Shown one piece after another: positions 1 through 64,000 of a stretch of 64,000 nt of DNA. A program made the translations under genes and the position numbers. A model generated the notes under the pieces. It saw only the letters and a list, made by a program, of their open reading frames with translations. It had not been told where the DNA came from and ran no database searches. Position 1 is the first letter of the stretch. Each line of letters starts with the position of its first letter. The stretch is taken from contig DYDA01000004.1 in the NCBI GenBank assembly GCA_020718105.1, positions 6,124 through 70,123 on the forward strand, given 5' to 3'. The stretch comes from Micavibrio sp. (lineage in GTDB: Bacteria; Pseudomonadota; Alphaproteobacteria; UBA9219).

Positions 1-204
1 TTTCTTGGGATTGTGAAGTGTATTCCAAGCGTCTTTAAGCGGCAGGTCTCCATCAAGGACAAGTTCGTCAAAGTACGATTGAGCAATCAAGGCAGACACA
101 TCTTCTTTCTCTAAATAATAGGTCAGAAAAGTTTTCCGAGAAAGAAGAAGGATGTCAGAAAATGTAACTGGCTTTTCCGTTTTGTGAGATTCTTGAGACA
201 TAAT
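1..204 (-). CDS. hypothetical protein, 3' end runs off window edge
   Basis: Minus-strand ATG at 204 (plus-strand CAT 202-204) opens a frame reading MSQESHKTEKPVTFSDILLLSRKTF... that stays open to position 1. No motif recognised. Confidence 0.3.
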   Translation of the reverse strand, partial: MMSQESHKTEKPVTFSDILLLSRKTFLTYYLEKEDVSALIAQSYFDELVLDGDLPLKDAWNTLHNPKK

Positions 205-269
205 ACGCCCCTGTAAAAAAGCTGGATTTACAGCTGATGTTGAAAAATAGTGGTGGTGTTAACGGTTAA

Positions 270-587
270 TCACGAAGGCTCAGATCGCCATTCTCGAAAT
301 TGTTCTTTAAAATGCTTTCTTATCGTGGTGCCTAAATTGGGATCGCCTGGGCCGCTGATAACATCCCATATGGCGCGCTCGTGCTTGTTCATACCTGCGG
401 GCGGCTGGATTGGGTTTTGTTTGCTCAGTTCAATCGCTTCTCTGGCAACCCGTTCAGCATTATCCAGATCCGCTTGGGTAAGATTGCCCAAAACGGGTTT
501 TTCATGATATTGCTGCGTTTTACGTTGATGCCGGTTGCTCATGGCGGTTCCTGTTGTTTTAATCTGTGTCGGCACATGATAGACCAT
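270..587 (-). CDS. hypothetical protein
   Basis: 105-aa ORF in the track with no recognisable motif. Same orientation as the downstream partial ORF. AT-rich putative promoter region lies upstream (600-790). Confidence 0.3.
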   Translation of the reverse strand: MVYHVPTQIKTTGTAMSNRHQRKTQQYHEKPVLGNLTQADLDNAERVAREAIELSKQNPIQPPAGMNKHERAIWDVISGPGDPNLGTTIRKHFKEQFREWRSEPS

Positions 588-790
588 TTGTCTTTCCTTT
601 CAAAAAGGTTTTCTTCTTTTGTGTTTTGAAGGTAGCAAAAAACGAAAAGAAAAATCAAGAAAAATCTTTACTTTCAATATGTTAACGGAATGTTAATTGG
701 AAAAGAAAGCGTTAAGAAAAAATGGTTTCCCTTGTTTTCTATGGCGAAAATAGATCATAGGAGAAGGCGAAAGGGTTCAGGCCTGCCCGG

Positions 791-1453
791 TTATCGCAAG
801 GAAGCGTAACTCGCTATTTTTTGGAGAACGCGGCTTGAAAAGCTTTTGGGCGACGAAGGCAGGGCGGGCAAGCTCGCGGTCGCCTTGAGGTGCTGCAAAA
901 ACGCATCGCTCGTTGATAAATGGACGCTGTTGATGGCGTCGCAGGTATGGATCAGCTTTTCTTGATGCCATTGAGGGCTTTGGCCTCTGGGTTCACAACA
1001 TTTGTCTGCCATAAGATCATAAAGAGCATAGACATCAAGCCCTACCTTACGCGCCCCAAGGATCGTATCCGCAACGCAAGCGCAAGTGTTCATGCCCGTT
1101 ATAATAACCTTCTGGCAATCTTTTTCTTGAAGCTCTTGGTAGAGAAGAGAGTTCCTTTCATAGTAAAAAGCATCATTGGCACATTTAACATAAATCGGTT
1201 CGTTTTCTTTGGGCTTCACCGCATCAAGCCCTAAGCCTTTTATAAGGGCGGGGGGTCTGATCGTCGGGGCAAAGGCAAAGGATTCTGTCTGGTTATAGGC
1301 GACCCAAATGGTGGAAATGTTATGGCGCTTTAATTTATTGGCAAAGGCGCGTTCTGCCTTGACAAAAAGGCTCCGTCGCTTCTGGGGCATGGCGTGATAA
1401 AAGCGCAATTGGACATCAATAGCCAGATGAACGGCGTTAAAGGCATTTTTCAT
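791..1453 (-). CDS. isochorismatase-family cysteine hydrolase
   Basis: Motif ITGMNTCACVADTILGARKVGLDVYALYD matches the isochorismatase/YcaC catalytic-Cys region. N-terminus NAVHLAIDVQLRF resembles the family's VIDMQNDF strand. Start moved to the internal MKNAF codon at 1453. Confidence 0.6.
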   Translation of the reverse strand: MKNAFNAVHLAIDVQLRFYHAMPQKRRSLFVKAERAFANKLKRHNISTIWVAYNQTESFAFAPTIRPPALIKGLGLDAVKPKENEPIYVKCANDAFYYERNSLLYQELQEKDCQKVIITGMNTCACVADTILGARKVGLDVYALYDLMADKCCEPRGQSPQWHQEKLIHTCDAINSVHLSTSDAFLQHLKATASLPALPSSPKSFSSRVLQKIASYASLR

Positions 1454-1617
1454 AATAACGTCCCTAAAAACAAAAGCCCCCTTTTTATACAATGGCGTTG
1501 ATGAAAGTAAAAAGGAAAAAGAGGATCCTGCGCCACCCTGTCGTTCTTGGCATAATCCTGTTTCCTTCGTCGTTAATATGGCTTATTTCTTTTGGGTGAT
1601 TCTTTTCCCATTTTACG

Positions 1618-4194
1618 GTGCGTTTTTTGACCCCCATGCCCAAGACTTTGTTCACAAAAGCTCCCCTCATCGCCGTTTTGGCGATGGTTCTGGTCTTTGC
1701 CATCGTCGCGGGGGCGGGGCTGGGGCTGGACTGGCCCCTTTTGCTTGCGGTGGCGGCCCTGGTTTTTGCCGCGGCTGAGGGTGTGGCGTTGTGGAGCCTG
1801 CGGAAAAAAGCAGGGTTGGATGCTCGGTTCCTTCGCCACCTGAAATTCGTCGCAGATCGTCTTCAAGCCACCTTGCGCCATGCACCCATGGGCTATTGCC
1901 TTTTTACGCCGCAAGGCCTTTTGCGTGAGGAGCAGGCGGTGGCCTCGCGCCTTGGTCTTGGAAAACTTACGCACATGGATGAGTTGATCGGCGCGATTAA
2001 GGACAGCGGCGCGTTTTTGGCCGCGTTTCGCAAGCTTCAAACGGCGGGCGAACCTTTTGTGCAGGACATTCATCCTGTGCACGGCGGTGGGCCTTTGCGT
2101 CTTTATGGGCAACGCTTTCGCATTGGGGTCGAGGGGCCGCATATCGATGGGCTCTGGTTTTGTGATTTAAAGGCGGACGACGCCGCTCTGCCCATGCCCG
2201 CCGTTGAGGAAACAGCAAAGAGCGCCTCGCCGCCTGCGGAAAAACCAGCGTCCTTGCTTGCGGCGGCGCCTTCCGGCGGCACAAGTTGCGCTGCGGCGCT
2301 CTCTTCCTCGTCGAAGGATGGCGTGGGCTCGTGTTTTGATGCGCTGCCGTTTCCTGTCTGGGGACGCAATGCGGCGCTTGAGCTGGTGGCGTGCAACAAG
2401 GCCTATGCCAATGTTTTGGAAAGCACGCCAGAGCGCGTTTTGGCGCATCAGCATGAATTGATGCCCCCGCCCTTTAAGGGCGGGCGCACGTTGGCCGCCG
2501 CTGTCTTGGCCAAGGGCGAGGCCATGGAAGTGCGCGATCACGCGGTAATGAGCAGCCAGCGGCGCTTGCTGCAAATTGTTGAACAGCCCTTTGTCAAAGA
2601 GAAGGATGACCCGCGCTCTGTTGTTCTTTTGGGGTTTGCCATCGATGTGACGGCGGAGGAGGAAAAAGGGGCTGAGCTTCGCCGCCATCTTGTTTTGTAT
2701 CATGAGGTGATGGAACATTTAAGCGCCGCTATTTGCGTGTACGATGCGGATAAAAGGTTGGCGTTTTATAATCGCGCCTATCAACGCCTATGGGAGGCGC
2801 AGGACGTCTTTTTGGACAGCAAGCCGATGTTCAGCGATGTTTTGGAAGATTTGCGCGCGCGTCGCCGCATCCCTGAACAAGTGGATTTTCAAAAATACAA
2901 AAAGGAGCAACTGGCGCTTTTCACCTCGCTGCTTGAGCCTCGTGAGGACGTGATCTATCTGCCCGATGAAACCAGCTTGCGCGTGATGGTCGCGCCGCAT
3001 CCGTTGGGCGGCCTTATGTATGTTTATGAAAATGTCACGGATCAATTGGCGTTGGAGACATCGTACAACACATTGATGGCGGTGCAGCGCGAGACGATTG
3101 ATAATTTGGCCGAAGGCATCGCCGTGTTTGGCCCCGACGGAAAGCTGCGCCTTTCCAACGCGGCGCTGGCGACGCTGTGGGATTTGCCAGAGGCGTTTTT
3201 AGAAACAGAGCCGCATGTTTCTGATTTCTTAGAGCAAGCCAAAACGCTTATTTCAACGGAAGATGATTGGGATGCGCGTAAGGCTGAGCTGGTGGGCAAG
3301 GCGCTTCATCGTATGCCACGGTCGGGACGCATGGGCCGAACCGATCAAAAGATTGTTGAGTTTTTGACGGTGCCGTTGCCTGATGGCTCGGTGCTGAACA
3401 GTTTCCTTGACGTTACCGATTCAGCCAAGGTGGAGCAAGCACTTCGCGCCAGCAACGCCGCGCTGGCCACGGCGGATCGTCTGAAATCCGATTTCGTCGC
3501 CAATGTGTCGTATCAGTTGCGCACGCCGCTTAACACCATTACGGGTTTTGCCGAAATTTTGGTGGAGCAGTATTTTGGCGCGCTTAATGAGCGGCAGATG
3601 GATTATACGGCGACGATCAAAACGGAAAGCGAAAAGCTTTCGCGCCTTATCAACAATGTTTTGGATTTGGCGACGATTGAAGCGGGGCGCATGACCTTAG
3701 ACCTTCAATCGGTCGGTGTGGCCGACATTTTGAACGACGCCAAAGCGATGACGGCTGAATGGGCGCGGCAGCAAGCGTTAGAAATTTTAATTGATTGCCC
3801 TTCAACGATGGGCGCGTTTGAGGTGGATGAACAGCGCGTCAAACAGGTTCTTTTCAACCTTATCAGCAACGCGATTAAATACACGCCTGCGGGTGGGCAT
3901 ATCGCGCTGGCCGCATGGCCACAGGACGAATGGGTCGTCATCAGCGTTTTGGACACGGGCGTTGGCATTCCCGAAGACGATCGCGAGCGCATCTTTGGCA
4001 AGTTTGAGCGTGCCAACGCGCATCTTCGCCAAGGCGGCGCTGGATTGGGCCTTAGCCTTGTCAAAAGCTTTGTCGAGTTACACGGTGGCCGCGTTGAGAT
4101 TTTCAGCGACGCAACGGATGGCACGCGCATCAGCTGCTTCTTTCCGCGTAAAGCGCCGAAAAAGGACGAGGCTCTCTTGATCGGTAAGGCGTAA
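1618..4194 (+). CDS. PAS-domain sensor histidine kinase
   Basis: Two N-terminal TM segments. HisKA H-box SYQLRTPLNTITGFAEIL. HATPase_c N/G boxes (LISNAIKYTPAGGHI, DTGVGIP, GGAGLGLSLVKSF). Sits before tsaE, as in many alphaproteobacteria. Confidence 0.85.
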   Translation: MRFLTPMPKTLFTKAPLIAVLAMVLVFAIVAGAGLGLDWPLLLAVAALVFAAAEGVALWSLRKKAGLDARFLRHLKFVADRLQATLRHAPMGYCLFTPQGLLREEQAVASRLGLGKLTHMDELIGAIKDSGAFLAAFRKLQTAGEPFVQDIHPVHGGGPLRLYGQRFRIGVEGPHIDGLWFCDLKADDAALPMPAVEETAKSASPPAEKPASLLAAAPSGGTSCAAALSSSSKDGVGSCFDALPFPVWGRNAALELVACNKAYANVLESTPERVLAHQHELMPPPFKGGRTLAAAVLAKGEAMEVRDHAVMSSQRRLLQIVEQPFVKEKDDPRSVVLLGFAIDVTAEEEKGAELRRHLVLYHEVMEHLSAAICVYDADKRLAFYNRAYQRLWEAQDVFLDSKPMFSDVLEDLRARRRIPEQVDFQKYKKEQLALFTSLLEPREDVIYLPDETSLRVMVAPHPLGGLMYVYENVTDQLALETSYNTLMAVQRETIDNLAEGIAVFGPDGKLRLSNAALATLWDLPEAFLETEPHVSDFLEQAKTLISTEDDWDARKAELVGKALHRMPRSGRMGRTDQKIVEFLTVPLPDGSVLNSFLDVTDSAKVEQALRASNAALATADRLKSDFVANVSYQLRTPLNTITGFAEILVEQYFGALNERQMDYTATIKTESEKLSRLINNVLDLATIEAGRMTLDLQSVGVADILNDAKAMTAEWARQQALEILIDCPSTMGAFEVDEQRVKQVLFNLISNAIKYTPAGGHIALAAWPQDEWVVISVLDTGVGIPEDDRERIFGKFERANAHLRQGGAGLGLSLVKSFVELHGGRVEIFSDATDGTRISCFFPRKAPKKDEALLIGKA

Positions 4195-4198
4195 GGCG

Positions 4199-4666
4199 AT
4201 GGCCGCGCCGCGCCTTCTTCCCCTTGCCGATTTGGCCGCGACGAAGGCTTTGGCTGTGCGCCTTGCGCCGCTTCTTCGCCGCCATGATGTCATTGCGCTG
4301 CGTGGCGCTTTAGGCGCAGGCAAAACAACCTTCGCGCAGTTTCTTTTGCAAGTGCTGGGCGTGCAAGGCGACATCACCAGTCCGACTTTTACATTGGCGC
4401 AGGTTTATGAAACGCCGCGCTTTCCCATTTATCATTTTGATTGGTATCGTTTGAAAACGCCGCAGGAGGTTGAGGAGCTTGGCTTTGATGAGGCCCTTGG
4501 CGATGGCGTTTGTGTGATCGAATGGCCAGAAAAAGCGGAAAGTTATTTGCCGCCTTCGCTTGGCGTTCTTTCTTTGCGTTTTGGCATGGACGCTGAGGCT
4601 GTGCGCTGTGTAACGATAGAGGCGGATGAGGCGTGGGCGCCGCGTCTTTTGGACGGGGGCGTGTGA
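4199..4666 (+). CDS. tsaE: tRNA threonylcarbamoyladenosine biosynthesis protein TsaE
   Basis: 155 aa with P-loop GALGAGKTTF and the conserved FDLYRL-like motif (HFDWYRL). Confidence 0.85.
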   Translation: MAAPRLLPLADLAATKALAVRLAPLLRRHDVIALRGALGAGKTTFAQFLLQVLGVQGDITSPTFTLAQVYETPRFPIYHFDWYRLKTPQEVEELGFDEALGDGVCVIEWPEKAESYLPPSLGVLSLRFGMDAEAVRCVTIEADEAWAPRLLDGGV

Positions 4667-5637
4667 TGGCGGATGAAAAAGCCCTCGACTTTTTTTTGCA
4701 AGGCGCGGGGTGGGGTGGGGCAAGGCGCTGCGCGGTCGCTGCCGATTTTTCTTCGCGCTGTTTTTATCGCCTGACCCGCGAGGGGGCAGAACCGACAAGC
4801 GCGATTTTGATGATCGCCGCGCCGGATCAGAAAACCAAAGAATTTGTTGCTCTCGCTGCTCTTTTACGCGGTCTTGGGCTTGCTGCGCCAGAGATTTATG
4901 CGGCGGACGTGGCGGCGGGCTTGGCGTTGATGCAAGATTTTGGCGAGGACAAAGTCGGGGGTCTTTTGGACGCTGGCCGCGACCCTGCGCTGTTTGATGC
5001 AGGCGCTGCGGCGTTGCTGGCACGGCTGCACAAAAACTTTTCACCAGCGCCTGTCCCTGCGGTGTCGTTCCCCCGTTTTGATGCCGCGCTGTTGGCTCAG
5101 CAAGCGGCGCTGTTTATCGATTTTGCTTTTTTGCGTGAGTCGGGGCGCTGTGCGACAGACGGTGAGCGCGAAGGTTTTATCGCGGCGTGGCAAGAGTCTC
5201 TTGCGCCGTTTGACGCGGCGCTGCCGCGCACATTGTTGCTGCGCGATTTTATGCCCGATAACGCGATGGTGTTAGAGCCTCCCGTGACAGAGCAGACCCT
5301 TGGCGTGATTGATTTTCAGGACGCAGGGATTGGCTCGCCCGCGTATGATCTTGCCTCGTGGTGCGAGGAGGTGAGGCGCGATGGCGGCCTTGCGCGGTTG
5401 CCCTCTTTTGTCGCGGCGTATCACGCGCTGCATCCTGTGGTGGATCAGCCTCTTTTGCTGCAAGCGGCGCGGGTTTATGCCGCGCAGCGTCACACGCGCA
5501 TTCTGGGGATTCTTGTTAAGGTGGGGCGCGAGGCGATGATTCCGCGCGTGACGGATGCGGTTCAATCGTTGTTGCAAGAGGAGGCTCTTGCGCCCGTGCG
5601 GCGTTGGGCAAAGGGTTGCGGGGTGATGGGGGCATGA
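4666..5637 (+). CDS. aminoglycoside phosphotransferase (APH)-family kinase
   Basis: Motif IDFQDAGIGSPAYDLASW is typical of the APH/choline-kinase fold. ATG at 4666 overlaps the tsaE stop (TGATG), so the two are translationally coupled. Confidence 0.7.
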   Translation: MADEKALDFFLQGAGWGGARRCAVAADFSSRCFYRLTREGAEPTSAILMIAAPDQKTKEFVALAALLRGLGLAAPEIYAADVAAGLALMQDFGEDKVGGLLDAGRDPALFDAGAAALLARLHKNFSPAPVPAVSFPRFDAALLAQQAALFIDFAFLRESGRCATDGEREGFIAAWQESLAPFDAALPRTLLLRDFMPDNAMVLEPPVTEQTLGVIDFQDAGIGSPAYDLASWCEEVRRDGGLARLPSFVAAYHALHPVVDQPLLLQAARVYAAQRHTRILGILVKVGREAMIPRVTDAVQSLLQEEALAPVRRWAKGCGVMGA

Positions 5638-6554
5638 CGACGGCTTTCCCTTTTCTGAGCGCTACGGGCATGGTGCTGGCGGCGGGCTTTGGTAAGCGGA
5701 TGCAGCCGTTGACTCTCACAACGCCCAAGCCGTTGCTGAAGGTAGGGGGGCGGGCGATGCTGGATCTTGCCATTGATCATTTGAAGGCGGCGGGGATCAC
5801 GCGGGTTGTCGTCAACGCGCATTATCTGGCGGATCAGGTGGCCGCGCATTGTGCTGGCATTACGGACAGCACCATCCTTTTATCGCGTGAAGATGAAATT
5901 CTAGAAACGGGCGGCGGCGTAAAAAAGGCGTTGAGGGCAGGGTTGTTTCAGTCCTCGTCATTGCGAGCGCAGCGAAGCAATCCAGCGCCGCGCGTCTGCG
6001 CGGTGTGTGAGTCTTATGCGCCGTGGACACGGCGCGGCTGGATCGCCACGCTTCGCTTTGCTTCGCTCGCGATGACGAAAATAATGAGGAAGGCTCAGAA
6101 AAAAAGTAAAATCAAAAAAGAAACAAACAAGCCCTTCTTTGTCCTTGCAGGCGATATGCCGATGACGGAGGGCGCGGCGCCTGCGCTGGCGCGGTTGGCG
6201 CAGGCGTGGAATCCCAAAACGATGGACGTTTTGCTGTTGGTGATGCCGCGTGATAAGGCGCGGGGCTTTTCCGGCAAGGGCGATTTTATGATGCGCGCCG
6301 ATGGCTCTTTGGCGCGGGCTGGTGTAGGCGGCGCGGCGCGGGATGTCGTTTTTATCTCGGCCATGATTGTGAATCCCGTCCTGTATGATGAGGTCAGTGA
6401 ACCCGCTTTTTCGAACAACGTGATTTTTGATTTAGCAGAATCGCGGGGGCGGTTGTTTGGCCTTGTCCATGACGGCGCATGCTATCACGTTGGCACGCCC
6501 GAAGATTTGGCCGAGGCGAACCGGCTTCTTGAAACGGGCGAGGGCTGGCGATGA
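5634..6554 (+). CDS. nucleotidyltransferase (MurU/NTP_transferase family) carrying an in-frame ~60-aa insertion
   Basis: N-terminus LAAGFGKRMQPLTLTTPKPLLKVGG is the classic G-x-G-x-R sugar-nucleotidyltransferase motif. A palindromic DNA element interrupts the reading frame between KKALRAGL and PFFVLAGD. ATGA overlap with the upstream gene. Confidence 0.75.
   Translation: MTTAFPFLSATGMVLAAGFGKRMQPLTLTTPKPLLKVGGRAMLDLAIDHLKAAGITRVVVNAHYLADQVAAHCAGITDSTILLSREDEILETGGGVKKALRAGLFQSSSLRAQRSNPAPRVCAVCESYAPWTRRGWIATLRFASLAMTKIMRKAQKKSKIKKETNKPFFVLAGDMPMTEGAAPALARLAQAWNPKTMDVLLLVMPRDKARGFSGKGDFMMRADGSLARAGVGGAARDVVFISAMIVNPVLYDEVSEPAFSNNVIFDLAESRGRLFGLVHDGACYHVGTPEDLAEANRLLETGEGWR
5957..6128. repeat. 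MITE/REP-like palindromic element inside the nucleotidyltransferase CDS
   Basis: Left arm GTCATTGCGAGCGCAGCGAAGCAATCCAGC (5957-5986) is the imperfect reverse complement of right arm GCTGGATCGCCACGCTTCGCTTTGCTTCGCTCGCGATGAC (6037-6076). Inner hairpin GCGCCGTGgacaCGGCGC. Followed by an A-rich tail to ~6128. Confidence 0.6.
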
Positions 6555-9466
6555 GCGGCGTTTTCACCATCTCTGCAGAGCGGTGTTTTGTAAGAACTTT
6601 GGCGCGTGGCTTGCTGATGCGTGCGGGCGGCGATCCGATGCGTCTTGCCTCTATGCAAATCTATTTGCCGACGCGCCGCGCTTGCCGCGCTTTGCGGCAA
6701 GCGTTTTTACAAGAAACAGAGGCTCGCGCTACGCTTTTGCCGCGTATGCAGCCGTTGGGCGATGTGGAAGAAGACGTGCTTGATTTTATGGACGCGGGCG
6801 CTTTGGACGACTTGCCTCCCGCCATTGAGCCGCTTCGCCGCCAAATGCTTTTAACGCAATTGATTGCGAAGAAAGATCCTGCCTTGCCCTTGGATCAGGC
6901 GGCGGCGTTGGCGCAGGCGCTGGCGGCGCTTTTGGATCAGGCGCAAACGACGGGTTGCGCCTTAACGCAGTTTGGCGCGCTGGTGGCCGACGATTATGCG
7001 CAGCATTGGCAAGAAACGCTTTCGTTTTTGGAAATCGTGACAGAGGCGTGGCCCAAGGTGTTGCTTGATGAAGGCTGTGTTGATCCAGCCTCGCGGCGCG
7101 TTGCGGTTTTGGATCGTCAAGCCAAGGCGTGGGAAGCCGCCCCACCTCTCCATCCGATTATCGTGGCGGGATCAACAGGCTCACAGCCCGCCGTTGGCCG
7201 CTTGATGAAAGTGATTGCCGCTTTGCCGCAAGGCGAGGTGATTTTGCCCGCGCTGGATTTATCGTTGGAAGAAGAGGCGTGGCAAGCGATTGGCGAGACG
7301 CATCCGCAATTCACGATGAAGGTGTGGTTGGACGAATCAGGCTTTAAGCGCGAGGTCGTGCGGGGGTGGGATGCTCTTTCTGATAAGCCTGCCGCGCCGC
7401 CACGCGTGCGCCTGTTGCAAGAGTCGCTACGTCCCGCCGAGGTCACGGAAAGCTGGCAACATCTGACACCGCATGCGATTCCGCCCGAAGCTTTTGCGGG
7501 GCTTGAGGTCTTGACATTGGATCATGCCCGCGAAGAGGCGGACGTGATCGCGCTGCGCCTTCGCGCCGCGTTGGAGGAAGACGGGAAAACGGCGGCGCTT
7601 GTCACGCCCGATCGCGCTTTGGCGGCGCGGGTTGCGGCGGCGCTCACGTGCTGGGGGTTGGAGGTCAATGATTCGGCGGGCACACTGCTGGATTTGTCGC
7701 CTGTGGGGCGTTTTTTGATCGATGCGTTTAAGGCCGCCGATGCTGGCGCTGGCGCGATAGAGTTTCTGACATTGCTTAAACACCCGCTGGCCGCGATGGG
7801 CTTGCCCTTAGCGCAAGGGCGCTCTTTGACGCAAGAGGTTGAAGTAAAACTATGGCGTGGGGTGCGCCGCGCAGATGGTTTGACAGGCCATGGCGCGTTA
7901 AGCGTGGAAGGCGATGCGTGGCTGGCGCGGCTTCATGCGCTGGTATCGCCTCTTTCGCAAAGCTGGCAGACGAAAAAGACGATTGCCGCATGGCTTGATG
8001 CGCATTTGGCGCTGGCCGAAGGGTTGGCGCAAAGCGAAAGCGACGTGGGCGCGGCACGTCTTTGGCGAGGAAGCGATGGTGAGGCAGCGGCGCTGGCGCT
8101 GGATGATTGGCGTGGCGCAAGCCATGATTTCATGGCCGTGACGGGGCGCGAGTATCTGGCGTTGTTTGAATCGCTTTTGCATCAGATAACTTTGCGCCCC
8201 ACCTATGGCCAGCACCCGCGTTTGCATATTCTGGGGCCTCTTGAGGCGCGTCTTTTACAGCATGACGTGATCATTTTAGGCGGCATGAATGAGGGCACAT
8301 GGCCCCCGCAAGCAACCCTTGATCCATGGCTCTCGCGGCCCATGAAAAAACAATTGGGCTTGCCTTTGCCGGAAAAGCGCATCGGGCTTAGCGCCCATGA
8401 CTTTGCGCAACTTGCCAGCGCCCCGCAAGTCATGATGACCCGCGCAAAGCGTGTGGGGGGCGCCCCTGCCGTTCCATCGCGTTTTTGGTTGCAGCTTGGC
8501 GCGGTCTTGCAAGCCGCAGGTTATGACAAAACGGCTTTAGCGCCTAGGCTCCCATGGCAAGCTTGGGCGCGAGGCATGGATGCGCCCACCGCGCAGCCCG
8601 CGCCTTTTGCGCCGCCGTGCCCTTGTCCTTGCCTTGCCTTGCGGCCTCAAAAACTTTCCGTTACGGAAATTGGCGTGTGGCTTAGCAACCCTTATGCGAT
8701 TTATGCCAAGCATATTTTAAAGTTGAAAAAGCTGGAGCCTATCGATGCCGACCCCGCGATGGCGGATTTTGGCACGATTGTTCACGGCGCTTTAGAGGCT
8801 TTTGTGCGGGGGGATGAGCTGACCCTTGATCGCTTGCTGACCTGTGGGCGCAAGGCGTTTGCGCCGTTTGAGGATAGGCCGCAGATTGCGGCGTTCTGGT
8901 GGCCGCGCTTTGAGCGCATAGCCGCATGGTTTGTGGCCAATGAAAAGGTGCGACGCGCCGCAGGGATCCTGCCCATGGCCGTTGAGGCGCGGGGCACCAT
9001 GGCTTTTGCGAACGGGCGGTTGACGTTGATAGGCCGCGCTGATCGGATCGATCGCCTTGCGGATGGAAGCGTTCAGATTATCGATTACAAGACGGGCACG
9101 CCGCCTTCGCGCACGAAAGTGCTGGCGGGGTATGAACCTCAATTAGCGCTGCTGGCTTTAATGGCGCAGGCGGGCGCGTTTGAGGAAGTGGCCGCTGCGT
9201 CTGTGACGTCTATGGCTTATTGGGCGCTGCAAGAAAAGGACGATAAAAAGAAAATCGTCGCTTTTGATCAAACAGCGGCGGCGCAATGCGACAAGGCGCA
9301 AGAAGGCCTTGATAATCTTATCACTGCTTTTGCCGATCCCGCCACGGCGTATGCGGCCGTGCCGCGCCCGCATGTTGCGCCCCGCTTTGACGATTACGCG
9401 CATTTGGCGCGGTTGGCCGAAGGCCTTGGGGAGCAAGGGCATGGTTCTGAAAGCGAGGGTGCATGA
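6551..9466 (+). CDS. addB: double-strand break repair protein AddB (alpha type)
   Basis: 971 aa immediately upstream of, and overlapping, addA. C-terminal RecB-family nuclease motif (IIDYKTG). No helicase Walker A, as in alphaproteobacterial AddB. Confidence 0.8.
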   Translation: MSGVFTISAERCFVRTLARGLLMRAGGDPMRLASMQIYLPTRRACRALRQAFLQETEARATLLPRMQPLGDVEEDVLDFMDAGALDDLPPAIEPLRRQMLLTQLIAKKDPALPLDQAAALAQALAALLDQAQTTGCALTQFGALVADDYAQHWQETLSFLEIVTEAWPKVLLDEGCVDPASRRVAVLDRQAKAWEAAPPLHPIIVAGSTGSQPAVGRLMKVIAALPQGEVILPALDLSLEEEAWQAIGETHPQFTMKVWLDESGFKREVVRGWDALSDKPAAPPRVRLLQESLRPAEVTESWQHLTPHAIPPEAFAGLEVLTLDHAREEADVIALRLRAALEEDGKTAALVTPDRALAARVAAALTCWGLEVNDSAGTLLDLSPVGRFLIDAFKAADAGAGAIEFLTLLKHPLAAMGLPLAQGRSLTQEVEVKLWRGVRRADGLTGHGALSVEGDAWLARLHALVSPLSQSWQTKKTIAAWLDAHLALAEGLAQSESDVGAARLWRGSDGEAAALALDDWRGASHDFMAVTGREYLALFESLLHQITLRPTYGQHPRLHILGPLEARLLQHDVIILGGMNEGTWPPQATLDPWLSRPMKKQLGLPLPEKRIGLSAHDFAQLASAPQVMMTRAKRVGGAPAVPSRFWLQLGAVLQAAGYDKTALAPRLPWQAWARGMDAPTAQPAPFAPPCPCPCLALRPQKLSVTEIGVWLSNPYAIYAKHILKLKKLEPIDADPAMADFGTIVHGALEAFVRGDELTLDRLLTCGRKAFAPFEDRPQIAAFWWPRFERIAAWFVANEKVRRAAGILPMAVEARGTMAFANGRLTLIGRADRIDRLADGSVQIIDYKTGTPPSRTKVLAGYEPQLALLALMAQAGAFEEVAAASVTSMAYWALQEKDDKKKIVAFDQTAAAQCDKAQEGLDNLITAFADPATAYAAVPRPHVAPRFDDYAHLARLAEGLGEQGHGSESEGA

Positions 9467-12400
9467 CAGAACAAAGTTTTTCTCTATCGTCCCCCGCGCC
9501 TGAAAAGGAAAAGGGTTTTTTAGGTGACGTTAATGCGGCGCAACGCGCAGCGGCGGATCCGGCCGTGTCCGCGTGGGTCGGCGCATCGGCAGGATCGGGA
9601 AAGACAAAGGTGTTGGCCGATCGTGTCACGCGCCTTTTGCTGGAGGGGGTGAGGCCAGAGAAGATTTTGTGTCTGACCTTCACCCGCGCCGCTGCGGCTG
9701 AAATGTCCATTCGCCTGACGCAGCGTCTTTCGCGTTGGGCTGTGTGCGACGATGCGGCGCTGGATCATGATTTGGATTCTCTTTTGGGACTGCCTGCGAA
9801 GGAGGGGCAGCGCCTTCGCGCAAGGCGGTTGTTCGCGGGCGTTTTAGCGTGCGCGGGCGGCATGCGCTTTGTCACGATCCATGCTTTCGCGCAGGAAATC
9901 TTGCGCCGCTTTCCTTTAGAGGCGGGCGTGTCCCCCACTTTTTCGGTGATCGAGGAAGCGGACGCGCATGCTTTGTGGCAAGAGGCGCAGGGCGCTCTCC
10001 TGCAAGAAATCGCGCAGCAAAAAGACGGCGCGGCAGCGCAAGCGTTTGCCGCGTTGATCGATGTCATGGCCGAGGAAACCATGAGCGCGTTATTGCGCGA
10101 TGCTGCGTCTCATGCCCCGCGTGTGAAGGAGGCGGCGGCCACAGCGGGCGGCTTGCCCGCTCTTCTTCAAACGATGCGCAGCGCGTTAGAGTTGGAGCCG
10201 CAGGATTCGTCCGCGCTGTTTGATGCGGTGGCGGCGCGGGAAGGTGCGTTTGATCGTGCCGCGCTGTTGGCTGTGGCAAGGGCGCTGGCGGAAAAGGCTT
10301 CACCTCAATATGCGCCTCGTGGACAGATTATTTTGGATTGGTTGGAGACGGATGAGGCGGGACGCATCGCCACGTTGAATCTTTATGCGCGGGCGTTTTT
10401 GACAGACAAAGGGGAGCCTTTTGCGAAGGTTGCCGATAAAAAATGGCTTGAGGCCAACCCTGCGTATGAAAAGCCCCTGCGGACGGAAGAAGCGCGGATC
10501 ATTCGCTTGATGGAGCGGCGCGACACCTGCCGCATCGCGCAGGAAACCGCTGCTGCGTTGACACTGTCTTGGCGAATGGTTGATCTTTATGAGGCTCAAA
10601 AAACGCGCCGCGCCGCGCTGGATTACAACGATTTAATTGAAAAGGCGGGCGATGTGTTGTCCAAGGCAGGCAGCGCCGCTTGGGTTTTGTACAAACTGGA
10701 TGGCGGCATTGACCATATCTTGTTGGACGAAGCGCAAGACACCAACCCCGCGCAGTGGCGCATCGTGCAAGCGTTGACGGATGAGTTTTTTGCCGGAGAA
10801 AGCGCCCGCAGTAACGTGGGGCGCACGGCTTTTGTCGTGGGCGATGAAAAGCAATCCATTTATAGCTTTCAGGGCGCGGACGTTGCCGTCTTTGCCAAAA
10901 TGCGCGGCGCGTTTGAAAAGCGGATCACGGAGTCGGGAAGGCCGTTTCGCTCGGTTCCGATGAACGTATCGTTTCGCTCTGCCCCTGTCGTTCTTCGCGC
11001 CGTTGATTGGGTTTTTGAGGCTGATGCGGCAAGGCAAGGCGTGTCCTTGCAGCCTGTTACGCATCAGGCCTTTCGTCAAGACGCAACAGGGCGGGTAGAG
11101 GTTTGGCCTCTGTTGGTCGCAGGCGAGGATGAAGAAAAAAAGCCAAAGGCGTTGAAAGAAGCCATTGATTGGGGAATGCCTTGGGGCTACCGCGCCGCGC
11201 CCGATCCTGCCGCGCAGTTGGCGGCGCAGATCGCGCAGCAGATTAAGGCGTGGGTGACAAGCGGGCATACCGTTTATGATCGCGACCAAAAGGGCGAGCG
11301 CCCCATGACTTATGGCGACGTGATGGTGCTGGTGCAAAAGCGCGGCACGCTGGTTCCGCACTTGGTGGCGGCTTTGAAAAAAGCGGGCGTGGCTGTGTCG
11401 GGCGTGGATCGTATGCGCTTGACCTCTCAATTGGCCGTGATGGATTTGATGGCGCTTTTGCAGTTTCTTTTATTGCCACGCGATGATTTGACTTTGGCGA
11501 CTGTTTTGCGTGGACCCCTTATGGGGATAAGCGAAGAGGCGTTGATGGCGCTGGCTATAGGGCGCGGCACGCAAAGTTTGTGGGAGCGGTTGGGGGATGC
11601 GGCAACAGAAGAAAGCGAAAGAATTGAAAAAGAAAAAAGAAAACGGGATCCCCGCTTTCGCGGGGATGACGATGGAGGACAAGGCTGCAACAAAAATGCC
11701 GTCATGCCCGTGAAAACGGGCATCCCGTTTGTTTCTTGTGACGTTTCCGGTTGTGCTCCCTTCGCTTGCGTTTATGCCTATCTTCGCGCGTTGCTGGCCA
11801 AGGCGGATGGGCTATCGCCGCTCGCGCTTTTAATGATGGTCCTAAGCGACCCTTGTCCTGCCGATGCGGTGAGCGGAAGACGGGCGATGGTATCGCGCCT
11901 TGGCATCCAAGCCGAAGACCCGATGGATGAGCTTTTGGGGGCGGCTGAAGATTTCGGGACGCGCCGCGCCCCCTCCCTTCAGGCCTTTTTACACTGGCTG
12001 ACGGAAAGCGAGGCCGAGATCAAGCGCGAGATGGAAGCCGCAGGGGGGCGCGTGCGCGTGATCACGGTCCATGGCTCTAAGGGGCTGGAGTCGCCCGTTG
12101 TGATTTTGCCCGATGCCGCCCTTGAACCAAGCCGAGGTAAGCTGCCCAAGATTTTATGGGATGAGGCGCGGCGCGTGCCGTTTTATGTGCCGCGTGAGTC
12201 TTTGAACGGGCGGCTGGCCGCGCTGCGTGGGCAGGCGCGAGAGCGGCAATTAGAGGAATATCGCCGTTTGCTTTACGTGGCGATGACTCGCGCCGCTGAT
12301 CGGCTTTATATCGGTGGTTTTGTGAAAAGCGAGCCGAAGGAACCTTCCAAAAAGAAAGAGGTGGTTGATTCGTGGTATGCTCTTGTCTCCCGCGCCCTTG

Positions 12401-13158
12401 CGCCCCATCATCAGGCCGACGTTGTGGCGGGCGCGGCGCTTTTGCCGCCAACGATTGTGCTGGCCGATTATGCGACGAGCGTGGACATACGGATAAAGGG
12501 CACAGAAGAAAAAAATAAAAAGATAGCCGCGCCTTTGCCTCCCTTGCTGCCTTCGTGGCTTTTTGCTCCGCCGCCACCAGAGCCTTTGCCGCCGCGCCCG
12601 CTTGTGCCCTCACGCCCCAGCGAGGCGGAGGAAAATGCAACCCCACCTTCTGTATCGCCACAGGATGCGCGGTTTGCGCGTGGCCGCTTGATCCATCGCC
12701 TGTTGCAAAACCTTCCCGATGTTGCGGCGGAAAAAAGAGAAGCGGCCGCAAGACGGCTGTTGGCGCGGCCAGCGCATCAGTTGACGCCTGTCGCGCAAAA
12801 AGAAATCGCCCATGAAGCTCTGCGGCTTATGGAGGATCCGCGTTTCGCGCCGTTGTTTGGGAAAGAGAGCCGCGCCGAAGTTCCTGTGATCGGCCTTGCC
12901 TCAGGGCGCTTGATTTCGGGGCAAGTGGATCGCCTTGTTTTGATGGAGGGGGAGGTTTGGATCGTGGATTACAAAACCAACCGCCCTCCGCCCGCCGATT
13001 CCGCGCTCATTCCCGCCGCTTACAGGGCGCAGATGGAGGCTTACCGCACGGTGCTGCGGGCGGTTTATCCAGACCGCTTTATCCGGTGCTTTTTGTTGTG
13101 GACATACGCGCCAAAAATGATGGAAATAACCCAACCAGCTGATATATCAAGAGAATAA
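9463..13158 (+). CDS. addA: double-strand break repair helicase AddA
   Basis: UvrD/Rep helicase motifs (GSAGSGKTKVL, LLDEAQDTNP). C-terminal RecB nuclease motif (VDYKTN). ATGA overlap with addB. Length 1231 aa includes an apparent palindromic insertion. Confidence 0.9.
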   Translation: MTEQSFSLSSPAPEKEKGFLGDVNAAQRAAADPAVSAWVGASAGSGKTKVLADRVTRLLLEGVRPEKILCLTFTRAAAAEMSIRLTQRLSRWAVCDDAALDHDLDSLLGLPAKEGQRLRARRLFAGVLACAGGMRFVTIHAFAQEILRRFPLEAGVSPTFSVIEEADAHALWQEAQGALLQEIAQQKDGAAAQAFAALIDVMAEETMSALLRDAASHAPRVKEAAATAGGLPALLQTMRSALELEPQDSSALFDAVAAREGAFDRAALLAVARALAEKASPQYAPRGQIILDWLETDEAGRIATLNLYARAFLTDKGEPFAKVADKKWLEANPAYEKPLRTEEARIIRLMERRDTCRIAQETAAALTLSWRMVDLYEAQKTRRAALDYNDLIEKAGDVLSKAGSAAWVLYKLDGGIDHILLDEAQDTNPAQWRIVQALTDEFFAGESARSNVGRTAFVVGDEKQSIYSFQGADVAVFAKMRGAFEKRITESGRPFRSVPMNVSFRSAPVVLRAVDWVFEADAARQGVSLQPVTHQAFRQDATGRVEVWPLLVAGEDEEKKPKALKEAIDWGMPWGYRAAPDPAAQLAAQIAQQIKAWVTSGHTVYDRDQKGERPMTYGDVMVLVQKRGTLVPHLVAALKKAGVAVSGVDRMRLTSQLAVMDLMALLQFLLLPRDDLTLATVLRGPLMGISEEALMALAIGRGTQSLWERLGDAATEESERIEKEKRKRDPRFRGDDDGGQGCNKNAVMPVKTGIPFVSCDVSGCAPFACVYAYLRALLAKADGLSPLALLMMVLSDPCPADAVSGRRAMVSRLGIQAEDPMDELLGAAEDFGTRRAPSLQAFLHWLTESEAEIKREMEAAGGRVRVITVHGSKGLESPVVILPDAALEPSRGKLPKILWDEARRVPFYVPRESLNGRLAALRGQARERQLEEYRRLLYVAMTRAADRLYIGGFVKSEPKEPSKKKEVVDSWYALVSRALAPHHQADVVAGAALLPPTIVLADYATSVDIRIKGTEEKNKKIAAPLPPLLPSWLFAPPPPEPLPPRPLVPSRPSEAEENATPPSVSPQDARFARGRLIHRLLQNLPDVAAEKREAAARRLLARPAHQLTPVAQKEIAHEALRLMEDPRFAPLFGKESRAEVPVIGLASGRLISGQVDRLVLMEGEVWIVDYKTNRPPPADSALIPAAYRAQMEAYRTVLRAVYPDRFIRCFLLWTYAPKMMEITQPADISRE
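11630..11740. repeat. hairpin-forming palindromic element inside addA
   Basis: CGGGATCCCCGCTTTCGCGGGGATGACG and GCCGTCATGCCCGTGAAAACGGGCATCCCG are near self-complementary. Preceded by an A-rich tract. Shares the GCGGG(G)ATGACG motif with the element at 44599-44806. Confidence 0.4.
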
Positions 13159-13573
13159 AAAGTGGTAGTTGGTGATTTTTTCCCTTGACTCGTGGGGACG
13201 TTTCTGCTATTGACATTGCTAGGCGGAGCTGTGCCTGAAGTTAGAGTTCAGGGGTCAGAGCGTAGAATTCAGAGAAAGAGGGGCTTCGTGGCGGCGCGAG
13301 GCTTTTTTTGTTGGGCAGGGTTCCCCTTTCCTTATTTTTTGTTCCAGAAAATCAACTCTTGAAGTGGAAGGATTATGGTTCTGGTTATAAGGGGGGCGTT
13401 AGTCAAATGTTCATAATCTGTTGATTAAAAAGAAAGGCGGCTTGATGGCTGTTTCTTTTTGTGCGTAACGTGGCGGGGTGGCTCCTGTCTTTGAGGAGAC
13501 TGATTCTTATGGCGTCCCCCTCCTTTCTTGTTTTGAGAAAGTCCCTTAGCAGGGGGCTAACAGAGGCATTCCT

Positions 13574-16558
13574 ATGTTAAATGTTCTTGATCATATCGTG
13601 GCGGCGGTTCTTGTCGCGGCGCGGCAACCGATTGAATCCTTCATTCGTCTTGAAACGGCGCAAGATGGCACAACGCTGGTGGCTGATGACGGCTCTTTGA
13701 TGTCGATCGTCCAGATTCATGGCTCGCGGCAAATTATCGGGGACGCCGAATACCAATGGATCGTTGAGCAGGCAACCACGAAGCTTGGCGCTCGGTTTGA
13801 TCGCCCTGGGTATGCGCTTCAGGTTTATTTTATGCGTGACCCCCATATGGCGGGAAGCGATTTGATCAACGCGATGAAAAGCAATCGTGCCGCCGCCCAA
13901 ATGGCGGGGTTGGATCTTGAGGATTTGCTTGATGAGCGGCAGCGCCACCTTTCTCAATATCTGGCGCATGAGGAGGTTTATTTCGTTTTGTGGACGCGCC
14001 CCAAAGCGGTCAGCGCGATGGAGATTAAGGAAGCTGTGCGCCTTCGGGCTGAACAAAAGTGGGTTGTTGCCGAGGATGCGCAGCATCCCTTTGCCGCGCT
14101 TGGCCCCCTTGTTTCGCGGCATAAGGGGTATGTGTCAGGGATCGTTTCGGTTCTTGAGGATCTGTCGATTAAAGCCAGCGTGGCTTCGGTCCATCAATCG
14201 CTTGCCGCGATTAGGGCGAGTTTGTATCCCACGTTGAGCCATGACGACTGGAAGGCCAATGTGCCCGGCGATGTGATCACGCCCCATACGTCAACAGAGC
14301 CCACCGATGCGTCCGAGGTTTTGTGGCCGCCTTTGCGGCGTCAGATTTGTACGGGCGACGCTGAAATTATTAAGCCCACCATCGTGCGGATTGGGGACTT
14401 ATGTTGGGGCGGCGTTGATATGACGTTGGGGCCTGCGGATCCCGCGCCTTTCCCGCAGCTGCTTGCGCGCATGATCAACGACGATATGCCTTTCCATCTT
14501 TCAATTTTGATTGAAAGCGCGGGAACGGATGGATCGGCGTTCCGTACGTTTTTGGCTGCTGTTTTGGCCTTTACGAACGAAGTCAACCGGCAGATTCGTG
14601 AATCGCTTAAAGCGCTTCAAGAATTGTCGCAAAGCGAGCCTGTTGTGCGGTTGCGCATTTCGCTTTCCACGTATGCGCCTTCGCGCGAGGTTAAATTGGT
14701 TGAAACGCGCCTTGCTTCGTTGACGCAAGCGCTAGAGGCTTGGGGCTATTGTCAGGGGTCGTCGTCGGGCGGGGATCCGTTAGAGATGACCCTTTCATCG
14801 GCGCTGGGTCTTGGGTGCGCTTCAACCGCGCCGCCCGCTCTTGCGCCGTTTCGTGATGTTCTCAAGCTGTTGCCTTGGCAGCGGGCATCCTCGCCGTTTA
14901 AAGAAGGCTCGGTTGTTTTTCGCACCTCTGATGGGCGCATTTGGCCCTATCAGACGGGCAGTTCTTTGACGACAACGTGGTTTGATTTGATTTTTGCGCA
15001 ACCTGGCTCTGGTAAGTCGGTTTTGATGAACGCGCTTAATTTGGGAACCATTTTGTCGGCGGGCATTACGCGCCTTCCCTATATTGCGATTTTGGACATC
15101 GGCCCTTCCTCGGCGGGATTGATTGCTTTGATTCGCGATGCTTTGCCGCTTGAGCGACGCCATGAGGCGATGCACTTTAAATTGAAGATGGCGCCTGAAT
15201 TTGCGGTCAATCCTTTCGATACGCAATTAGGATGTCGCTATCCTTTGCCGGAAGAGCGCTCTTATTTGACAGAGCTCCTTACGTTGCTGTGCACGGCGCC
15301 TGGACAAGTTACGCCGTATGACGGCATGGCGCAGCTTGTGGGTCTTTGCGTGGACGAGATGTATCGTTGGCGCGATGATAAGGGGGCGAACACTGAGCCT
15401 CGGCCCTATCTTTTAAATATGGAGCCGGATGTTGATGAAGCGCTTAAAAAATATAACCTTCATCTCCCTGTCGATCCTTATTGGTGGGATGTTGTTGATG
15501 CGTTGTATGAGGTGGGGGCTTATCACGAATGTATGCTGGCGCAGCGGCATGCCGTTCCGACGCTTGTGGATGCCGTGACATCAGCGCGGCGGCCACAAAT
15601 TCGCGCCCTGTTAGAGGAAACGTCGATTGGTTCTTCGGCGGAGTCTATCATTCATGCGTTTGATCGTATGATCGCATCAGCCGTTCGCGAGTTCCCGATT
15701 TTGGCCTCTATCACGCGCTTCGATATTGGCACAACGCGCATTGCGGCGGTTGACTTGCAAGACGTCGCGCCTCAAGGCGATGATGCGGCCGATCGTCAAA
15801 CGGCGGTTATGTATATGTTGGCGCGCCATGTTCTTATTCGCGCTTGGTGGTTGGGGCCGGATTCCATTCGGCTTATGCCGGAGAAATATCGCCCTTATCA
15901 TGAGGAGCGATTCCGCGATATTCGTGAATCGCCCAAGCGGCTGTGTTTTGATGAGTTCCATCGCACGAGTAAGACGGCGGCGGTTCGTGCGCAGGTCGTG
16001 CGTGATATGCGCGAAGGGCGTAAGTGGGGCGTTCAAATCGTTTTGGCCTCTCAGTTGTTGGAAGATTTCAGCAACGATATGGTCGATATGGCGACGGGCG
16101 TTTGGGTTTGCGGTACGGCCGTTTCTGAACGCGCCATTAATGAAACGGCGGAACGCTTTGGCCTTTCGGATACAGCGCGTTGGGTGATGCGTTATCGTTT
16201 GACAGGACCGCGTCCCAGTGGTGCGCCCGTTCTCCTTCTTCTTAGCACCAATGAAGGGCGGTATGAACAGCACTTGATCAACACGCTTGGCCCTATTGAG
16301 TTGTGGGCGCTTTCAACCTCGCGGGAAGACGTTGATCTTCGCACGGCACTTTATACATCCCTTGGGGGGCCTTTGGCGCGGCGCGTTTTGGCGCGGTTCT
16401 TCCCTAGCGGATCGGCAAGGCAAGAAATCCGGCGGCGGGTCGTTCAACGGACGGAGTCGGGAAAAGTCGAATCTGCCGGAACAAACGTGGTTATCGCTGA
16501 ATTGGCGGATGAGCTTATTAAAACCGTTCGGGAAACGTTGCTCAAGGAACAAGCCTAA
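13574..16558 (+). CDS. IcmB/DotO-like (TraU-like) type IVB secretion ATPase
   Basis: 994 aa, the size of Legionella IcmB (1009 aa). Central Walker A FAQPGSGKSVLMNA and Walker B LCFDEFH. The N-terminal TADDGSL-type motif is recognised from memory of IcmB/TraU proteins. Other Dot/Icm genes are present in the window. Confidence 0.6.
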   Translation: MLNVLDHIVAAVLVAARQPIESFIRLETAQDGTTLVADDGSLMSIVQIHGSRQIIGDAEYQWIVEQATTKLGARFDRPGYALQVYFMRDPHMAGSDLINAMKSNRAAAQMAGLDLEDLLDERQRHLSQYLAHEEVYFVLWTRPKAVSAMEIKEAVRLRAEQKWVVAEDAQHPFAALGPLVSRHKGYVSGIVSVLEDLSIKASVASVHQSLAAIRASLYPTLSHDDWKANVPGDVITPHTSTEPTDASEVLWPPLRRQICTGDAEIIKPTIVRIGDLCWGGVDMTLGPADPAPFPQLLARMINDDMPFHLSILIESAGTDGSAFRTFLAAVLAFTNEVNRQIRESLKALQELSQSEPVVRLRISLSTYAPSREVKLVETRLASLTQALEAWGYCQGSSSGGDPLEMTLSSALGLGCASTAPPALAPFRDVLKLLPWQRASSPFKEGSVVFRTSDGRIWPYQTGSSLTTTWFDLIFAQPGSGKSVLMNALNLGTILSAGITRLPYIAILDIGPSSAGLIALIRDALPLERRHEAMHFKLKMAPEFAVNPFDTQLGCRYPLPEERSYLTELLTLLCTAPGQVTPYDGMAQLVGLCVDEMYRWRDDKGANTEPRPYLLNMEPDVDEALKKYNLHLPVDPYWWDVVDALYEVGAYHECMLAQRHAVPTLVDAVTSARRPQIRALLEETSIGSSAESIIHAFDRMIASAVREFPILASITRFDIGTTRIAAVDLQDVAPQGDDAADRQTAVMYMLARHVLIRAWWLGPDSIRLMPEKYRPYHEERFRDIRESPKRLCFDEFHRTSKTAAVRAQVVRDMREGRKWGVQIVLASQLLEDFSNDMVDMATGVWVCGTAVSERAINETAERFGLSDTARWVMRYRLTGPRPSGAPVLLLLSTNEGRYEQHLINTLGPIELWALSTSREDVDLRTALYTSLGGPLARRVLARFFPSGSARQEIRRRVVQRTESGKVESAGTNVVIAELADELIKTVRETLLKEQA

Positions 16559-16728
16559 TAAAAACAAAGCGGTGGGGGTTGTTTCATGGGGTGTCTTTAT
16601 CGCAAGGCGGGCGGAAAAAACAGGCCAATGACAGAGCCCTTAACCAAAGAAGAGGGTTGGTTGCTTGGGGGAGATATCGTATATTCCAAGATTGGTTTGT
16701 GTTAGGATTTTAACGGGATAAAAAAGAA

Positions 16729-17955
16729 ATGGCTGCGAATAACAACGACGATCCAACATGGACCCTTGTCATCCTTGCCTCTATTTTGGGGGGCTTTGGC
16801 TGGCTCATTTGGCACTTTTTTAATCAGCCGCTTATGGAGTTTGTCCGTTACGTCAAGTTGATTGAAATGGCGCCGTTGGCGTTGGTGAATAAGCAAGCGG
16901 CCGCTTGTTTTGTGTGGTTGCGTGAGGCGCAGATAAGCGCCGCCATGCCTTCGCATGAAGCCTATCAGGCCGCGTTGGGCTGTTTTGGTGGCGCGTCGCT
17001 TGCCCGCCTGCCTGCCGCCGAGGCGTTGCAGTATTATAATGTGACGCCGACAAGTTTGGGGGCCATCAGTCGTTTCGTAGGGTCTTATGGGAAATGGCTT
17101 GTCGCAGGGTTTTGCGTCTTTGTGGCCTATTATGCGTTGTTCAAATCTGTGCGAAACGAATACAAAAAACGGCATGGCCTTGAAAGTTTTATTAAAACGC
17201 AAGCGACTGTTTGGAAGGTTATTTCTCCGATTGTTTCCTTTAATCCCTCTACGCATAGCGCACGCGTGCTTGGCGGGCGCGTTCCTAAAAAGCTTCCTCT
17301 TTTTGCCGAGGCTCTTGCGCCGGAAGAATGGCTTTCTTTTCACCAAATCCCTATCGTGAAAGGGATCCCGCGCCGTGAAGAAGTTCATCGCGCCCTTTTT
17401 TTGCAGTTGGGGCCGCGCTGGACGGAAAACTATCAAGACATGCCTTTTTATATTCAGGCTCTTTTAGCCGCCCTTGCGTTAAAGGGCGTTCAAAAGCGTG
17501 ATGAAAGCGACGCTCTTTTGGGGCGGGTTTCCGCTTGTTGGTCGCAGAGCAAGGGCATGACCTATCCATCAGAGTTGATGGCTGAGATTAAAAAAATACT
17601 GAAGGATCCCGCCATTGGAGGCGAGGCTTTGAATGTGGCCAAGAACCATGCTTTTCGGACAACGGCGGTTGTCGGGGTGTTGAAGTGGGCTCGGTTTATG
17701 GGCGGCGTTCTTGCGTCGGCTCAATTTTTGTGGCTGCGCGGCGTGGATCGTGATTTGTGGTACGCGCTGAACAATCTGGGACGGCGCTCTTTCCATACGG
17801 AAGGGGCGGGCGCGATGGCTCATTTTATGGCGGAGGATTTGGCTCATAAAGCGTTGGTTGTCCCTCGTTTTGAAACGGTTTTTATCACGCTGAACAAATA
17901 TATAGGCGACACTCAGGTGGCTATCCCGCCTTACGAAGGAACAAACCGCGCTTAA
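16729..17955 (+). CDS. DotM/IcmP-like inner-membrane protein (tentative)
   Basis: 408 aa with two or three N-terminal TM segments. Lies directly upstream of the DotL-like coupling protein, as icmP-icmO do in Legionella. Assignment by position and topology only. Confidence 0.35.
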   Translation: MAANNNDDPTWTLVILASILGGFGWLIWHFFNQPLMEFVRYVKLIEMAPLALVNKQAAACFVWLREAQISAAMPSHEAYQAALGCFGGASLARLPAAEALQYYNVTPTSLGAISRFVGSYGKWLVAGFCVFVAYYALFKSVRNEYKKRHGLESFIKTQATVWKVISPIVSFNPSTHSARVLGGRVPKKLPLFAEALAPEEWLSFHQIPIVKGIPRREEVHRALFLQLGPRWTENYQDMPFYIQALLAALALKGVQKRDESDALLGRVSACWSQSKGMTYPSELMAEIKKILKDPAIGGEALNVAKNHAFRTTAVVGVLKWARFMGGVLASAQFLWLRGVDRDLWYALNNLGRRSFHTEGAGAMAHFMAEDLAHKALVVPRFETVFITLNKYIGDTQVAIPPYEGTNRA

Positions 17956-17989
17956 GGGCGGCTCACAAAGAAGGAAGAGGAGAGAGCTT

Positions 17990-18556
17990 ATGTTTTCGGT
18001 TTTGATCAAGGATACGCCCGCCCGCGCCAAAATTGTGCGTCGGGGGCATGTGCCGTTTCTTTTGGCCGCGTTTCAATTGAGCGCGCCGCCTTTGGTGTGG
18101 CAAGCCGACCTTGAAAAAATGGCGAACACGACGATTGCCCTTCGCGAAAAAGAAGGTTCGTGGGAGTTGGGGTATACGCCTTTGGGACAGGGAGCGTTTG
18201 TGACGGTGGCTTCTTTTGATGAACGGCATGAGGCAGAAAAGGCCTATGCCGTTGTTCAACGAGCGATGGGGCATAGCAGTGGGCCTATAGCAGCAGGAAA
18301 AGGGTTCGGGTTCTTGCGCTTTTTAGTGTGGCTTATTGTGTTGGCGATGCTTCTTTTTGTTGGCGCTTCTCTTTTTGGGGAAAAGGCCGAGACTGTTTCC
18401 TCTGTTGCTTCAAGCGCGGGGCAGGGGTCTTTGCAAGAAATGGGAAATCAAGCGGTGGGCTTGCAAGCGCCTGCGTCTCAGCAAGAGCCATCGCCTAAGG
18501 AGCTTCGAACGGGCGTGCCCGCAAACGCGGATGACGTTTTACCAAACGTGCCATGA
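17990..18556 (+). CDS. hypothetical membrane protein
   Basis: 188 aa with one central TM (FLVWLIVLAMLLFVGASLF). Sits between the DotM-like and DotL-like genes. Confidence 0.3.
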   Translation: MFSVLIKDTPARAKIVRRGHVPFLLAAFQLSAPPLVWQADLEKMANTTIALREKEGSWELGYTPLGQGAFVTVASFDERHEAEKAYAVVQRAMGHSSGPIAAGKGFGFLRFLVWLIVLAMLLFVGASLFGEKAETVSSVASSAGQGSLQEMGNQAVGLQAPASQQEPSPKELRTGVPANADDVLPNVP

Positions 18557-18606
18557 AAAAAGGTTCTTCCTGATAAAGAGGGAGGGATGGGGAGAGAAAA
18601 AAGCTT

Positions 18607-21036
18607 ATGACTCTTTTTGCTAAACATAAAATCAATTACCGCGATTTTATTCGCGATGTGCGCCCCGCCTCTGTGCGGATCAAGGAGTATTGGAACAAGC
18701 CCGATATTTTTGCGGCTGTTGCGATTATGGCTGTTATTGGCGTTTTAGCATCACCGGTTACGGCGGCTTGGAGTGATGCGATCCTTATCTTTATGATTTT
18801 TTATGCGCGTTGGGTTTTGCTTAAAACGTCGTTTGAACTTCCTTTGAAGATGCCGATGCAGGCCGCGCCCTTGCCCGATCCGCATAATCCTAAACCCGGA
18901 AAAGGCGGCGCAGGTAAGTCGGAAGGTATTTTATACCTTGGTAATTTGGATGAGGAAAAGCATCCGGAAAATGGGCGCGAGCTTTGGCTCACCAACGCCG
19001 ATGCCCGCACGCATATGTTGTTTTTGGGAACGACAGGTTCGGGCAAGACAGAGGGGCTTAAGTCGCTGGTCGCCAATTCTCTGACATGGGGATCGGGCTT
19101 CGTTTATGTTGATGGTAAGGCCGATACGGATTTGTGGGCCTCGCTTTATGCTTTGGTGCGGCGGTTTGGTCGCGACGATGATATTTTGGCGCTTAACTAC
19201 ATGACCGCGAACTCGGATAGCGGCGCGGTATCGAATACGATGAATCCGTTTTCCAACGGCTCTGCGTCTTATATCACCAACATGGTTGTTAGTTTGATGC
19301 CTGACGCAGGCGGCGATAACGCCATGTGGAAAGAACGTGCCGTGGCTTTGATGGGCGCGCTTATGCCCGCGCTGACGTGGAAGCGTGATCGCGGCGATAT
19401 CTTACTCGATGTCAGCGCTTTGCGCGATTACATTGAATTGCCCGCGATCATTCGCCTTTCGCGTGATCCTGATTTGCCAGAGCGCATTTTGCGTGGCCTG
19501 CAGGGGTATTTAACGACATTGCCAGGTTATATTGATGCGGCGTTTGATGACGAAGGAAACGAGAAGCCGCCTTCGCCCGATCAGCCCATGTATGATTTGC
19601 AAGTGGCGCGGCAACAACATGGCTATTTGTCCATGCAGTTTACGCGTTCCTTGCAATCACTGGCCGATGATTATGGTTATATTTTCCGCGCTCAATTGGC
19701 CGATGTCGATGTTTTGGATGTTGTCATCAATCGCCGCGTTCTTGTCGTTTTGATCCCTTCGCTTGAGAAATCGGGCGATGAAGCGGCAAACCTTGGTAAA
19801 ATCGTTGTGGCCAGCATGAAGGGCATGATGGGCGCGACGCTGGGCAACACGGTCGAAGGCAGTTGGGAAAGTGCGATTGGCAGCAAGCAAACGCGCTCAC
19901 AATCGTCGTTCATGGCCGTGTTTGACGAGGTGGGGTATTACACCGCGCCCGGTATGGCCGTGATGGCGGCGCAAGCGCGTTCCCTTGGATTCTCGCTCAT
20001 CTTTGCGGCGCAGGATTTGCCGTCGATGGAAAAACGCGTCAAGCAAGAGGCGCAGTCTATTTTGGCGAACTGTAACTTGAAGATTTTCGGCAAGATTGAA
20101 GACCCCGGTGACACGAAAAAGTTTTTTGAGGATCATGCAGGCTCGGAGTTCGTGATGGATGCCAGCGGCATGGAGGCAAGGCACGACACCGTTTCAAGTA
20201 TGTTTTTGTCGCATGCTTTTTATGACAACCATAAATCCACAGGCTTGCAGGTTCGTCCTCGCGCTGTTTATGATCATTTGCGTGGACAGCGTGAAGGCGA
20301 AGTCCATATGCTCTTCGCGCAGTATATCGTTCGTGCCCGTATGTTTTATGCTGTTCCGGATAGGGCGGGCGCTTTGCGGGTGCATAAACTTTTGCCCGTT
20401 CCTGCAACCACGGATCTGCTTAAGAATCGCGAACGGATCATCGCTGAGGTGGCCACGCGACTCAATGATTCGTCATGGACAGCGGCCAGTGCCGCGCCTG
20501 CACAAAAAACGCCGCCTGAAATTGCTGGCCTTGTTGCGGGGCTTGAGGCCGCTAAAGCTGCGGGGAAAACCGCTGTTGAGGCGGTCGCGGCGGCGGTCGG
20601 CGGATTGCCTAAGGTGGTCACGTCGCCTCAGCGTTTGTTTGAGGGGGATGATGGGACTGCGGCGGCTCCGGCGACAAGCGCTCATCCAAAAAGCGCCTCG
20701 TCAAAGAGCGGTGGCGGTGTCGGGAGTTCTGTCGTTATGCCGTGGGAGACGCCAGCGGGCGCGCCTTCGGCGCAGACGCCAACAGATGCGCCTTCAGCGC
20801 AGGGGGCCGAAGACTTGTTGGAATCTTTTGAGGAAAGCCCTATGGACGGGGTGGATACCAGCGGATTCCTTCCTCATGATCTTGATACCAGCATCGTGCC
20901 GCGTGTCGAGGTTGAGGGAGACGGCACGGACATCACAAAGTTAAAACTGCCCGATGACATGACGGCCTATCTTGAAAACATGGCAGATAAGCTGAACAAA
21001 GGGCTTGGCAGCGATGCCGCAAAGGATACGGATTAA
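18607..21036 (+). CDS. DotL/IcmO-like type IV coupling protein (VirD4/TraG family ATPase)
   Basis: 809 aa. N-terminal TM pair. Walker A LGTTGSGKTEGLKS and Walker B-like VFDEVGY. Long acidic, disordered C-terminal tail (EDLLESFEESPMDGVDTSGF...) resembling the adaptor-binding tail of DotL. Confidence 0.65.
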   Translation: MTLFAKHKINYRDFIRDVRPASVRIKEYWNKPDIFAAVAIMAVIGVLASPVTAAWSDAILIFMIFYARWVLLKTSFELPLKMPMQAAPLPDPHNPKPGKGGAGKSEGILYLGNLDEEKHPENGRELWLTNADARTHMLFLGTTGSGKTEGLKSLVANSLTWGSGFVYVDGKADTDLWASLYALVRRFGRDDDILALNYMTANSDSGAVSNTMNPFSNGSASYITNMVVSLMPDAGGDNAMWKERAVALMGALMPALTWKRDRGDILLDVSALRDYIELPAIIRLSRDPDLPERILRGLQGYLTTLPGYIDAAFDDEGNEKPPSPDQPMYDLQVARQQHGYLSMQFTRSLQSLADDYGYIFRAQLADVDVLDVVINRRVLVVLIPSLEKSGDEAANLGKIVVASMKGMMGATLGNTVEGSWESAIGSKQTRSQSSFMAVFDEVGYYTAPGMAVMAAQARSLGFSLIFAAQDLPSMEKRVKQEAQSILANCNLKIFGKIEDPGDTKKFFEDHAGSEFVMDASGMEARHDTVSSMFLSHAFYDNHKSTGLQVRPRAVYDHLRGQREGEVHMLFAQYIVRARMFYAVPDRAGALRVHKLLPVPATTDLLKNRERIIAEVATRLNDSSWTAASAAPAQKTPPEIAGLVAGLEAAKAAGKTAVEAVAAAVGGLPKVVTSPQRLFEGDDGTAAAPATSAHPKSASSKSGGGVGSSVVMPWETPAGAPSAQTPTDAPSAQGAEDLLESFEESPMDGVDTSGFLPHDLDTSIVPRVEVEGDGTDITKLKLPDDMTAYLENMADKLNKGLGSDAAKDTD

Positions 21037-21039
21037 ACG

Positions 21040-22071
21040 GTGCGTATCCTTCATATCATGGCTGGGCGGGGGCAGGGCGGTGCCGAAACCTATTCCGTTG
21101 ATATTATGTTGAGCCTTAAGGCCAGCGGGATTGATGGCCTTGCTGTGGTGGCGGGGGATGCTCCGCGTACGGCTGAATTACGTGCGGCGGGCGTGCGGGT
21201 TGAGACTGGCGTTTTAAGCCTTCCTTTTCGTTTTATTCAAAGATGGCGGCTTAAAAAACTTATAGAAAAAGAAAAGCCTGATTTAATCCATTGCTGGATG
21301 CGCCGCGCCGCCAGTTTATTGCCGCCTGATTTGTCTTGTCCTGTCATTGGGTGGTTCGGCGGTTATTACGATCCCAAAAACTTTAAGCGTTGCAGCCATT
21401 TTGTAGGGGTCACCAAAGACATCGTTGCGCATCAGGTTGCCAAGGGCGTGGCGGCGGACAAAGCTTTTTATGTGCCAACCTTTCCCGATGTGCGCGAGGA
21501 AAGCCCTGTGGACAGGGCCAGCCTTCAAACGGCGCCTTCCGCGCCCGTCGTGTTGGCGCTCTCGCGGTTGCACAAAAAGAAAGGGTTGGACACGCTCCTT
21601 TATGCGGCCAAGTTTGTGCCCGATGCCATTTTTTGGCTGGCTGGTGAGGGGCCTTTGCGAAGCGAGTTGGAAAAATTGAGCCGCAAGTTAGGGGTGGAAG
21701 CGCGTGTGCGGTTTTTGGGCTGGCGTACGGATCGTGGCGCTCTTTTGCGGTCGGCGAATGTCTGTGTTTTGCCTTCGCGCTATGAGCCTTTCGGAACGGT
21801 TATTTTAGAGGCGTGGGCGGCGGGAACGCCTTTGGTGGCAGCCAAAAGCGCAGGCCCTGCGGCTCATATTGATGATGGGAAAAATGGCCTTTTGGTTCCC
21901 ATTGATGATCCTGAAGCGTTGGGGAAGGCTCTTGCCCAAGCCTTAAAGGATGAGCCTTTGCGGCATCGGTTGATTGCGACGGGCTTTGATACTTATAGCC
22001 GTTCTTATACGCGTAAGGCGGTGACCGAGAAAATGATCGCGCTTTATAACAGGTTGATTTTGGCGGCCTAG
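21040..22071 (+). CDS. glycosyltransferase family 4 (GT-B, retaining)
   Basis: E-x7-E motif region EPFGTVILEAWAAGTPLVA. Typical RfaG/WcaL-like C-terminal domain. GTG start 4 nt after the DotL-like stop. Confidence 0.8.
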   Translation: MRILHIMAGRGQGGAETYSVDIMLSLKASGIDGLAVVAGDAPRTAELRAAGVRVETGVLSLPFRFIQRWRLKKLIEKEKPDLIHCWMRRAASLLPPDLSCPVIGWFGGYYDPKNFKRCSHFVGVTKDIVAHQVAKGVAADKAFYVPTFPDVREESPVDRASLQTAPSAPVVLALSRLHKKKGLDTLLYAAKFVPDAIFWLAGEGPLRSELEKLSRKLGVEARVRFLGWRTDRGALLRSANVCVLPSRYEPFGTVILEAWAAGTPLVAAKSAGPAAHIDDGKNGLLVPIDDPEALGKALAQALKDEPLRHRLIATGFDTYSRSYTRKAVTEKMIALYNRLILAA

Positions 22072-22271
22072 GTAGGGCTGGGCGTGACGTTTTCGGCACA
22101 ATGGGGCTTAAAAACTTAAAATTTATTTCTCTGCGCAAGTTCAAGCTGACAAACGGTTATGGTTAATGTACAAAGGAAGCCTAGCCTTTGGCGGGCTTTC
22201 TCCTTCCGTTTTTTGGAAAAGACACCGCCCCCCTGTCGTTTTTTGTTTCTCATATTGAATGGATCCAGCCC

Positions 22272-23672
22272 ATGACTGAGACGTTTCTTGAAAACAAGAC
22301 GTTCGATGAAATCAATGTCGGCGATTTTGCCAAGATCACGCGCAAGTTGACGCGGCGCGATATTGAGCTTTTTGCCGTTGTGTCGGGGGATAACAACCCC
22401 TCGCATCTTGACGAAGACTTTTCGTTTAAGGGGCGCTTTCATGGCGTTGTTGCTCATGGCATGTTGAGCGGCGCGATGTTCTCGGCTGTTTTGGGAACCA
22501 AGCTGCCCGGCCCTGGGACGGTTTATTTAGAGCAGGGCATTAAATTCCTTAAGCCCGTTCGTCCCGATGACACGATTGAGGTGACGGTAACTGTGGCGTC
22601 AAAAGATACGGAACATAAAACCGTTACGTTGAATTGCATCGGCATCAATCAACGCGCCGAAGAGGTCATCATCGGCATCGCCACTGTTTTGGCGCCGTTA
22701 GAAAAAATACGCCATAGCTGCCAAGACCTGCCTGAGATTAACATTCTGCACCATGACCGCATGGGGCTGATGATCCAAAAGGCGCAAGGGCATGATCCTT
22801 TGCGCACAGCCGTTGTGCATCCTTGCGATGCGACGTCCTTAACGGGCATGGATGAAGCGCGCAAAGCCGGATTGATCTTTCCTGTTTTGGTGGGGCCAGA
22901 GGCGAAGATTAGGGCGGCTGCGCAAGCCGCTGGCGTTTCTCTTGAGGGCTGTGAGATTGTTAATGTCGAGCATAGCCATGAGGCGGCCATTGTGTCCGTT
23001 GCTATGGCGCGAGAAGGCAAAGTGGGCGCGTTGATGAAGGGCGCTCTTCATACGGATGAGCTGATGGGGGCGGTCGTTCATAAGGATCGCGGCCTTCGTA
23101 CTGAAAGCCGGATGAGCCATATTTTCGTGATGGACGTGCCGACGTATAAGTTCCCGCTTTTGATTTCAGACGCGGCGCTGAATATCGCCCCCGATCTTGA
23201 AAGCAAAAAGCATATCACGCAAAACGCTATTTATATGGCTCATGCGCTGGGGCTTTTGGATCCCAAGGTGGCTATTCTGGCGGCGGCAGAAACGGTCAGT
23301 TTCGGCATGCCAGCAACGATGGATGCGGCTATCCTTTGCAAGATGGCGCATCGCAAGCAGATTGTCGGTGCGACCTTGGATGGCCCCTTGGCTTTTGATA
23401 ACGCGATCAGCATGGAGGCGGTTAAGATCAAGGGCATTGAATCGCGTGTAGCGGGACAAGCTGATGTGCTTATCGTTCCCAATATCGAAGCGGGCAATAT
23501 GCTGGCCAAACAGTTGGCTTATCTTGGCGCTGCCGAGGCGGCTGGGATCGTTTTGGGGGCCAAGGTTCCCATTATGTTGACGAGCCGTGCGGATCCACCT
23601 CATGCGCGCTTAGCCTCAGCGGCTTTGGCGGTGTTGGCCAACATTGAACAAAAAAGTCGGATGGGAGAATAA
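22272..23672 (+). CDS. bifunctional MaoC-like dehydratase / phosphate acetyl(butyryl)transferase
   Basis: N-terminal hot-dog MaoC motif (SGDNNPSHLDEDF). C-terminal Pta/Ptb domain (pattern resembles the phosphotransacylase active-site region). Start placed at MTETF (22272) rather than at the ORF-track start. Confidence 0.7.
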   Translation: MTETFLENKTFDEINVGDFAKITRKLTRRDIELFAVVSGDNNPSHLDEDFSFKGRFHGVVAHGMLSGAMFSAVLGTKLPGPGTVYLEQGIKFLKPVRPDDTIEVTVTVASKDTEHKTVTLNCIGINQRAEEVIIGIATVLAPLEKIRHSCQDLPEINILHHDRMGLMIQKAQGHDPLRTAVVHPCDATSLTGMDEARKAGLIFPVLVGPEAKIRAAAQAAGVSLEGCEIVNVEHSHEAAIVSVAMAREGKVGALMKGALHTDELMGAVVHKDRGLRTESRMSHIFVMDVPTYKFPLLISDAALNIAPDLESKKHITQNAIYMAHALGLLDPKVAILAAAETVSFGMPATMDAAILCKMAHRKQIVGATLDGPLAFDNAISMEAVKIKGIESRVAGQADVLIVPNIEAGNMLAKQLAYLGAAEAAGIVLGAKVPIMLTSRADPPHARLASAALAVLANIEQKSRMGE

Positions 23673-23675
23673 AAC

Positions 23676-24881
23676 ATGGAACAGAAATCTGCCGTTCTGG
23701 TCATGAACGCTGGCTCATCGAGTCTGAAGTTTGCTTTGTTCATGGGCGCGAAGGATGACTGCATCGGGCGCGGCTCGATCACAGGCATTGGCACAAAGGC
23801 TGTTTTTGAAGCCAAGGGGCCTGGGTTTGACGGAAAAAAACAACCCGTTGTCAACGATGACCTTTGTAAATCACCGTCGGATGCAGCGCGTATTTTGCTG
23901 GACTGGCTTGATGAAATTATGCCTGAAGTTTCTTTGGTCGGCGTCGGTCATCGCGTTGTGCATGGCGGCGATTTGGCCAAGCCTTCTATCGTCAGGCCTT
24001 ATATTCTTGCGTATTTGAAGACGCTGATTCCTTTGGCTCCTTTGCACCAGCCCTTTAACTTGGACATTGTTGAGTTTATTCAGTCCATTCGCCCCAACGT
24101 GCCGCAAGTCGCTTGCTTTGATACGGCGTTTCACACGACGGTTCCTTCTTTGCAAACGCGCTATCCTATTCCGCGCATTTGGCATGAAAAGGGCGTGCGT
24201 CGTTATGGCTTCCATGGCCTGTCTTATGAATATATTGCGGGACGCATGAAAGATGTCGCGCCTGCCGCTTATGCGGGCAAGACCCTTGTCATGCATCTTG
24301 GCAACGGGGCCAGTATGTGCGCGATGGAGGGCGGCAAAAGCTTTACGACATCGATGGGCTTTTCGGTGTTGGATGGCATCATGATGGGAACGCGCCCCGG
24401 ATCGCTTGATCCCGGCGTGATTTTGTATTTCTTGCGCGAAGCCAAGTTGGATGAGCCAGCGATTGAGCGGATGCTTTATCATGATTCAGGCCTTCGTGGC
24501 GTGTCGGGGATCAGCAACGACATGGGCGTTTTGCTGAAAAGCGATTCCCCCAACGCGCGTGAAGCGGTTGATTTATTTTGTCTTCGCATCACCAAAGAAT
24601 CGGCGGGATTGATTAGCTTGTTGGGTGGCGCGGACGCGATTGTCTTTACAGGCGGCATGGGCGAAAACGCCGTGACCATTCGCGCTCAGGTTTTGGAATC
24701 GCTTGCATGGATGGGCGTTAAATATGACGCCGATAAAAATGCCAATGCGCCTCGTGGGCAAGAAGTGCTTATCTCGTCAGCCGATAGCAAGATTCAAGTT
24801 TGGCTTATCCCCACGAACGAGGAAGTCATCATCTCGCGGCACACGCGTGAGGCGATCGATCATGTTGAAGCCAAACATTGA
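23676..24881 (+). CDS. ackA: acetate/propionate-family kinase (acetate kinase)
   Basis: N-terminus VLVMNAGSSSLKFALF is the acetate-kinase phosphate-1 signature. 401 aa. Directly downstream of the Pta-like gene. Confidence 0.85.
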   Translation: MEQKSAVLVMNAGSSSLKFALFMGAKDDCIGRGSITGIGTKAVFEAKGPGFDGKKQPVVNDDLCKSPSDAARILLDWLDEIMPEVSLVGVGHRVVHGGDLAKPSIVRPYILAYLKTLIPLAPLHQPFNLDIVEFIQSIRPNVPQVACFDTAFHTTVPSLQTRYPIPRIWHEKGVRRYGFHGLSYEYIAGRMKDVAPAAYAGKTLVMHLGNGASMCAMEGGKSFTTSMGFSVLDGIMMGTRPGSLDPGVILYFLREAKLDEPAIERMLYHDSGLRGVSGISNDMGVLLKSDSPNAREAVDLFCLRITKESAGLISLLGGADAIVFTGGMGENAVTIRAQVLESLAWMGVKYDADKNANAPRGQEVLISSADSKIQVWLIPTNEEVIISRHTREAIDHVEAKH

Positions 24882-24926
24882 CCTGATGATTTAAACGGGG
24901 GCGAGGCGCTAGAAAAATGGGGGCCT

Positions 24927-25199
24927 ATGATAAGCCATTATGATCTGGCGGGCTTGGTTGGCATGAGCCTTGGGCTTTATGCCTATGCTCGCCTTCAGTG
25001 GCAGCGTGAGTATGCGAAGCGGCTGTCTTATTCGCTTCTTAATGCCATTAACGCGTCACTGATGCTTTATTCCTTATCGAACAACTGGAATCTAGCCGCT
25101 TTTGTCAGCATGAGTATTTTTGGCTTGCTCAGCCTTTATGGCGTGTATCGCTGCCTTAAATATCGCTGGAGCGAAAATCAAGCAGCCAAAAGCCCATAA
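24927..25199 (+). CDS. small membrane protein, hypothetical
   Basis: 90 aa with two predicted TM helices. No motif recognised. Confidence 0.3.
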   Translation: MISHYDLAGLVGMSLGLYAYARLQWQREYAKRLSYSLLNAINASLMLYSLSNNWNLAAFVSMSIFGLLSLYGVYRCLKYRWSENQAAKSP

Positions 25200-26650
25200 G
25201 CGTACCAGCCCACCAAGCCTCGCGCCGCAACATCCGTGATGATGTTGTGAACCATCTCATCCGTCGGGGTGGTAGTATCCATGATTTTTGCGGCGAGCGC
25301 TGGATTCTTTTGCACAAGGCGTTGGAGCTCTGGCAGAAGCGCTCCGGCGGAAAGAGAAAGCCCGACGCGATGAATGGCTTGTAGAACCAAGGCGTCGCGG
25401 GCGCTTAGCGTTAGGGATTCTCCAACAATAGAAGAGGCAAGGCGCACCGAGGGGCTGGCAATCGTTGTGTCTGTAAGATAACTGTTGAAGGCGGTCGCCC
25501 AAGCGGGCGCTCGGTGGCTGTTGTCAATTTTGCCTTCATAGTGCGTGCGCATGGGCTGGGCAATGCCACAGGCAACAAGAACATGAATGGCGGCGACGAC
25601 TTCGTCTTGATCCATGCCGTGTCCCGCCGGATGGTTTAAAAAGTCACCGATGCCGACAGGCAAGGTGCACATAAGATCGATAAGGCGCATAAAGAGGGGG
25701 GTCGCAAAGCTGATGGTTCCGCCTTGCGTGGTGTGCGTCGTGGGAACGCGATCCTTGGGTGTGGTAATGCCAAAGGTAAACCGCCCGAACAGCGCCGCCG
25801 GATCGGCGGTTTGCTCGGCGGGACGTTTGACCCAAATGTCGTTTCGGAAAAGACGCTGAAGCGCAAAATCTTTGATGGGTTCGTAAAGAAGATGCTCACG
25901 GCATTGGCTTAAGGTTTCATGCGAAGACGTGGGCGCGGCCAGCTCAAGATAGTTCGCGCCGTAATCGGCATCGCCGACAAAAGAAAAATCACGGGGCAAC
26001 AGGCCTGCCATCGTCTCTAAGGTGCCAGAGGGGCTTTCGCCAACGCTGCCGCAAAGATCAAAGAAGGAGTCTGGTGTTTGCGCGACAATGGCTTTTTCCA
26101 AAGCCGCCTGCGCGATGGGGTGATCGGTGAAATAGGAAACGCCAAGCGTTTTGATTTCGGTGAGAAATTCTTGCGCTTGCACGGCTGTCATCTCTGGCGC
26201 GTATTCCTTGATAAGGAAGCTGAGGGATTCATCGGCGTTGTTATAGGCGCGGTAGCGATAGGCCAGAAGGCCACTTGCGGCCAGATGGTTTTGGGCTAAG
26301 GCAAAAAGGGCTTCTCTCTCTTGCGCTGTAGCGACAGTTTCTGTTTGATCGCAGCATAGATAGGTGAGGCTTGTCGGGAGCTGTTCATTCTTGGCAACAA
26401 AAGTGACGTTGGTAACTTTTTTGGCAAGCGCCATAGCTTGCGCGGCATCGACTTCGTCGCCTTTTACGCCATAAAAAAGGCCTTGCGGGTTGCTGGCAGC
26501 CAAACACAAGAAGGCGTCAAGATCGAAGCCCCCCGTTTGGGCATAAAGGAAAGAGCTTTCGGGGTTGATCGGCAACACGCCCCGTAAGGCGGCGACATAA
26601 TTCAGGCGAACGGGGCTAAGGTCAAAAGCAGGCGCTGTGGCATAAAACAT
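25178..26650 (-). CDS. hypothetical protein (490 aa)
   Basis: Long clean ORF. No signal peptide and no catalytic motif recognised by eye. Possibly a methyltransferase-regulatory-like domain, unverified. Confidence 0.4.
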   Translation of the reverse strand: MFYATAPAFDLSPVRLNYVAALRGVLPINPESSFLYAQTGGFDLDAFLCLAASNPQGLFYGVKGDEVDAAQAMALAKKVTNVTFVAKNEQLPTSLTYLCCDQTETVATAQEREALFALAQNHLAASGLLAYRYRAYNNADESLSFLIKEYAPEMTAVQAQEFLTEIKTLGVSYFTDHPIAQAALEKAIVAQTPDSFFDLCGSVGESPSGTLETMAGLLPRDFSFVGDADYGANYLELAAPTSSHETLSQCREHLLYEPIKDFALQRLFRNDIWVKRPAEQTADPAALFGRFTFGITTPKDRVPTTHTTQGGTISFATPLFMRLIDLMCTLPVGIGDFLNHPAGHGMDQDEVVAAIHVLVACGIAQPMRTHYEGKIDNSHRAPAWATAFNSYLTDTTIASPSVRLASSIVGESLTLSARDALVLQAIHRVGLSLSAGALLPELQRLVQKNPALAAKIMDTTTPTDEMVHNIITDVAARGLVGWYAYGLLAA

Positions 26651-26676
26651 AAGGGGGTTATCCTTTCAAAAAGCGA

Positions 26677-27651
26677 TTAAAGATATCGAAGAATGGAAAG
26701 TTTGATCAAGTTTGACACGGCAGAATAGGACGCCTCAAGCTGAGCTTGCAGCGTTGTAATTTTAACGGCGACCTCGTTCATGTCAACACCTTCAATGGTG
26801 TCTACCTGATCTTTCAGGCTTGTTATTTTTGACGAGATGTTGGTTTTGGCTTTGGTCAGGGTTGAGGCGGCGTTGACAGAATCCGTATGTGTGGCGCGGG
26901 TGTTGGCAAGCCCCGTTGAAATAAGATTGCGCGCTGTGGTCATATAGGTTTCATAGTTGGTTGGATCCTGCGTCGCGGCATAGGCAAAACGCAGCCCCAT
27001 AATCAATTGCTGAAAGCCATCTTCATTGCTGGTCACGCCATAGGTTAGTTTTTTTGTCGTGTCGATAGAGGTTTGTTCATTAATGTTGGCCTCTGGGACA
27101 AGGGCTGTCGGAGCGAGAGGATCGTAATCTGTATCGTAGGCCGGAACGGCATCGCCTGTCGCCAAATAGGGAGTAACTTCGGTCGGTGGAACGGGAAGCG
27201 CCATGAGGTCGCCCACGGGCGCTTGGCCATAACGGCTGCCCGAAAAAATAAAACGATCCCCCACTTGTTGGTTCAAGTAATAGGACATTTGTTCCATGTA
27301 GCCCTCAATCTGACTGGCGAGGGAGGCGTTTGTCGTGCTGTTATAGGTGGAGGCGCTGGAAACAGAGGTAAACGCTTCGGAGGCTGTGTCTTCGATGGAC
27401 GTCATCGCGCTGTTATAAACTTCCATGCGCGGCGAAATAGACTCGATGACGTTGAGAAAGCCTTTTTGCTGTACAACCTCGCTGTTGAAATTAAGCAGTT
27501 TTTGCGCGCTGGCAGAGGAATAGTCCGTTAGGTTGGAAGAATACTTGCCCGTCGTCAATTGCTCTGACAATTTCGAGAGCAAGGTTTGCCCCGACGTCAG
27601 ATTTTTCGTGCTTGAAAGATTAAGGCCCATTGTGCTGATGGAATCGACCAT
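26677..27651 (-). CDS. flgL: flagellar hook-associated protein 3 FlgL (flagellin-fold)
   Basis: Immediately downstream of flgK on the same strand. Flagellin-like N- and C-terminal helical segments (C-terminus LQAQLEASYSAVSNLIKLSIL). Ser/Thr-rich variable middle. Confidence 0.5.
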   Translation of the reverse strand: MVDSISTMGLNLSSTKNLTSGQTLLSKLSEQLTTGKYSSNLTDYSSASAQKLLNFNSEVVQQKGFLNVIESISPRMEVYNSAMTSIEDTASEAFTSVSSASTYNSTTNASLASQIEGYMEQMSYYLNQQVGDRFIFSGSRYGQAPVGDLMALPVPPTEVTPYLATGDAVPAYDTDYDPLAPTALVPEANINEQTSIDTTKKLTYGVTSNEDGFQQLIMGLRFAYAATQDPTNYETYMTTARNLISTGLANTRATHTDSVNAASTLTKAKTNISSKITSLKDQVDTIEGVDMNEVAVKITTLQAQLEASYSAVSNLIKLSILRYL

Positions 27652-27664
27652 GCGGAAGCGTCCT

Positions 27665-29425
27665 TTATAAAAGCTGCTCTAGCGTTGTGAAAAGTTCTTT
27701 GACAACGGACATAACGTGCGCCGATGCCGCATAAGCATTTTGAAGCGTGGTGAGATTGACAAGCTCGTTATCGACGTTAACGCCTGTCTCGTTGGTGTAG
27801 CGTTCCTCAAGATAGGCTCGCGCATCTTCGGCTGTCGTGTTGAGGGTTGAAATATTGTTGGCGGCCTGTTGAAACGATGTGAGGCTGGATGTTGCCAAGG
27901 ATGTATAGTTTGAATTGGCGACACTAAGACCATCGGTGGTAAAGGCTCGCGTTGAATCCAGAAGCGCATCTGTCACAAGAGACGCTGCGGCGGCTTTGGC
28001 GGTTGCTGTGCCATTAAGGAGGGAGGCGTTGACGGCAAAGGTTGTGCGATCCGTTCCCGTGAAGAAATCCGTGGAAAGCTCGCCCGCTTGAACGGGAACG
28101 ATAATGCTATGCCCGCCGGACAGCTGATAGGCAGGCACAGAGGGAAGCGTCAGCGTTGTTGGATCGAGATTACCGGTTCCATTGATGGCCGATGTTACAA
28201 GCGTGGAGGGCGCGGCAGTGATGGCGGCGGCCAGATTGGTCCAAAGATCGTGCGTTCCCGGCACGGCGCCGTCAGAGAGATTGTCGTAAACTTCTGTTGT
28301 GGTTCCATCGGTAATCGTCGCCATATAGTTGCCGATGTTTATGGGATCGTCAGCCAGCGTGATGGTAATGCTGTTTCCTGACGAGCCGGAATTAACGGCG
28401 GTAAAGGCCAACGCGTTCGTCAACGTCGTCGTCGCAAAGGTCACATCGGGAAGAGAATTGTAGGCCGTTGCAAAAGTAACCTCGCCTGACGTGGCTGACG
28501 TTGTCAGAGTCGTAAAGGCTGAGACGATGGTGTCAAGCTGGCTGCGCATTTTTTGGATGACGTTTGTCGCAGGATCGGTGCTGACGGTCACGGTGGTGGC
28601 GCGAAAATTGACCAACGCGTCAAGCGTGCCGCCGCTGAGCGCGCTGTTGAGGGAAAGGGTTGTGTTGGCCGTTGAGGTGATGTTCGTTCCGTCATAGGTA
28701 AACGTGCGAGCTGAGGATCCATCAACAAGCTGATAGCCTGTGGCGGTATAAAGCGCGATTTGGCCAAAATCTCTGTCCAGAACGGTGACGCCCGTTAGTT
28801 CAGAAACCTTGAGGATCAACTGATCGCGTTGATCTTGAAGGTCGCCAGAGGAAAGGTTAGAGGTTGTCGCTTGCGCGATTTTTTGGTTGATGTCTTTGAT
28901 TTGGTCAAGATATGCGTTGAGGTCAGAAACGGTGCTGCTGATATCGTTAGAGCATTGACGATCAAGCGATTCTATTTCCGATGCGATACGCTGAACCTCA
29001 TCCGCAAAGGTTGAGGCATCTTGCACGACTTGACGCTTGGCCACCAAGCTTTCCGGAGAGGCGGCCAAATCTTTCCATGCGTTGATAAAGTTTGACATCG
29101 CCGTTGTCAGGGTTGGCGAGTCGCTGGCGCTTGTGCCAAGGATGTCTTGGATTTGTTGAAGATAGTCGTTTTGTGTTGAGCGCAAGGAGGCGCTGGAGGT
29201 TGCTCTTGTGAGTGTCGTATAGAGGGCGCTGTTTTCTGCGCGCGTGAATCCCGCCACGCTAACGCCGCCACCAACGGCGCCAAGCGTTGCCGGTGACAGT
29301 GTGGCTTTTTTGGTCGTATAGCCTGTCGTGGCCGCGTTCGAGATGTTGCTGGCCGTCAACTCAAGCTGCGTTGACGTCGCTTGAATCCCTGAAAGCGAAA
29401 TGGTGAGGGCTGAGGCGAGAGACAT
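27665..29425 (-). CDS. flgK: flagellar hook-associated protein 1 FlgK
   Basis: N-terminus MSLASALTISLSGIQATSTQLELTASNISNAATTGYT and C-terminus LTTLQNAYAASAHVMSVVKELFTTL match the FlgK rod/hook-family termini. Confidence 0.8.
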   Translation of the reverse strand: MSLASALTISLSGIQATSTQLELTASNISNAATTGYTTKKATLSPATLGAVGGGVSVAGFTRAENSALYTTLTRATSSASLRSTQNDYLQQIQDILGTSASDSPTLTTAMSNFINAWKDLAASPESLVAKRQVVQDASTFADEVQRIASEIESLDRQCSNDISSTVSDLNAYLDQIKDINQKIAQATTSNLSSGDLQDQRDQLILKVSELTGVTVLDRDFGQIALYTATGYQLVDGSSARTFTYDGTNITSTANTTLSLNSALSGGTLDALVNFRATTVTVSTDPATNVIQKMRSQLDTIVSAFTTLTTSATSGEVTFATAYNSLPDVTFATTTLTNALAFTAVNSGSSGNSITITLADDPINIGNYMATITDGTTTEVYDNLSDGAVPGTHDLWTNLAAAITAAPSTLVTSAINGTGNLDPTTLTLPSVPAYQLSGGHSIIVPVQAGELSTDFFTGTDRTTFAVNASLLNGTATAKAAAASLVTDALLDSTRAFTTDGLSVANSNYTSLATSSLTSFQQAANNISTLNTTAEDARAYLEERYTNETGVNVDNELVNLTTLQNAYAASAHVMSVVKELFTTLEQLL

Positions 29426-29459
29426 GCTCCTTCTATCCTTTGTAAGAGGACATCATCCG

Positions 29460-31115
29460 TTACCGGATGATGTTGATCGCTTCTTGCATCATGTTGTTGG
29501 TTGTCGTGATCGTTTTGGCGTTGGCCGAATAGACTTGCTGCGCTTGGATGAGTTTTGTGAACTCGTCCGCGATATCGACGTTCGAGCCTTCCAGCGCGTT
29601 GCCGACAATCGTGCCCGCGCCGTTGGTTCCCGGAGAGCTGTAACGCGCTGAACCGGAGGCTAGCGTTTGTTCATACGCGCCGCCCGTGACGCGTTGCAGC
29701 TTATCTTGAGCGAAAAACTGAACAACAGGGATTTGCGCGATCGTGCGCGTGCGCCCGTTATCGTAGTTCAGCGCGACATACCCGTTTGCATCGATCGAAA
29801 GACTTTGGAACGAACCGCGAGGGATACCGTTTTGATCAAAGGTTGTCACCGACACGGTTGTGTCGTCAAACTGCGTCACGCCTTTGGACATATCATAGGT
29901 GCCAAAATCGACGGTGACCGTTTGGGATCCTGCGCCTGCAAAATCAAGACTAAAGCTAACCTCGGCTTTGTTTTCAACGGCGGCTGTATTATCGACAACC
30001 GTATATGATTCAGCGGCTGCGCCTCCGGCAAGGTTATAGGTGGCGGGAAGCGTTAAGGTTGAGGGGGCAAGATTGCCCGTTCCGTTGGTGGTTGCGCCAA
30101 CAAGCGTGGACGGGAGCGCCGCAATCGCGGCGTCCAAGTTTGTCCAAAGGGCGTTGGCTGGTAGGTTTGTGACATCGGTATAGGTTTCCGTCGTCGTGCC
30201 GTTTGTGATGGTGACGGTATAGAGATTGGCTGCAGAACCTGCCGCAATGGTGACATCGATATTGTTGCCCGCGACCCCTGTCGCAAGCGCCGTAAAGTCA
30301 AGACCGTTGGTGATGGCTACCGTGGACGCTACCGCTGCCGAAGCTGCGCCGATAGAATCGATCGTACCGGCGTTGGTTGTGTCGTTAAAGGAAAAGGGCA
30401 TCGTGACGTCATAATCCGTATAGGTCGGTGGCGTGCCGCCGTCCGAGATAGCGTCTGGAACAACAACGTGAAGGCTCCATTCGCTCGTTGCTGTTTTCGT
30501 CCAAGCAAAGGTCATGTCGTGCGCGCCGCCCAGCGAATCATAAACTTGAATGGTGGAGGGAGAGGAAACGAAATTAACGTCCTCGCTTGATGGAAGGTTG
30601 GCAGCATAATCGACAGCCGATGTTCCAACGGGATTGTCCAACAAATCGGACAAACGAATAGGATCGGCAGAGGATGTGTCAACAACGCCATTAAGATCGA
30701 CGGTATAGCCTGTTAAATAGTATCCGCCGCCGTTGACGAGAAAGCCGCTTTTATCAAGATTAAAATCGCCGGAGCGGGTGAAGTAGGTGGTGTTGCCGAA
30801 CGTCGTCGTACCATCCGCGCCGACAACGGCTGGACGAACGGGGAAGAACCCTTGACCTGAAATGGCCAGCGCCGTCGCGTTGGAGGACTGAACAAGGTTG
30901 CCTTGCTCACTGTTCGTGTAATAAGGCGTGGCGCGCACGCCGCCCGGATCGTTGGCGAACTGGTTGGATTGGGTGACCAGCGATTCAAAACGCGTTTCAA
31001 TGGCCTTGAACCCTGTTGTTTGTGAGTTGGCCAAATTATCGGAAATGTTGCCGATAGATGCCGATTGGGCCGTAAGGCCGCCGACGGCGACCTGCATAGC
31101 TGCGTAGAGAGACAT
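29460..31115 (-). CDS. flgE: flagellar hook protein FlgE
   Basis: Start moved to MSLYAAMQVAVGGLTAQSASIGNISDNLANSQTTGFK (ATG at 31115), which matches the FlgE N-terminal consensus. C-terminus LIQAQQVYSANAKTITT is the hook-family C-terminal motif. Confidence 0.85.
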   Translation of the reverse strand: MSLYAAMQVAVGGLTAQSASIGNISDNLANSQTTGFKAIETRFESLVTQSNQFANDPGGVRATPYYTNSEQGNLVQSSNATALAISGQGFFPVRPAVVGADGTTTFGNTTYFTRSGDFNLDKSGFLVNGGGYYLTGYTVDLNGVVDTSSADPIRLSDLLDNPVGTSAVDYAANLPSSEDVNFVSSPSTIQVYDSLGGAHDMTFAWTKTATSEWSLHVVVPDAISDGGTPPTYTDYDVTMPFSFNDTTNAGTIDSIGAASAAVASTVAITNGLDFTALATGVAGNNIDVTIAAGSAANLYTVTITNGTTTETYTDVTNLPANALWTNLDAAIAALPSTLVGATTNGTGNLAPSTLTLPATYNLAGGAAAESYTVVDNTAAVENKAEVSFSLDFAGAGSQTVTVDFGTYDMSKGVTQFDDTTVSVTTFDQNGIPRGSFQSLSIDANGYVALNYDNGRTRTIAQIPVVQFFAQDKLQRVTGGAYEQTLASGSARYSSPGTNGAGTIVGNALEGSNVDIADEFTKLIQAQQVYSANAKTITTTNNMMQEAINIIR

Positions 31116-31294
31116 GAAACACCTCAGTCGTTGGATAAAACTCATAAGGGTATCAGCAAGAGATGTGCCAAAGTGCAAGCTGTTGAAAACAATTAAAATT
31201 AAGGAGAGATAAGGAGGGGTTTCTTGCCGAGCCTCGGCACTTCTTGCCTTATGCGTAGGGCTGGGCAAAAAACGAAGGCATTGACAAGAAGGGG

Positions 31295-31339
31295 GAACCA
31301 AAGTAGAACAAAAAACCCCCTTTTGTTCTACTTTGGCTC
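31295..31339. promoter_or_regulatory. LexA operator(s), alphaproteobacterial GTTC-N7-GTTC type, upstream of lexA
   Basis: GAACcaaagtaGAAC at 31295-31309 is a perfect direct-repeat box. GTTCtactttgGCTC at 31325-31339 is an imperfect inverted copy 15 nt downstream. Both lie ~35-75 nt upstream of the lexA ATG. Confidence 0.6.
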
Positions 31340-31369
31340 TGGGGGAGAGTCAGGCAAGGAGAGCCCATC

Positions 31370-32071
31370 ATGTTGACCCGTAAGCAAAAAGAAATCCTCC
31401 TTCTAATCCGTGACCGTTTGGCCAGCGATGGCGTTCCCCCTTCGTTTGATGAAATGAAGGAAGCTTTGGGCTTGCGCTCAAAATCAGGCATTCACCGATT
31501 GATTTCGGGGCTGGAGGAGCGGGGCTTTATCCGTCGCTTGCCGCATCGGGCGCGGGCGTTGGAAATCATCAAGCTTCCCGAAGGCAGCGAAGCTAAGGGA
31601 GTCAAAGGGGTTCGCAAAGCTCGCGCTGTGGCGGGGGCTTTGGTTGAACAAGCCGCACAGGTGGCCTCTACTCTTCTCAGTCTGCCGCTTTATGGGCGCA
31701 TCGCGGCGGGCACGCCAATTGAGGCGATCAGCGACGTGCAAAACCATCTTGAAATCCCCCCCTCGCTTCTCTCCAACATCAAGGGCAATGTGGCGGGCGA
31801 GCATTACGCGCTGGAAGTCGCGGGCGATTCAATGATCGAGGCGGGCATCATGGATGGCGATCATGTCATCATTCGTCGCGCCGATACGGCCCACAATGGT
31901 GCGATCGTTGTGGCGCTGGTTGATGAGAATGAAGCGACGCTCAAGTATTTTGAAAAGCGCAAAGAGGGCATAGCCCTTATCCCCGCGAATGAGCGGTATG
32001 AAACGCGCCTCCTCAACCCCTCGCGGATTAAGGTGCAGGGGACGTTGGTGGGGTTGGTGCGGAAGTATTAG
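31370..32071 (+). CDS. lexA: LexA repressor
   Basis: N-terminal winged HTH ([17 protein letters not shown]...[30 protein letters not shown]). C-terminal S24 peptidase with GDSM Ser and the downstream catalytic Lys. Confidence 0.9.
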
Positions 32072-34248
32072 AGACTCTCTGCTCCAGCGTTGGCTTTTGG
32101 GTTCTTTTCTGCGGGATTCCACCCCACGGACCAAGGGCGAAGGTGGCCTTTCGTGCGGACGGTATCGATGCGAACCGTGTCGTTTTTCTCAAAGGTCAGC
32201 GTGTGAGCGCCACCTTTGGCTAACGCGGCTTGATCGATCATAATCGTCTGGGGGCATGGCGGCATCGGCACAAAGGCAACCGTCACGGTCGTTGTGGGGC
32301 AGGCAGGCGGCGTGGCGGATGTTGTTTCCTGACCCTTGGGCGGGGGCATTAGAAACATGATGGACAGGTTGCCCTTTTCATAAAGGCAATGTGTTTCATC
32401 ACAAAAAAGGTCTTTGTCGAATTCGGGAAGATGTTTGGCCGAGAAATAGGCAATATCGGGATTGCCGCCGTGTTGCCTCCACTGCGCAATGGTGAAATTT
32501 TCCTCGCGCTTACCAAAGGCGGCCATGGTGCCATCGCTCAGGCGCACCGCCCAAACAGGGGCGTCGGCAGCGATAAAAACATCGGGCTGCGTGACGGTGA
32601 GTGGATAGAAGAAAACGGCGGCGATGGGCAGAAGCCCCGCATAGCGCCAGCGCTTTCGCCACAGGCAAAGCCACAGCCCGCCCGCGAGAAAAGAAAAAAG
32701 CGCCCATGGTGGCATAGGGGGCAAATAGATTTGAGCCAAGGGCCATGAGGCTACTTGTTCAGCCAGCACAATGATTCCTTTGACCCCCCATCCTGCCGCG
32801 TCGATGAACCAGCCGCTCGCGCCAAAGGGGGCTGTGATATAGGTCAAGAGCAAGAAAGGCATCACCCACAGCGTTGTCAGCGGAATGGCGATGATGTTGG
32901 CAATCACGCCGTAAAAATTAAAGGACTGAAAATGAAAAAGCGTGAAAGGCGTCGTGGCTGCCGTGGCAATGAGTGAGGTAAGAACGATATCCTTTAAGTG
33001 CCGCCATAAGGGGGCAAGCCGATGATGTGGCGTTGGTACGTTTTTCTTTTCTGTAAGGCTCCATCCGTCTTTAAGAAGAACGTCCAGTTGTTTTTCATAA
33101 ACGGCGACCATGGCCAGCACCGCCGCGAAGGACATTTGAAAGCTTGCCCCCATCGCGGCGCTGGGGGTTATCAGCATAATGGCGATGGCCGCCAAAGCGA
33201 CAAGGCGAAGGCTAAGCGCTTTGCGATCCATGATAACGGCCAGCATGATGAGCGCGGTCATAAGGGCTGAGCGCACCGTGGGCGCGTCTGCGCCTACCAA
33301 AAGCGTGTAGAGGCTTGTTGCGATGATGGCCGCGCTTGCCGCTCCTTTTTTGATGGAAAAGCGTAGGGCAATCCATGGAAAGAGCGCCAACAAAAAGCGC
33401 AAGGGGACATAAACCAACAGGGCCATCATGCTAACATGCACGCCGGAAATGGAAAGCAGGTGGGAGAGGCCAGAGGCACGCATGGCTTGCATAGAGTCTT
33501 GATCGATGGCGGTTTGACTGCCTGATAGCAGGGCGGCGGTCATGGCTTTTTCTTTGATTTGCTCCGGTGAGCTCAGGCGATCAAAGGTCATGAGGATCAA
33601 GGCGCGACGCGCCTTTTCGAACATCAAATAGAAGCCGTCCCAAAAGAAGCGAAGAGGGTAAAGCGACTCTCTTTCGCGTAACTCAACATAGGATAACCCC
33701 GTCGCTCCAATTTGCTTGAAAAAGGCTTGCCGCCGGAAATCATAGCCGTCCGGAAGCGCGGGGTCGGCGGGGGGCCAAAGGGGGCCCCACAGATTAACGC
33801 GGCTTCCGACTTCGGGCAGGTCGGTAAAAGGCGTTCTGACTTTTACGCGCAGGAGGCGGGGACGATCCTCTTTGGGCACGTTTTTGATGGACGGGGATTT
33901 AAGCGTTAGGCGTGATCCTTCGGGCAGCGCTTCAGCTCGGATCAAGGTTCCCGTTATGGATGTCGGCTCTAGCTTCGTATCGAGAAGCGGTTTTTTGATC
34001 TGGGCAGTTTCAAACTGCGCCGCATTAAAGCCTAAGGAAAAGGCAAGCAAGCAGGCTAAAACGGGGGACAGAATGGCGTTGTGGCGCAGCAACAGAAAGC
34101 CTGTCAGAAAAAAGGGGGCAGCAAGGCAGACGGAAAAGGGAGGCTCAAAAGGCAGGGCAAAATAGACGATAATTCCGCAGACCATAAAGACAGGAGTCCA
34201 TAAGAACCAGCGTTCGCGTTCGTCTAAAAGGGATTGAAATGGGTTCAC
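32068..34248 (-). CDS. comEC: ComEC/Rec2-family DNA internalization competence protein
   Basis: 726-aa polytopic membrane protein. N-terminal DUF4131-like region and central competence-domain TM bundle. Conserved lexA-comEC-gltX neighbourhood of alphaproteobacteria. Confidence 0.7.
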
Positions 34249-34307
34249 AAGGAGACTCAGATAAGGTATAGGACATTGGAAATATAAACAATTTTTGTGC
34301 GGTTGTC

Positions 34308-35732
34308 TTGCTCATGTCTGTCGTTGTTCGCTTTGCCCCGTCGCCTACCGGATTCCTTCATATTGGGGGGGCGCGTACCGCGCTTTTTAATTGGCTTTAT
34401 GCCCGTCATACGGGTGGCCAATTCTTGATGCGGGTGGAGGATACGGATCGCCAGCGGTCAACACCGGAATCGGTTCAAACGATTTTGGACGGCATGACGT
34501 GGCTGGGCATGGATTGGGACAACAATGATCCCGCGCTCAATCATGGGAAGCATTATTATTCTCAGTTTGATATGGCTTCTCGCCATCGGGAGGTTGCGCA
34601 GAAGATGGTGGCGAATGGGACGGCTTATTATTGTTATGCCTCGCCGCAAGAGTTGGACGCCATGCGCTGTGAGCAAAAGGAAAAGGGGCTGCCGCAAAAA
34701 TATGATGGTCGGTGGCGTGATCGTCCCGCCCATGAGGCTCCCGAAGGCGTGAAGCCTGTGGTTCGCTTAAAGGCTCCGCAGACGGGGGAGACAGTTGTCG
34801 AGGATAAGGTTCTTGGGCGCGTTACTGTTCAAAACGCACAGCTTGATGACATGATCCTTCTTCGTGCGGATGGCACGCCCACTTATATGTTGGCCGTTGT
34901 CGTGGACGATCATGATATGGGCATCACGCATGTTGTTCGCGGTGACGATCATTTTACCAACACGTTCCGGCAGGTTCAGATTTATAAGGCGATGGGGTGG
35001 GACGTCCCGACCTTTGCCCATTTACCCATGATTTTGGGGCCGGATGGGGCCAAGCTTTCCAAGCGGCATGGTGCGCCCGCCGTGTCGGACTATCGCGATC
35101 GTGGCTATTTGCCAGAGGCGATTCGCAATTATCTTCTTCGCCTTTGCTGGGGGCATGGTGATGATGAAATTATTTCAACCGATCAAGCGATTGAATGGTT
35201 TGATTTTGATGGTGTTGGGCGTTCCCCTGCGCGGTTTGATTTTGCCAAGCTGAACCACCTCAATGCGCATTATATTGGATTAATGGAAAACGACAAACTG
35301 GCGCTGGCAACGCTGCCTTTCTTAGAAAAAAGGCTGGGACGCGCTGTTGGCGCGGCAGAGCAAGCCTTGCTTGAAAAAGCCTTACCTGACATCAAGCCTC
35401 GCGTTCAGCTTTTGACCGAAATTGCCGAGGCGGCGCAGTTTTATTTTGATGTGTTAGAACCTGATGAAAAAGCTCAAAAAATCCTGACGCCGGAGGCTAA
35501 GGGTCATTTAGCGGCGCTTTTAAAGCGGATCGATGCCCTTGATGCCTTCACGCACGATGTTCTTGAAGGGCTGTTCCGCTCTTATGCCGAAGAAAACGGC
35601 CTGAAGCTTGGTTCTGTGGCACAGCCCTTGCGGGCGGCGCTGACAGGGCGCGGCGTCTCCCCCCCCATTTTTACGGCGGCGGCTCTGTTGGGGAAGGGCG
35701 AGGTTTTAAGGCGGCTTGGGGGCGTGCTATAA
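34308..35732 (+). CDS. gltX: glutamate--tRNA ligase
   Basis: Class I HIGH motif (RFAPSPTGFLHIGGARTAL) and KMSKS motif (KLSKRHG). 474 aa. Confidence 0.9.
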   Translation: MLMSVVVRFAPSPTGFLHIGGARTALFNWLYARHTGGQFLMRVEDTDRQRSTPESVQTILDGMTWLGMDWDNNDPALNHGKHYYSQFDMASRHREVAQKMVANGTAYYCYASPQELDAMRCEQKEKGLPQKYDGRWRDRPAHEAPEGVKPVVRLKAPQTGETVVEDKVLGRVTVQNAQLDDMILLRADGTPTYMLAVVVDDHDMGITHVVRGDDHFTNTFRQVQIYKAMGWDVPTFAHLPMILGPDGAKLSKRHGAPAVSDYRDRGYLPEAIRNYLLRLCWGHGDDEIISTDQAIEWFDFDGVGRSPARFDFAKLNHLNAHYIGLMENDKLALATLPFLEKRLGRAVGAAEQALLEKALPDIKPRVQLLTEIAEAAQFYFDVLEPDEKAQKILTPEAKGHLAALLKRIDALDAFTHDVLEGLFRSYAEENGLKLGSVAQPLRAALTGRGVSPPIFTAAALLGKGEVLRRLGGVL

Positions 35733-35861
35733 CTTGATGATGGCTTCTTAATAAAAATTTGAGGAATGAGGCATTATTTCATAAAATACTTTCATAAGGT
35801 ATGCTATTGGTTTCTTCGGGATTTTACCCTTATCGGAAAATAGGCAAGCAGGAAAGTTGAA

Positions 35862-36362
35862 ATGACCACTGATTCATCGTCACAGACGCTTGTAGAAACA
35901 AAGTCCCAAGATAAAGGCGGCGATGGGCAAAGCGTTCAGGCCTCTTCCCCCCCTTCGTGGCTTGATCAAGATGTTGCGCTTCGCCGTTTGTGGGAAGAAA
36001 ACAAAACACCAGAAGCTATTGCAGAAGAATTAGGCCGTTCTATTGCCGCGATCATGACGCGGGCGGCGCGGCTTGGGTTGCCGCGACGTTCGGCGCCTGG
36101 GCGCAAGCGTGGGTATAAAAGAACGGATGCGCCGCGTCGCGTGACGAAGAAGGTTCAATGTATTAAGGCTGCTGTTCCAACGGAATTGGGCGGGGGTGAC
36201 ACTTATGCACCACCTCAAGTCTCGATGCGAATTTGTTTGATGTGTTTAAACAAGTTTCAATCATTGGGGCGGTTTAATCGCATTTGTCCGAGCTGTAAGG
36301 GCTCGGCGGAATATGCCACGGGAAGCAGCACACCAGACTTCACGTTTCGTGTGACAAGCTAA
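35862..36362 (+). CDS. GcrA-like cell-cycle regulator domain protein with C-terminal Cys4 ribbon
   Basis: SWLDQDVALRRLWEENKTPEAIAEELGRSIAAIMTRAARLGLPRR resembles the GcrA N-terminal DNA-binding domain. C-terminus CLMCLNK...ICPSCK is a CxxC...CxxC motif. AT-rich promoter region upstream. Confidence 0.45.
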   Translation: MTTDSSSQTLVETKSQDKGGDGQSVQASSPPSWLDQDVALRRLWEENKTPEAIAEELGRSIAAIMTRAARLGLPRRSAPGRKRGYKRTDAPRRVTKKVQCIKAAVPTELGGGDTYAPPQVSMRICLMCLNKFQSLGRFNRICPSCKGSAEYATGSSTPDFTFRVTS

Positions 36363-36428
36363 AAAAGCGGTTTTGAAGGCTCGTTGATGGCGATGCCTTT
36401 TGTTTTAGAAGAAGGTTAAGGGGGTCCA

Positions 36429-37061
36429 ATGTCGTTATCGGATGCGGTTTCAACGGTTTTATCGCGCAATGTGTTTTATCGTGATGGCTATAGGCTTCTT
36501 GTCCGCATCAGCCTTGTTCAAAGTCTCTCCATTGTTCTGTTGATTGCGGCGATTATCGCCATGCTTCTTTCCATGGAAACGCGGCGCGTTTATTTTGCGA
36601 CAACATCCGATGGGCGTATCATTAACATTGTTCCGCTTAATGAGCCTTATCGTTCACGCGGCGATGTTGTTGCGTGGGCGGCTGGGCGCGCCCAAGAGGT
36701 CATGCGTTTTGGATATAACGACTTTCGTCAAAGACTTCAGGCCTCTTCTGTCAATTTTACGGCGACGGGATGGGAAAGCTTCACAAAGGCTATGCGCGAG
36801 GCGCGTATTCTTGAGGCTATTGAGGCGCGCAAGCTAACGGTTTCCATGCAAATTGAAGCCGCGCCCGAAGTTAAAAAGGCGATGGACAATCAAGGCGTTT
36901 ACACATGGTATCTCCAGTTTCCTGTCTCGATCAAGTTTGATGGCCAAGAAGTCCTCGCGCCTATTCAAGCTACGCTGGTTCTTCAGGTTGTGCGCGTTTC
37001 TACGCTGCAAAGTCCCGAAGGCATCAGTATTGAGCAGTGGATTGCTGTTCCAAGGAGTTAA
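36429..37061 (+). CDS. DotI/IcmL-like (VirB8-fold) T4BSS inner-membrane protein
   Basis: 210 aa (Legionella IcmL is 212 aa). Single N-terminal TM followed by a periplasmic domain. First gene of a cluster collinear with icmL-K-E-G-C-D-J. Confidence 0.5.
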   Translation: MSLSDAVSTVLSRNVFYRDGYRLLVRISLVQSLSIVLLIAAIIAMLLSMETRRVYFATTSDGRIINIVPLNEPYRSRGDVVAWAAGRAQEVMRFGYNDFRQRLQASSVNFTATGWESFTKAMREARILEAIEARKLTVSMQIEAAPEVKKAMDNQGVYTWYLQFPVSIKFDGQEVLAPIQATLVLQVVRVSTLQSPEGISIEQWIAVPRS

Positions 37062-37063
37062 GC

Positions 37064-37834
37064 GTGGGCGATTCATTCTCCAAGACTTCACCAGACGCGG
37101 CTTCTGAGCAGACAGCTTCCCCAAAGGAACCCGTCGCTCTTGGCGTTAAGCGGGATTCATGGCTGTCGGGGTTGACCCATTTTTTTCGGGATGATCCTCT
37201 TGTTGAAACAACACCATCAAATCCAAAAGCAGAAAGACTGCGATTCAAAAAGACGGCAGCAGGCGTACAAAGACGCATGTATATTGTCTTGGGGCTTGTC
37301 TTTCTTAATGTTCTTTTGGCTCCCCTTTTGCGGCCGACTTATCAGCACATAGCCTTTTCTGACGATAAAAAAACAAAGCCTTTGTTTTCGTTGTCAGAGC
37401 CCAATCAAACCGATCAAGCCGTGTTATCATGGGCGGCGACGAGCATTACGGAAATCATGACGTTTGGGTTCGGTGATTTTGATCAACGTATCTTGGCACA
37501 GCGTGCGCGTTTTACGGATGTGGGGTGGCAAAGTTTTCTTGATGCCTTGATAGAACAAAAGCTGCGCGAGGGCTTCAAAATGCGGCAGCTTGTCTTGACA
37601 ACGGTTCCAACGGATTCGCCCGTTATCGTTTCCAAGGGCGAGGCCGTGGATGAAGAATATGATGGAGAGGGGAAGATGTACCAATGGGTCGTTGAAATGC
37701 CCGTTATTATGACCTATACGACGAATAATAATGTTTCCTCGGCCAGCAAGGGCATTGTTCGGCTAACGATTGTCAGGGTGTCTGGGAAAAAAAATCCGAC
37801 AGGGATTGGCATAAAAACGTGGCGATTTGTGTGA
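37064..37834 (+). CDS. DotI/DotJ-family paralog
   Basis: Clear paralogy to the preceding gene (VVAWAAGRAQEVMRFGYNDFRQRL vs VLSWAATSITEIMTFGFGDFDQRI). GTG start at 37064 with AAGGAG RBS 6 nt upstream. The ORF track's earlier ATG at 37037 overlaps the upstream gene. Confidence 0.45.
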   Translation: MGDSFSKTSPDAASEQTASPKEPVALGVKRDSWLSGLTHFFRDDPLVETTPSNPKAERLRFKKTAAGVQRRMYIVLGLVFLNVLLAPLLRPTYQHIAFSDDKKTKPLFSLSEPNQTDQAVLSWAATSITEIMTFGFGDFDQRILAQRARFTDVGWQSFLDALIEQKLREGFKMRQLVLTTVPTDSPVIVSKGEAVDEEYDGEGKMYQWVVEMPVIMTYTTNNNVSSASKGIVRLTIVRVSGKKNPTGIGIKTWRFV

Positions 37835-37996
37835 TAAGAGCAGGGAAAGTGGCGGCGGCTTTTTGTTTTTCTGTGCGGGGAAGGCACGCCTTATTGGAAG
37901 AGAGAATAAAAAAAACATAAACTTTATATTAACACTGATTTGGTGAGAATGGGATAAGGAGCGGTAGAATGATTTACACTGATTCGGGGATGTCCT

Positions 37997-39142
37997 TTGT
38001 TTCGTAAAAACGAACGTATTTCGCTGGCCTCAACCACGCAAAGCGTGGTCGGGGGGCTTGTTTTCGTTGTTGCTTTAAGCGCTTCATCATTGTGGGCGCA
38101 AGATAAGGCCCCCCCTTCTTTGACGATGTCTGTGCGCGCCGCTTTGGCTTCAGCGCAAAAAAGCAGTGGTGAGCCCTCAATTGATGCTGCCTCTAAGGGT
38201 TCAGAAAAAGCGGCGCCTACAACGGGGGGCATTGATTTGCCCGGAGCGCCTCCTTTAAGTGAATCTGTGGCAGATCAGCTCAATCTTGAACAACAGGCCG
38301 AAGAAGCCGCAGCGCGTGCAGCAGAAGAACAGCTTCAAAGAGAAGAAGATCATAATCGTAAATCGTATAAGCGTGCTTCGCAGGGGCTTTTGCCTTTATC
38401 GCCGGATCAAGTTCGTGATTTTATGCGAAAGCTGGAAACAACACAGGAATCGGCTATTCCACCTCATACAGGATCGCCCAAGGGCGAGGTTAAGGTTGTT
38501 GGCGTTTCGTTGGATCCTGGTGGTGAGCCTGCGCAAATTAATTTAGCGGCAGGCTACATTACGACAATTGACATCATTGATATAACAGGAGAGCCGTGGC
38601 CCATTCTTGATGTTGGTGTGGGGGGCAATTTTGAAGTGACCCCGACGCAAGCTGGTTCCCATGTTGTTCGCGTTGTTCCTTTGACGCGTTTTGGAACGGG
38701 CAATTTGTCCATCTTGCTTAAAGGCCTGTCAACGCCGATCATTTTCCGTCTGTCGTCTGGCGGGCCAACTTTTCATATGCGCTTTGATGCGCGTGTGCCC
38801 AGCCTTGGCCCCAACGCCAAGACCCCATTGATCGATCATCGTCGCAAAGGGCCTGTGGCGGGTGACGCTGTGCTTTCTATGATCCTTGAAAATGCGCCAC
38901 CGCCCGATGCCAAAAGACTTAAGGTTGGTGGTGTGGATGCAAGAACGATGGCGTGGCAAATTGGGGAGAGCGTTTATGTTCGTACGCCTCTGGCGCTTTT
39001 ATCACCGGCGTGGAATGCCAGTGCGTCATCGGCGGATGGAATGACGGCTTATGAAATTGGGAACGCTCCTGTTCTCTTAATGTCAGATAATGGCGCCATG
39101 ATACGCGCGCGCCTCATGCGGGAAGACGGCCATGACAAATAA
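37997..39142 (+). CDS. DotH/IcmK-like outer-membrane/periplasmic T4BSS core protein
   Basis: 381 aa (IcmK is 360 aa). Signal peptide ending SLWAQD. Position between DotI-like and DotG-like genes. TTG start in the ORF track. Confidence 0.5.
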   Translation: MFRKNERISLASTTQSVVGGLVFVVALSASSLWAQDKAPPSLTMSVRAALASAQKSSGEPSIDAASKGSEKAAPTTGGIDLPGAPPLSESVADQLNLEQQAEEAAARAAEEQLQREEDHNRKSYKRASQGLLPLSPDQVRDFMRKLETTQESAIPPHTGSPKGEVKVVGVSLDPGGEPAQINLAAGYITTIDIIDITGEPWPILDVGVGGNFEVTPTQAGSHVVRVVPLTRFGTGNLSILLKGLSTPIIFRLSSGGPTFHMRFDARVPSLGPNAKTPLIDHRRKGPVAGDAVLSMILENAPPPDAKRLKVGGVDARTMAWQIGESVYVRTPLALLSPAWNASASSADGMTAYEIGNAPVLLMSDNGAMIRARLMREDGHDK

Positions 39143-40631
39143 TACGGACGAGTTTGATCAGGATCAATTTGACTCCATGGATTCTCGCGAATCCTTTGGG
39201 GAGCCTGCGGAGGCTAAAAAGGGTTTTTTTGAAACGCTTAAGAATAAGCCTATTGTCAAATTGCTTATCATTATGGGTTTCGTCGGCGTTGCCTTGGCGG
39301 GGGCTTTAGGCTCTTTTACCAGCGCACCAGAAGCCCCTGCCTCTAATTTGGCAAAAGCGCCTGCCCTTAATGAGCCGCCGGGTGGATCGGCAACGCCGTT
39401 CTTTAATGAACAAAACGATAAAGCCAATGCGCAACGGGTTGGACAAGCTTTGACGGAAGGTGGAAGCGCGATACCAACGCCGAGCGGGCACGATGTTACC
39501 GATCTGACGGACAAAAGAAAGGATCCTTTGGTCGAGTTTAGGGCTGAGACTGAGCGCCTTAAGCAAGAGATGGCTGCGCAACAAAAACAAAACAACCAAC
39601 AACTTCAGCTTATGCAGCAGCAAATGCAAGTCAGTCAGCGCGGCGGCGGGGCTGAGGATGATTCTTTGGCAAAAGCTATGCAAAAACAAATGCAGCAATT
39701 GATGGAAGGATGGACTCCTGCGCGCGCAAAATTTGTTACAGGAACAACGCCCCCAGTCACAGAAACGCGTTTGCAACAAGAGGCCGCCCTGCAACAAAAG
39801 AACATGACTTCTGCGGGAGAAGTGGCGCCTGTGGCGAAAAAGGCCATCGTGCCAGCGGGAACGGTTAACTATGCCCAGCTTTTAACCGAAGCGAATTCGG
39901 ATGTTCCGGGGCCTATTTTGGCGCAGATATTGTCTGGCCCTCTTTCTGGGGGAAGGGCTATCGGTCAATTTAAGGTTATGAGTGACTATTTGGTTTTGAC
40001 CTTTAGCACGGTGACCCATAAGGGCAAAGAATATGCGATCAATGCCTTGGCTTTAGATCCCGATACGACTTTAGGCGGGATGGCAACAGAGGTTGATCAT
40101 CGCTACTTTACGCGTGTCCTTCTTCCTGCGGCGGGAGCGTTTGCTTCGGCTTTTGGTAAGGCTTTGAGCGAGACGGAGACCGAAACGACGGTTGTTGATG
40201 GAACCGTTATATCGGATCAAGCCAAAAAGGGAACCAAGGAGGCGTTGTACGCGGGGCTTGGCGAGGTCGGCGATACGGTGGCCGAGTTCCTTAAGAACGA
40301 AGCCAACAACACTAAAACGCTGGTTCGCGTTGCGGTTGGCACGCCGATGGGGATCTTTTTCTTGAGCTCTGTTACAGAATCAGGACAAAATCAACAAGGG
40401 GGCTATGGCGATAATTCTGGGGCGCTTAATGGAGCACAGCTGTTAAAGGGCTATCAACAAATGGGAGTCATGGGCGGAACCTCTTCAGGGGGCAACGGGT
40501 CTTATTATCCTTCCCAAGGCTACTCTTCTAATGGGCAATCTTACAGTCAAAGTCAGAAAAACCCCGTCATGAACAGCAAGTTGACGCCAGCCCAGATTCA
40601 AATGCTCAATTCTTTTTCAAGTGGGTATTGA
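39132..40631 (+). CDS. DotG/IcmE-like (VirB10/TrbI-domain) T4BSS core protein
   Basis: N-terminal cytoplasmic tail plus one TM. Gln-rich linker. C-terminal region with VirB10-like beta-barrel pattern (LVRVAVGTPMGIFF). Start overlaps the DotH-like stop. Confidence 0.5.
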   Translation: MTNNTDEFDQDQFDSMDSRESFGEPAEAKKGFFETLKNKPIVKLLIIMGFVGVALAGALGSFTSAPEAPASNLAKAPALNEPPGGSATPFFNEQNDKANAQRVGQALTEGGSAIPTPSGHDVTDLTDKRKDPLVEFRAETERLKQEMAAQQKQNNQQLQLMQQQMQVSQRGGGAEDDSLAKAMQKQMQQLMEGWTPARAKFVTGTTPPVTETRLQQEAALQQKNMTSAGEVAPVAKKAIVPAGTVNYAQLLTEANSDVPGPILAQILSGPLSGGRAIGQFKVMSDYLVLTFSTVTHKGKEYAINALALDPDTTLGGMATEVDHRYFTRVLLPAAGAFASAFGKALSETETETTVVDGTVISDQAKKGTKEALYAGLGEVGDTVAEFLKNEANNTKTLVRVAVGTPMGIFFLSSVTESGQNQQGGYGDNSGALNGAQLLKGYQQMGVMGGTSSGGNGSYYPSQGYSSNGQSYSQSQKNPVMNSKLTPAQIQMLNSFSSGY

Positions 40632-40825
40632 TTTGTGGCAGGGGGCTGTTTTGTTCGTGGTGCGAAACATAAAATAGCTTCAATCTGACCCTAAGATGGT
40701 TTATCGTGAGCTCCTGTTTTTGAAGGGGTCTTCCTTGCTTGCCTGTGTGGGGCGAGGAGGGGGTATCTTAAAGAGTTGGGAAAGCTCTGCGGACTTGCTT
40801 AAGTAGTGTATGAAAGGGATCTGTT

Positions 40826-42103
40826 ATGACGGATAAACCAACAGAAACAGGGGAAGACCTGTCTCTTCAAGATGACTTTTCTCCAAGCGATTCATCAACG
40901 GAAGCATGGCAAGATGCCCTTCCCCCTGAAGATGATTTTCATGATCAGGACGAGGGAGCCGAAGAAATTCTTGATGAAATGGTAGAAGAGGCCACCAAGC
41001 AAGAGGGCGGTGACCCGCCCAAACGTGGACGCGGCGTTTTGATGGGAGCCTTGGGCGTTGGGGCTCTTCTTATCGGAGGCTTGGCTTATCTTCAGTTTGG
41101 CTCTTCGACAAAAGACGACGGGCTAAAGGTGATGCCCGTTTCGAATGTCATGAATATAAAAGAAATTAAGAGCGCCCCTGGTCCTAAAGAGGATCCTTTG
41201 GCTAAAAAAGAGCAACCGCTTGATGCCACAGGCAAGGTTGATATGACCGCTATTTTTCATCAGGCACAAAAGAAGGTGACGACGGGCGGAACGATGGCTC
41301 TTCCCATTAAAGAGGGGGAAAAGCTTCCAACGGAACGCCCAGAGTCCGTTGAGAAAAACACTGAGATTTTATCGTCAAGCGATAATGGGGGCTTGCCGTC
41401 TTTGCCTCCAACGCCTGCTCCCCTTTCTGGGACACAGGCTGTTCAAGAGCTTAAAGTTGAAACGCTTCCTGTCAAAAAAGAGGAAATTAAAGCGCTTTCT
41501 ACGGGGGCGCCGCAAGTCGCTTGGGAAGAACGCATAAACGAAATGACGGCCAAGGTCGAAACCTTAAAAGGAGAACTGGATCGTTCTTTGCAACAGAATG
41601 CACAACTTGTATCGCAAGTGGAAACATTGAAAAAAGCAACGGCTTTGTCACAAGAGGCGGCTTTGCGAGAACAGGTTGCTCAGCTTGAGCAAAAACTGGC
41701 CGCAAAAGACAAAAAACAAGAAAACGCCTCTCTTCTTTTAGAAGGGAAGGGCGAGAATGCCGTTGGTCAGGCCGATGTTGTTTCGGGGGATGAATCTTCC
41801 CCTCCTGCGCCCATGATTGCCTTAGATGGGGTAAAGAAAAAGGAAAAGGCCTCTTCTCAAAAAACACGCACCAAGACGTCAGCAAAAAAAGCAACCAAGA
41901 AAAAAGCGCCACCCGCCCCCTCCTCTTCTTGGGTGCTTCGTGCGGCGACGCCTGATGCGGCTTGGGTTTCTTCTGGTTCAGAAAGCCAAGAATTGCGCCG
42001 TGTCGCTGTAGGGGAAACGCTGCAGGGGCTTGGGAAAGTAAAAGAAATTCGTCAAAATGGTGAAAAGTGGGAGGTTGTCGGAGAAAAAGGAACGCTTCGC
42101 TAG
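40826..42103 (+). CDS. DotF/IcmG-like bitopic coiled-coil protein (tentative)
   Basis: Acidic N-terminus, single TM (GVLMGALGVGALLIGGLAYL), long coiled-coil and Lys-rich region. Occupies the icmG position of the cluster. Confidence 0.35.
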   Translation: MTDKPTETGEDLSLQDDFSPSDSSTEAWQDALPPEDDFHDQDEGAEEILDEMVEEATKQEGGDPPKRGRGVLMGALGVGALLIGGLAYLQFGSSTKDDGLKVMPVSNVMNIKEIKSAPGPKEDPLAKKEQPLDATGKVDMTAIFHQAQKKVTTGGTMALPIKEGEKLPTERPESVEKNTEILSSSDNGGLPSLPPTPAPLSGTQAVQELKVETLPVKKEEIKALSTGAPQVAWEERINEMTAKVETLKGELDRSLQQNAQLVSQVETLKKATALSQEAALREQVAQLEQKLAAKDKKQENASLLLEGKGENAVGQADVVSGDESSPPAPMIALDGVKKKEKASSQKTRTKTSAKKATKKKAPPAPSSSWVLRAATPDAAWVSSGSESQELRRVAVGETLQGLGKVKEIRQNGEKWEVVGEKGTLR

Positions 42104-42132
42104 TCCCTATTCATTGGGCGAATGAGAAAAAA

Positions 42133-42157
42133 GAGGGGGCTTGCGCCCTCTTTTTTT
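42133..42157 (+). terminator. rho-independent terminator candidate after the DotF-like gene
   Basis: GAGGGGGCttgcGCCCTC stem followed by TTTTTTT. Confidence 0.4.
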
Positions 42158-42290
42158 GTCTCGAAATTAAACAGGTTTTTAATTGTTTAAGGCACAATGG
42201 ATATGAGAGAATGCGCTATAAGGCGCTGTTTTTTGAAAAGGTGAAGCGGAAGATGTGGTGTCTCCCCCCCTTTTGTCGCGGAGCAAGAAC

Positions 42291-43235
42291 ATGGGTTTGA
42301 AAATGGATAAAAAATATTCAAAAGGAACTTATTTCTTTCCTTTTTTTGTCGCGCTCTTTTTTCATCCCAGCAGTGTTTGGGCACAAAACACTTTGGGAAC
42401 CCTTCTTTGTAATGCAAAGGATGCGGGGACATCCTATCCCCTCATTCTTAATGCCATCGCCTATATTGCGGGCGCTTTTTTGACGGTGCGTGCCGTTCTT
42501 TTATTTAAAAGACATGCCGAAAATCCAAACCAATCTCAAATCGTTGCGGGGGTGGCGCATGCTGTCGGCGCGGCTTTTCTTCTTTCCTTGCCTCTCTTTG
42601 CGGGCGTTATTCAGGAATCTATTTTAGGAAGTGTTACGGGCACATGGGATGGCGCCTGTACGGAAGGCGGTGTTGTCAGCGCAAGCGCCCTTGATGTCAT
42701 GATGCAAAACCTTGTGACGAATATTCATGGGCCGATGTTTAAATTGCTGTCGATGCTCAGCGTGATCATCGGCCTGACGTTTATTGTAAAGGGATTGTTT
42801 GCCGGTGTTAAAACGGGCACGGACCCGCGCGCCTCTAGCCCCAAGACCATCATTGTCAATTTGGTTATTGGGGCGGTTCTGATTTCAATAGGGGGCGTGC
42901 TGAATGACCTTCTCCTAACGATTTTTGGCGGAACAACGGCTTCTCCCAGCAATATGAGAAACTTTTCTGGCATTGCCTGGTCCACTTTTGTTGGATCGGG
43001 CGTTGATACCATCGCTGCCGATAATACGGTGAAGGCGATTTTGGCCTTTATTCAAATTATTGGGGGCATTGCTTTTCTTCGGGGCTGGCTGATTGTTAAA
43101 GCTGCGGTTGAAGGCGGGGGGCAGGCGACGATCCCTCAAGGTGTTACCCATATCGTTGGGGGCGCGATGGCTGTTAATATCGATGTCATGCTTAAAATCA
43201 TCGATAATACGTTTGGAACGGGGATCATTAATTAG
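42291..43235 (+). CDS. DotE/IcmC-family polytopic membrane protein (tentative)
   Basis: Signal peptide plus at least four TM helices. Shares the YxLILNAIxYIxGAFxxVxAxLxxKRHAENP motif with the next gene, as the IcmC/IcmD paralogs do. Much longer than Legionella IcmC. Confidence 0.35.
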   Translation: MGLKMDKKYSKGTYFFPFFVALFFHPSSVWAQNTLGTLLCNAKDAGTSYPLILNAIAYIAGAFLTVRAVLLFKRHAENPNQSQIVAGVAHAVGAAFLLSLPLFAGVIQESILGSVTGTWDGACTEGGVVSASALDVMMQNLVTNIHGPMFKLLSMLSVIIGLTFIVKGLFAGVKTGTDPRASSPKTIIVNLVIGAVLISIGGVLNDLLLTIFGGTTASPSNMRNFSGIAWSTFVGSGVDTIAADNTVKAILAFIQIIGGIAFLRGWLIVKAAVEGGGQATIPQGVTHIVGGAMAVNIDVMLKIIDNTFGTGIIN

Positions 43236-43440
43236 GGCGTTAATTAAATCCTTGTTAAGAAATACATAGGACAATAAGGGAAAGGACAAGCTTCTAAAAA
43301 CATTGAAAGTAATCAGGAGGCTGTTGATACCGAAAGAAAGTTGATGTAGCCTTACCTTTATGGCAAAGGCAGAATTCAACAAGAACGCAAGACCCTTTTA
43401 CCAAAGGGATAAGGCAACTTTTTATAACCAGGAGGAAACG

Positions 43441-43827
43441 ATGAAAAAAAGCGTATTGATGGGCGAAATGTTCAAGTGGGGCGTTCTTACGGCGATCATT
43501 GCCGTGGCTATGCCAGAGCTGGTGTCGGCACAAACGGGGGTTAATGCTTTGCTCACTGATGTGACCCAAGAGCAGCTGCCTGTGTTCCCCTATATTTTGA
43601 ATGCCGTTTGTTATGTCGGCGGTGCCTTTATGATGGTTTCGGGTGCTTTGAGCCTTAAGAAACATGCGGAAAACCCAACCAGTGAGCCTATGTCTAAGGG
43701 CATTGCGCGTCTTCTTACGGGTGGCGCTATTACGGCCGTTCCGACGCTAACAAAAGTTTTACAAGAAACTGTTTTTACGGCAACCTCTGGGCCTGCCGAC
43801 TACACAGGGTTTACGCCATCTTTTTAA
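43441..43827 (+). CDS. DotP/IcmD-like small membrane protein
   Basis: 128 aa from ATG 43441 with an AGGAGG RBS (IcmD is 132 aa). Signal peptide. Paralogous core PYILNAVCYVGGAFMMVSGALSLKKHAENP. Confidence 0.4.
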   Translation: MKKSVLMGEMFKWGVLTAIIAVAMPELVSAQTGVNALLTDVTQEQLPVFPYILNAVCYVGGAFMMVSGALSLKKHAENPTSEPMSKGIARLLTGGAITAVPTLTKVLQETVFTATSGPADYTGFTPSF

Positions 43828-43839
43828 CAAGAGGGTTTC

Positions 43840-44538
43840 TTGACCTTTCTATCCCTTTCTCTTGGCGTCGGGCAGCGGCTTGACGCCAAGGGGACGGTTT
43901 CAAAGAATAGTGTTCCGTCCAAGGGCCAGTTTGAAAAAACGCTTGGACGCGATTCTTTTTCTTGCCGTTGCTGCGGGTTCACTTCCCCAAAATACCAACG
44001 CGTTCTTTCCGTGAGCGCCCTTTCTTCGGGAAAGGGTGGCGGGGAGGATTTTGTGGCGGTCTGTTCCTTTTGTGAGCTGACGGCAACGCTTGACCGTGCG
44101 GGCCAGACAGCGGCGGGTTATGTGATCTGGTTGCCTGAGCTATCGCAAGGCGATCTCAACCACGTTATGCACGCGCTTTATATTGCGCGCGAAAGCGCCC
44201 ATGCTGAATTATCCAAAGCGGCCTCTCGCACCTTGGATGTTTTGACGGCAAGGCGGGCTGAGGCCAAGAAGCGGCTGGGCACGGATGATCCTTTGATTTT
44301 TGCCACGGCTCTTTTAGAGCAGGTGGAGCCAGCCCATGATGCCGCACGAGCGGCGCGGTTAGAGGGGCTTCGTTTTTTGCCGCTTGATCGTTACTTTGTT
44401 CCCGTTCGCGGCAAAGAAACCAACGTATTTCCGCAAATGCTGGCCTATTGGGCCTCTGCCGAAGGCCCTTACGGAAAGCTGCCTGTTGAGCAGTGGACGG
44501 CGCTGTTTGATGATGTGACCGCAAAAGCTGGCGCGTAA
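43840..44538 (+). CDS. DotN/IcmJ-like Cys-rich cytoplasmic protein (tentative)
   Basis: 232 aa (IcmJ is 208 aa). Cys clusters CRCCGF and CSFCEL. Occupies the icmJ position after the icmC/icmD-like genes. TTG start with AAGAGGG RBS. Confidence 0.35.
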   Translation: MTFLSLSLGVGQRLDAKGTVSKNSVPSKGQFEKTLGRDSFSCRCCGFTSPKYQRVLSVSALSSGKGGGEDFVAVCSFCELTATLDRAGQTAAGYVIWLPELSQGDLNHVMHALYIARESAHAELSKAASRTLDVLTARRAEAKKRLGTDDPLIFATALLEQVEPAHDAARAARLEGLRFLPLDRYFVPVRGKETNVFPQMLAYWASAEGPYGKLPVEQWTALFDDVTAKAGA

Positions 44539-44598
44539 TGCCAACGGCCATAATGATTGCCCTATGGGCGACAAACACTCAACGTCAGCCTTCCTTCT

Positions 44599-44806
44599 TT
44601 CGTCATCCCGCACGAAGCCTTGCGCGAAGCGCGCTAGGCGAAGATGCGGGACCCAGGGGGCTGGGGACGATGCCGTGGTTATTGCGGCAAGAAAAAAGCT
44701 TTTCAGCTGGGTCCCGCATCTTCGTCCCGCTATAGCTGATCCCACTGCTGTCCGGCATAGTCCGAAGGACGAAGACGGAAGGGCGTAGAGGGGTGCGGGA
44801 TGACGA
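44599..44806. repeat. MITE-like element with 15-bp terminal inverted repeats
   Basis: TTCGTCATCCCGCAC (44599-44613) is the reverse complement of GTGCGGGATGACGAA (44792-44806). Internal inverted pair GAAGATGCGGGACCCA / TGGGTCCCGCATCTTC. A-rich centre. Confidence 0.6.
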
Positions 44807-44832
44807 AGCATGGGGGAGGAGGCATTTCCCAT

Positions 44833-44866
44833 AAAAAACCCCTCGGATTTCTCCAAGGGGTTTTTC
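44833..44866 (-). terminator. rho-independent terminator downstream of groEL (bidirectional hairpin)
   Basis: AAAAAACCCCTCGGAtttctCCAAGGGGTTTTT. Read on the minus strand it is a stem followed by TTTTTTAT, ~35 nt after the groEL stop. Confidence 0.5.
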
Positions 44867-44898
44867 TTTGCCTTAGGGGCAATGCGTGGAACGGGGGA

Positions 44899-46664
<1,766 letters not shown>

Positions 46665-46985
46665 TTATTTCTTGCAGCCGCACTTGCCGGATGCGCACTT
46701 ATCAATCACGCCCATAATGTCGGACTCTTTCATGATAAGCAGGTCTTGGCCGTCAATCTTGACTTCTGTGCCAGACCATTTGCCAAACAGAATGCAGTCG
46801 CCAGCCTTAACGTCCAAGGCCACGATCTTGCCTTGCTCATCCCGCGCACCGGGGCCAACGGCGACGACTTCGCCTTCCATGGGCTTTTCTTTGGCTGTGT
46901 CGGGGATAATAATGCCGCCAGCGGTCTTGGCTTCGCTTTCAAGGCGGCGAACCACGACGCGGTCATGCAGAGGACGAAATTTCAT
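46665..46985 (-). CDS. groES: co-chaperonin GroES with Cys-rich C-terminal extension
   Basis: [29 protein letters not shown] is the canonical GroES sequence. The extra C-terminal tail [12 protein letters not shown] is absent from typical ~95-aa GroES. Confidence 0.9.
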
Positions 46986-47011
46986 CGGTCTTGCTCCTTA
47001 CTAAGTTGTTG

Positions 47012-47029
47012 GCTGAGGCTAAAGCCTCA
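47012..47029 (-). promoter_or_regulatory. perfect hairpin in the groES 5' UTR (not a CIRCE match)
   Basis: CTGAGGCTaaAGCCTCAG lies ~27 nt upstream of the groES ATG, just 5' of the AAGGAG RBS. Confidence 0.3.
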
Positions 47030-47396
47030 GGATGCTCAATCGCTTTTATTTCTTTTTCCGTTTCATATCCGAAATGGAAAAAGAGGGACAGAAGGCAGGC
47101 CTAGGCTTAGCCTTGTTTCTGACTGGACTCATGTAAGCGCTTTGAAGGGCTGTTTCAAGGCTTGTTAATAAATAATTTACGGTTTGCCATCGTGTCCCTA
47201 TTGCCTCCTTCTTTGTTATAAAAAAGAGCGCATCAAGCGAGGCATGTTAACCATGCTGCGGGATCATTCCGTCTATATGGGGGACAGGTCACACGTAGAA
47301 GGCCTCTCCTTTGCGTTAGGATGAGGCTGGGTGCGTTATTTTGAGGGCTCGGCTGGGGTAGTAGCGCAGGAACTTTCCAAGCGCTCTGGGACGCTT

Positions 47397-47858
47397 CTAT
47401 GAGGTCACCTCTGTTTGCCTGATCGCTTCTCCCAAAACCATGGCAGCGGCAAGGGCGACGTTAAGGGATCGAAGCCCTTTGGCCATGGGGATGGTGACGC
47501 GGGCGCTTACGGCATCATGGACGGCATCGGGGACTCCCGCACTTTCTCTACCCACCATCAGGATATCATCGGGGCGATATGAAAAGGAGGTGTAGGGAAC
47601 GGCGGCTTTGGTGGTGAGCAAGACGATGCGCCGCTCTGTGCTTGCCGCTTGAAACGTCGCCCAATCCCTGTGGCGCGTGTAGTCGATATGGTCGATATAA
47701 TCCATAGCGACGCGGTGCAGACGTTTATCGTCCCAGATAAAGCCGCAGGGCTCGATGATATCAAGGCTGATGCCAAGGCACGCGCCAAGGCGCATCATAG
47801 AGCCTGTGTTGGTCGGCATGTCAGGCTGGTAAAGGGCAAGGCGAAGAGAGGTGGACAT
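47397..47858 (-). CDS. trmL: tRNA (cytidine/uridine-2'-O)-methyltransferase TrmL (SpoU family)
   Basis: LRLALYQPDMPTNTGSMMRLGACLG matches the TrmL N-terminus (SPOUT knot, NTG motif). 153 aa. Confidence 0.8.
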   Translation of the reverse strand: MSTSLRLALYQPDMPTNTGSMMRLGACLGISLDIIEPCGFIWDDKRLHRVAMDYIDHIDYTRHRDWATFQAASTERRIVLLTTKAAVPYTSFSYRPDDILMVGRESAGVPDAVHDAVSARVTIPMAKGLRSLNVALAAAMVLGEAIRQTEVTS

Positions 47859-47933
47859 AAGTTTTTAATCCGGTAAAGTTGAAGGAGTATACCTAAAACA
47901 GTTCAAAAGGTGGAAAAGGCAAGCACACTCAAT

Positions 47934-48074
47934 CACCCTCCCCTTGCGGGAGGGTCGGAAAACGCGTGAGCGTTTTTCGGGGAGGGGTCGTTTTTCATTG
48001 TGTTTTGACCCCTCCCCAAGATTTTTTCTCCCTACGGGATCAAAAATCTTGTGCCCTCCCGCAAGGGGAGGGCG
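47934..48074. repeat. compound palindromic element (five hairpins) with terminal inverted repeats
   Basis: Terminal hairpins CCCTCCCcttgcGGGAGGG (47936-) and CCCTCCCgcaagGGGAGGG (-48072) are mutually inverted. Internal stems GGGGAGGGGTC...GACCCCTCCCC (11 bp) and AAGATTTTT...AAAAATCTT (9 bp). Confidence 0.6.
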
Positions 48075-48132
48075 ATTTTAGTGCCAACTCTTCATTCACG
48101 ATGGGTCTATAGCTTAACGGACAGGACAAGCG

Positions 48133-49356
48133 ATGAAAACGAAAGATTTTCAGGAAAAAGGCGCAGCGCTTTTCTTGACCAGCTTGCCGCTTGTCACGTT
48201 GGTTCTTTATGGTCTGATCACTACCGTGGGGCTTCTTTCCGGCGGCGCATGGGGCGGCATCGGGATCGGCGGCTCGTTGTTGCTGGTGCTTCTTTATGGC
48301 GTAGGGCACAAGCGTTTTCCCACGCCCGATAGGTTTGTTGCGCTCTTTGTTTTTTTTATGCTATCGGCGGCGCTTGTATCGTGTTTTCACTCTTTGGTGC
48401 CTCAGGCATCATGGCGGGAAACGCTGAAGTTGGCGACGATCCTTATCCCCTTGCTTGTTCTGTTTGCGCCGCCTTTGCAAGAAGCTTGTCTTTTGCCAGA
48501 GCGCTGGCTGTTTCTTTTGGCGCTGTTGCTGCTGCTGGGGTTAGGGACGCACAATGGATTGCTGTTCTATCTTATTCAAGAAGGGGGCGACGCGTCGGTT
48601 TATGTGACCAAGCTTAACCGAGGCCTTTCTTATGGGCTTTTGTTGCTATGGCCCCTTGTGGCGGCTTTGTGGGGCGCGCGGGATCCGCAAAAGAAGAAAG
48701 GGATTCTTTTGTGGGCGCTTTTTCTGTCCGTGGCCCTTGCTTTGGCGTTGACGCGCTCTCGCGCCTCGCAGGTGGGCGCGGTTCTGGCTGTGGGCACGTT
48801 CGTCGCAGCGTGGGCGTTGCCTAAAGTAACGATGGGGTTGTTGGGGCTGGTTGGTGTTGGCTCGCTCGCTTGGCCGATAGGGGCGCAGTATGCCTTTGCG
48901 CATTGGCAGGCCATGGTGCTGAAAATCCCAGCCTCATGGGGGCATCGCGTTGAAATATGGGATTATTTATCTTATCGAATCTTTGAAAAGCCTTTTTTCG
49001 GATGGGGCATCGGGCAAGCCGGACGGCTGGATTGGCGCATTCCTCATGAAAACCTATACGTTTATACAACACAACCTGCGGCGCATCCCCATAACGCGGT
49101 TATGCAGCTTTGGGTTGAGCTTGGCATAGGGGGGCTTGGACTTTATCTTTTCCTGTTTTTCTTGGCTCTTTATGGCGCTTCCCGCTTGCGGTTGCCCCTT
49201 CGCCCCTTTGCCTTGGCGGCGATGGCCTTTGCTTATGCTCTTTTGATGTCGGCTTATAACGTTTGGACGGATTCCTTGTGGGCGGCGATGGCTTTAACGG
49301 CATTTGCTTTTGTCGTCTTGCCTTTCGAAAAGAATGGGAAATTAAGGGATCATTAA
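48133..49356 (+). CDS. O-antigen ligase (Wzy_C)-like polytopic membrane protein
   Basis: 407 aa with ~10-12 TM helices. Has the periplasmic loop with conserved Arg/His pattern (ALTRSRASQVG...H) typical of WaaL/O-antigen-ligase-like proteins. Confidence 0.5.
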   Translation: MKTKDFQEKGAALFLTSLPLVTLVLYGLITTVGLLSGGAWGGIGIGGSLLLVLLYGVGHKRFPTPDRFVALFVFFMLSAALVSCFHSLVPQASWRETLKLATILIPLLVLFAPPLQEACLLPERWLFLLALLLLLGLGTHNGLLFYLIQEGGDASVYVTKLNRGLSYGLLLLWPLVAALWGARDPQKKKGILLWALFLSVALALALTRSRASQVGAVLAVGTFVAAWALPKVTMGLLGLVGVGSLAWPIGAQYAFAHWQAMVLKIPASWGHRVEIWDYLSYRIFEKPFFGWGIGQAGRLDWRIPHENLYVYTTQPAAHPHNAVMQLWVELGIGGLGLYLFLFFLALYGASRLRLPLRPFALAAMAFAYALLMSAYNVWTDSLWAAMALTAFAFVVLPFEKNGKLRDH

Positions 49357-49466
49357 GTCAAAAACGCGATGATAGAAGGAAGGAAACTGTAAAAATTTCT
49401 AGCCAAAGCCCTTAGGGGCGGCGTAGCTTCCTGTTGAAGCTTTTGGATTGAAGGTAGGATGGGTTC

Positions 49467-49946
49467 ATGTACCGTATTGTGACGCTGTTATGCTTGATGG
49501 TCATGGGATGTGGCGCGGCCTCTTTTGCTGCGGAGGAAGCCATGTCTTTGGCCCCTTTAAAAGAATGGGTTGGCGTTTTTTCTTTTGAGTCCAAGGACGG
49601 CAAAAGCTTTTGGACAGCCCCCCTTTTGCAAAAAGAAGCGCACAAGGCGCTGGATCAAGCACACTTTGATGGCCTGTTTAACGGCTATGCGAAACAAATC
49701 ACAACGCCCCTTGAGCAAAAGGGCGACATCCTTTTCGCCTTTGCCTGCAAAGAACATGCGTGCAGCAGCGATAATGCGCGCCTTTATATCAATCTTAAGA
49801 AAAACACGATTTCGGCCTGTTGGCATGGCGAAAAACTGCCCAGCGATTTATGGTTCTCTTTTGATAAGAAGCCAGAAGAGATTGGCAAAGACGGTTGCCT
49901 TAAAGCCAGCGATTTTGATCTTTACGGACTTTATGAGAAAGAATAG
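49467..49946 (+). CDS. small secreted protein / lipoprotein, hypothetical
   Basis: Signal peptide MYRIVTLLCLMVMGCGAASFAA with a possible lipobox VMGC. 159 aa. Confidence 0.35.
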   Translation: MYRIVTLLCLMVMGCGAASFAAEEAMSLAPLKEWVGVFSFESKDGKSFWTAPLLQKEAHKALDQAHFDGLFNGYAKQITTPLEQKGDILFAFACKEHACSSDNARLYINLKKNTISACWHGEKLPSDLWFSFDKKPEEIGKDGCLKASDFDLYGLYEKE

Positions 49947-49952
49947 CGGGCA

Positions 49953-51245
49953 ATGATAAAAGTCTCCTTTTATCACAGGATTTTTTCAGGCGCGGCGGCT
50001 CTTATGGTCGCGAGCGTCCTTGCCTTTGGCGCGATGCTTTTGGGACACATGACAACAGCTGAGGCTTATAATGACACGCAAAGCCGTTGGAGTGAGGTTA
50101 CTAAAAGCAAAAAAACAGTGGATCAAGCAGAAGATTTGATGGGAAAGAACGGCCTTATGGCGGCGATTGAAGCCAATGGCGGCGGCTATACGAATGAGTT
50201 AAAGGCCATGGCGATCCATGAGGCTGATGGGCGTTTGGGCGCCGTTAATGAAGGCTCTTTGGCTTATTGCGCTTTTCAGATTTATCACACCAATATCCCT
50301 GCGTTTGCATCGAGAAAGGGAATGTCGGAAAAGGCTTATATTCAAGCGCTTCTTACGGATCCTGCCACTTGCGCCGAAGCGGGTGGGTGGGTTTTGAGTG
50401 ATATGATTTCTAGGCATGGCTATGACAAAGGGATTTGTTATTATGGCGGGCAGATTACAGAGTATAAAGAAACCGGCAGCTGTTCGATGTTGCGTGAGAT
50501 AAAAATCATCATCGGCTTGATCGACGGCACGCTTAAGCAAGAAGTTGTGACGGATAAGGACTCGCCTGATTATGGCAATGTCATTATCAAGGATAACAGC
50601 GGCGAAATTGTGACAACGCTTAATTGCCAAGACCGTTCAAAGAAGCTGGCGCTTGCTTTGCGTAAGGCGAACGATGCGTATATGACGACGGCCTTCGAGG
50701 CGGGCGAGAGAGAGTCTGTCAGTCTTACCGAGCGCGATAGCGGACGCGCTGGCATAAAGTATGAGGGGGTTCCTGAGGATGATTGGCGTTATGAAAAGGG
50801 AACGCCGCTTAAAGAGGTGCGCGGTAAGATTGCTGATACATATTGTTTGAAGGTGTATTTTGATTATTTTAATTTTCTACGAGGGCTTATGTCAACGGGT
50901 CAACTGATTGAGGCCGCCATTATGGCCGTTGTTGAGCAAATTCTGGACTATGCTTGCGAATATGCGACCGAAGTGGCTACGCAGTTTATTGATAGCACGC
51001 TCAATAAGTTTTGTTTATCGATCCCCACCCTTCATGTTGGGTTGAACTTTTCCCACGGTAGCGCGACTTCTTGCAGCGGGTTTTCTTTGGCGGATGTTTT
51101 GGCGGTTGGGTATGGCCAGATTGATGCCGAAGATTTTGAAAATGGTGTTTCATGGCCGTCGGATGGTGGCATGCCTCCCGTCGCTGGAATGCCCACGGGG
51201 CGGCCTGATGTGCCCCACTTACTGTTGGATTTAAGACGTCAATGA
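49953..51245 (+). CDS. secreted Cys-rich protein, family A (paralog 1)
   Basis: Signal peptide. C-terminal region VRGKIADTYCLKVYFDYFNFLRGLMSTGQLIEAAIMAVVEQILDYACEYA is shared with the next gene. Confidence 0.45.
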   Translation: MIKVSFYHRIFSGAAALMVASVLAFGAMLLGHMTTAEAYNDTQSRWSEVTKSKKTVDQAEDLMGKNGLMAAIEANGGGYTNELKAMAIHEADGRLGAVNEGSLAYCAFQIYHTNIPAFASRKGMSEKAYIQALLTDPATCAEAGGWVLSDMISRHGYDKGICYYGGQITEYKETGSCSMLREIKIIIGLIDGTLKQEVVTDKDSPDYGNVIIKDNSGEIVTTLNCQDRSKKLALALRKANDAYMTTAFEAGERESVSLTERDSGRAGIKYEGVPEDDWRYEKGTPLKEVRGKIADTYCLKVYFDYFNFLRGLMSTGQLIEAAIMAVVEQILDYACEYATEVATQFIDSTLNKFCLSIPTLHVGLNFSHGSATSCSGFSLADVLAVGYGQIDAEDFENGVSWPSDGGMPPVAGMPTGRPDVPHLLLDLRRQ

Positions 51246-51270
51246 TGAAAACGAGAGAAAGAGGTGTCCT

Positions 51271-51948
51271 ATGACCCAGTCCTACATCAAACAAGCTTTG
51301 CTTCTGCCTTTTATGGCGTTTCTCTTTGTTCTGGCCAGCGCGGATCTTTCGCCGACAGCCGCACTGAATTTTGATGTGAGCGCGTGGGAGGCTAGAGAAA
51401 AGCTTTCTGATGACCTGCCCCCCTGTCCCGATGAACAGATGGCGGGACGGTTGACGCGAGCCAACAAGGCTCGTTTCGCGACAACGCAGTCGGCGATGCA
51501 GGATGTTTTTAAGGATTCGATTGAAAACGATAAAACAACGCCTAAAAAATATGTGCGCGGCAAGATTTTGGATACCTATTGCCTGAGCGTCTATCTGGAT
51601 TATTTTGGCGCTATTAGTGGCATGCTGTCTGGGTTTTCGGTGATAGAGGCGGCGGTTTCCGCGTTGATTGCGAATATTATTGAGGCAGCGGGGGAATATG
51701 CCTGTAATTATGTTCGAAATGCTGCCAATGAGTTTCTGAATTCTTTTTGTGTCCCGCTTCCGTACCTTAGCTTTTCGGCAAGCTTGCCTACGACGTCTTC
51801 TCATTCGACATGCACTGGGCTGTCCTTAGCCGATGCCATTAAGGTTGAGCCGAGCACGCCCTTGCAAACGACGTATCCCTTGAATGAAGTTTATCAATCA
51901 AGGCCTATGTCTCGTTGGTTGGGGACGGGCAGTACGGGACGCTTTTAA
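51271..51948 (+). CDS. secreted Cys-rich protein, family A (paralog 2, shorter)
   Basis: Signal peptide (MAFLFVLASA). Region VRGKILDTYCLSVYLDYFGAISGMLSGFSVIEAAVSALIANIIEAAGEYACNYV is paralogous to the 49953 gene. Confidence 0.45.
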   Translation: MTQSYIKQALLLPFMAFLFVLASADLSPTAALNFDVSAWEAREKLSDDLPPCPDEQMAGRLTRANKARFATTQSAMQDVFKDSIENDKTTPKKYVRGKILDTYCLSVYLDYFGAISGMLSGFSVIEAAVSALIANIIEAAGEYACNYVRNAANEFLNSFCVPLPYLSFSASLPTTSSHSTCTGLSLADAIKVEPSTPLQTTYPLNEVYQSRPMSRWLGTGSTGRF

Positions 51949-51965
51949 TCAGGGATGGTTTTGAT

Positions 51966-53537
51966 ATGAGCAAGCACAGAACATTGTGGGGCTTTATGAA
52001 GCGGTGGCTTCTGTGCTTGCTTGCCCTTTTTATGTTGGGGACGGCGGTGGCGCCCGCCCCTGTTCACGCGGGGACGTATGTTACTTTTGTGGTGGGTGTA
52101 AGTGAACTTATTACAACCGCGTGGTCTTATATCAAACTGGCGGCGGAATGGGCCAGCAACCTAACGGTTGTTAAAGATGTTATTACTGTGCTGTCGGCTA
52201 TGTACGACTTGTGGACTGAGCTTTTCAAAAATTCGCAGAAAAGGCTTGGGTACGATATTCGTGCCATTTTATATGGGGATATGGTCGCCGCTAAGGTTGA
52301 GGAAAAAATTGCGCAAGCACGCGTTGATGCAGGCGTCCTTAATGCGTTTAAAGGGGTGGCCGTTGGGCAGGCGATGAAAAACGCTGTGCCTAAACATGAA
52401 TATTTATGTAAAAAGATGTTGACTGGTGGAATGAGCGTTTCGACGCAGGATTTTGAAAAAGAGGTTTCGCGCATGGCGGCGGAAGCGATCAATGATCGCT
52501 ATCGTTGCCCTACCTGTGATGGCCGTGGGCCTGACTATATAGGCCTAGAATCAGCGCGGCGTTGTACGCAAGGCTATGGCAACACGCTGGTTGATGGCGC
52601 CAAAACAACCTGTGAAAAGACTTTGGATAATAACGCAAGCTTGGCGGATGCCGATATTTCGCCCATCGATGGCGGGCAGGTTTATGAAATGCCCGCGATG
52701 AGTAGACAGTATTATGACAGTGGTAGCGAGACGGAATGGTGGTGGTATATTTTTGATGATTCTTCTTCTTTTCTTGTTCCTAACCCCAGCACGGATCGAC
52801 AAAAGTTATGGGTGGCGGCATGGGATAATATCTTTTTGCTGGCAGGGCCGCGCCCAACGCCAAAGCACGGTGCAGGTATGAACACCCCCGTTGGCAAAGT
52901 GCAACGTGCCATGTTTAATCATTGTGCGGCCAGTCAAAACGCGCTTGTGAAACAGTGCACGGATTTATTGGCTTATTATACGCGCCCCAATTGCAATCAA
53001 ATAGAAACGTCGGAAACGTCTTGGCTTTGGATGAAAGAGCCGAACTTGTGCAAAGGGCAACAAGAAAAGTGTCTGGCGGCTAAGGATATGATTGATATTG
53101 CGCCATTTAGTGATTGTAAAGAAGGGCTCAGCCCGTATGAGGAGGATCAGATTGACCAACTCCTTTGCAAAAGCTCACAACATTACGTCGATATGGTTCA
53201 GGCGGGCGCGACTTATGAAAAGCTGGAGGAGTCCAGTGATTTATGTGAGTCGTCTTGGATAAAGTGGCGCGCTGCTGTTGATAAAAAACACGCCAACTGT
53301 ACGGCGGCCGTTAATGGCATGCAGTCCTTGGAATCCTGTTGGGCGGCTGTTGATTCAATCGGTGGCGGGCAAGCAGCTCTTAAAGAGGATGGTATGGGAT
53401 TGGTTTCTGATACCTCTCGTGCCCCTAAGGCGGCGCATAGAGAAAAGCTGCACAAAGCGAACTGGCAAAAACCGCGTGAGCAAAGAAAAGCGATTGAATC
53501 ACGGGAAGACGCTTTAAATTATGCGGTGGCTCCATGA
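51966..53537 (+). CDS. secreted Cys-rich protein, family B (paralog 1)
   Basis: Signal peptide MKRWLLCLLALFMLGTAVAPAPVHA. Conserved blocks PKHEYLCKK, DRYRCPTCDGRGPDY, LWVAAWDNIFLLAGPRPTP and NHCAASQNALVKQCTDLLAYYTRPNC. Confidence 0.5.
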   Translation: MSKHRTLWGFMKRWLLCLLALFMLGTAVAPAPVHAGTYVTFVVGVSELITTAWSYIKLAAEWASNLTVVKDVITVLSAMYDLWTELFKNSQKRLGYDIRAILYGDMVAAKVEEKIAQARVDAGVLNAFKGVAVGQAMKNAVPKHEYLCKKMLTGGMSVSTQDFEKEVSRMAAEAINDRYRCPTCDGRGPDYIGLESARRCTQGYGNTLVDGAKTTCEKTLDNNASLADADISPIDGGQVYEMPAMSRQYYDSGSETEWWWYIFDDSSSFLVPNPSTDRQKLWVAAWDNIFLLAGPRPTPKHGAGMNTPVGKVQRAMFNHCAASQNALVKQCTDLLAYYTRPNCNQIETSETSWLWMKEPNLCKGQQEKCLAAKDMIDIAPFSDCKEGLSPYEEDQIDQLLCKSSQHYVDMVQAGATYEKLEESSDLCESSWIKWRAAVDKKHANCTAAVNGMQSLESCWAAVDSIGGGQAALKEDGMGLVSDTSRAPKAAHREKLHKANWQKPREQRKAIESREDALNYAVAP

Positions 53538-54922
53538 AAAAGCTGCAAACCGTTTTTTTAGGGTTTCTTTTCATCTGGTTTCTTGCCGCATGGCCTTCCA
53601 ATGCGCAGGCCGAATGGATTAATCCTGATACGGGAACCACGGAGCTTCAGGGTTCCGCGCCTGAAGGAGAGTCGGCGGGGGAATTTGTAATAAACCCGCT
53701 AAAACTTATCATGAATTTAATTCAGGCGGCGATAGAGCGAGGAAAGGAGGCCTTGGAGATAAGCGGGCTGAAGGGAATCCTTGATGGCGTTGTGACCCTT
53801 TATAAGGGGTTCAACCAAAGGTTTATGGAAATGTACGAAGCTTTTACTGTCAATATGGCTAAAAAAAGCGCAGCGCAGCATCTTTATGCGGCGACGGAAA
53901 TAGAAATAACGCAGGCGGAAGTGGATGCGGCCACAAGCAATGTTTTTTGGAAGGAGGGGATGAATATGGTTCCCCAAGTCCTTTCGCCCAAGAATGAGTA
54001 TTTGTGTAAGAAAGTTTTAGCGCATCAAGCCACGACAACAACGCAGGCCTTTGAAAGAGAAGTGTCGCGTATGGCGGCTGAAGCGATCAGTGATCGCTAT
54101 CGTTGCCCGACTTGCGATGGCCGTGGCCCCGATTATGTCGGCAAGGAACAGGCGCGCCGTTGCAAGCAGGGCTATGGAAACGCCATTGATGGCGCATCGC
54201 TGGGATGCAAAGCCAGTACGGCCAGTGGAAAAAGTTTGGCGGATGCTGACATTGCGCCGATCGATGGTGGGCAGATGTATCAGATGCCTAAAATGGAAAC
54301 CAAAGCTTATGTTGATTCTGTTACGGGCGCGAGCATGACGGTCAGTGTTCCCGCGCCCATCAATGAACAACAGACATTATGGGTTGCGGCTTGGGATAAC
54401 ATCTTTCTTCTTGCGGGGCCGCGTCCGACGCCGTCCCATGGCAAGGGGATGAAAACCCCCGCAGGCAAAGTGCAACGCGCCATGTTTAATCACTGCGTCG
54501 CCAGTGAAAATGCGTTGATCAAACAATGCACGGACTTGTTGGCCTATTACACGCGCCCCAATTGCGCCGAGTCGGGCGATTTATGCGCAGCGCAGCAAAA
54601 GGAATGTTTGGCCGCCACGGGATTTGTTGATCTTGAGCCCTATCAAAACTGTGGGAAAAACGGAAATGTTTCTGACTGGCAGGGATTAAGCCCCTATGAA
54701 ACACAAAAGATCAATCAAGATTTATGTAAAAGCGAACAAAGCAGCAGCAATCTTCTGCATGGCGGGGCAAAATACAAGGATGTGCTTTTAGATACGGTGG
54801 CTCTTTGCGATTTATCGGATCAGGCGTTAAAAGAGTTTGTCGCGCGTAAGCATGAAAATTGTCGCTCAGCAACACAGGGATTGCAAACGCTTCGGTCCTG
54901 TTGGGGTGCTGTTGGGCAATGA
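53534..54922 (+). CDS. secreted Cys-rich protein, family B (paralog 2)
   Basis: ATGA overlap with paralog 1. Signal peptide. Same conserved blocks (PKNEYLCKK, DRYRCPTCDGRGPDY, LWVAAWDNIFLLAGPRPTP). About 17 Cys. Confidence 0.5.
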   Translation: MKKLQTVFLGFLFIWFLAAWPSNAQAEWINPDTGTTELQGSAPEGESAGEFVINPLKLIMNLIQAAIERGKEALEISGLKGILDGVVTLYKGFNQRFMEMYEAFTVNMAKKSAAQHLYAATEIEITQAEVDAATSNVFWKEGMNMVPQVLSPKNEYLCKKVLAHQATTTTQAFEREVSRMAAEAISDRYRCPTCDGRGPDYVGKEQARRCKQGYGNAIDGASLGCKASTASGKSLADADIAPIDGGQMYQMPKMETKAYVDSVTGASMTVSVPAPINEQQTLWVAAWDNIFLLAGPRPTPSHGKGMKTPAGKVQRAMFNHCVASENALIKQCTDLLAYYTRPNCAESGDLCAAQQKECLAATGFVDLEPYQNCGKNGNVSDWQGLSPYETQKINQDLCKSEQSSSNLLHGGAKYKDVLLDTVALCDLSDQALKEFVARKHENCRSATQGLQTLRSCWGAVGQ

Positions 54923-55005
54923 GTGCGGGGATAACACTGGTTGATGGGGGTGGCGACACAAAACGTCGTTCACCACAGAGCCCCTAAAAGGGCAGGAGGA
55001 ATAAA

Positions 55006-56559
55006 ATGATGCGGATCATTAAAAAAACAATGCTGGTGCTTTCTCTGGCCTTTTGTTTGTTAACGGGGGGAAGCCTTGTGGCCCCCGCACCTGTTTATGC
55101 TGGAAGTCCTGTTATTATTGATCCGGCCAATCTTATTGCGACCCTTGCCGAATGGGGTGCGCGCTTTGCCGCCATGGCCAAAAAGCTTGCCGTGATTGGA
55201 GAAATTATATCCGTCATTTCCAACATTTATGAATTGATCATTGAGGGCTTTGGAAAGATGATCAATTTGGTCGATGATGACGCTAAGCTTAATGTGTTGG
55301 GACAAGAAGGGCTTGCTCTAACCAAACAACAATTAGCACAGGTTTGGATCGATAATGATACGTTGAATGCTAAACTTGCGGCAGATATGAAGCTTGCGGC
55401 CGATCATGCTGCCCCTAAAAATGAGTATTTGTGTAAAGCGACCTTAGTTCATCAATTGGCGACGACGACAGAAGACTTTGAACGGGGCGGCTCACGGCTG
55501 GCGCTTAAGGCCATTGAAAGCATGGGGCGTGGCCCGCTTGATGACACCAGTGGCGTGCAATATGCCTTTGATGAAGAAAAATTGAGGTGTGCGGCAGGAT
55601 TCGGGAATGTTCTTGTGGATGGGTATGACGCTTCTTGTGGGGACAGCACAACGGTTGGGGAAGACGCCAAAAGAACCTTTATCGATGCTGATTTAACGCC
55701 GTTTTCGATGGATGGTGCGGTTCCCCTTGAGATGCCGCAGTTTACATCTAAGGTCGTGACGCTTCCTGATGGAAAGGAAGTAACCGTGAGCGTTCCTATC
55801 ATCTCGGCTGACAAACCAAATCAAAAAATGTGGCTTGCTGGGCTTTATCATTGTTTCCAACTGGCTGGGCCTCGCCCGACCCCCGCTTGGGGTGAGGATA
55901 AGATGACGCGTCCCACAGGCCTTGTTGAGCGGGCTCGCTTCGATCATGCCCTTGCCATGCAAAGCGCGATGGTCAAGCCCTGCACCGATTTGTTGGCTTA
56001 TTATACGCGGCCTAATGTGGACGATCCTTCGACGGCATCGCTTATTGGTGAACAACATAAACGCTGTGTTTCGGCAAAGGGTTATGTTCATGAAGATGAC
56101 CTTAAGGAAAAGTTTAGCGATTGCCTATCTCCCAACTTTCGAGGGTTAAGCCCTTATCAAGTGGATTTTTTAAGCCATTTGATGTGTAAAACCGAACAAC
56201 ATCATATCTCTTTGATTCAGGCGGGGGCAACGCAGCCTGAACTTATCAATGATACGATCAAATGTTCTGCGGCATGGAATACGTGGCAGGCCAAAGTGGC
56301 CGCCAAGCAAGGCGCTTTGGCTGATGTGGTGACGGGGATTCAGGGAACGAAAAACAATTGGATGGGCGTTGGCGGCACTATGGCGGGATTGACGCGGCAA
56401 GAGGACAGCGGTGCACATCGTGTTGTTAAAGCGATGAAGCCAAAGGTTCAGCCTATCGTGCCGCAAGAAATCAAAGCTGAGCGAGGTTTGCCTCTTCCTC
56501 AGGCAGGAATCCCTTTTGCGCCGGATGAGGTGGCGTGGCCCATGGCTGTGTCGCAATAA
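55006..56559 (+). CDS. secreted Cys-rich protein, family B (paralog 3, divergent)
   Basis: Signal peptide ending APAPVYAG. Blocks PKNEYLCKATL and MWLAGLYHCFQLAGPRPTP. The zinc-ribbon-like CPTCDG block is degenerate. Confidence 0.45.
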   Translation: MMRIIKKTMLVLSLAFCLLTGGSLVAPAPVYAGSPVIIDPANLIATLAEWGARFAAMAKKLAVIGEIISVISNIYELIIEGFGKMINLVDDDAKLNVLGQEGLALTKQQLAQVWIDNDTLNAKLAADMKLAADHAAPKNEYLCKATLVHQLATTTEDFERGGSRLALKAIESMGRGPLDDTSGVQYAFDEEKLRCAAGFGNVLVDGYDASCGDSTTVGEDAKRTFIDADLTPFSMDGAVPLEMPQFTSKVVTLPDGKEVTVSVPIISADKPNQKMWLAGLYHCFQLAGPRPTPAWGEDKMTRPTGLVERARFDHALAMQSAMVKPCTDLLAYYTRPNVDDPSTASLIGEQHKRCVSAKGYVHEDDLKEKFSDCLSPNFRGLSPYQVDFLSHLMCKTEQHHISLIQAGATQPELINDTIKCSAAWNTWQAKVAAKQGALADVVTGIQGTKNNWMGVGGTMAGLTRQEDSGAHRVVKAMKPKVQPIVPQEIKAERGLPLPQAGIPFAPDEVAWPMAVSQ

Positions 56560-56571
56560 AGGAAAACAGAA

Positions 56572-57990
56572 ATGCTTTTTTGGTGTAAAACAACGCCCTT
56601 GATGCAAGAGGGGGATAAGAAAGCAGGGGGGCTACGAAAAGGCTCTCTTCGTTTTCTCATCGTTTTGACAACGCTGCTTTTCGTTTTTGCCGCCGTGTGG
56701 AATCCACCTTGCGCTTATGCCGTTGATGACGGTGATACGACGAATAGTTCCATTGAAAACGCCATTACAAAATGGGGTGTTTTGCAAGAGATTGCTGCTT
56801 TTCTAGAGGAAAATGAAGCTTGGATATCTATGACAAACGGTCTTACGAACGTCATGAATCTTTTTAAAGATAAGATGCGGGCACTTCGCGCTGCGCGTGG
56901 GCAGGGTGTGATTAAACAATTAACGGCGCAAAGAGTTCAGGCGACGATGACAACGGAGGCATGGAATGCCGTTATTGACCAAAGCGCTAGCAATGCGGAT
57001 TTAGAACAAAAAATGAAGCATGCGGCCGAGCATGTTCTGCCTCCGGCTTCAGAACAATTCCTTTGCAATCTTATTCTGGCGCGGCAAGGCGTGCCCGTTA
57101 TGACCGAGTTTGCGCGCATTATCTCCAAGATGGTGGCCAAGGGCATTGATACCCGTTACCGCAGTAAGGGGAGCGATGGAAACGGTCCTCAATACGCCAT
57201 GGATGCGTGGCAGATTAAATGCGGCAAGTATGGCGAGGATAGGCCGAAAACAGGCAACGCTATTGATGGCGTCCCAGAAGAATGCCGTGCGGAAACAACC
57301 GCGCCCACGATAGGATATGCCGATGGCGATGTGAGTGTGGCCACGTTGAGCCGAGAAAAGGTTTATACTGTGCCGCCTGTTAAAGAAGAGGCAAAAGTGA
57401 TTAATGGAACGGTGGAAACGGTTGCAGACTTTGTTCTCGACAAAGAGAGTGGCTCTTATGAAGCGCATAGGCAGTGGCTTATGGCGCGGCAATACTGTTA
57501 TAATCTGGCGGGGCCACGGCTGACCCCTCCGCGTGACGAAGATTTGGACAGACCCGCTGGAAAGGCCAAGTTTGTTCAGTTTACAAGCTGTCTGTCCCGC
57601 CAAAGCGCCTTTGTAAAACTTTGTGCGGATCGTTTAGGCAAATTAACGCGCCCCGATTGCTCTAATGATGATTTTAAGGAGTTTTGTGACGCTTCTATTC
57701 AGGCGTGTGATGCGGCGCGTGAAGCCCAGATCGTTTTGCCTCCTGAATTTAACAACTGTAAGGATGGGCTAAGCCTTTATCAGGCGGAATATCTTTCAAG
57801 CGCTCTTTGTGGTTCAACGCGTCGCATTCAGGCGGATACCAATGGCGGGGTTCAAGATCACAAAAAAGTCAGCACGCTGCTTATGTGCCAAATCATGCGA
57901 GAATCGTTAGCAAAACAACAGCAGGAAGAAGACAGAACCTTTATAAAAGCTTTACAGGGCATGCAGAATATGAAGGGATGCTGGGAATAA
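56572..57990 (+). CDS. secreted Cys-rich protein, family B (paralog 4, most divergent)
   Basis: Signal peptide (LIVLTTLLFVFAAVWNPPCAYA). Blocks EQFLCNLILARQ, QWLMARQYCYNLAGPRLTP and FVKLCADRLGKLTRPDC. Confidence 0.4.
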   Translation: MLFWCKTTPLMQEGDKKAGGLRKGSLRFLIVLTTLLFVFAAVWNPPCAYAVDDGDTTNSSIENAITKWGVLQEIAAFLEENEAWISMTNGLTNVMNLFKDKMRALRAARGQGVIKQLTAQRVQATMTTEAWNAVIDQSASNADLEQKMKHAAEHVLPPASEQFLCNLILARQGVPVMTEFARIISKMVAKGIDTRYRSKGSDGNGPQYAMDAWQIKCGKYGEDRPKTGNAIDGVPEECRAETTAPTIGYADGDVSVATLSREKVYTVPPVKEEAKVINGTVETVADFVLDKESGSYEAHRQWLMARQYCYNLAGPRLTPPRDEDLDRPAGKAKFVQFTSCLSRQSAFVKLCADRLGKLTRPDCSNDDFKEFCDASIQACDAAREAQIVLPPEFNNCKDGLSLYQAEYLSSALCGSTRRIQADTNGGVQDHKKVSTLLMCQIMRESLAKQQQEEDRTFIKALQGMQNMKGCWE

Positions 57991-58162
57991 CGAGAAAAAA
58001 CAAGAAGAATCCGATCTTTTTTTAGGCACGCTTCGTTAACCAAATAAACGGTATAATGGCCGCCTTGAGTGAACGGGGGCTGTTCCGGTGCGCGGGATTC
58101 GTGTATAAAGCGGGGATGGCAACGCAGGCCTCAACATAAAAACATTTTCAAGTGGAAGAGTC

Positions 58163-64000: not shown

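Follow-up and report, generated by a model that had tools for sequence, protein, structure and literature searches.

Within the type IVB secretion (T4BSS) gene cluster of the stretch of DNA analysed here (64,000 nucleotides of an uncultured Micavibrio-like alphaproteobacterium, called the window below), four genes, B1 to B4, encode exported proteins which we regard as old paralogs of the IcmX/VirB5 class, stapled by disulfides and kept in two to four non-redundant copies. We put the probability of this reading at roughly two in three, and the kinship to IcmX would be one of predicted fold and not of sequence. It was only in 2025 that IcmX and DotA were placed at the centre of the Dot/Icm machine, as its gate and extensible conduit, and IcmX is the presumed target-contacting component. 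The T4BSS genes of the window encode DotO, M, L, I, J, H, G, F, E, N, D, C and B, together with IcmT; dotA, which encodes the partner of IcmX, was found neither in the 64-kb window nor in any retrieved flank, and no second IcmX candidate besides family B was present within the window, which covers part of the genome.

The genes B1 to B4 are preceded by the two members of a second paralogous family, A1 and A2. All six lie on the plus strand between positions 49953 and 57990 (Table 1), as a preliminary description of this DNA had it. The position given there as the start of the array, 49467, belongs to a seventh gene, encoding a 159-aa lipoprotein, which opens the conserved module. The array had also been described as flanking dotDCB, but lies entirely on one side, upstream of dotD, dotC and dotB. 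The disulfide isomerase-like gene said to follow it immediately is present, but is separated from it by the genes for p285 (always next after the last B gene, and without a family match in Pfam or NCBIfam scans) and for a lytic transglycosylase of 151 aa; likewise, a 94-aa membrane protein is encoded before dotD, which had been thought to come next. The signal peptides announced for family B are apparent on reading the sequence, all six proteins having a hydrophobic N-terminal region followed by an AxA-type site, and the ATGA by which B1 and B2 overlap was located at 53534-53537. The longest open reading frame of B1 spans 51915-53537 (540 aa), and the true start is probably the ATG at 51966 or that at 51996, the latter being where the P0001 version of B1 (513 aa) begins. 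A scan for promoters and terminators returned nothing informative.

Table 1. Genes of the array and of its immediate surroundings, in window positions.
Feature	Position	Strand	Evidence and remarks
Wzy_C membrane protein (O-antigen ligase / O-oligosaccharyltransferase-like)	48133-49356	+	Pfam Wzy_C E 9.6e-15
159-aa lipoprotein, tentatively Ivy-like (inhibitor of lysozyme / lytic transglycosylase)	49467-49946	+	lipobox LMVMGC, CKEHAC loop
A1, long family A member, 430 aa	49953-51245	+	putative signal peptide, four-Cys C-terminal domain
A2, short family A member, 225 aa	51271-51948	+	putative signal peptide and A1-type four-Cys C-terminal domain
B1, B1/2 subfamily, IcmX-like	51966-53537	+	CPTC motif, long C-terminal tail
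B2, B1/2 subfamily, IcmX-like, 462 aa	53534-54922	+	start overlaps B1 stop (ATGA)
B3, B3 subfamily, IcmX-like, 517 aa	55006-56559	+	several Cys pairs lost; C-terminal end ...AVSQ
B4, B4 subfamily, IcmX-like, 472 aa	56572-57990	+	earliest-diverging type
p285, conserved 285-aa protein without signal peptide	58163-59020	+	86% (L003) and 64% (L001) identical
VirB1/TrbN/IagB-type lytic transglycosylase (SLT), 151 aa	59022-59477	+	NCBIfam TrbN E 4.8e-22, IagB E 4.6e-13; Pfam SLT E 3e-4
DsbC/DsbG-like thiol:disulfide isomerase, periplasmic (predicted), 351 aa	59484-60539	+	CPNC active site
p94, conserved 94-aa membrane protein	60553-60837	+	precedes dotD
dotD	60941-61450	+	Pfam DotD E 3.9e-26
dotC	61428-62300	+	Pfam T4SS_TraI E 5.3e-71
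dotB	62279-63538	+	Pfam T2SSE E 6.7e-35

Judged from BLASTP alignments, the paralogy within family B is far beyond chance: B1 is 46% identical to B2 (E 5e-129), 35% to B3 (E 1e-81) and 25% to B4 (E 1e-31), and B2 and B4 share 28% identity (E 2e-41). Three subfamilies (B1/2, B3 and B4) are found again across approx. 160 sequence clusters. On these comparisons the paralogs are old, with the B4 type as the first to split off, the B3 type as the next, and B1 and B2 as the last to separate. The gradient of divergence noted earlier along the array is present, but it is the order of these old duplications, each B type having 1:1 orthologs in other genomes, and does not indicate the ongoing diversification that had been read into it. 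Recent gene conversion among the B paralogs was considered and rejected, the best DNA blocks being only 77-83% identical. The copy number is 2-4 at all loci (11/11) and never 1; to our knowledge, IcmX, TraW and VirB5 are single-copy in every known system. Order and presence of the A and B genes are strictly kept, even between genomes in which identity falls to about 20%, and the B4 type always occupies the final B position. Scans of all ten cluster proteins against Pfam and NCBIfam gave no match for families A and B, no name was obtained for 20 distant family members, and the approx. 160 clusters consist of unnamed metagenomic proteins. The suggestion of a new secreted family holds for the sequences, for which there is no curated model or name, but not beyond them.

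The B genes lie inside a dot/icm-type cluster in nine of the ten other loci, with L010 and L011 excluded from the gene context. They are located upstream of the p285-SLT-Dsb-p94 genes in L001/L002, L003, L006, L012, L013 and the P0138 contig, and dotD, dotC and dotB are found downstream wherever the sequence reaches (dotD only in L012). Seven loci share the synteny p285-SLT-Dsb-p94-dotDCB; one of them, the P0138 contig, is without dotDCB in its recovered sequence and has DotO/M/L upstream. In L007, the B genes are followed by gyrB and the module does not adjoin dot genes. In L001, L012, L013 and the P0138 contig alike, the Wzy_C gene is a kept neighbour immediately 5′ of the module; L013 also has a Peptidase_M23 gene, directly downstream of Wzy_C and upstream of the two B genes of this locus. 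A tblastn search with B2 against 72,556 plasmids gave no match, and no A or B homolog occurs within 20 kb on either side of the closest plasmid-borne DotO (44%), that of the Methylorubrum AM1 megaplasmid.

The assignment to the IcmX class comes from predicted structure. IcmX (PDB 9ngy) was the top structural match for both B models, and the elements of its fold, i.e. an N-terminal helix, an extended domain and C-terminal helices, are all found in family B. In the predicted layout of the B proteins, the signal peptide is followed by a long N-terminal helix, a middle domain rich in loops and including a beta hairpin, and C-terminal helices. This layout matches the published domain description of IcmX, a VirB5-like protein of 466 aa with SP, NH, an extended domain (90-290) and CH1/CH2. 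With sizes of 462-540 aa and predicted Sec export, family B also fits the about 400-470 aa and the periplasmic or secreted location of IcmX and TraW. By sequence, hmmsearch with B profiles built from 4, 19 or 129 sequences gave no PDB match at E<=10, 9ngy included, and a bridging database search with a 125-sequence B profile returned family members alone and did not reach IcmX. Comparison with IncI1 TraW yielded an hhalign probability of 0.2%, and TraW in a local HMM search remained at noise level (E 1.9). Sequence tests of IcmX/TraW membership are low in power, because TraW belongs to no Pfam family and lacks a sequence relative in the PDB. The structural match could be convergent, and family B a lineage-specific family of disulfide-rich periplasmic or surface proteins, not of IcmX descent, serving as accessory adhesin or scaffold of the T4BSS or of the adjacent type IVb pilus and not as its central channel. 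We consider this unlikely.

The number of cysteines had been overestimated, at 15-20 conserved residues: eight are invariant across B1 to B4, which contain 16, 15, 10 and 15 in total. The sequence blocks quoted with them do occur in family B, with D-R-Y-R-C-P-T-C limited to B1 and B2. Across 132 sequences, Cys columns come and go pairwise, most strictly 344-351 (phi 0.98) and 321-456 (phi 0.94), followed by 191-194 (0.87), 358-373 (0.83), 210-225 (0.75) and 398-425 (0.65); 158-332 is a further predicted pair. This pairwise gain and loss points to up to seven disulfides in family B. The extended and C-terminal domains would be stapled by three core and up to four accessory disulfides. It also supports the previously proposed link with the disulfide isomerase gene, which appears reasonable. 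According to family models, the product of this gene combines a thioredoxin fold (Thioredoxin_2 E 8.6e-5) with a CxxC site (CPNC, residues 231-234) and a DsbC-type N-terminal domain (DsbC_N E 0.005, both Pfam), and it matches NCBIfam DsbG with E 1.2e-21 at 77 bits, below the curated cut-off of 124. IncI systems also have a disulfide isomerase, TrbB, and the place of the Dsb-like gene in a T4SS cluster mirrors that of TrbB; it differs from the TrbB/DsbC/DsbG isomerases in scoring below curated cut-offs, and the B proteins would be its putative substrates.

Between the window and L003, identity is 95% for DotB, 92% for DotC and 91% for DotD, compared to 55-76% for B1-B4. Values of dN are 0.15-0.31 for the A and B genes versus 0.03-0.04 for DotB/C/D, i.e. 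the former evolve 3-8 times faster at nonsynonymous sites, and family B is most variable in its N-terminal third. This rate is compatible with the earlier idea of surface-exposed or host-facing proteins. The dN/dS analysis proposed at the same time gave gene-wide values of 0.13-0.25, indicative of purifying selection, these values being rough with a dS of about 1, near saturation. Among the Dot/Icm proteins of Legionella, IcmX shows the lowest conservation (51%, versus 94% for DotB), above all at its N-terminus (PMC6761968).

If family B is indeed of the IcmX class, its members would be exported by Sec and oxidised in the periplasm, where the DsbC/G-like isomerase of the cluster would repair wrong disulfides. 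They might then come together in the middle of the DotC/D/H/G core complex, as a hetero-oligomer, as stacked rings or as alternative tips, possibly with a division of labour among the paralogs, and would act as the gate of the channel and as its end in contact with the target. A pentamer docked on a DotA/TraY pentamer is the arrangement expected of the IcmX/TraW class. In the Legionella machine, IcmX gates the channel and moves outward to the target membrane upon activation; its release into the supernatant is also known.

In the conserved module, family B has A1, A2 and the small lipoprotein as obligate companions. Family A is always found with family B (A1 orthologs are present in L001, L006, L007, L010, L011 and L012), and hhalign detected no relation between the two families. 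The C-terminal Cys domain described as common to A1 and A2 was borne out (last ~120 aa 41% identical, E 7e-26); A2 ends in a conserved tail, ...GRF. That family A might represent a split DotA was rejected, each A protein having one N-terminal hydrophobic segment, with an additional amphipathic helix in A2. The N-terminal domain of A1 possibly has a diverged lytic transglycosylase fold of the VirB1/IagB type, given a weak match to NCBIfam IagB (E 0.011) and an alignment to the SLT family of the cluster (hhalign probability 0.7%) in register over the HxE...MQ...YY motifs. This motif is not kept in the distant A1 orthologs of L006 and L007, and the A1 profile gave no match among PDB sequences. 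In the lipoprotein, a loop CKEHAC or CKAHAC was read from the sequence, to be compared with the CKPHDC-type inhibitory loop of Ivy. Precomputed matches to Pfam Ivy (PF08816) exist for lipoprotein orthologs, and direct hmmscan gave E 0.088; the window copy has no Pfam match to Ivy, and the lipoprotein profile has no PDB sequence match. We tentatively regard A1 as a VirB1-like wall-remodelling accessory, and the lipoprotein as its possible inhibitor.

The Ivy-like lipoprotein and the weak lysozyme-fold signal in A1 would also suit a reading in which A, B and lipoprotein are cargo, i.e. Sec-exported toxins or lytic factors with an immunity lipoprotein, that act on the envelopes of prey or host and share no more than a location with the T4BSS. 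So would the Peptidase_M23 gene near the B genes of L013, the fast evolution of the A and B genes, and the labelling of relatives as Micavibrio, an epibiotic predator genus. This is very unlikely, however, as strict order and presence and stable orthologous subfamilies are typical of structural parts and not of toxin arsenals, the dN/dS values are purifying, the matching fold is that of a machine component, and the Ivy and lytic transglycosylase (A1) assignments are both below significance. There is next to no chance that family B represents Cys-rich F-type mating-pair proteins folded by TrbB-type isomerases, as had been envisaged with TraH, TraN and TraU: many Cys, export signals, a nearby DsbC-like gene and the similar size of TraH fit, but no Pfam or NCBIfam match to TraH, TraN, TraU, TraW or TrbC models was obtained at E<=1, no such structure was among the fold matches, the 72,556 plasmids contained no B homolog, and the system belongs to the I/Dot-Icm type and not to the F type.

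Returning to family B as IcmX-like channel components, a far-reaching scenario can be drawn, whose odds as a whole we rate as decidedly low. Micavibrio-like epibiotic predators and their relatives would possess a T4BSS with a hetero-oligomeric, disulfide-stapled tip or channel made of three IcmX-like subfamilies, with a wall-lytic A1 restrained by an Ivy-like lipoprotein and possibly with Wzy_C-type glycosylation, as a machine for breaching the envelope of bacterial prey and not a eukaryotic membrane or that of a conjugation partner. More generally, a lineage with two to four old, disulfide-rich IcmX-like paralogs would provide a natural experiment on structural versus target-facing parts of IcmX, and the B paralogs could tell whether a heteromeric or exchangeable central pentamer is possible. 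The assignment would give a putative function to approx. 160 sequence clusters without name or model, and draws attention to a T4BSS that is chromosomal and inherited vertically in uncultured relatives of bacterial predators among the alphaproteobacteria.

Among known systems, IcmX of the L. pneumophila Dot/Icm machine (PDB 9ngy; Yue et al. 2025) resembles family B in its Sec signal peptide, its length of about 460 aa, its location among dot/icm genes, and in being the fastest-evolving component with the N-terminus as the most variable part. Family B differs from it in the lack of detectable sequence similarity, in its 10-16 Cys with paired covariation, in the presence of 2-4 old paralogs where IcmX is one gene, and in its neighbours, which lack icmW, icmV and dotA and include the dedicated A1/A2/lipoprotein module. 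In Legionella, disulfides have been reported in DotA and not in IcmX. TraW of IncI1 plasmids (R64 type), given in PMC12624023 as the equivalent of IcmX/VirB5, is likewise a periplasmic component of an I-type T4SS, of about 400 aa, but is single-copy and plasmid-borne, unlike the B genes. VirB5/TrwJ, seen in the R388 stalk (PDB 7o3v), has about 220 aa, nucleates a pilus and is located on VirB6; the B proteins have twice that length and contain a large insert rich in disulfides. Tandem paralog arrays of T4SS surface components are known from Rickettsiales (rvh VirB6-like and VirB2 families), where, likewise in Alphaproteobacteria, a subunit of the channel or surface has been duplicated in a chromosomal T4SS of the effector type and the paralogs long retained; those arrays concern VirB6 and VirB2 in a type IVA system, and the array of the window the VirB5/IcmX class in a type IVB system.

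The cysteine-rich exported paralogs B1 to B4 and the second family, with its long member A1 and short member A2, are encoded by narrowly spaced ORFs that lie on one strand, as reported in the preliminary description (see table). Paralogy of the B proteins was borne out by BLASTP, with 46% identity between B1 and B2 (E 5e-129) and 25–28% in comparisons with B4 (E ~1e-29 to 1e-41). A1 and A2 do have a common C-terminal domain (~120 aa, 41% identity, E 7e-26), the export signals are seen as a hydrophobic start followed by an AxA-type site in all six A and B proteins, and the genes of B1 and B2 do overlap at an ATGA. B1 probably starts at ATG 51966, with an AGGGA box upstream, or at 51996, which matches the 513-aa database protein P0001. 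Other points required revision. Family B is indeed Cys-rich, but only 8 Cys are invariant across B1–B4, B3 has 10 in total, and the CPTC block ascribed to all B proteins is restricted to B1 and B2. Nor does the Dsb-like isomerase gene immediately follow the array: genes for a 285-aa protein (p285) and a 151-aa TrbN/IagB-type lytic transglycosylase (SLT) intervene after B4. A 94-aa membrane protein (p94) is encoded directly 5′ of dotD. Recent gene conversion among the paralogs was ruled out, because DNA identity does not exceed 77–83%, over short conserved blocks.

Positions of the A/B module and of associated genes in the window
Feature	Position	Strand	Basis or remark
DotO	13574-16558		family scan; DotM and DotL also present
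GT4 glycosyltransferase	21040-22071		3′ of DotL
DotI, DotI-like DotJ, DotH, DotG, probable DotF, TraQ/DotE-like, DotN	36.4-44.5 kb		
Wzy_C (O-antigen ligase / PglL-type)	48133-49356		
159-aa lipoprotein	49467-49946	+	ORF
A1	49953-51245	+	ORF, 430 aa
A2	51271-51948	+	ORF, 225 aa
B1	51915-53537	+	longest ORF
B2	53534-54922	+	ORF
B3	55006-56559	+	ORF
B4	56572-57990	+	ORF
p285	58163-59020		no signal peptide, no family match

The gradient of divergence from B1 to B4 had been taken as ongoing diversification. A distance tree of 132 members instead features three large subfamilies (B1+B2, B3 and B4) and basal divergent members, and tblastn identified 1:1 orthologs of B1, B2, B3 and B4 at L003 and, at L001, a single representative of each type (B1/2, B3, B4), both being database loci of relatives; the last B gene is always of the B4 type. 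Since the subfamilies have orthologs in other genomes, the gradient reflects the order of duplication, with B4 splitting first, then B3, then B1/B2, and the paralogs are old, not a currently diversifying array. Relative to L003, identity is 91–95% for DotB, DotC, DotD and the SLT protein and 55–76% for B1–B4. Nei-Gojobori dN is 0.15–0.31 for A and B genes and 0.03–0.04 for DotB/C/D, with gene-wide dN/dS of 0.13–0.25 and 0.035–0.05, respectively, ratios which are approximate because dS is ~1. In B2 and B4, variability is concentrated within the first ~150 residues. The extreme C-termini of long-form B1- and B3-type proteins are conserved as ...(D/E)E(I/V)..P.AV(G/S)Q (B1 53450-53537, B3 56470-56559, and orthologs), and A2 ends in ...GRF in most cases (window 51900-51948, L010, L012) and in ...GRY in L001; these ends may be docking or export signals.

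All loci retrieved have the same cassette, i.e. a small lipoprotein, A1, A2 and 2–4 B genes, usually preceded by Wzy_C. Gene context was read at all loci except L010 and L011. Four B copies are found in the window, L003/L009, L012 and L010, three in L001/L002 and L011, and two in L006, L007, L013 and the P0138 contig. The genes p285-SLT-Dsb-p94 are directly 3′ of the cassette in L001/L002, L003, L006, L012, L013 and the P0138 contig, with dotD-dotC-dotB(-icmT) next in L001/L002, L003, L006 and L013, and dotD cut by the locus end in L012. No dotDCB is visible in the recovered sequence of the P0138 contig, where DotO, DotM and DotL lie 5′ of the cassette; in L007, gyrB follows. At L006, L007, L010 and L011, the A-type C-terminal domain is encoded twice, once by an A1-like gene and once by an A2-like gene; it occurs also in L001 and L012. 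The p285 protein, highly conserved (86% identity in L003, 64% in L001), is always encoded between the last B gene and SLT, and so is a putative component associated with the type IVB (Dot/Icm) secretion system (T4BSS). In L013, a distant relative, a Peptidase_M23 (peptidoglycan endopeptidase) gene (4619-5989) lies directly 3′ of Wzy_C and 5′ of the B gene pair; this position may recruit various wall hydrolases. In relatives, TcpQ-like, secretin and PilO-like proteins are encoded 3′ of dotB-icmT (L006 19518-21668; L013 17828-21527; L008 2175-4355), a type IVb pilus cluster resembling the R64 thin pilus and adjoining the T4BSS.

The window looks like chromosome rather than plasmid; its housekeeping genes (GroES/EL, GltX, LexA, ComEC, AddAB, flagellar hook genes, acetate kinase) are interleaved with T4BSS genes. 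The latter form at least three blocks (including 13574-21036 and 36429-44538) parted by groESL, gltX, lexA, comEC and flagellar genes. Gene order inside each is Legionella-like, namely icmL-K-E-G-C-D-J in the 36.4-44.5 kb block, and synteny extends across MAGs, which implies long vertical residence of the T4BSS genes in the chromosome. After the DotN block come groESL, a SpoU methylase, Wzy_C, the A/B module, and then DotD, DotC, DotB and IcmT. In the window, L001, L012, L013 and the P0138 contig, Wzy_C immediately precedes the module, and in L013 a GT4 gene is in turn 5′ of Wzy_C (2257-4496). Together with the GT4 gene of the window, these placements suggest an ancestral DotO-M-x-L-GT4-Wzy_C-module order. 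The exported A/B proteins, or a pilin, are possibly O-glycosylated.

Searching 5.8 billion proteins by word index yielded 18 family B members, and running HMMER exhaustively against 1.84 billion cluster representatives yielded 160 clusters (120 at E<1e-30). All 20 members looked up are named only "hypothetical protein" and come from metagenomes or MAGs. No family B homolog was found among 72,556 plasmids. The closest plasmid-borne DotO (44% identity) is on the Methylorubrum extorquens AM1 megaplasmid (NC_012811.1, L005 446852-489836, record typed MPF_I); the 20 kb flanking it on each side contain no homolog of A or B. The closest MAGs are labelled Micavibrio aeruginosavorus (DYNT01000001.1), "Bdellovibrionales bacterium" WC612, Rhodospirillaceae UBA8914 and Alphaproteobacteria; NCBI places Micavibrio under Bdellovibrionales. 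The first of these (L009) has this T4BSS, with a DotB 95% identical to that of the window. No type IV secretion system was reported in the genome paper of cultured strain ARL-13 (PMC3189940), and therefore either these MAGs are relatives and not the same organism, or the system was missed.

Family B proteins are predicted to consist of a signal peptide, a very long helix at the N-terminus, a middle domain that is rich in loops and includes a beta hairpin, and C-terminal helices. This layout agrees with that published for IcmX, the VirB5-class central subunit of the T4BSS: 466 aa, VirB5-like, with SP, NH, an extended domain (90–290) and CH1/CH2, its pentamer sitting atop a DotA pentamer (preprint 10.1101/2025.06.23.660953). 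VirB5, TrbJ, R64 TraW, CagL and IcmX are tabulated as equivalent in a recent review, as are VirB6, TraY and DotA (PMC12624023). The fast evolution of family B likewise matches that of IcmX, which across 58 Legionella species shows the lowest conservation of all Dot/Icm proteins (average identity 51%, vs 94% for DotB), with an especially variable N-terminus, and is thought to be host-exposed (PMC6761968). Within the 64-kb window, family B is the only IcmX candidate seen. Profile, hhalign and local HMM searches found no sequence link of family B to IcmX or IncI1 TraW; TraW lacks a Pfam family of its own and does not match IcmX in PDB by sequence, so that sequence tests are weak in this family. 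As, moreover, the partner DotA was not seen in the window or the retrieved flanks, we file family B as IcmX/VirB5-class by predicted fold and context, short of demonstrated orthology.

Six Cys (158, 332, 358, 373, 398, 425; B2 numbering) occur in 88–95% of the 132 members and six others in 60–72%; the CPTC pair occurs in ~13%. Presence and absence are strongly paired for Cys 344-351 (phi 0.98), 321-456 (0.94), 191-194 (0.87), 358-373 (0.83), 210-225 (0.75) and 398-425 (0.65), leaving 158 and 332 as a conserved pair. Such pairing is the signature expected of structural disulfides, up to seven in B1/B2, and is in keeping with a protein that has to survive extracytoplasmic conditions. CPTC, a CxxC motif of the B1/2 subfamily only (B1 residues 198-201, window 52500-52520; B2 residues 191-194, 54100-54115), has two Cys that covary with each other and, weakly, with Cys443; it may serve in redox chemistry or metal binding instead of being a plain structural disulfide. 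The 351-aa Dsb-like protein combines a thioredoxin fold with an N-terminus resembling that of DsbC, and its active site reads CPNC. As its gene keeps its position in every dot-linked locus, it is reasonable to infer that it helps fold A and B proteins.

The A1/A2 common domain (~105 aa, four invariant Cys) is unrelated to family B by hhalign. The A1 N-terminal domain matches IagB weakly (E 0.011) and aligns by hhalign in register with the SLT family of the cluster over the catalytic-Glu, MQ and YY motifs, at a probability of only 0.7%; profile search gave no PDB sequence match for A1, and distant orthologs do not retain the motif. The lipoprotein has a lipobox (LMVMGC) and a CKEHAC loop, which recalls the inhibitory CKPHDC loop of Ivy lysozyme/lytic-transglycosylase inhibitors. 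Ivy is precomputed in Pfam for its orthologs; our hmmscan gave E 0.088, below significance, and the window copy has no Pfam match and, by profile search, no PDB sequence match. A tentative and rather doubtful proposal casts A1 as a VirB1-like accessory in wall remodelling, with the lipoprotein as its possible inhibitor and the common domain docking A1/A2 to the B assembly.

In the mechanism we propose, B proteins would be exported via Sec, oxidised, and isomerised by the Dsb of the cluster. On DotA and within the DotC/D/H/G core, they would come together along the axis of the machine in an IcmX-like ring or bundle that gates the channel and, on contact, is extended to the target. At least two B subfamilies are kept in every genome, and the B1/B2 start-stop overlap, not kept in L012, is compatible with translational coupling; taken together, these argue more for an assembly that is heteromeric or layered than for simple redundancy. 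Possibly, the paralogs are alternative, exchangeable tips. The closest known entities to family B are IcmX, TraW and VirB5. Its new features relative to these are expansion into three old subfamilies, an extended domain rich in disulfides, with the gene of a dedicated isomerase nearby, and fixed A1, A2 and lipoprotein companions. All three occur in the chromosomal T4BSS of a lineage of uncultured alphaproteobacteria with bacterial predators among its relatives, and are of moderate to good interest to T4SS specialists, because IcmX has only recently been recognised as the central gate.
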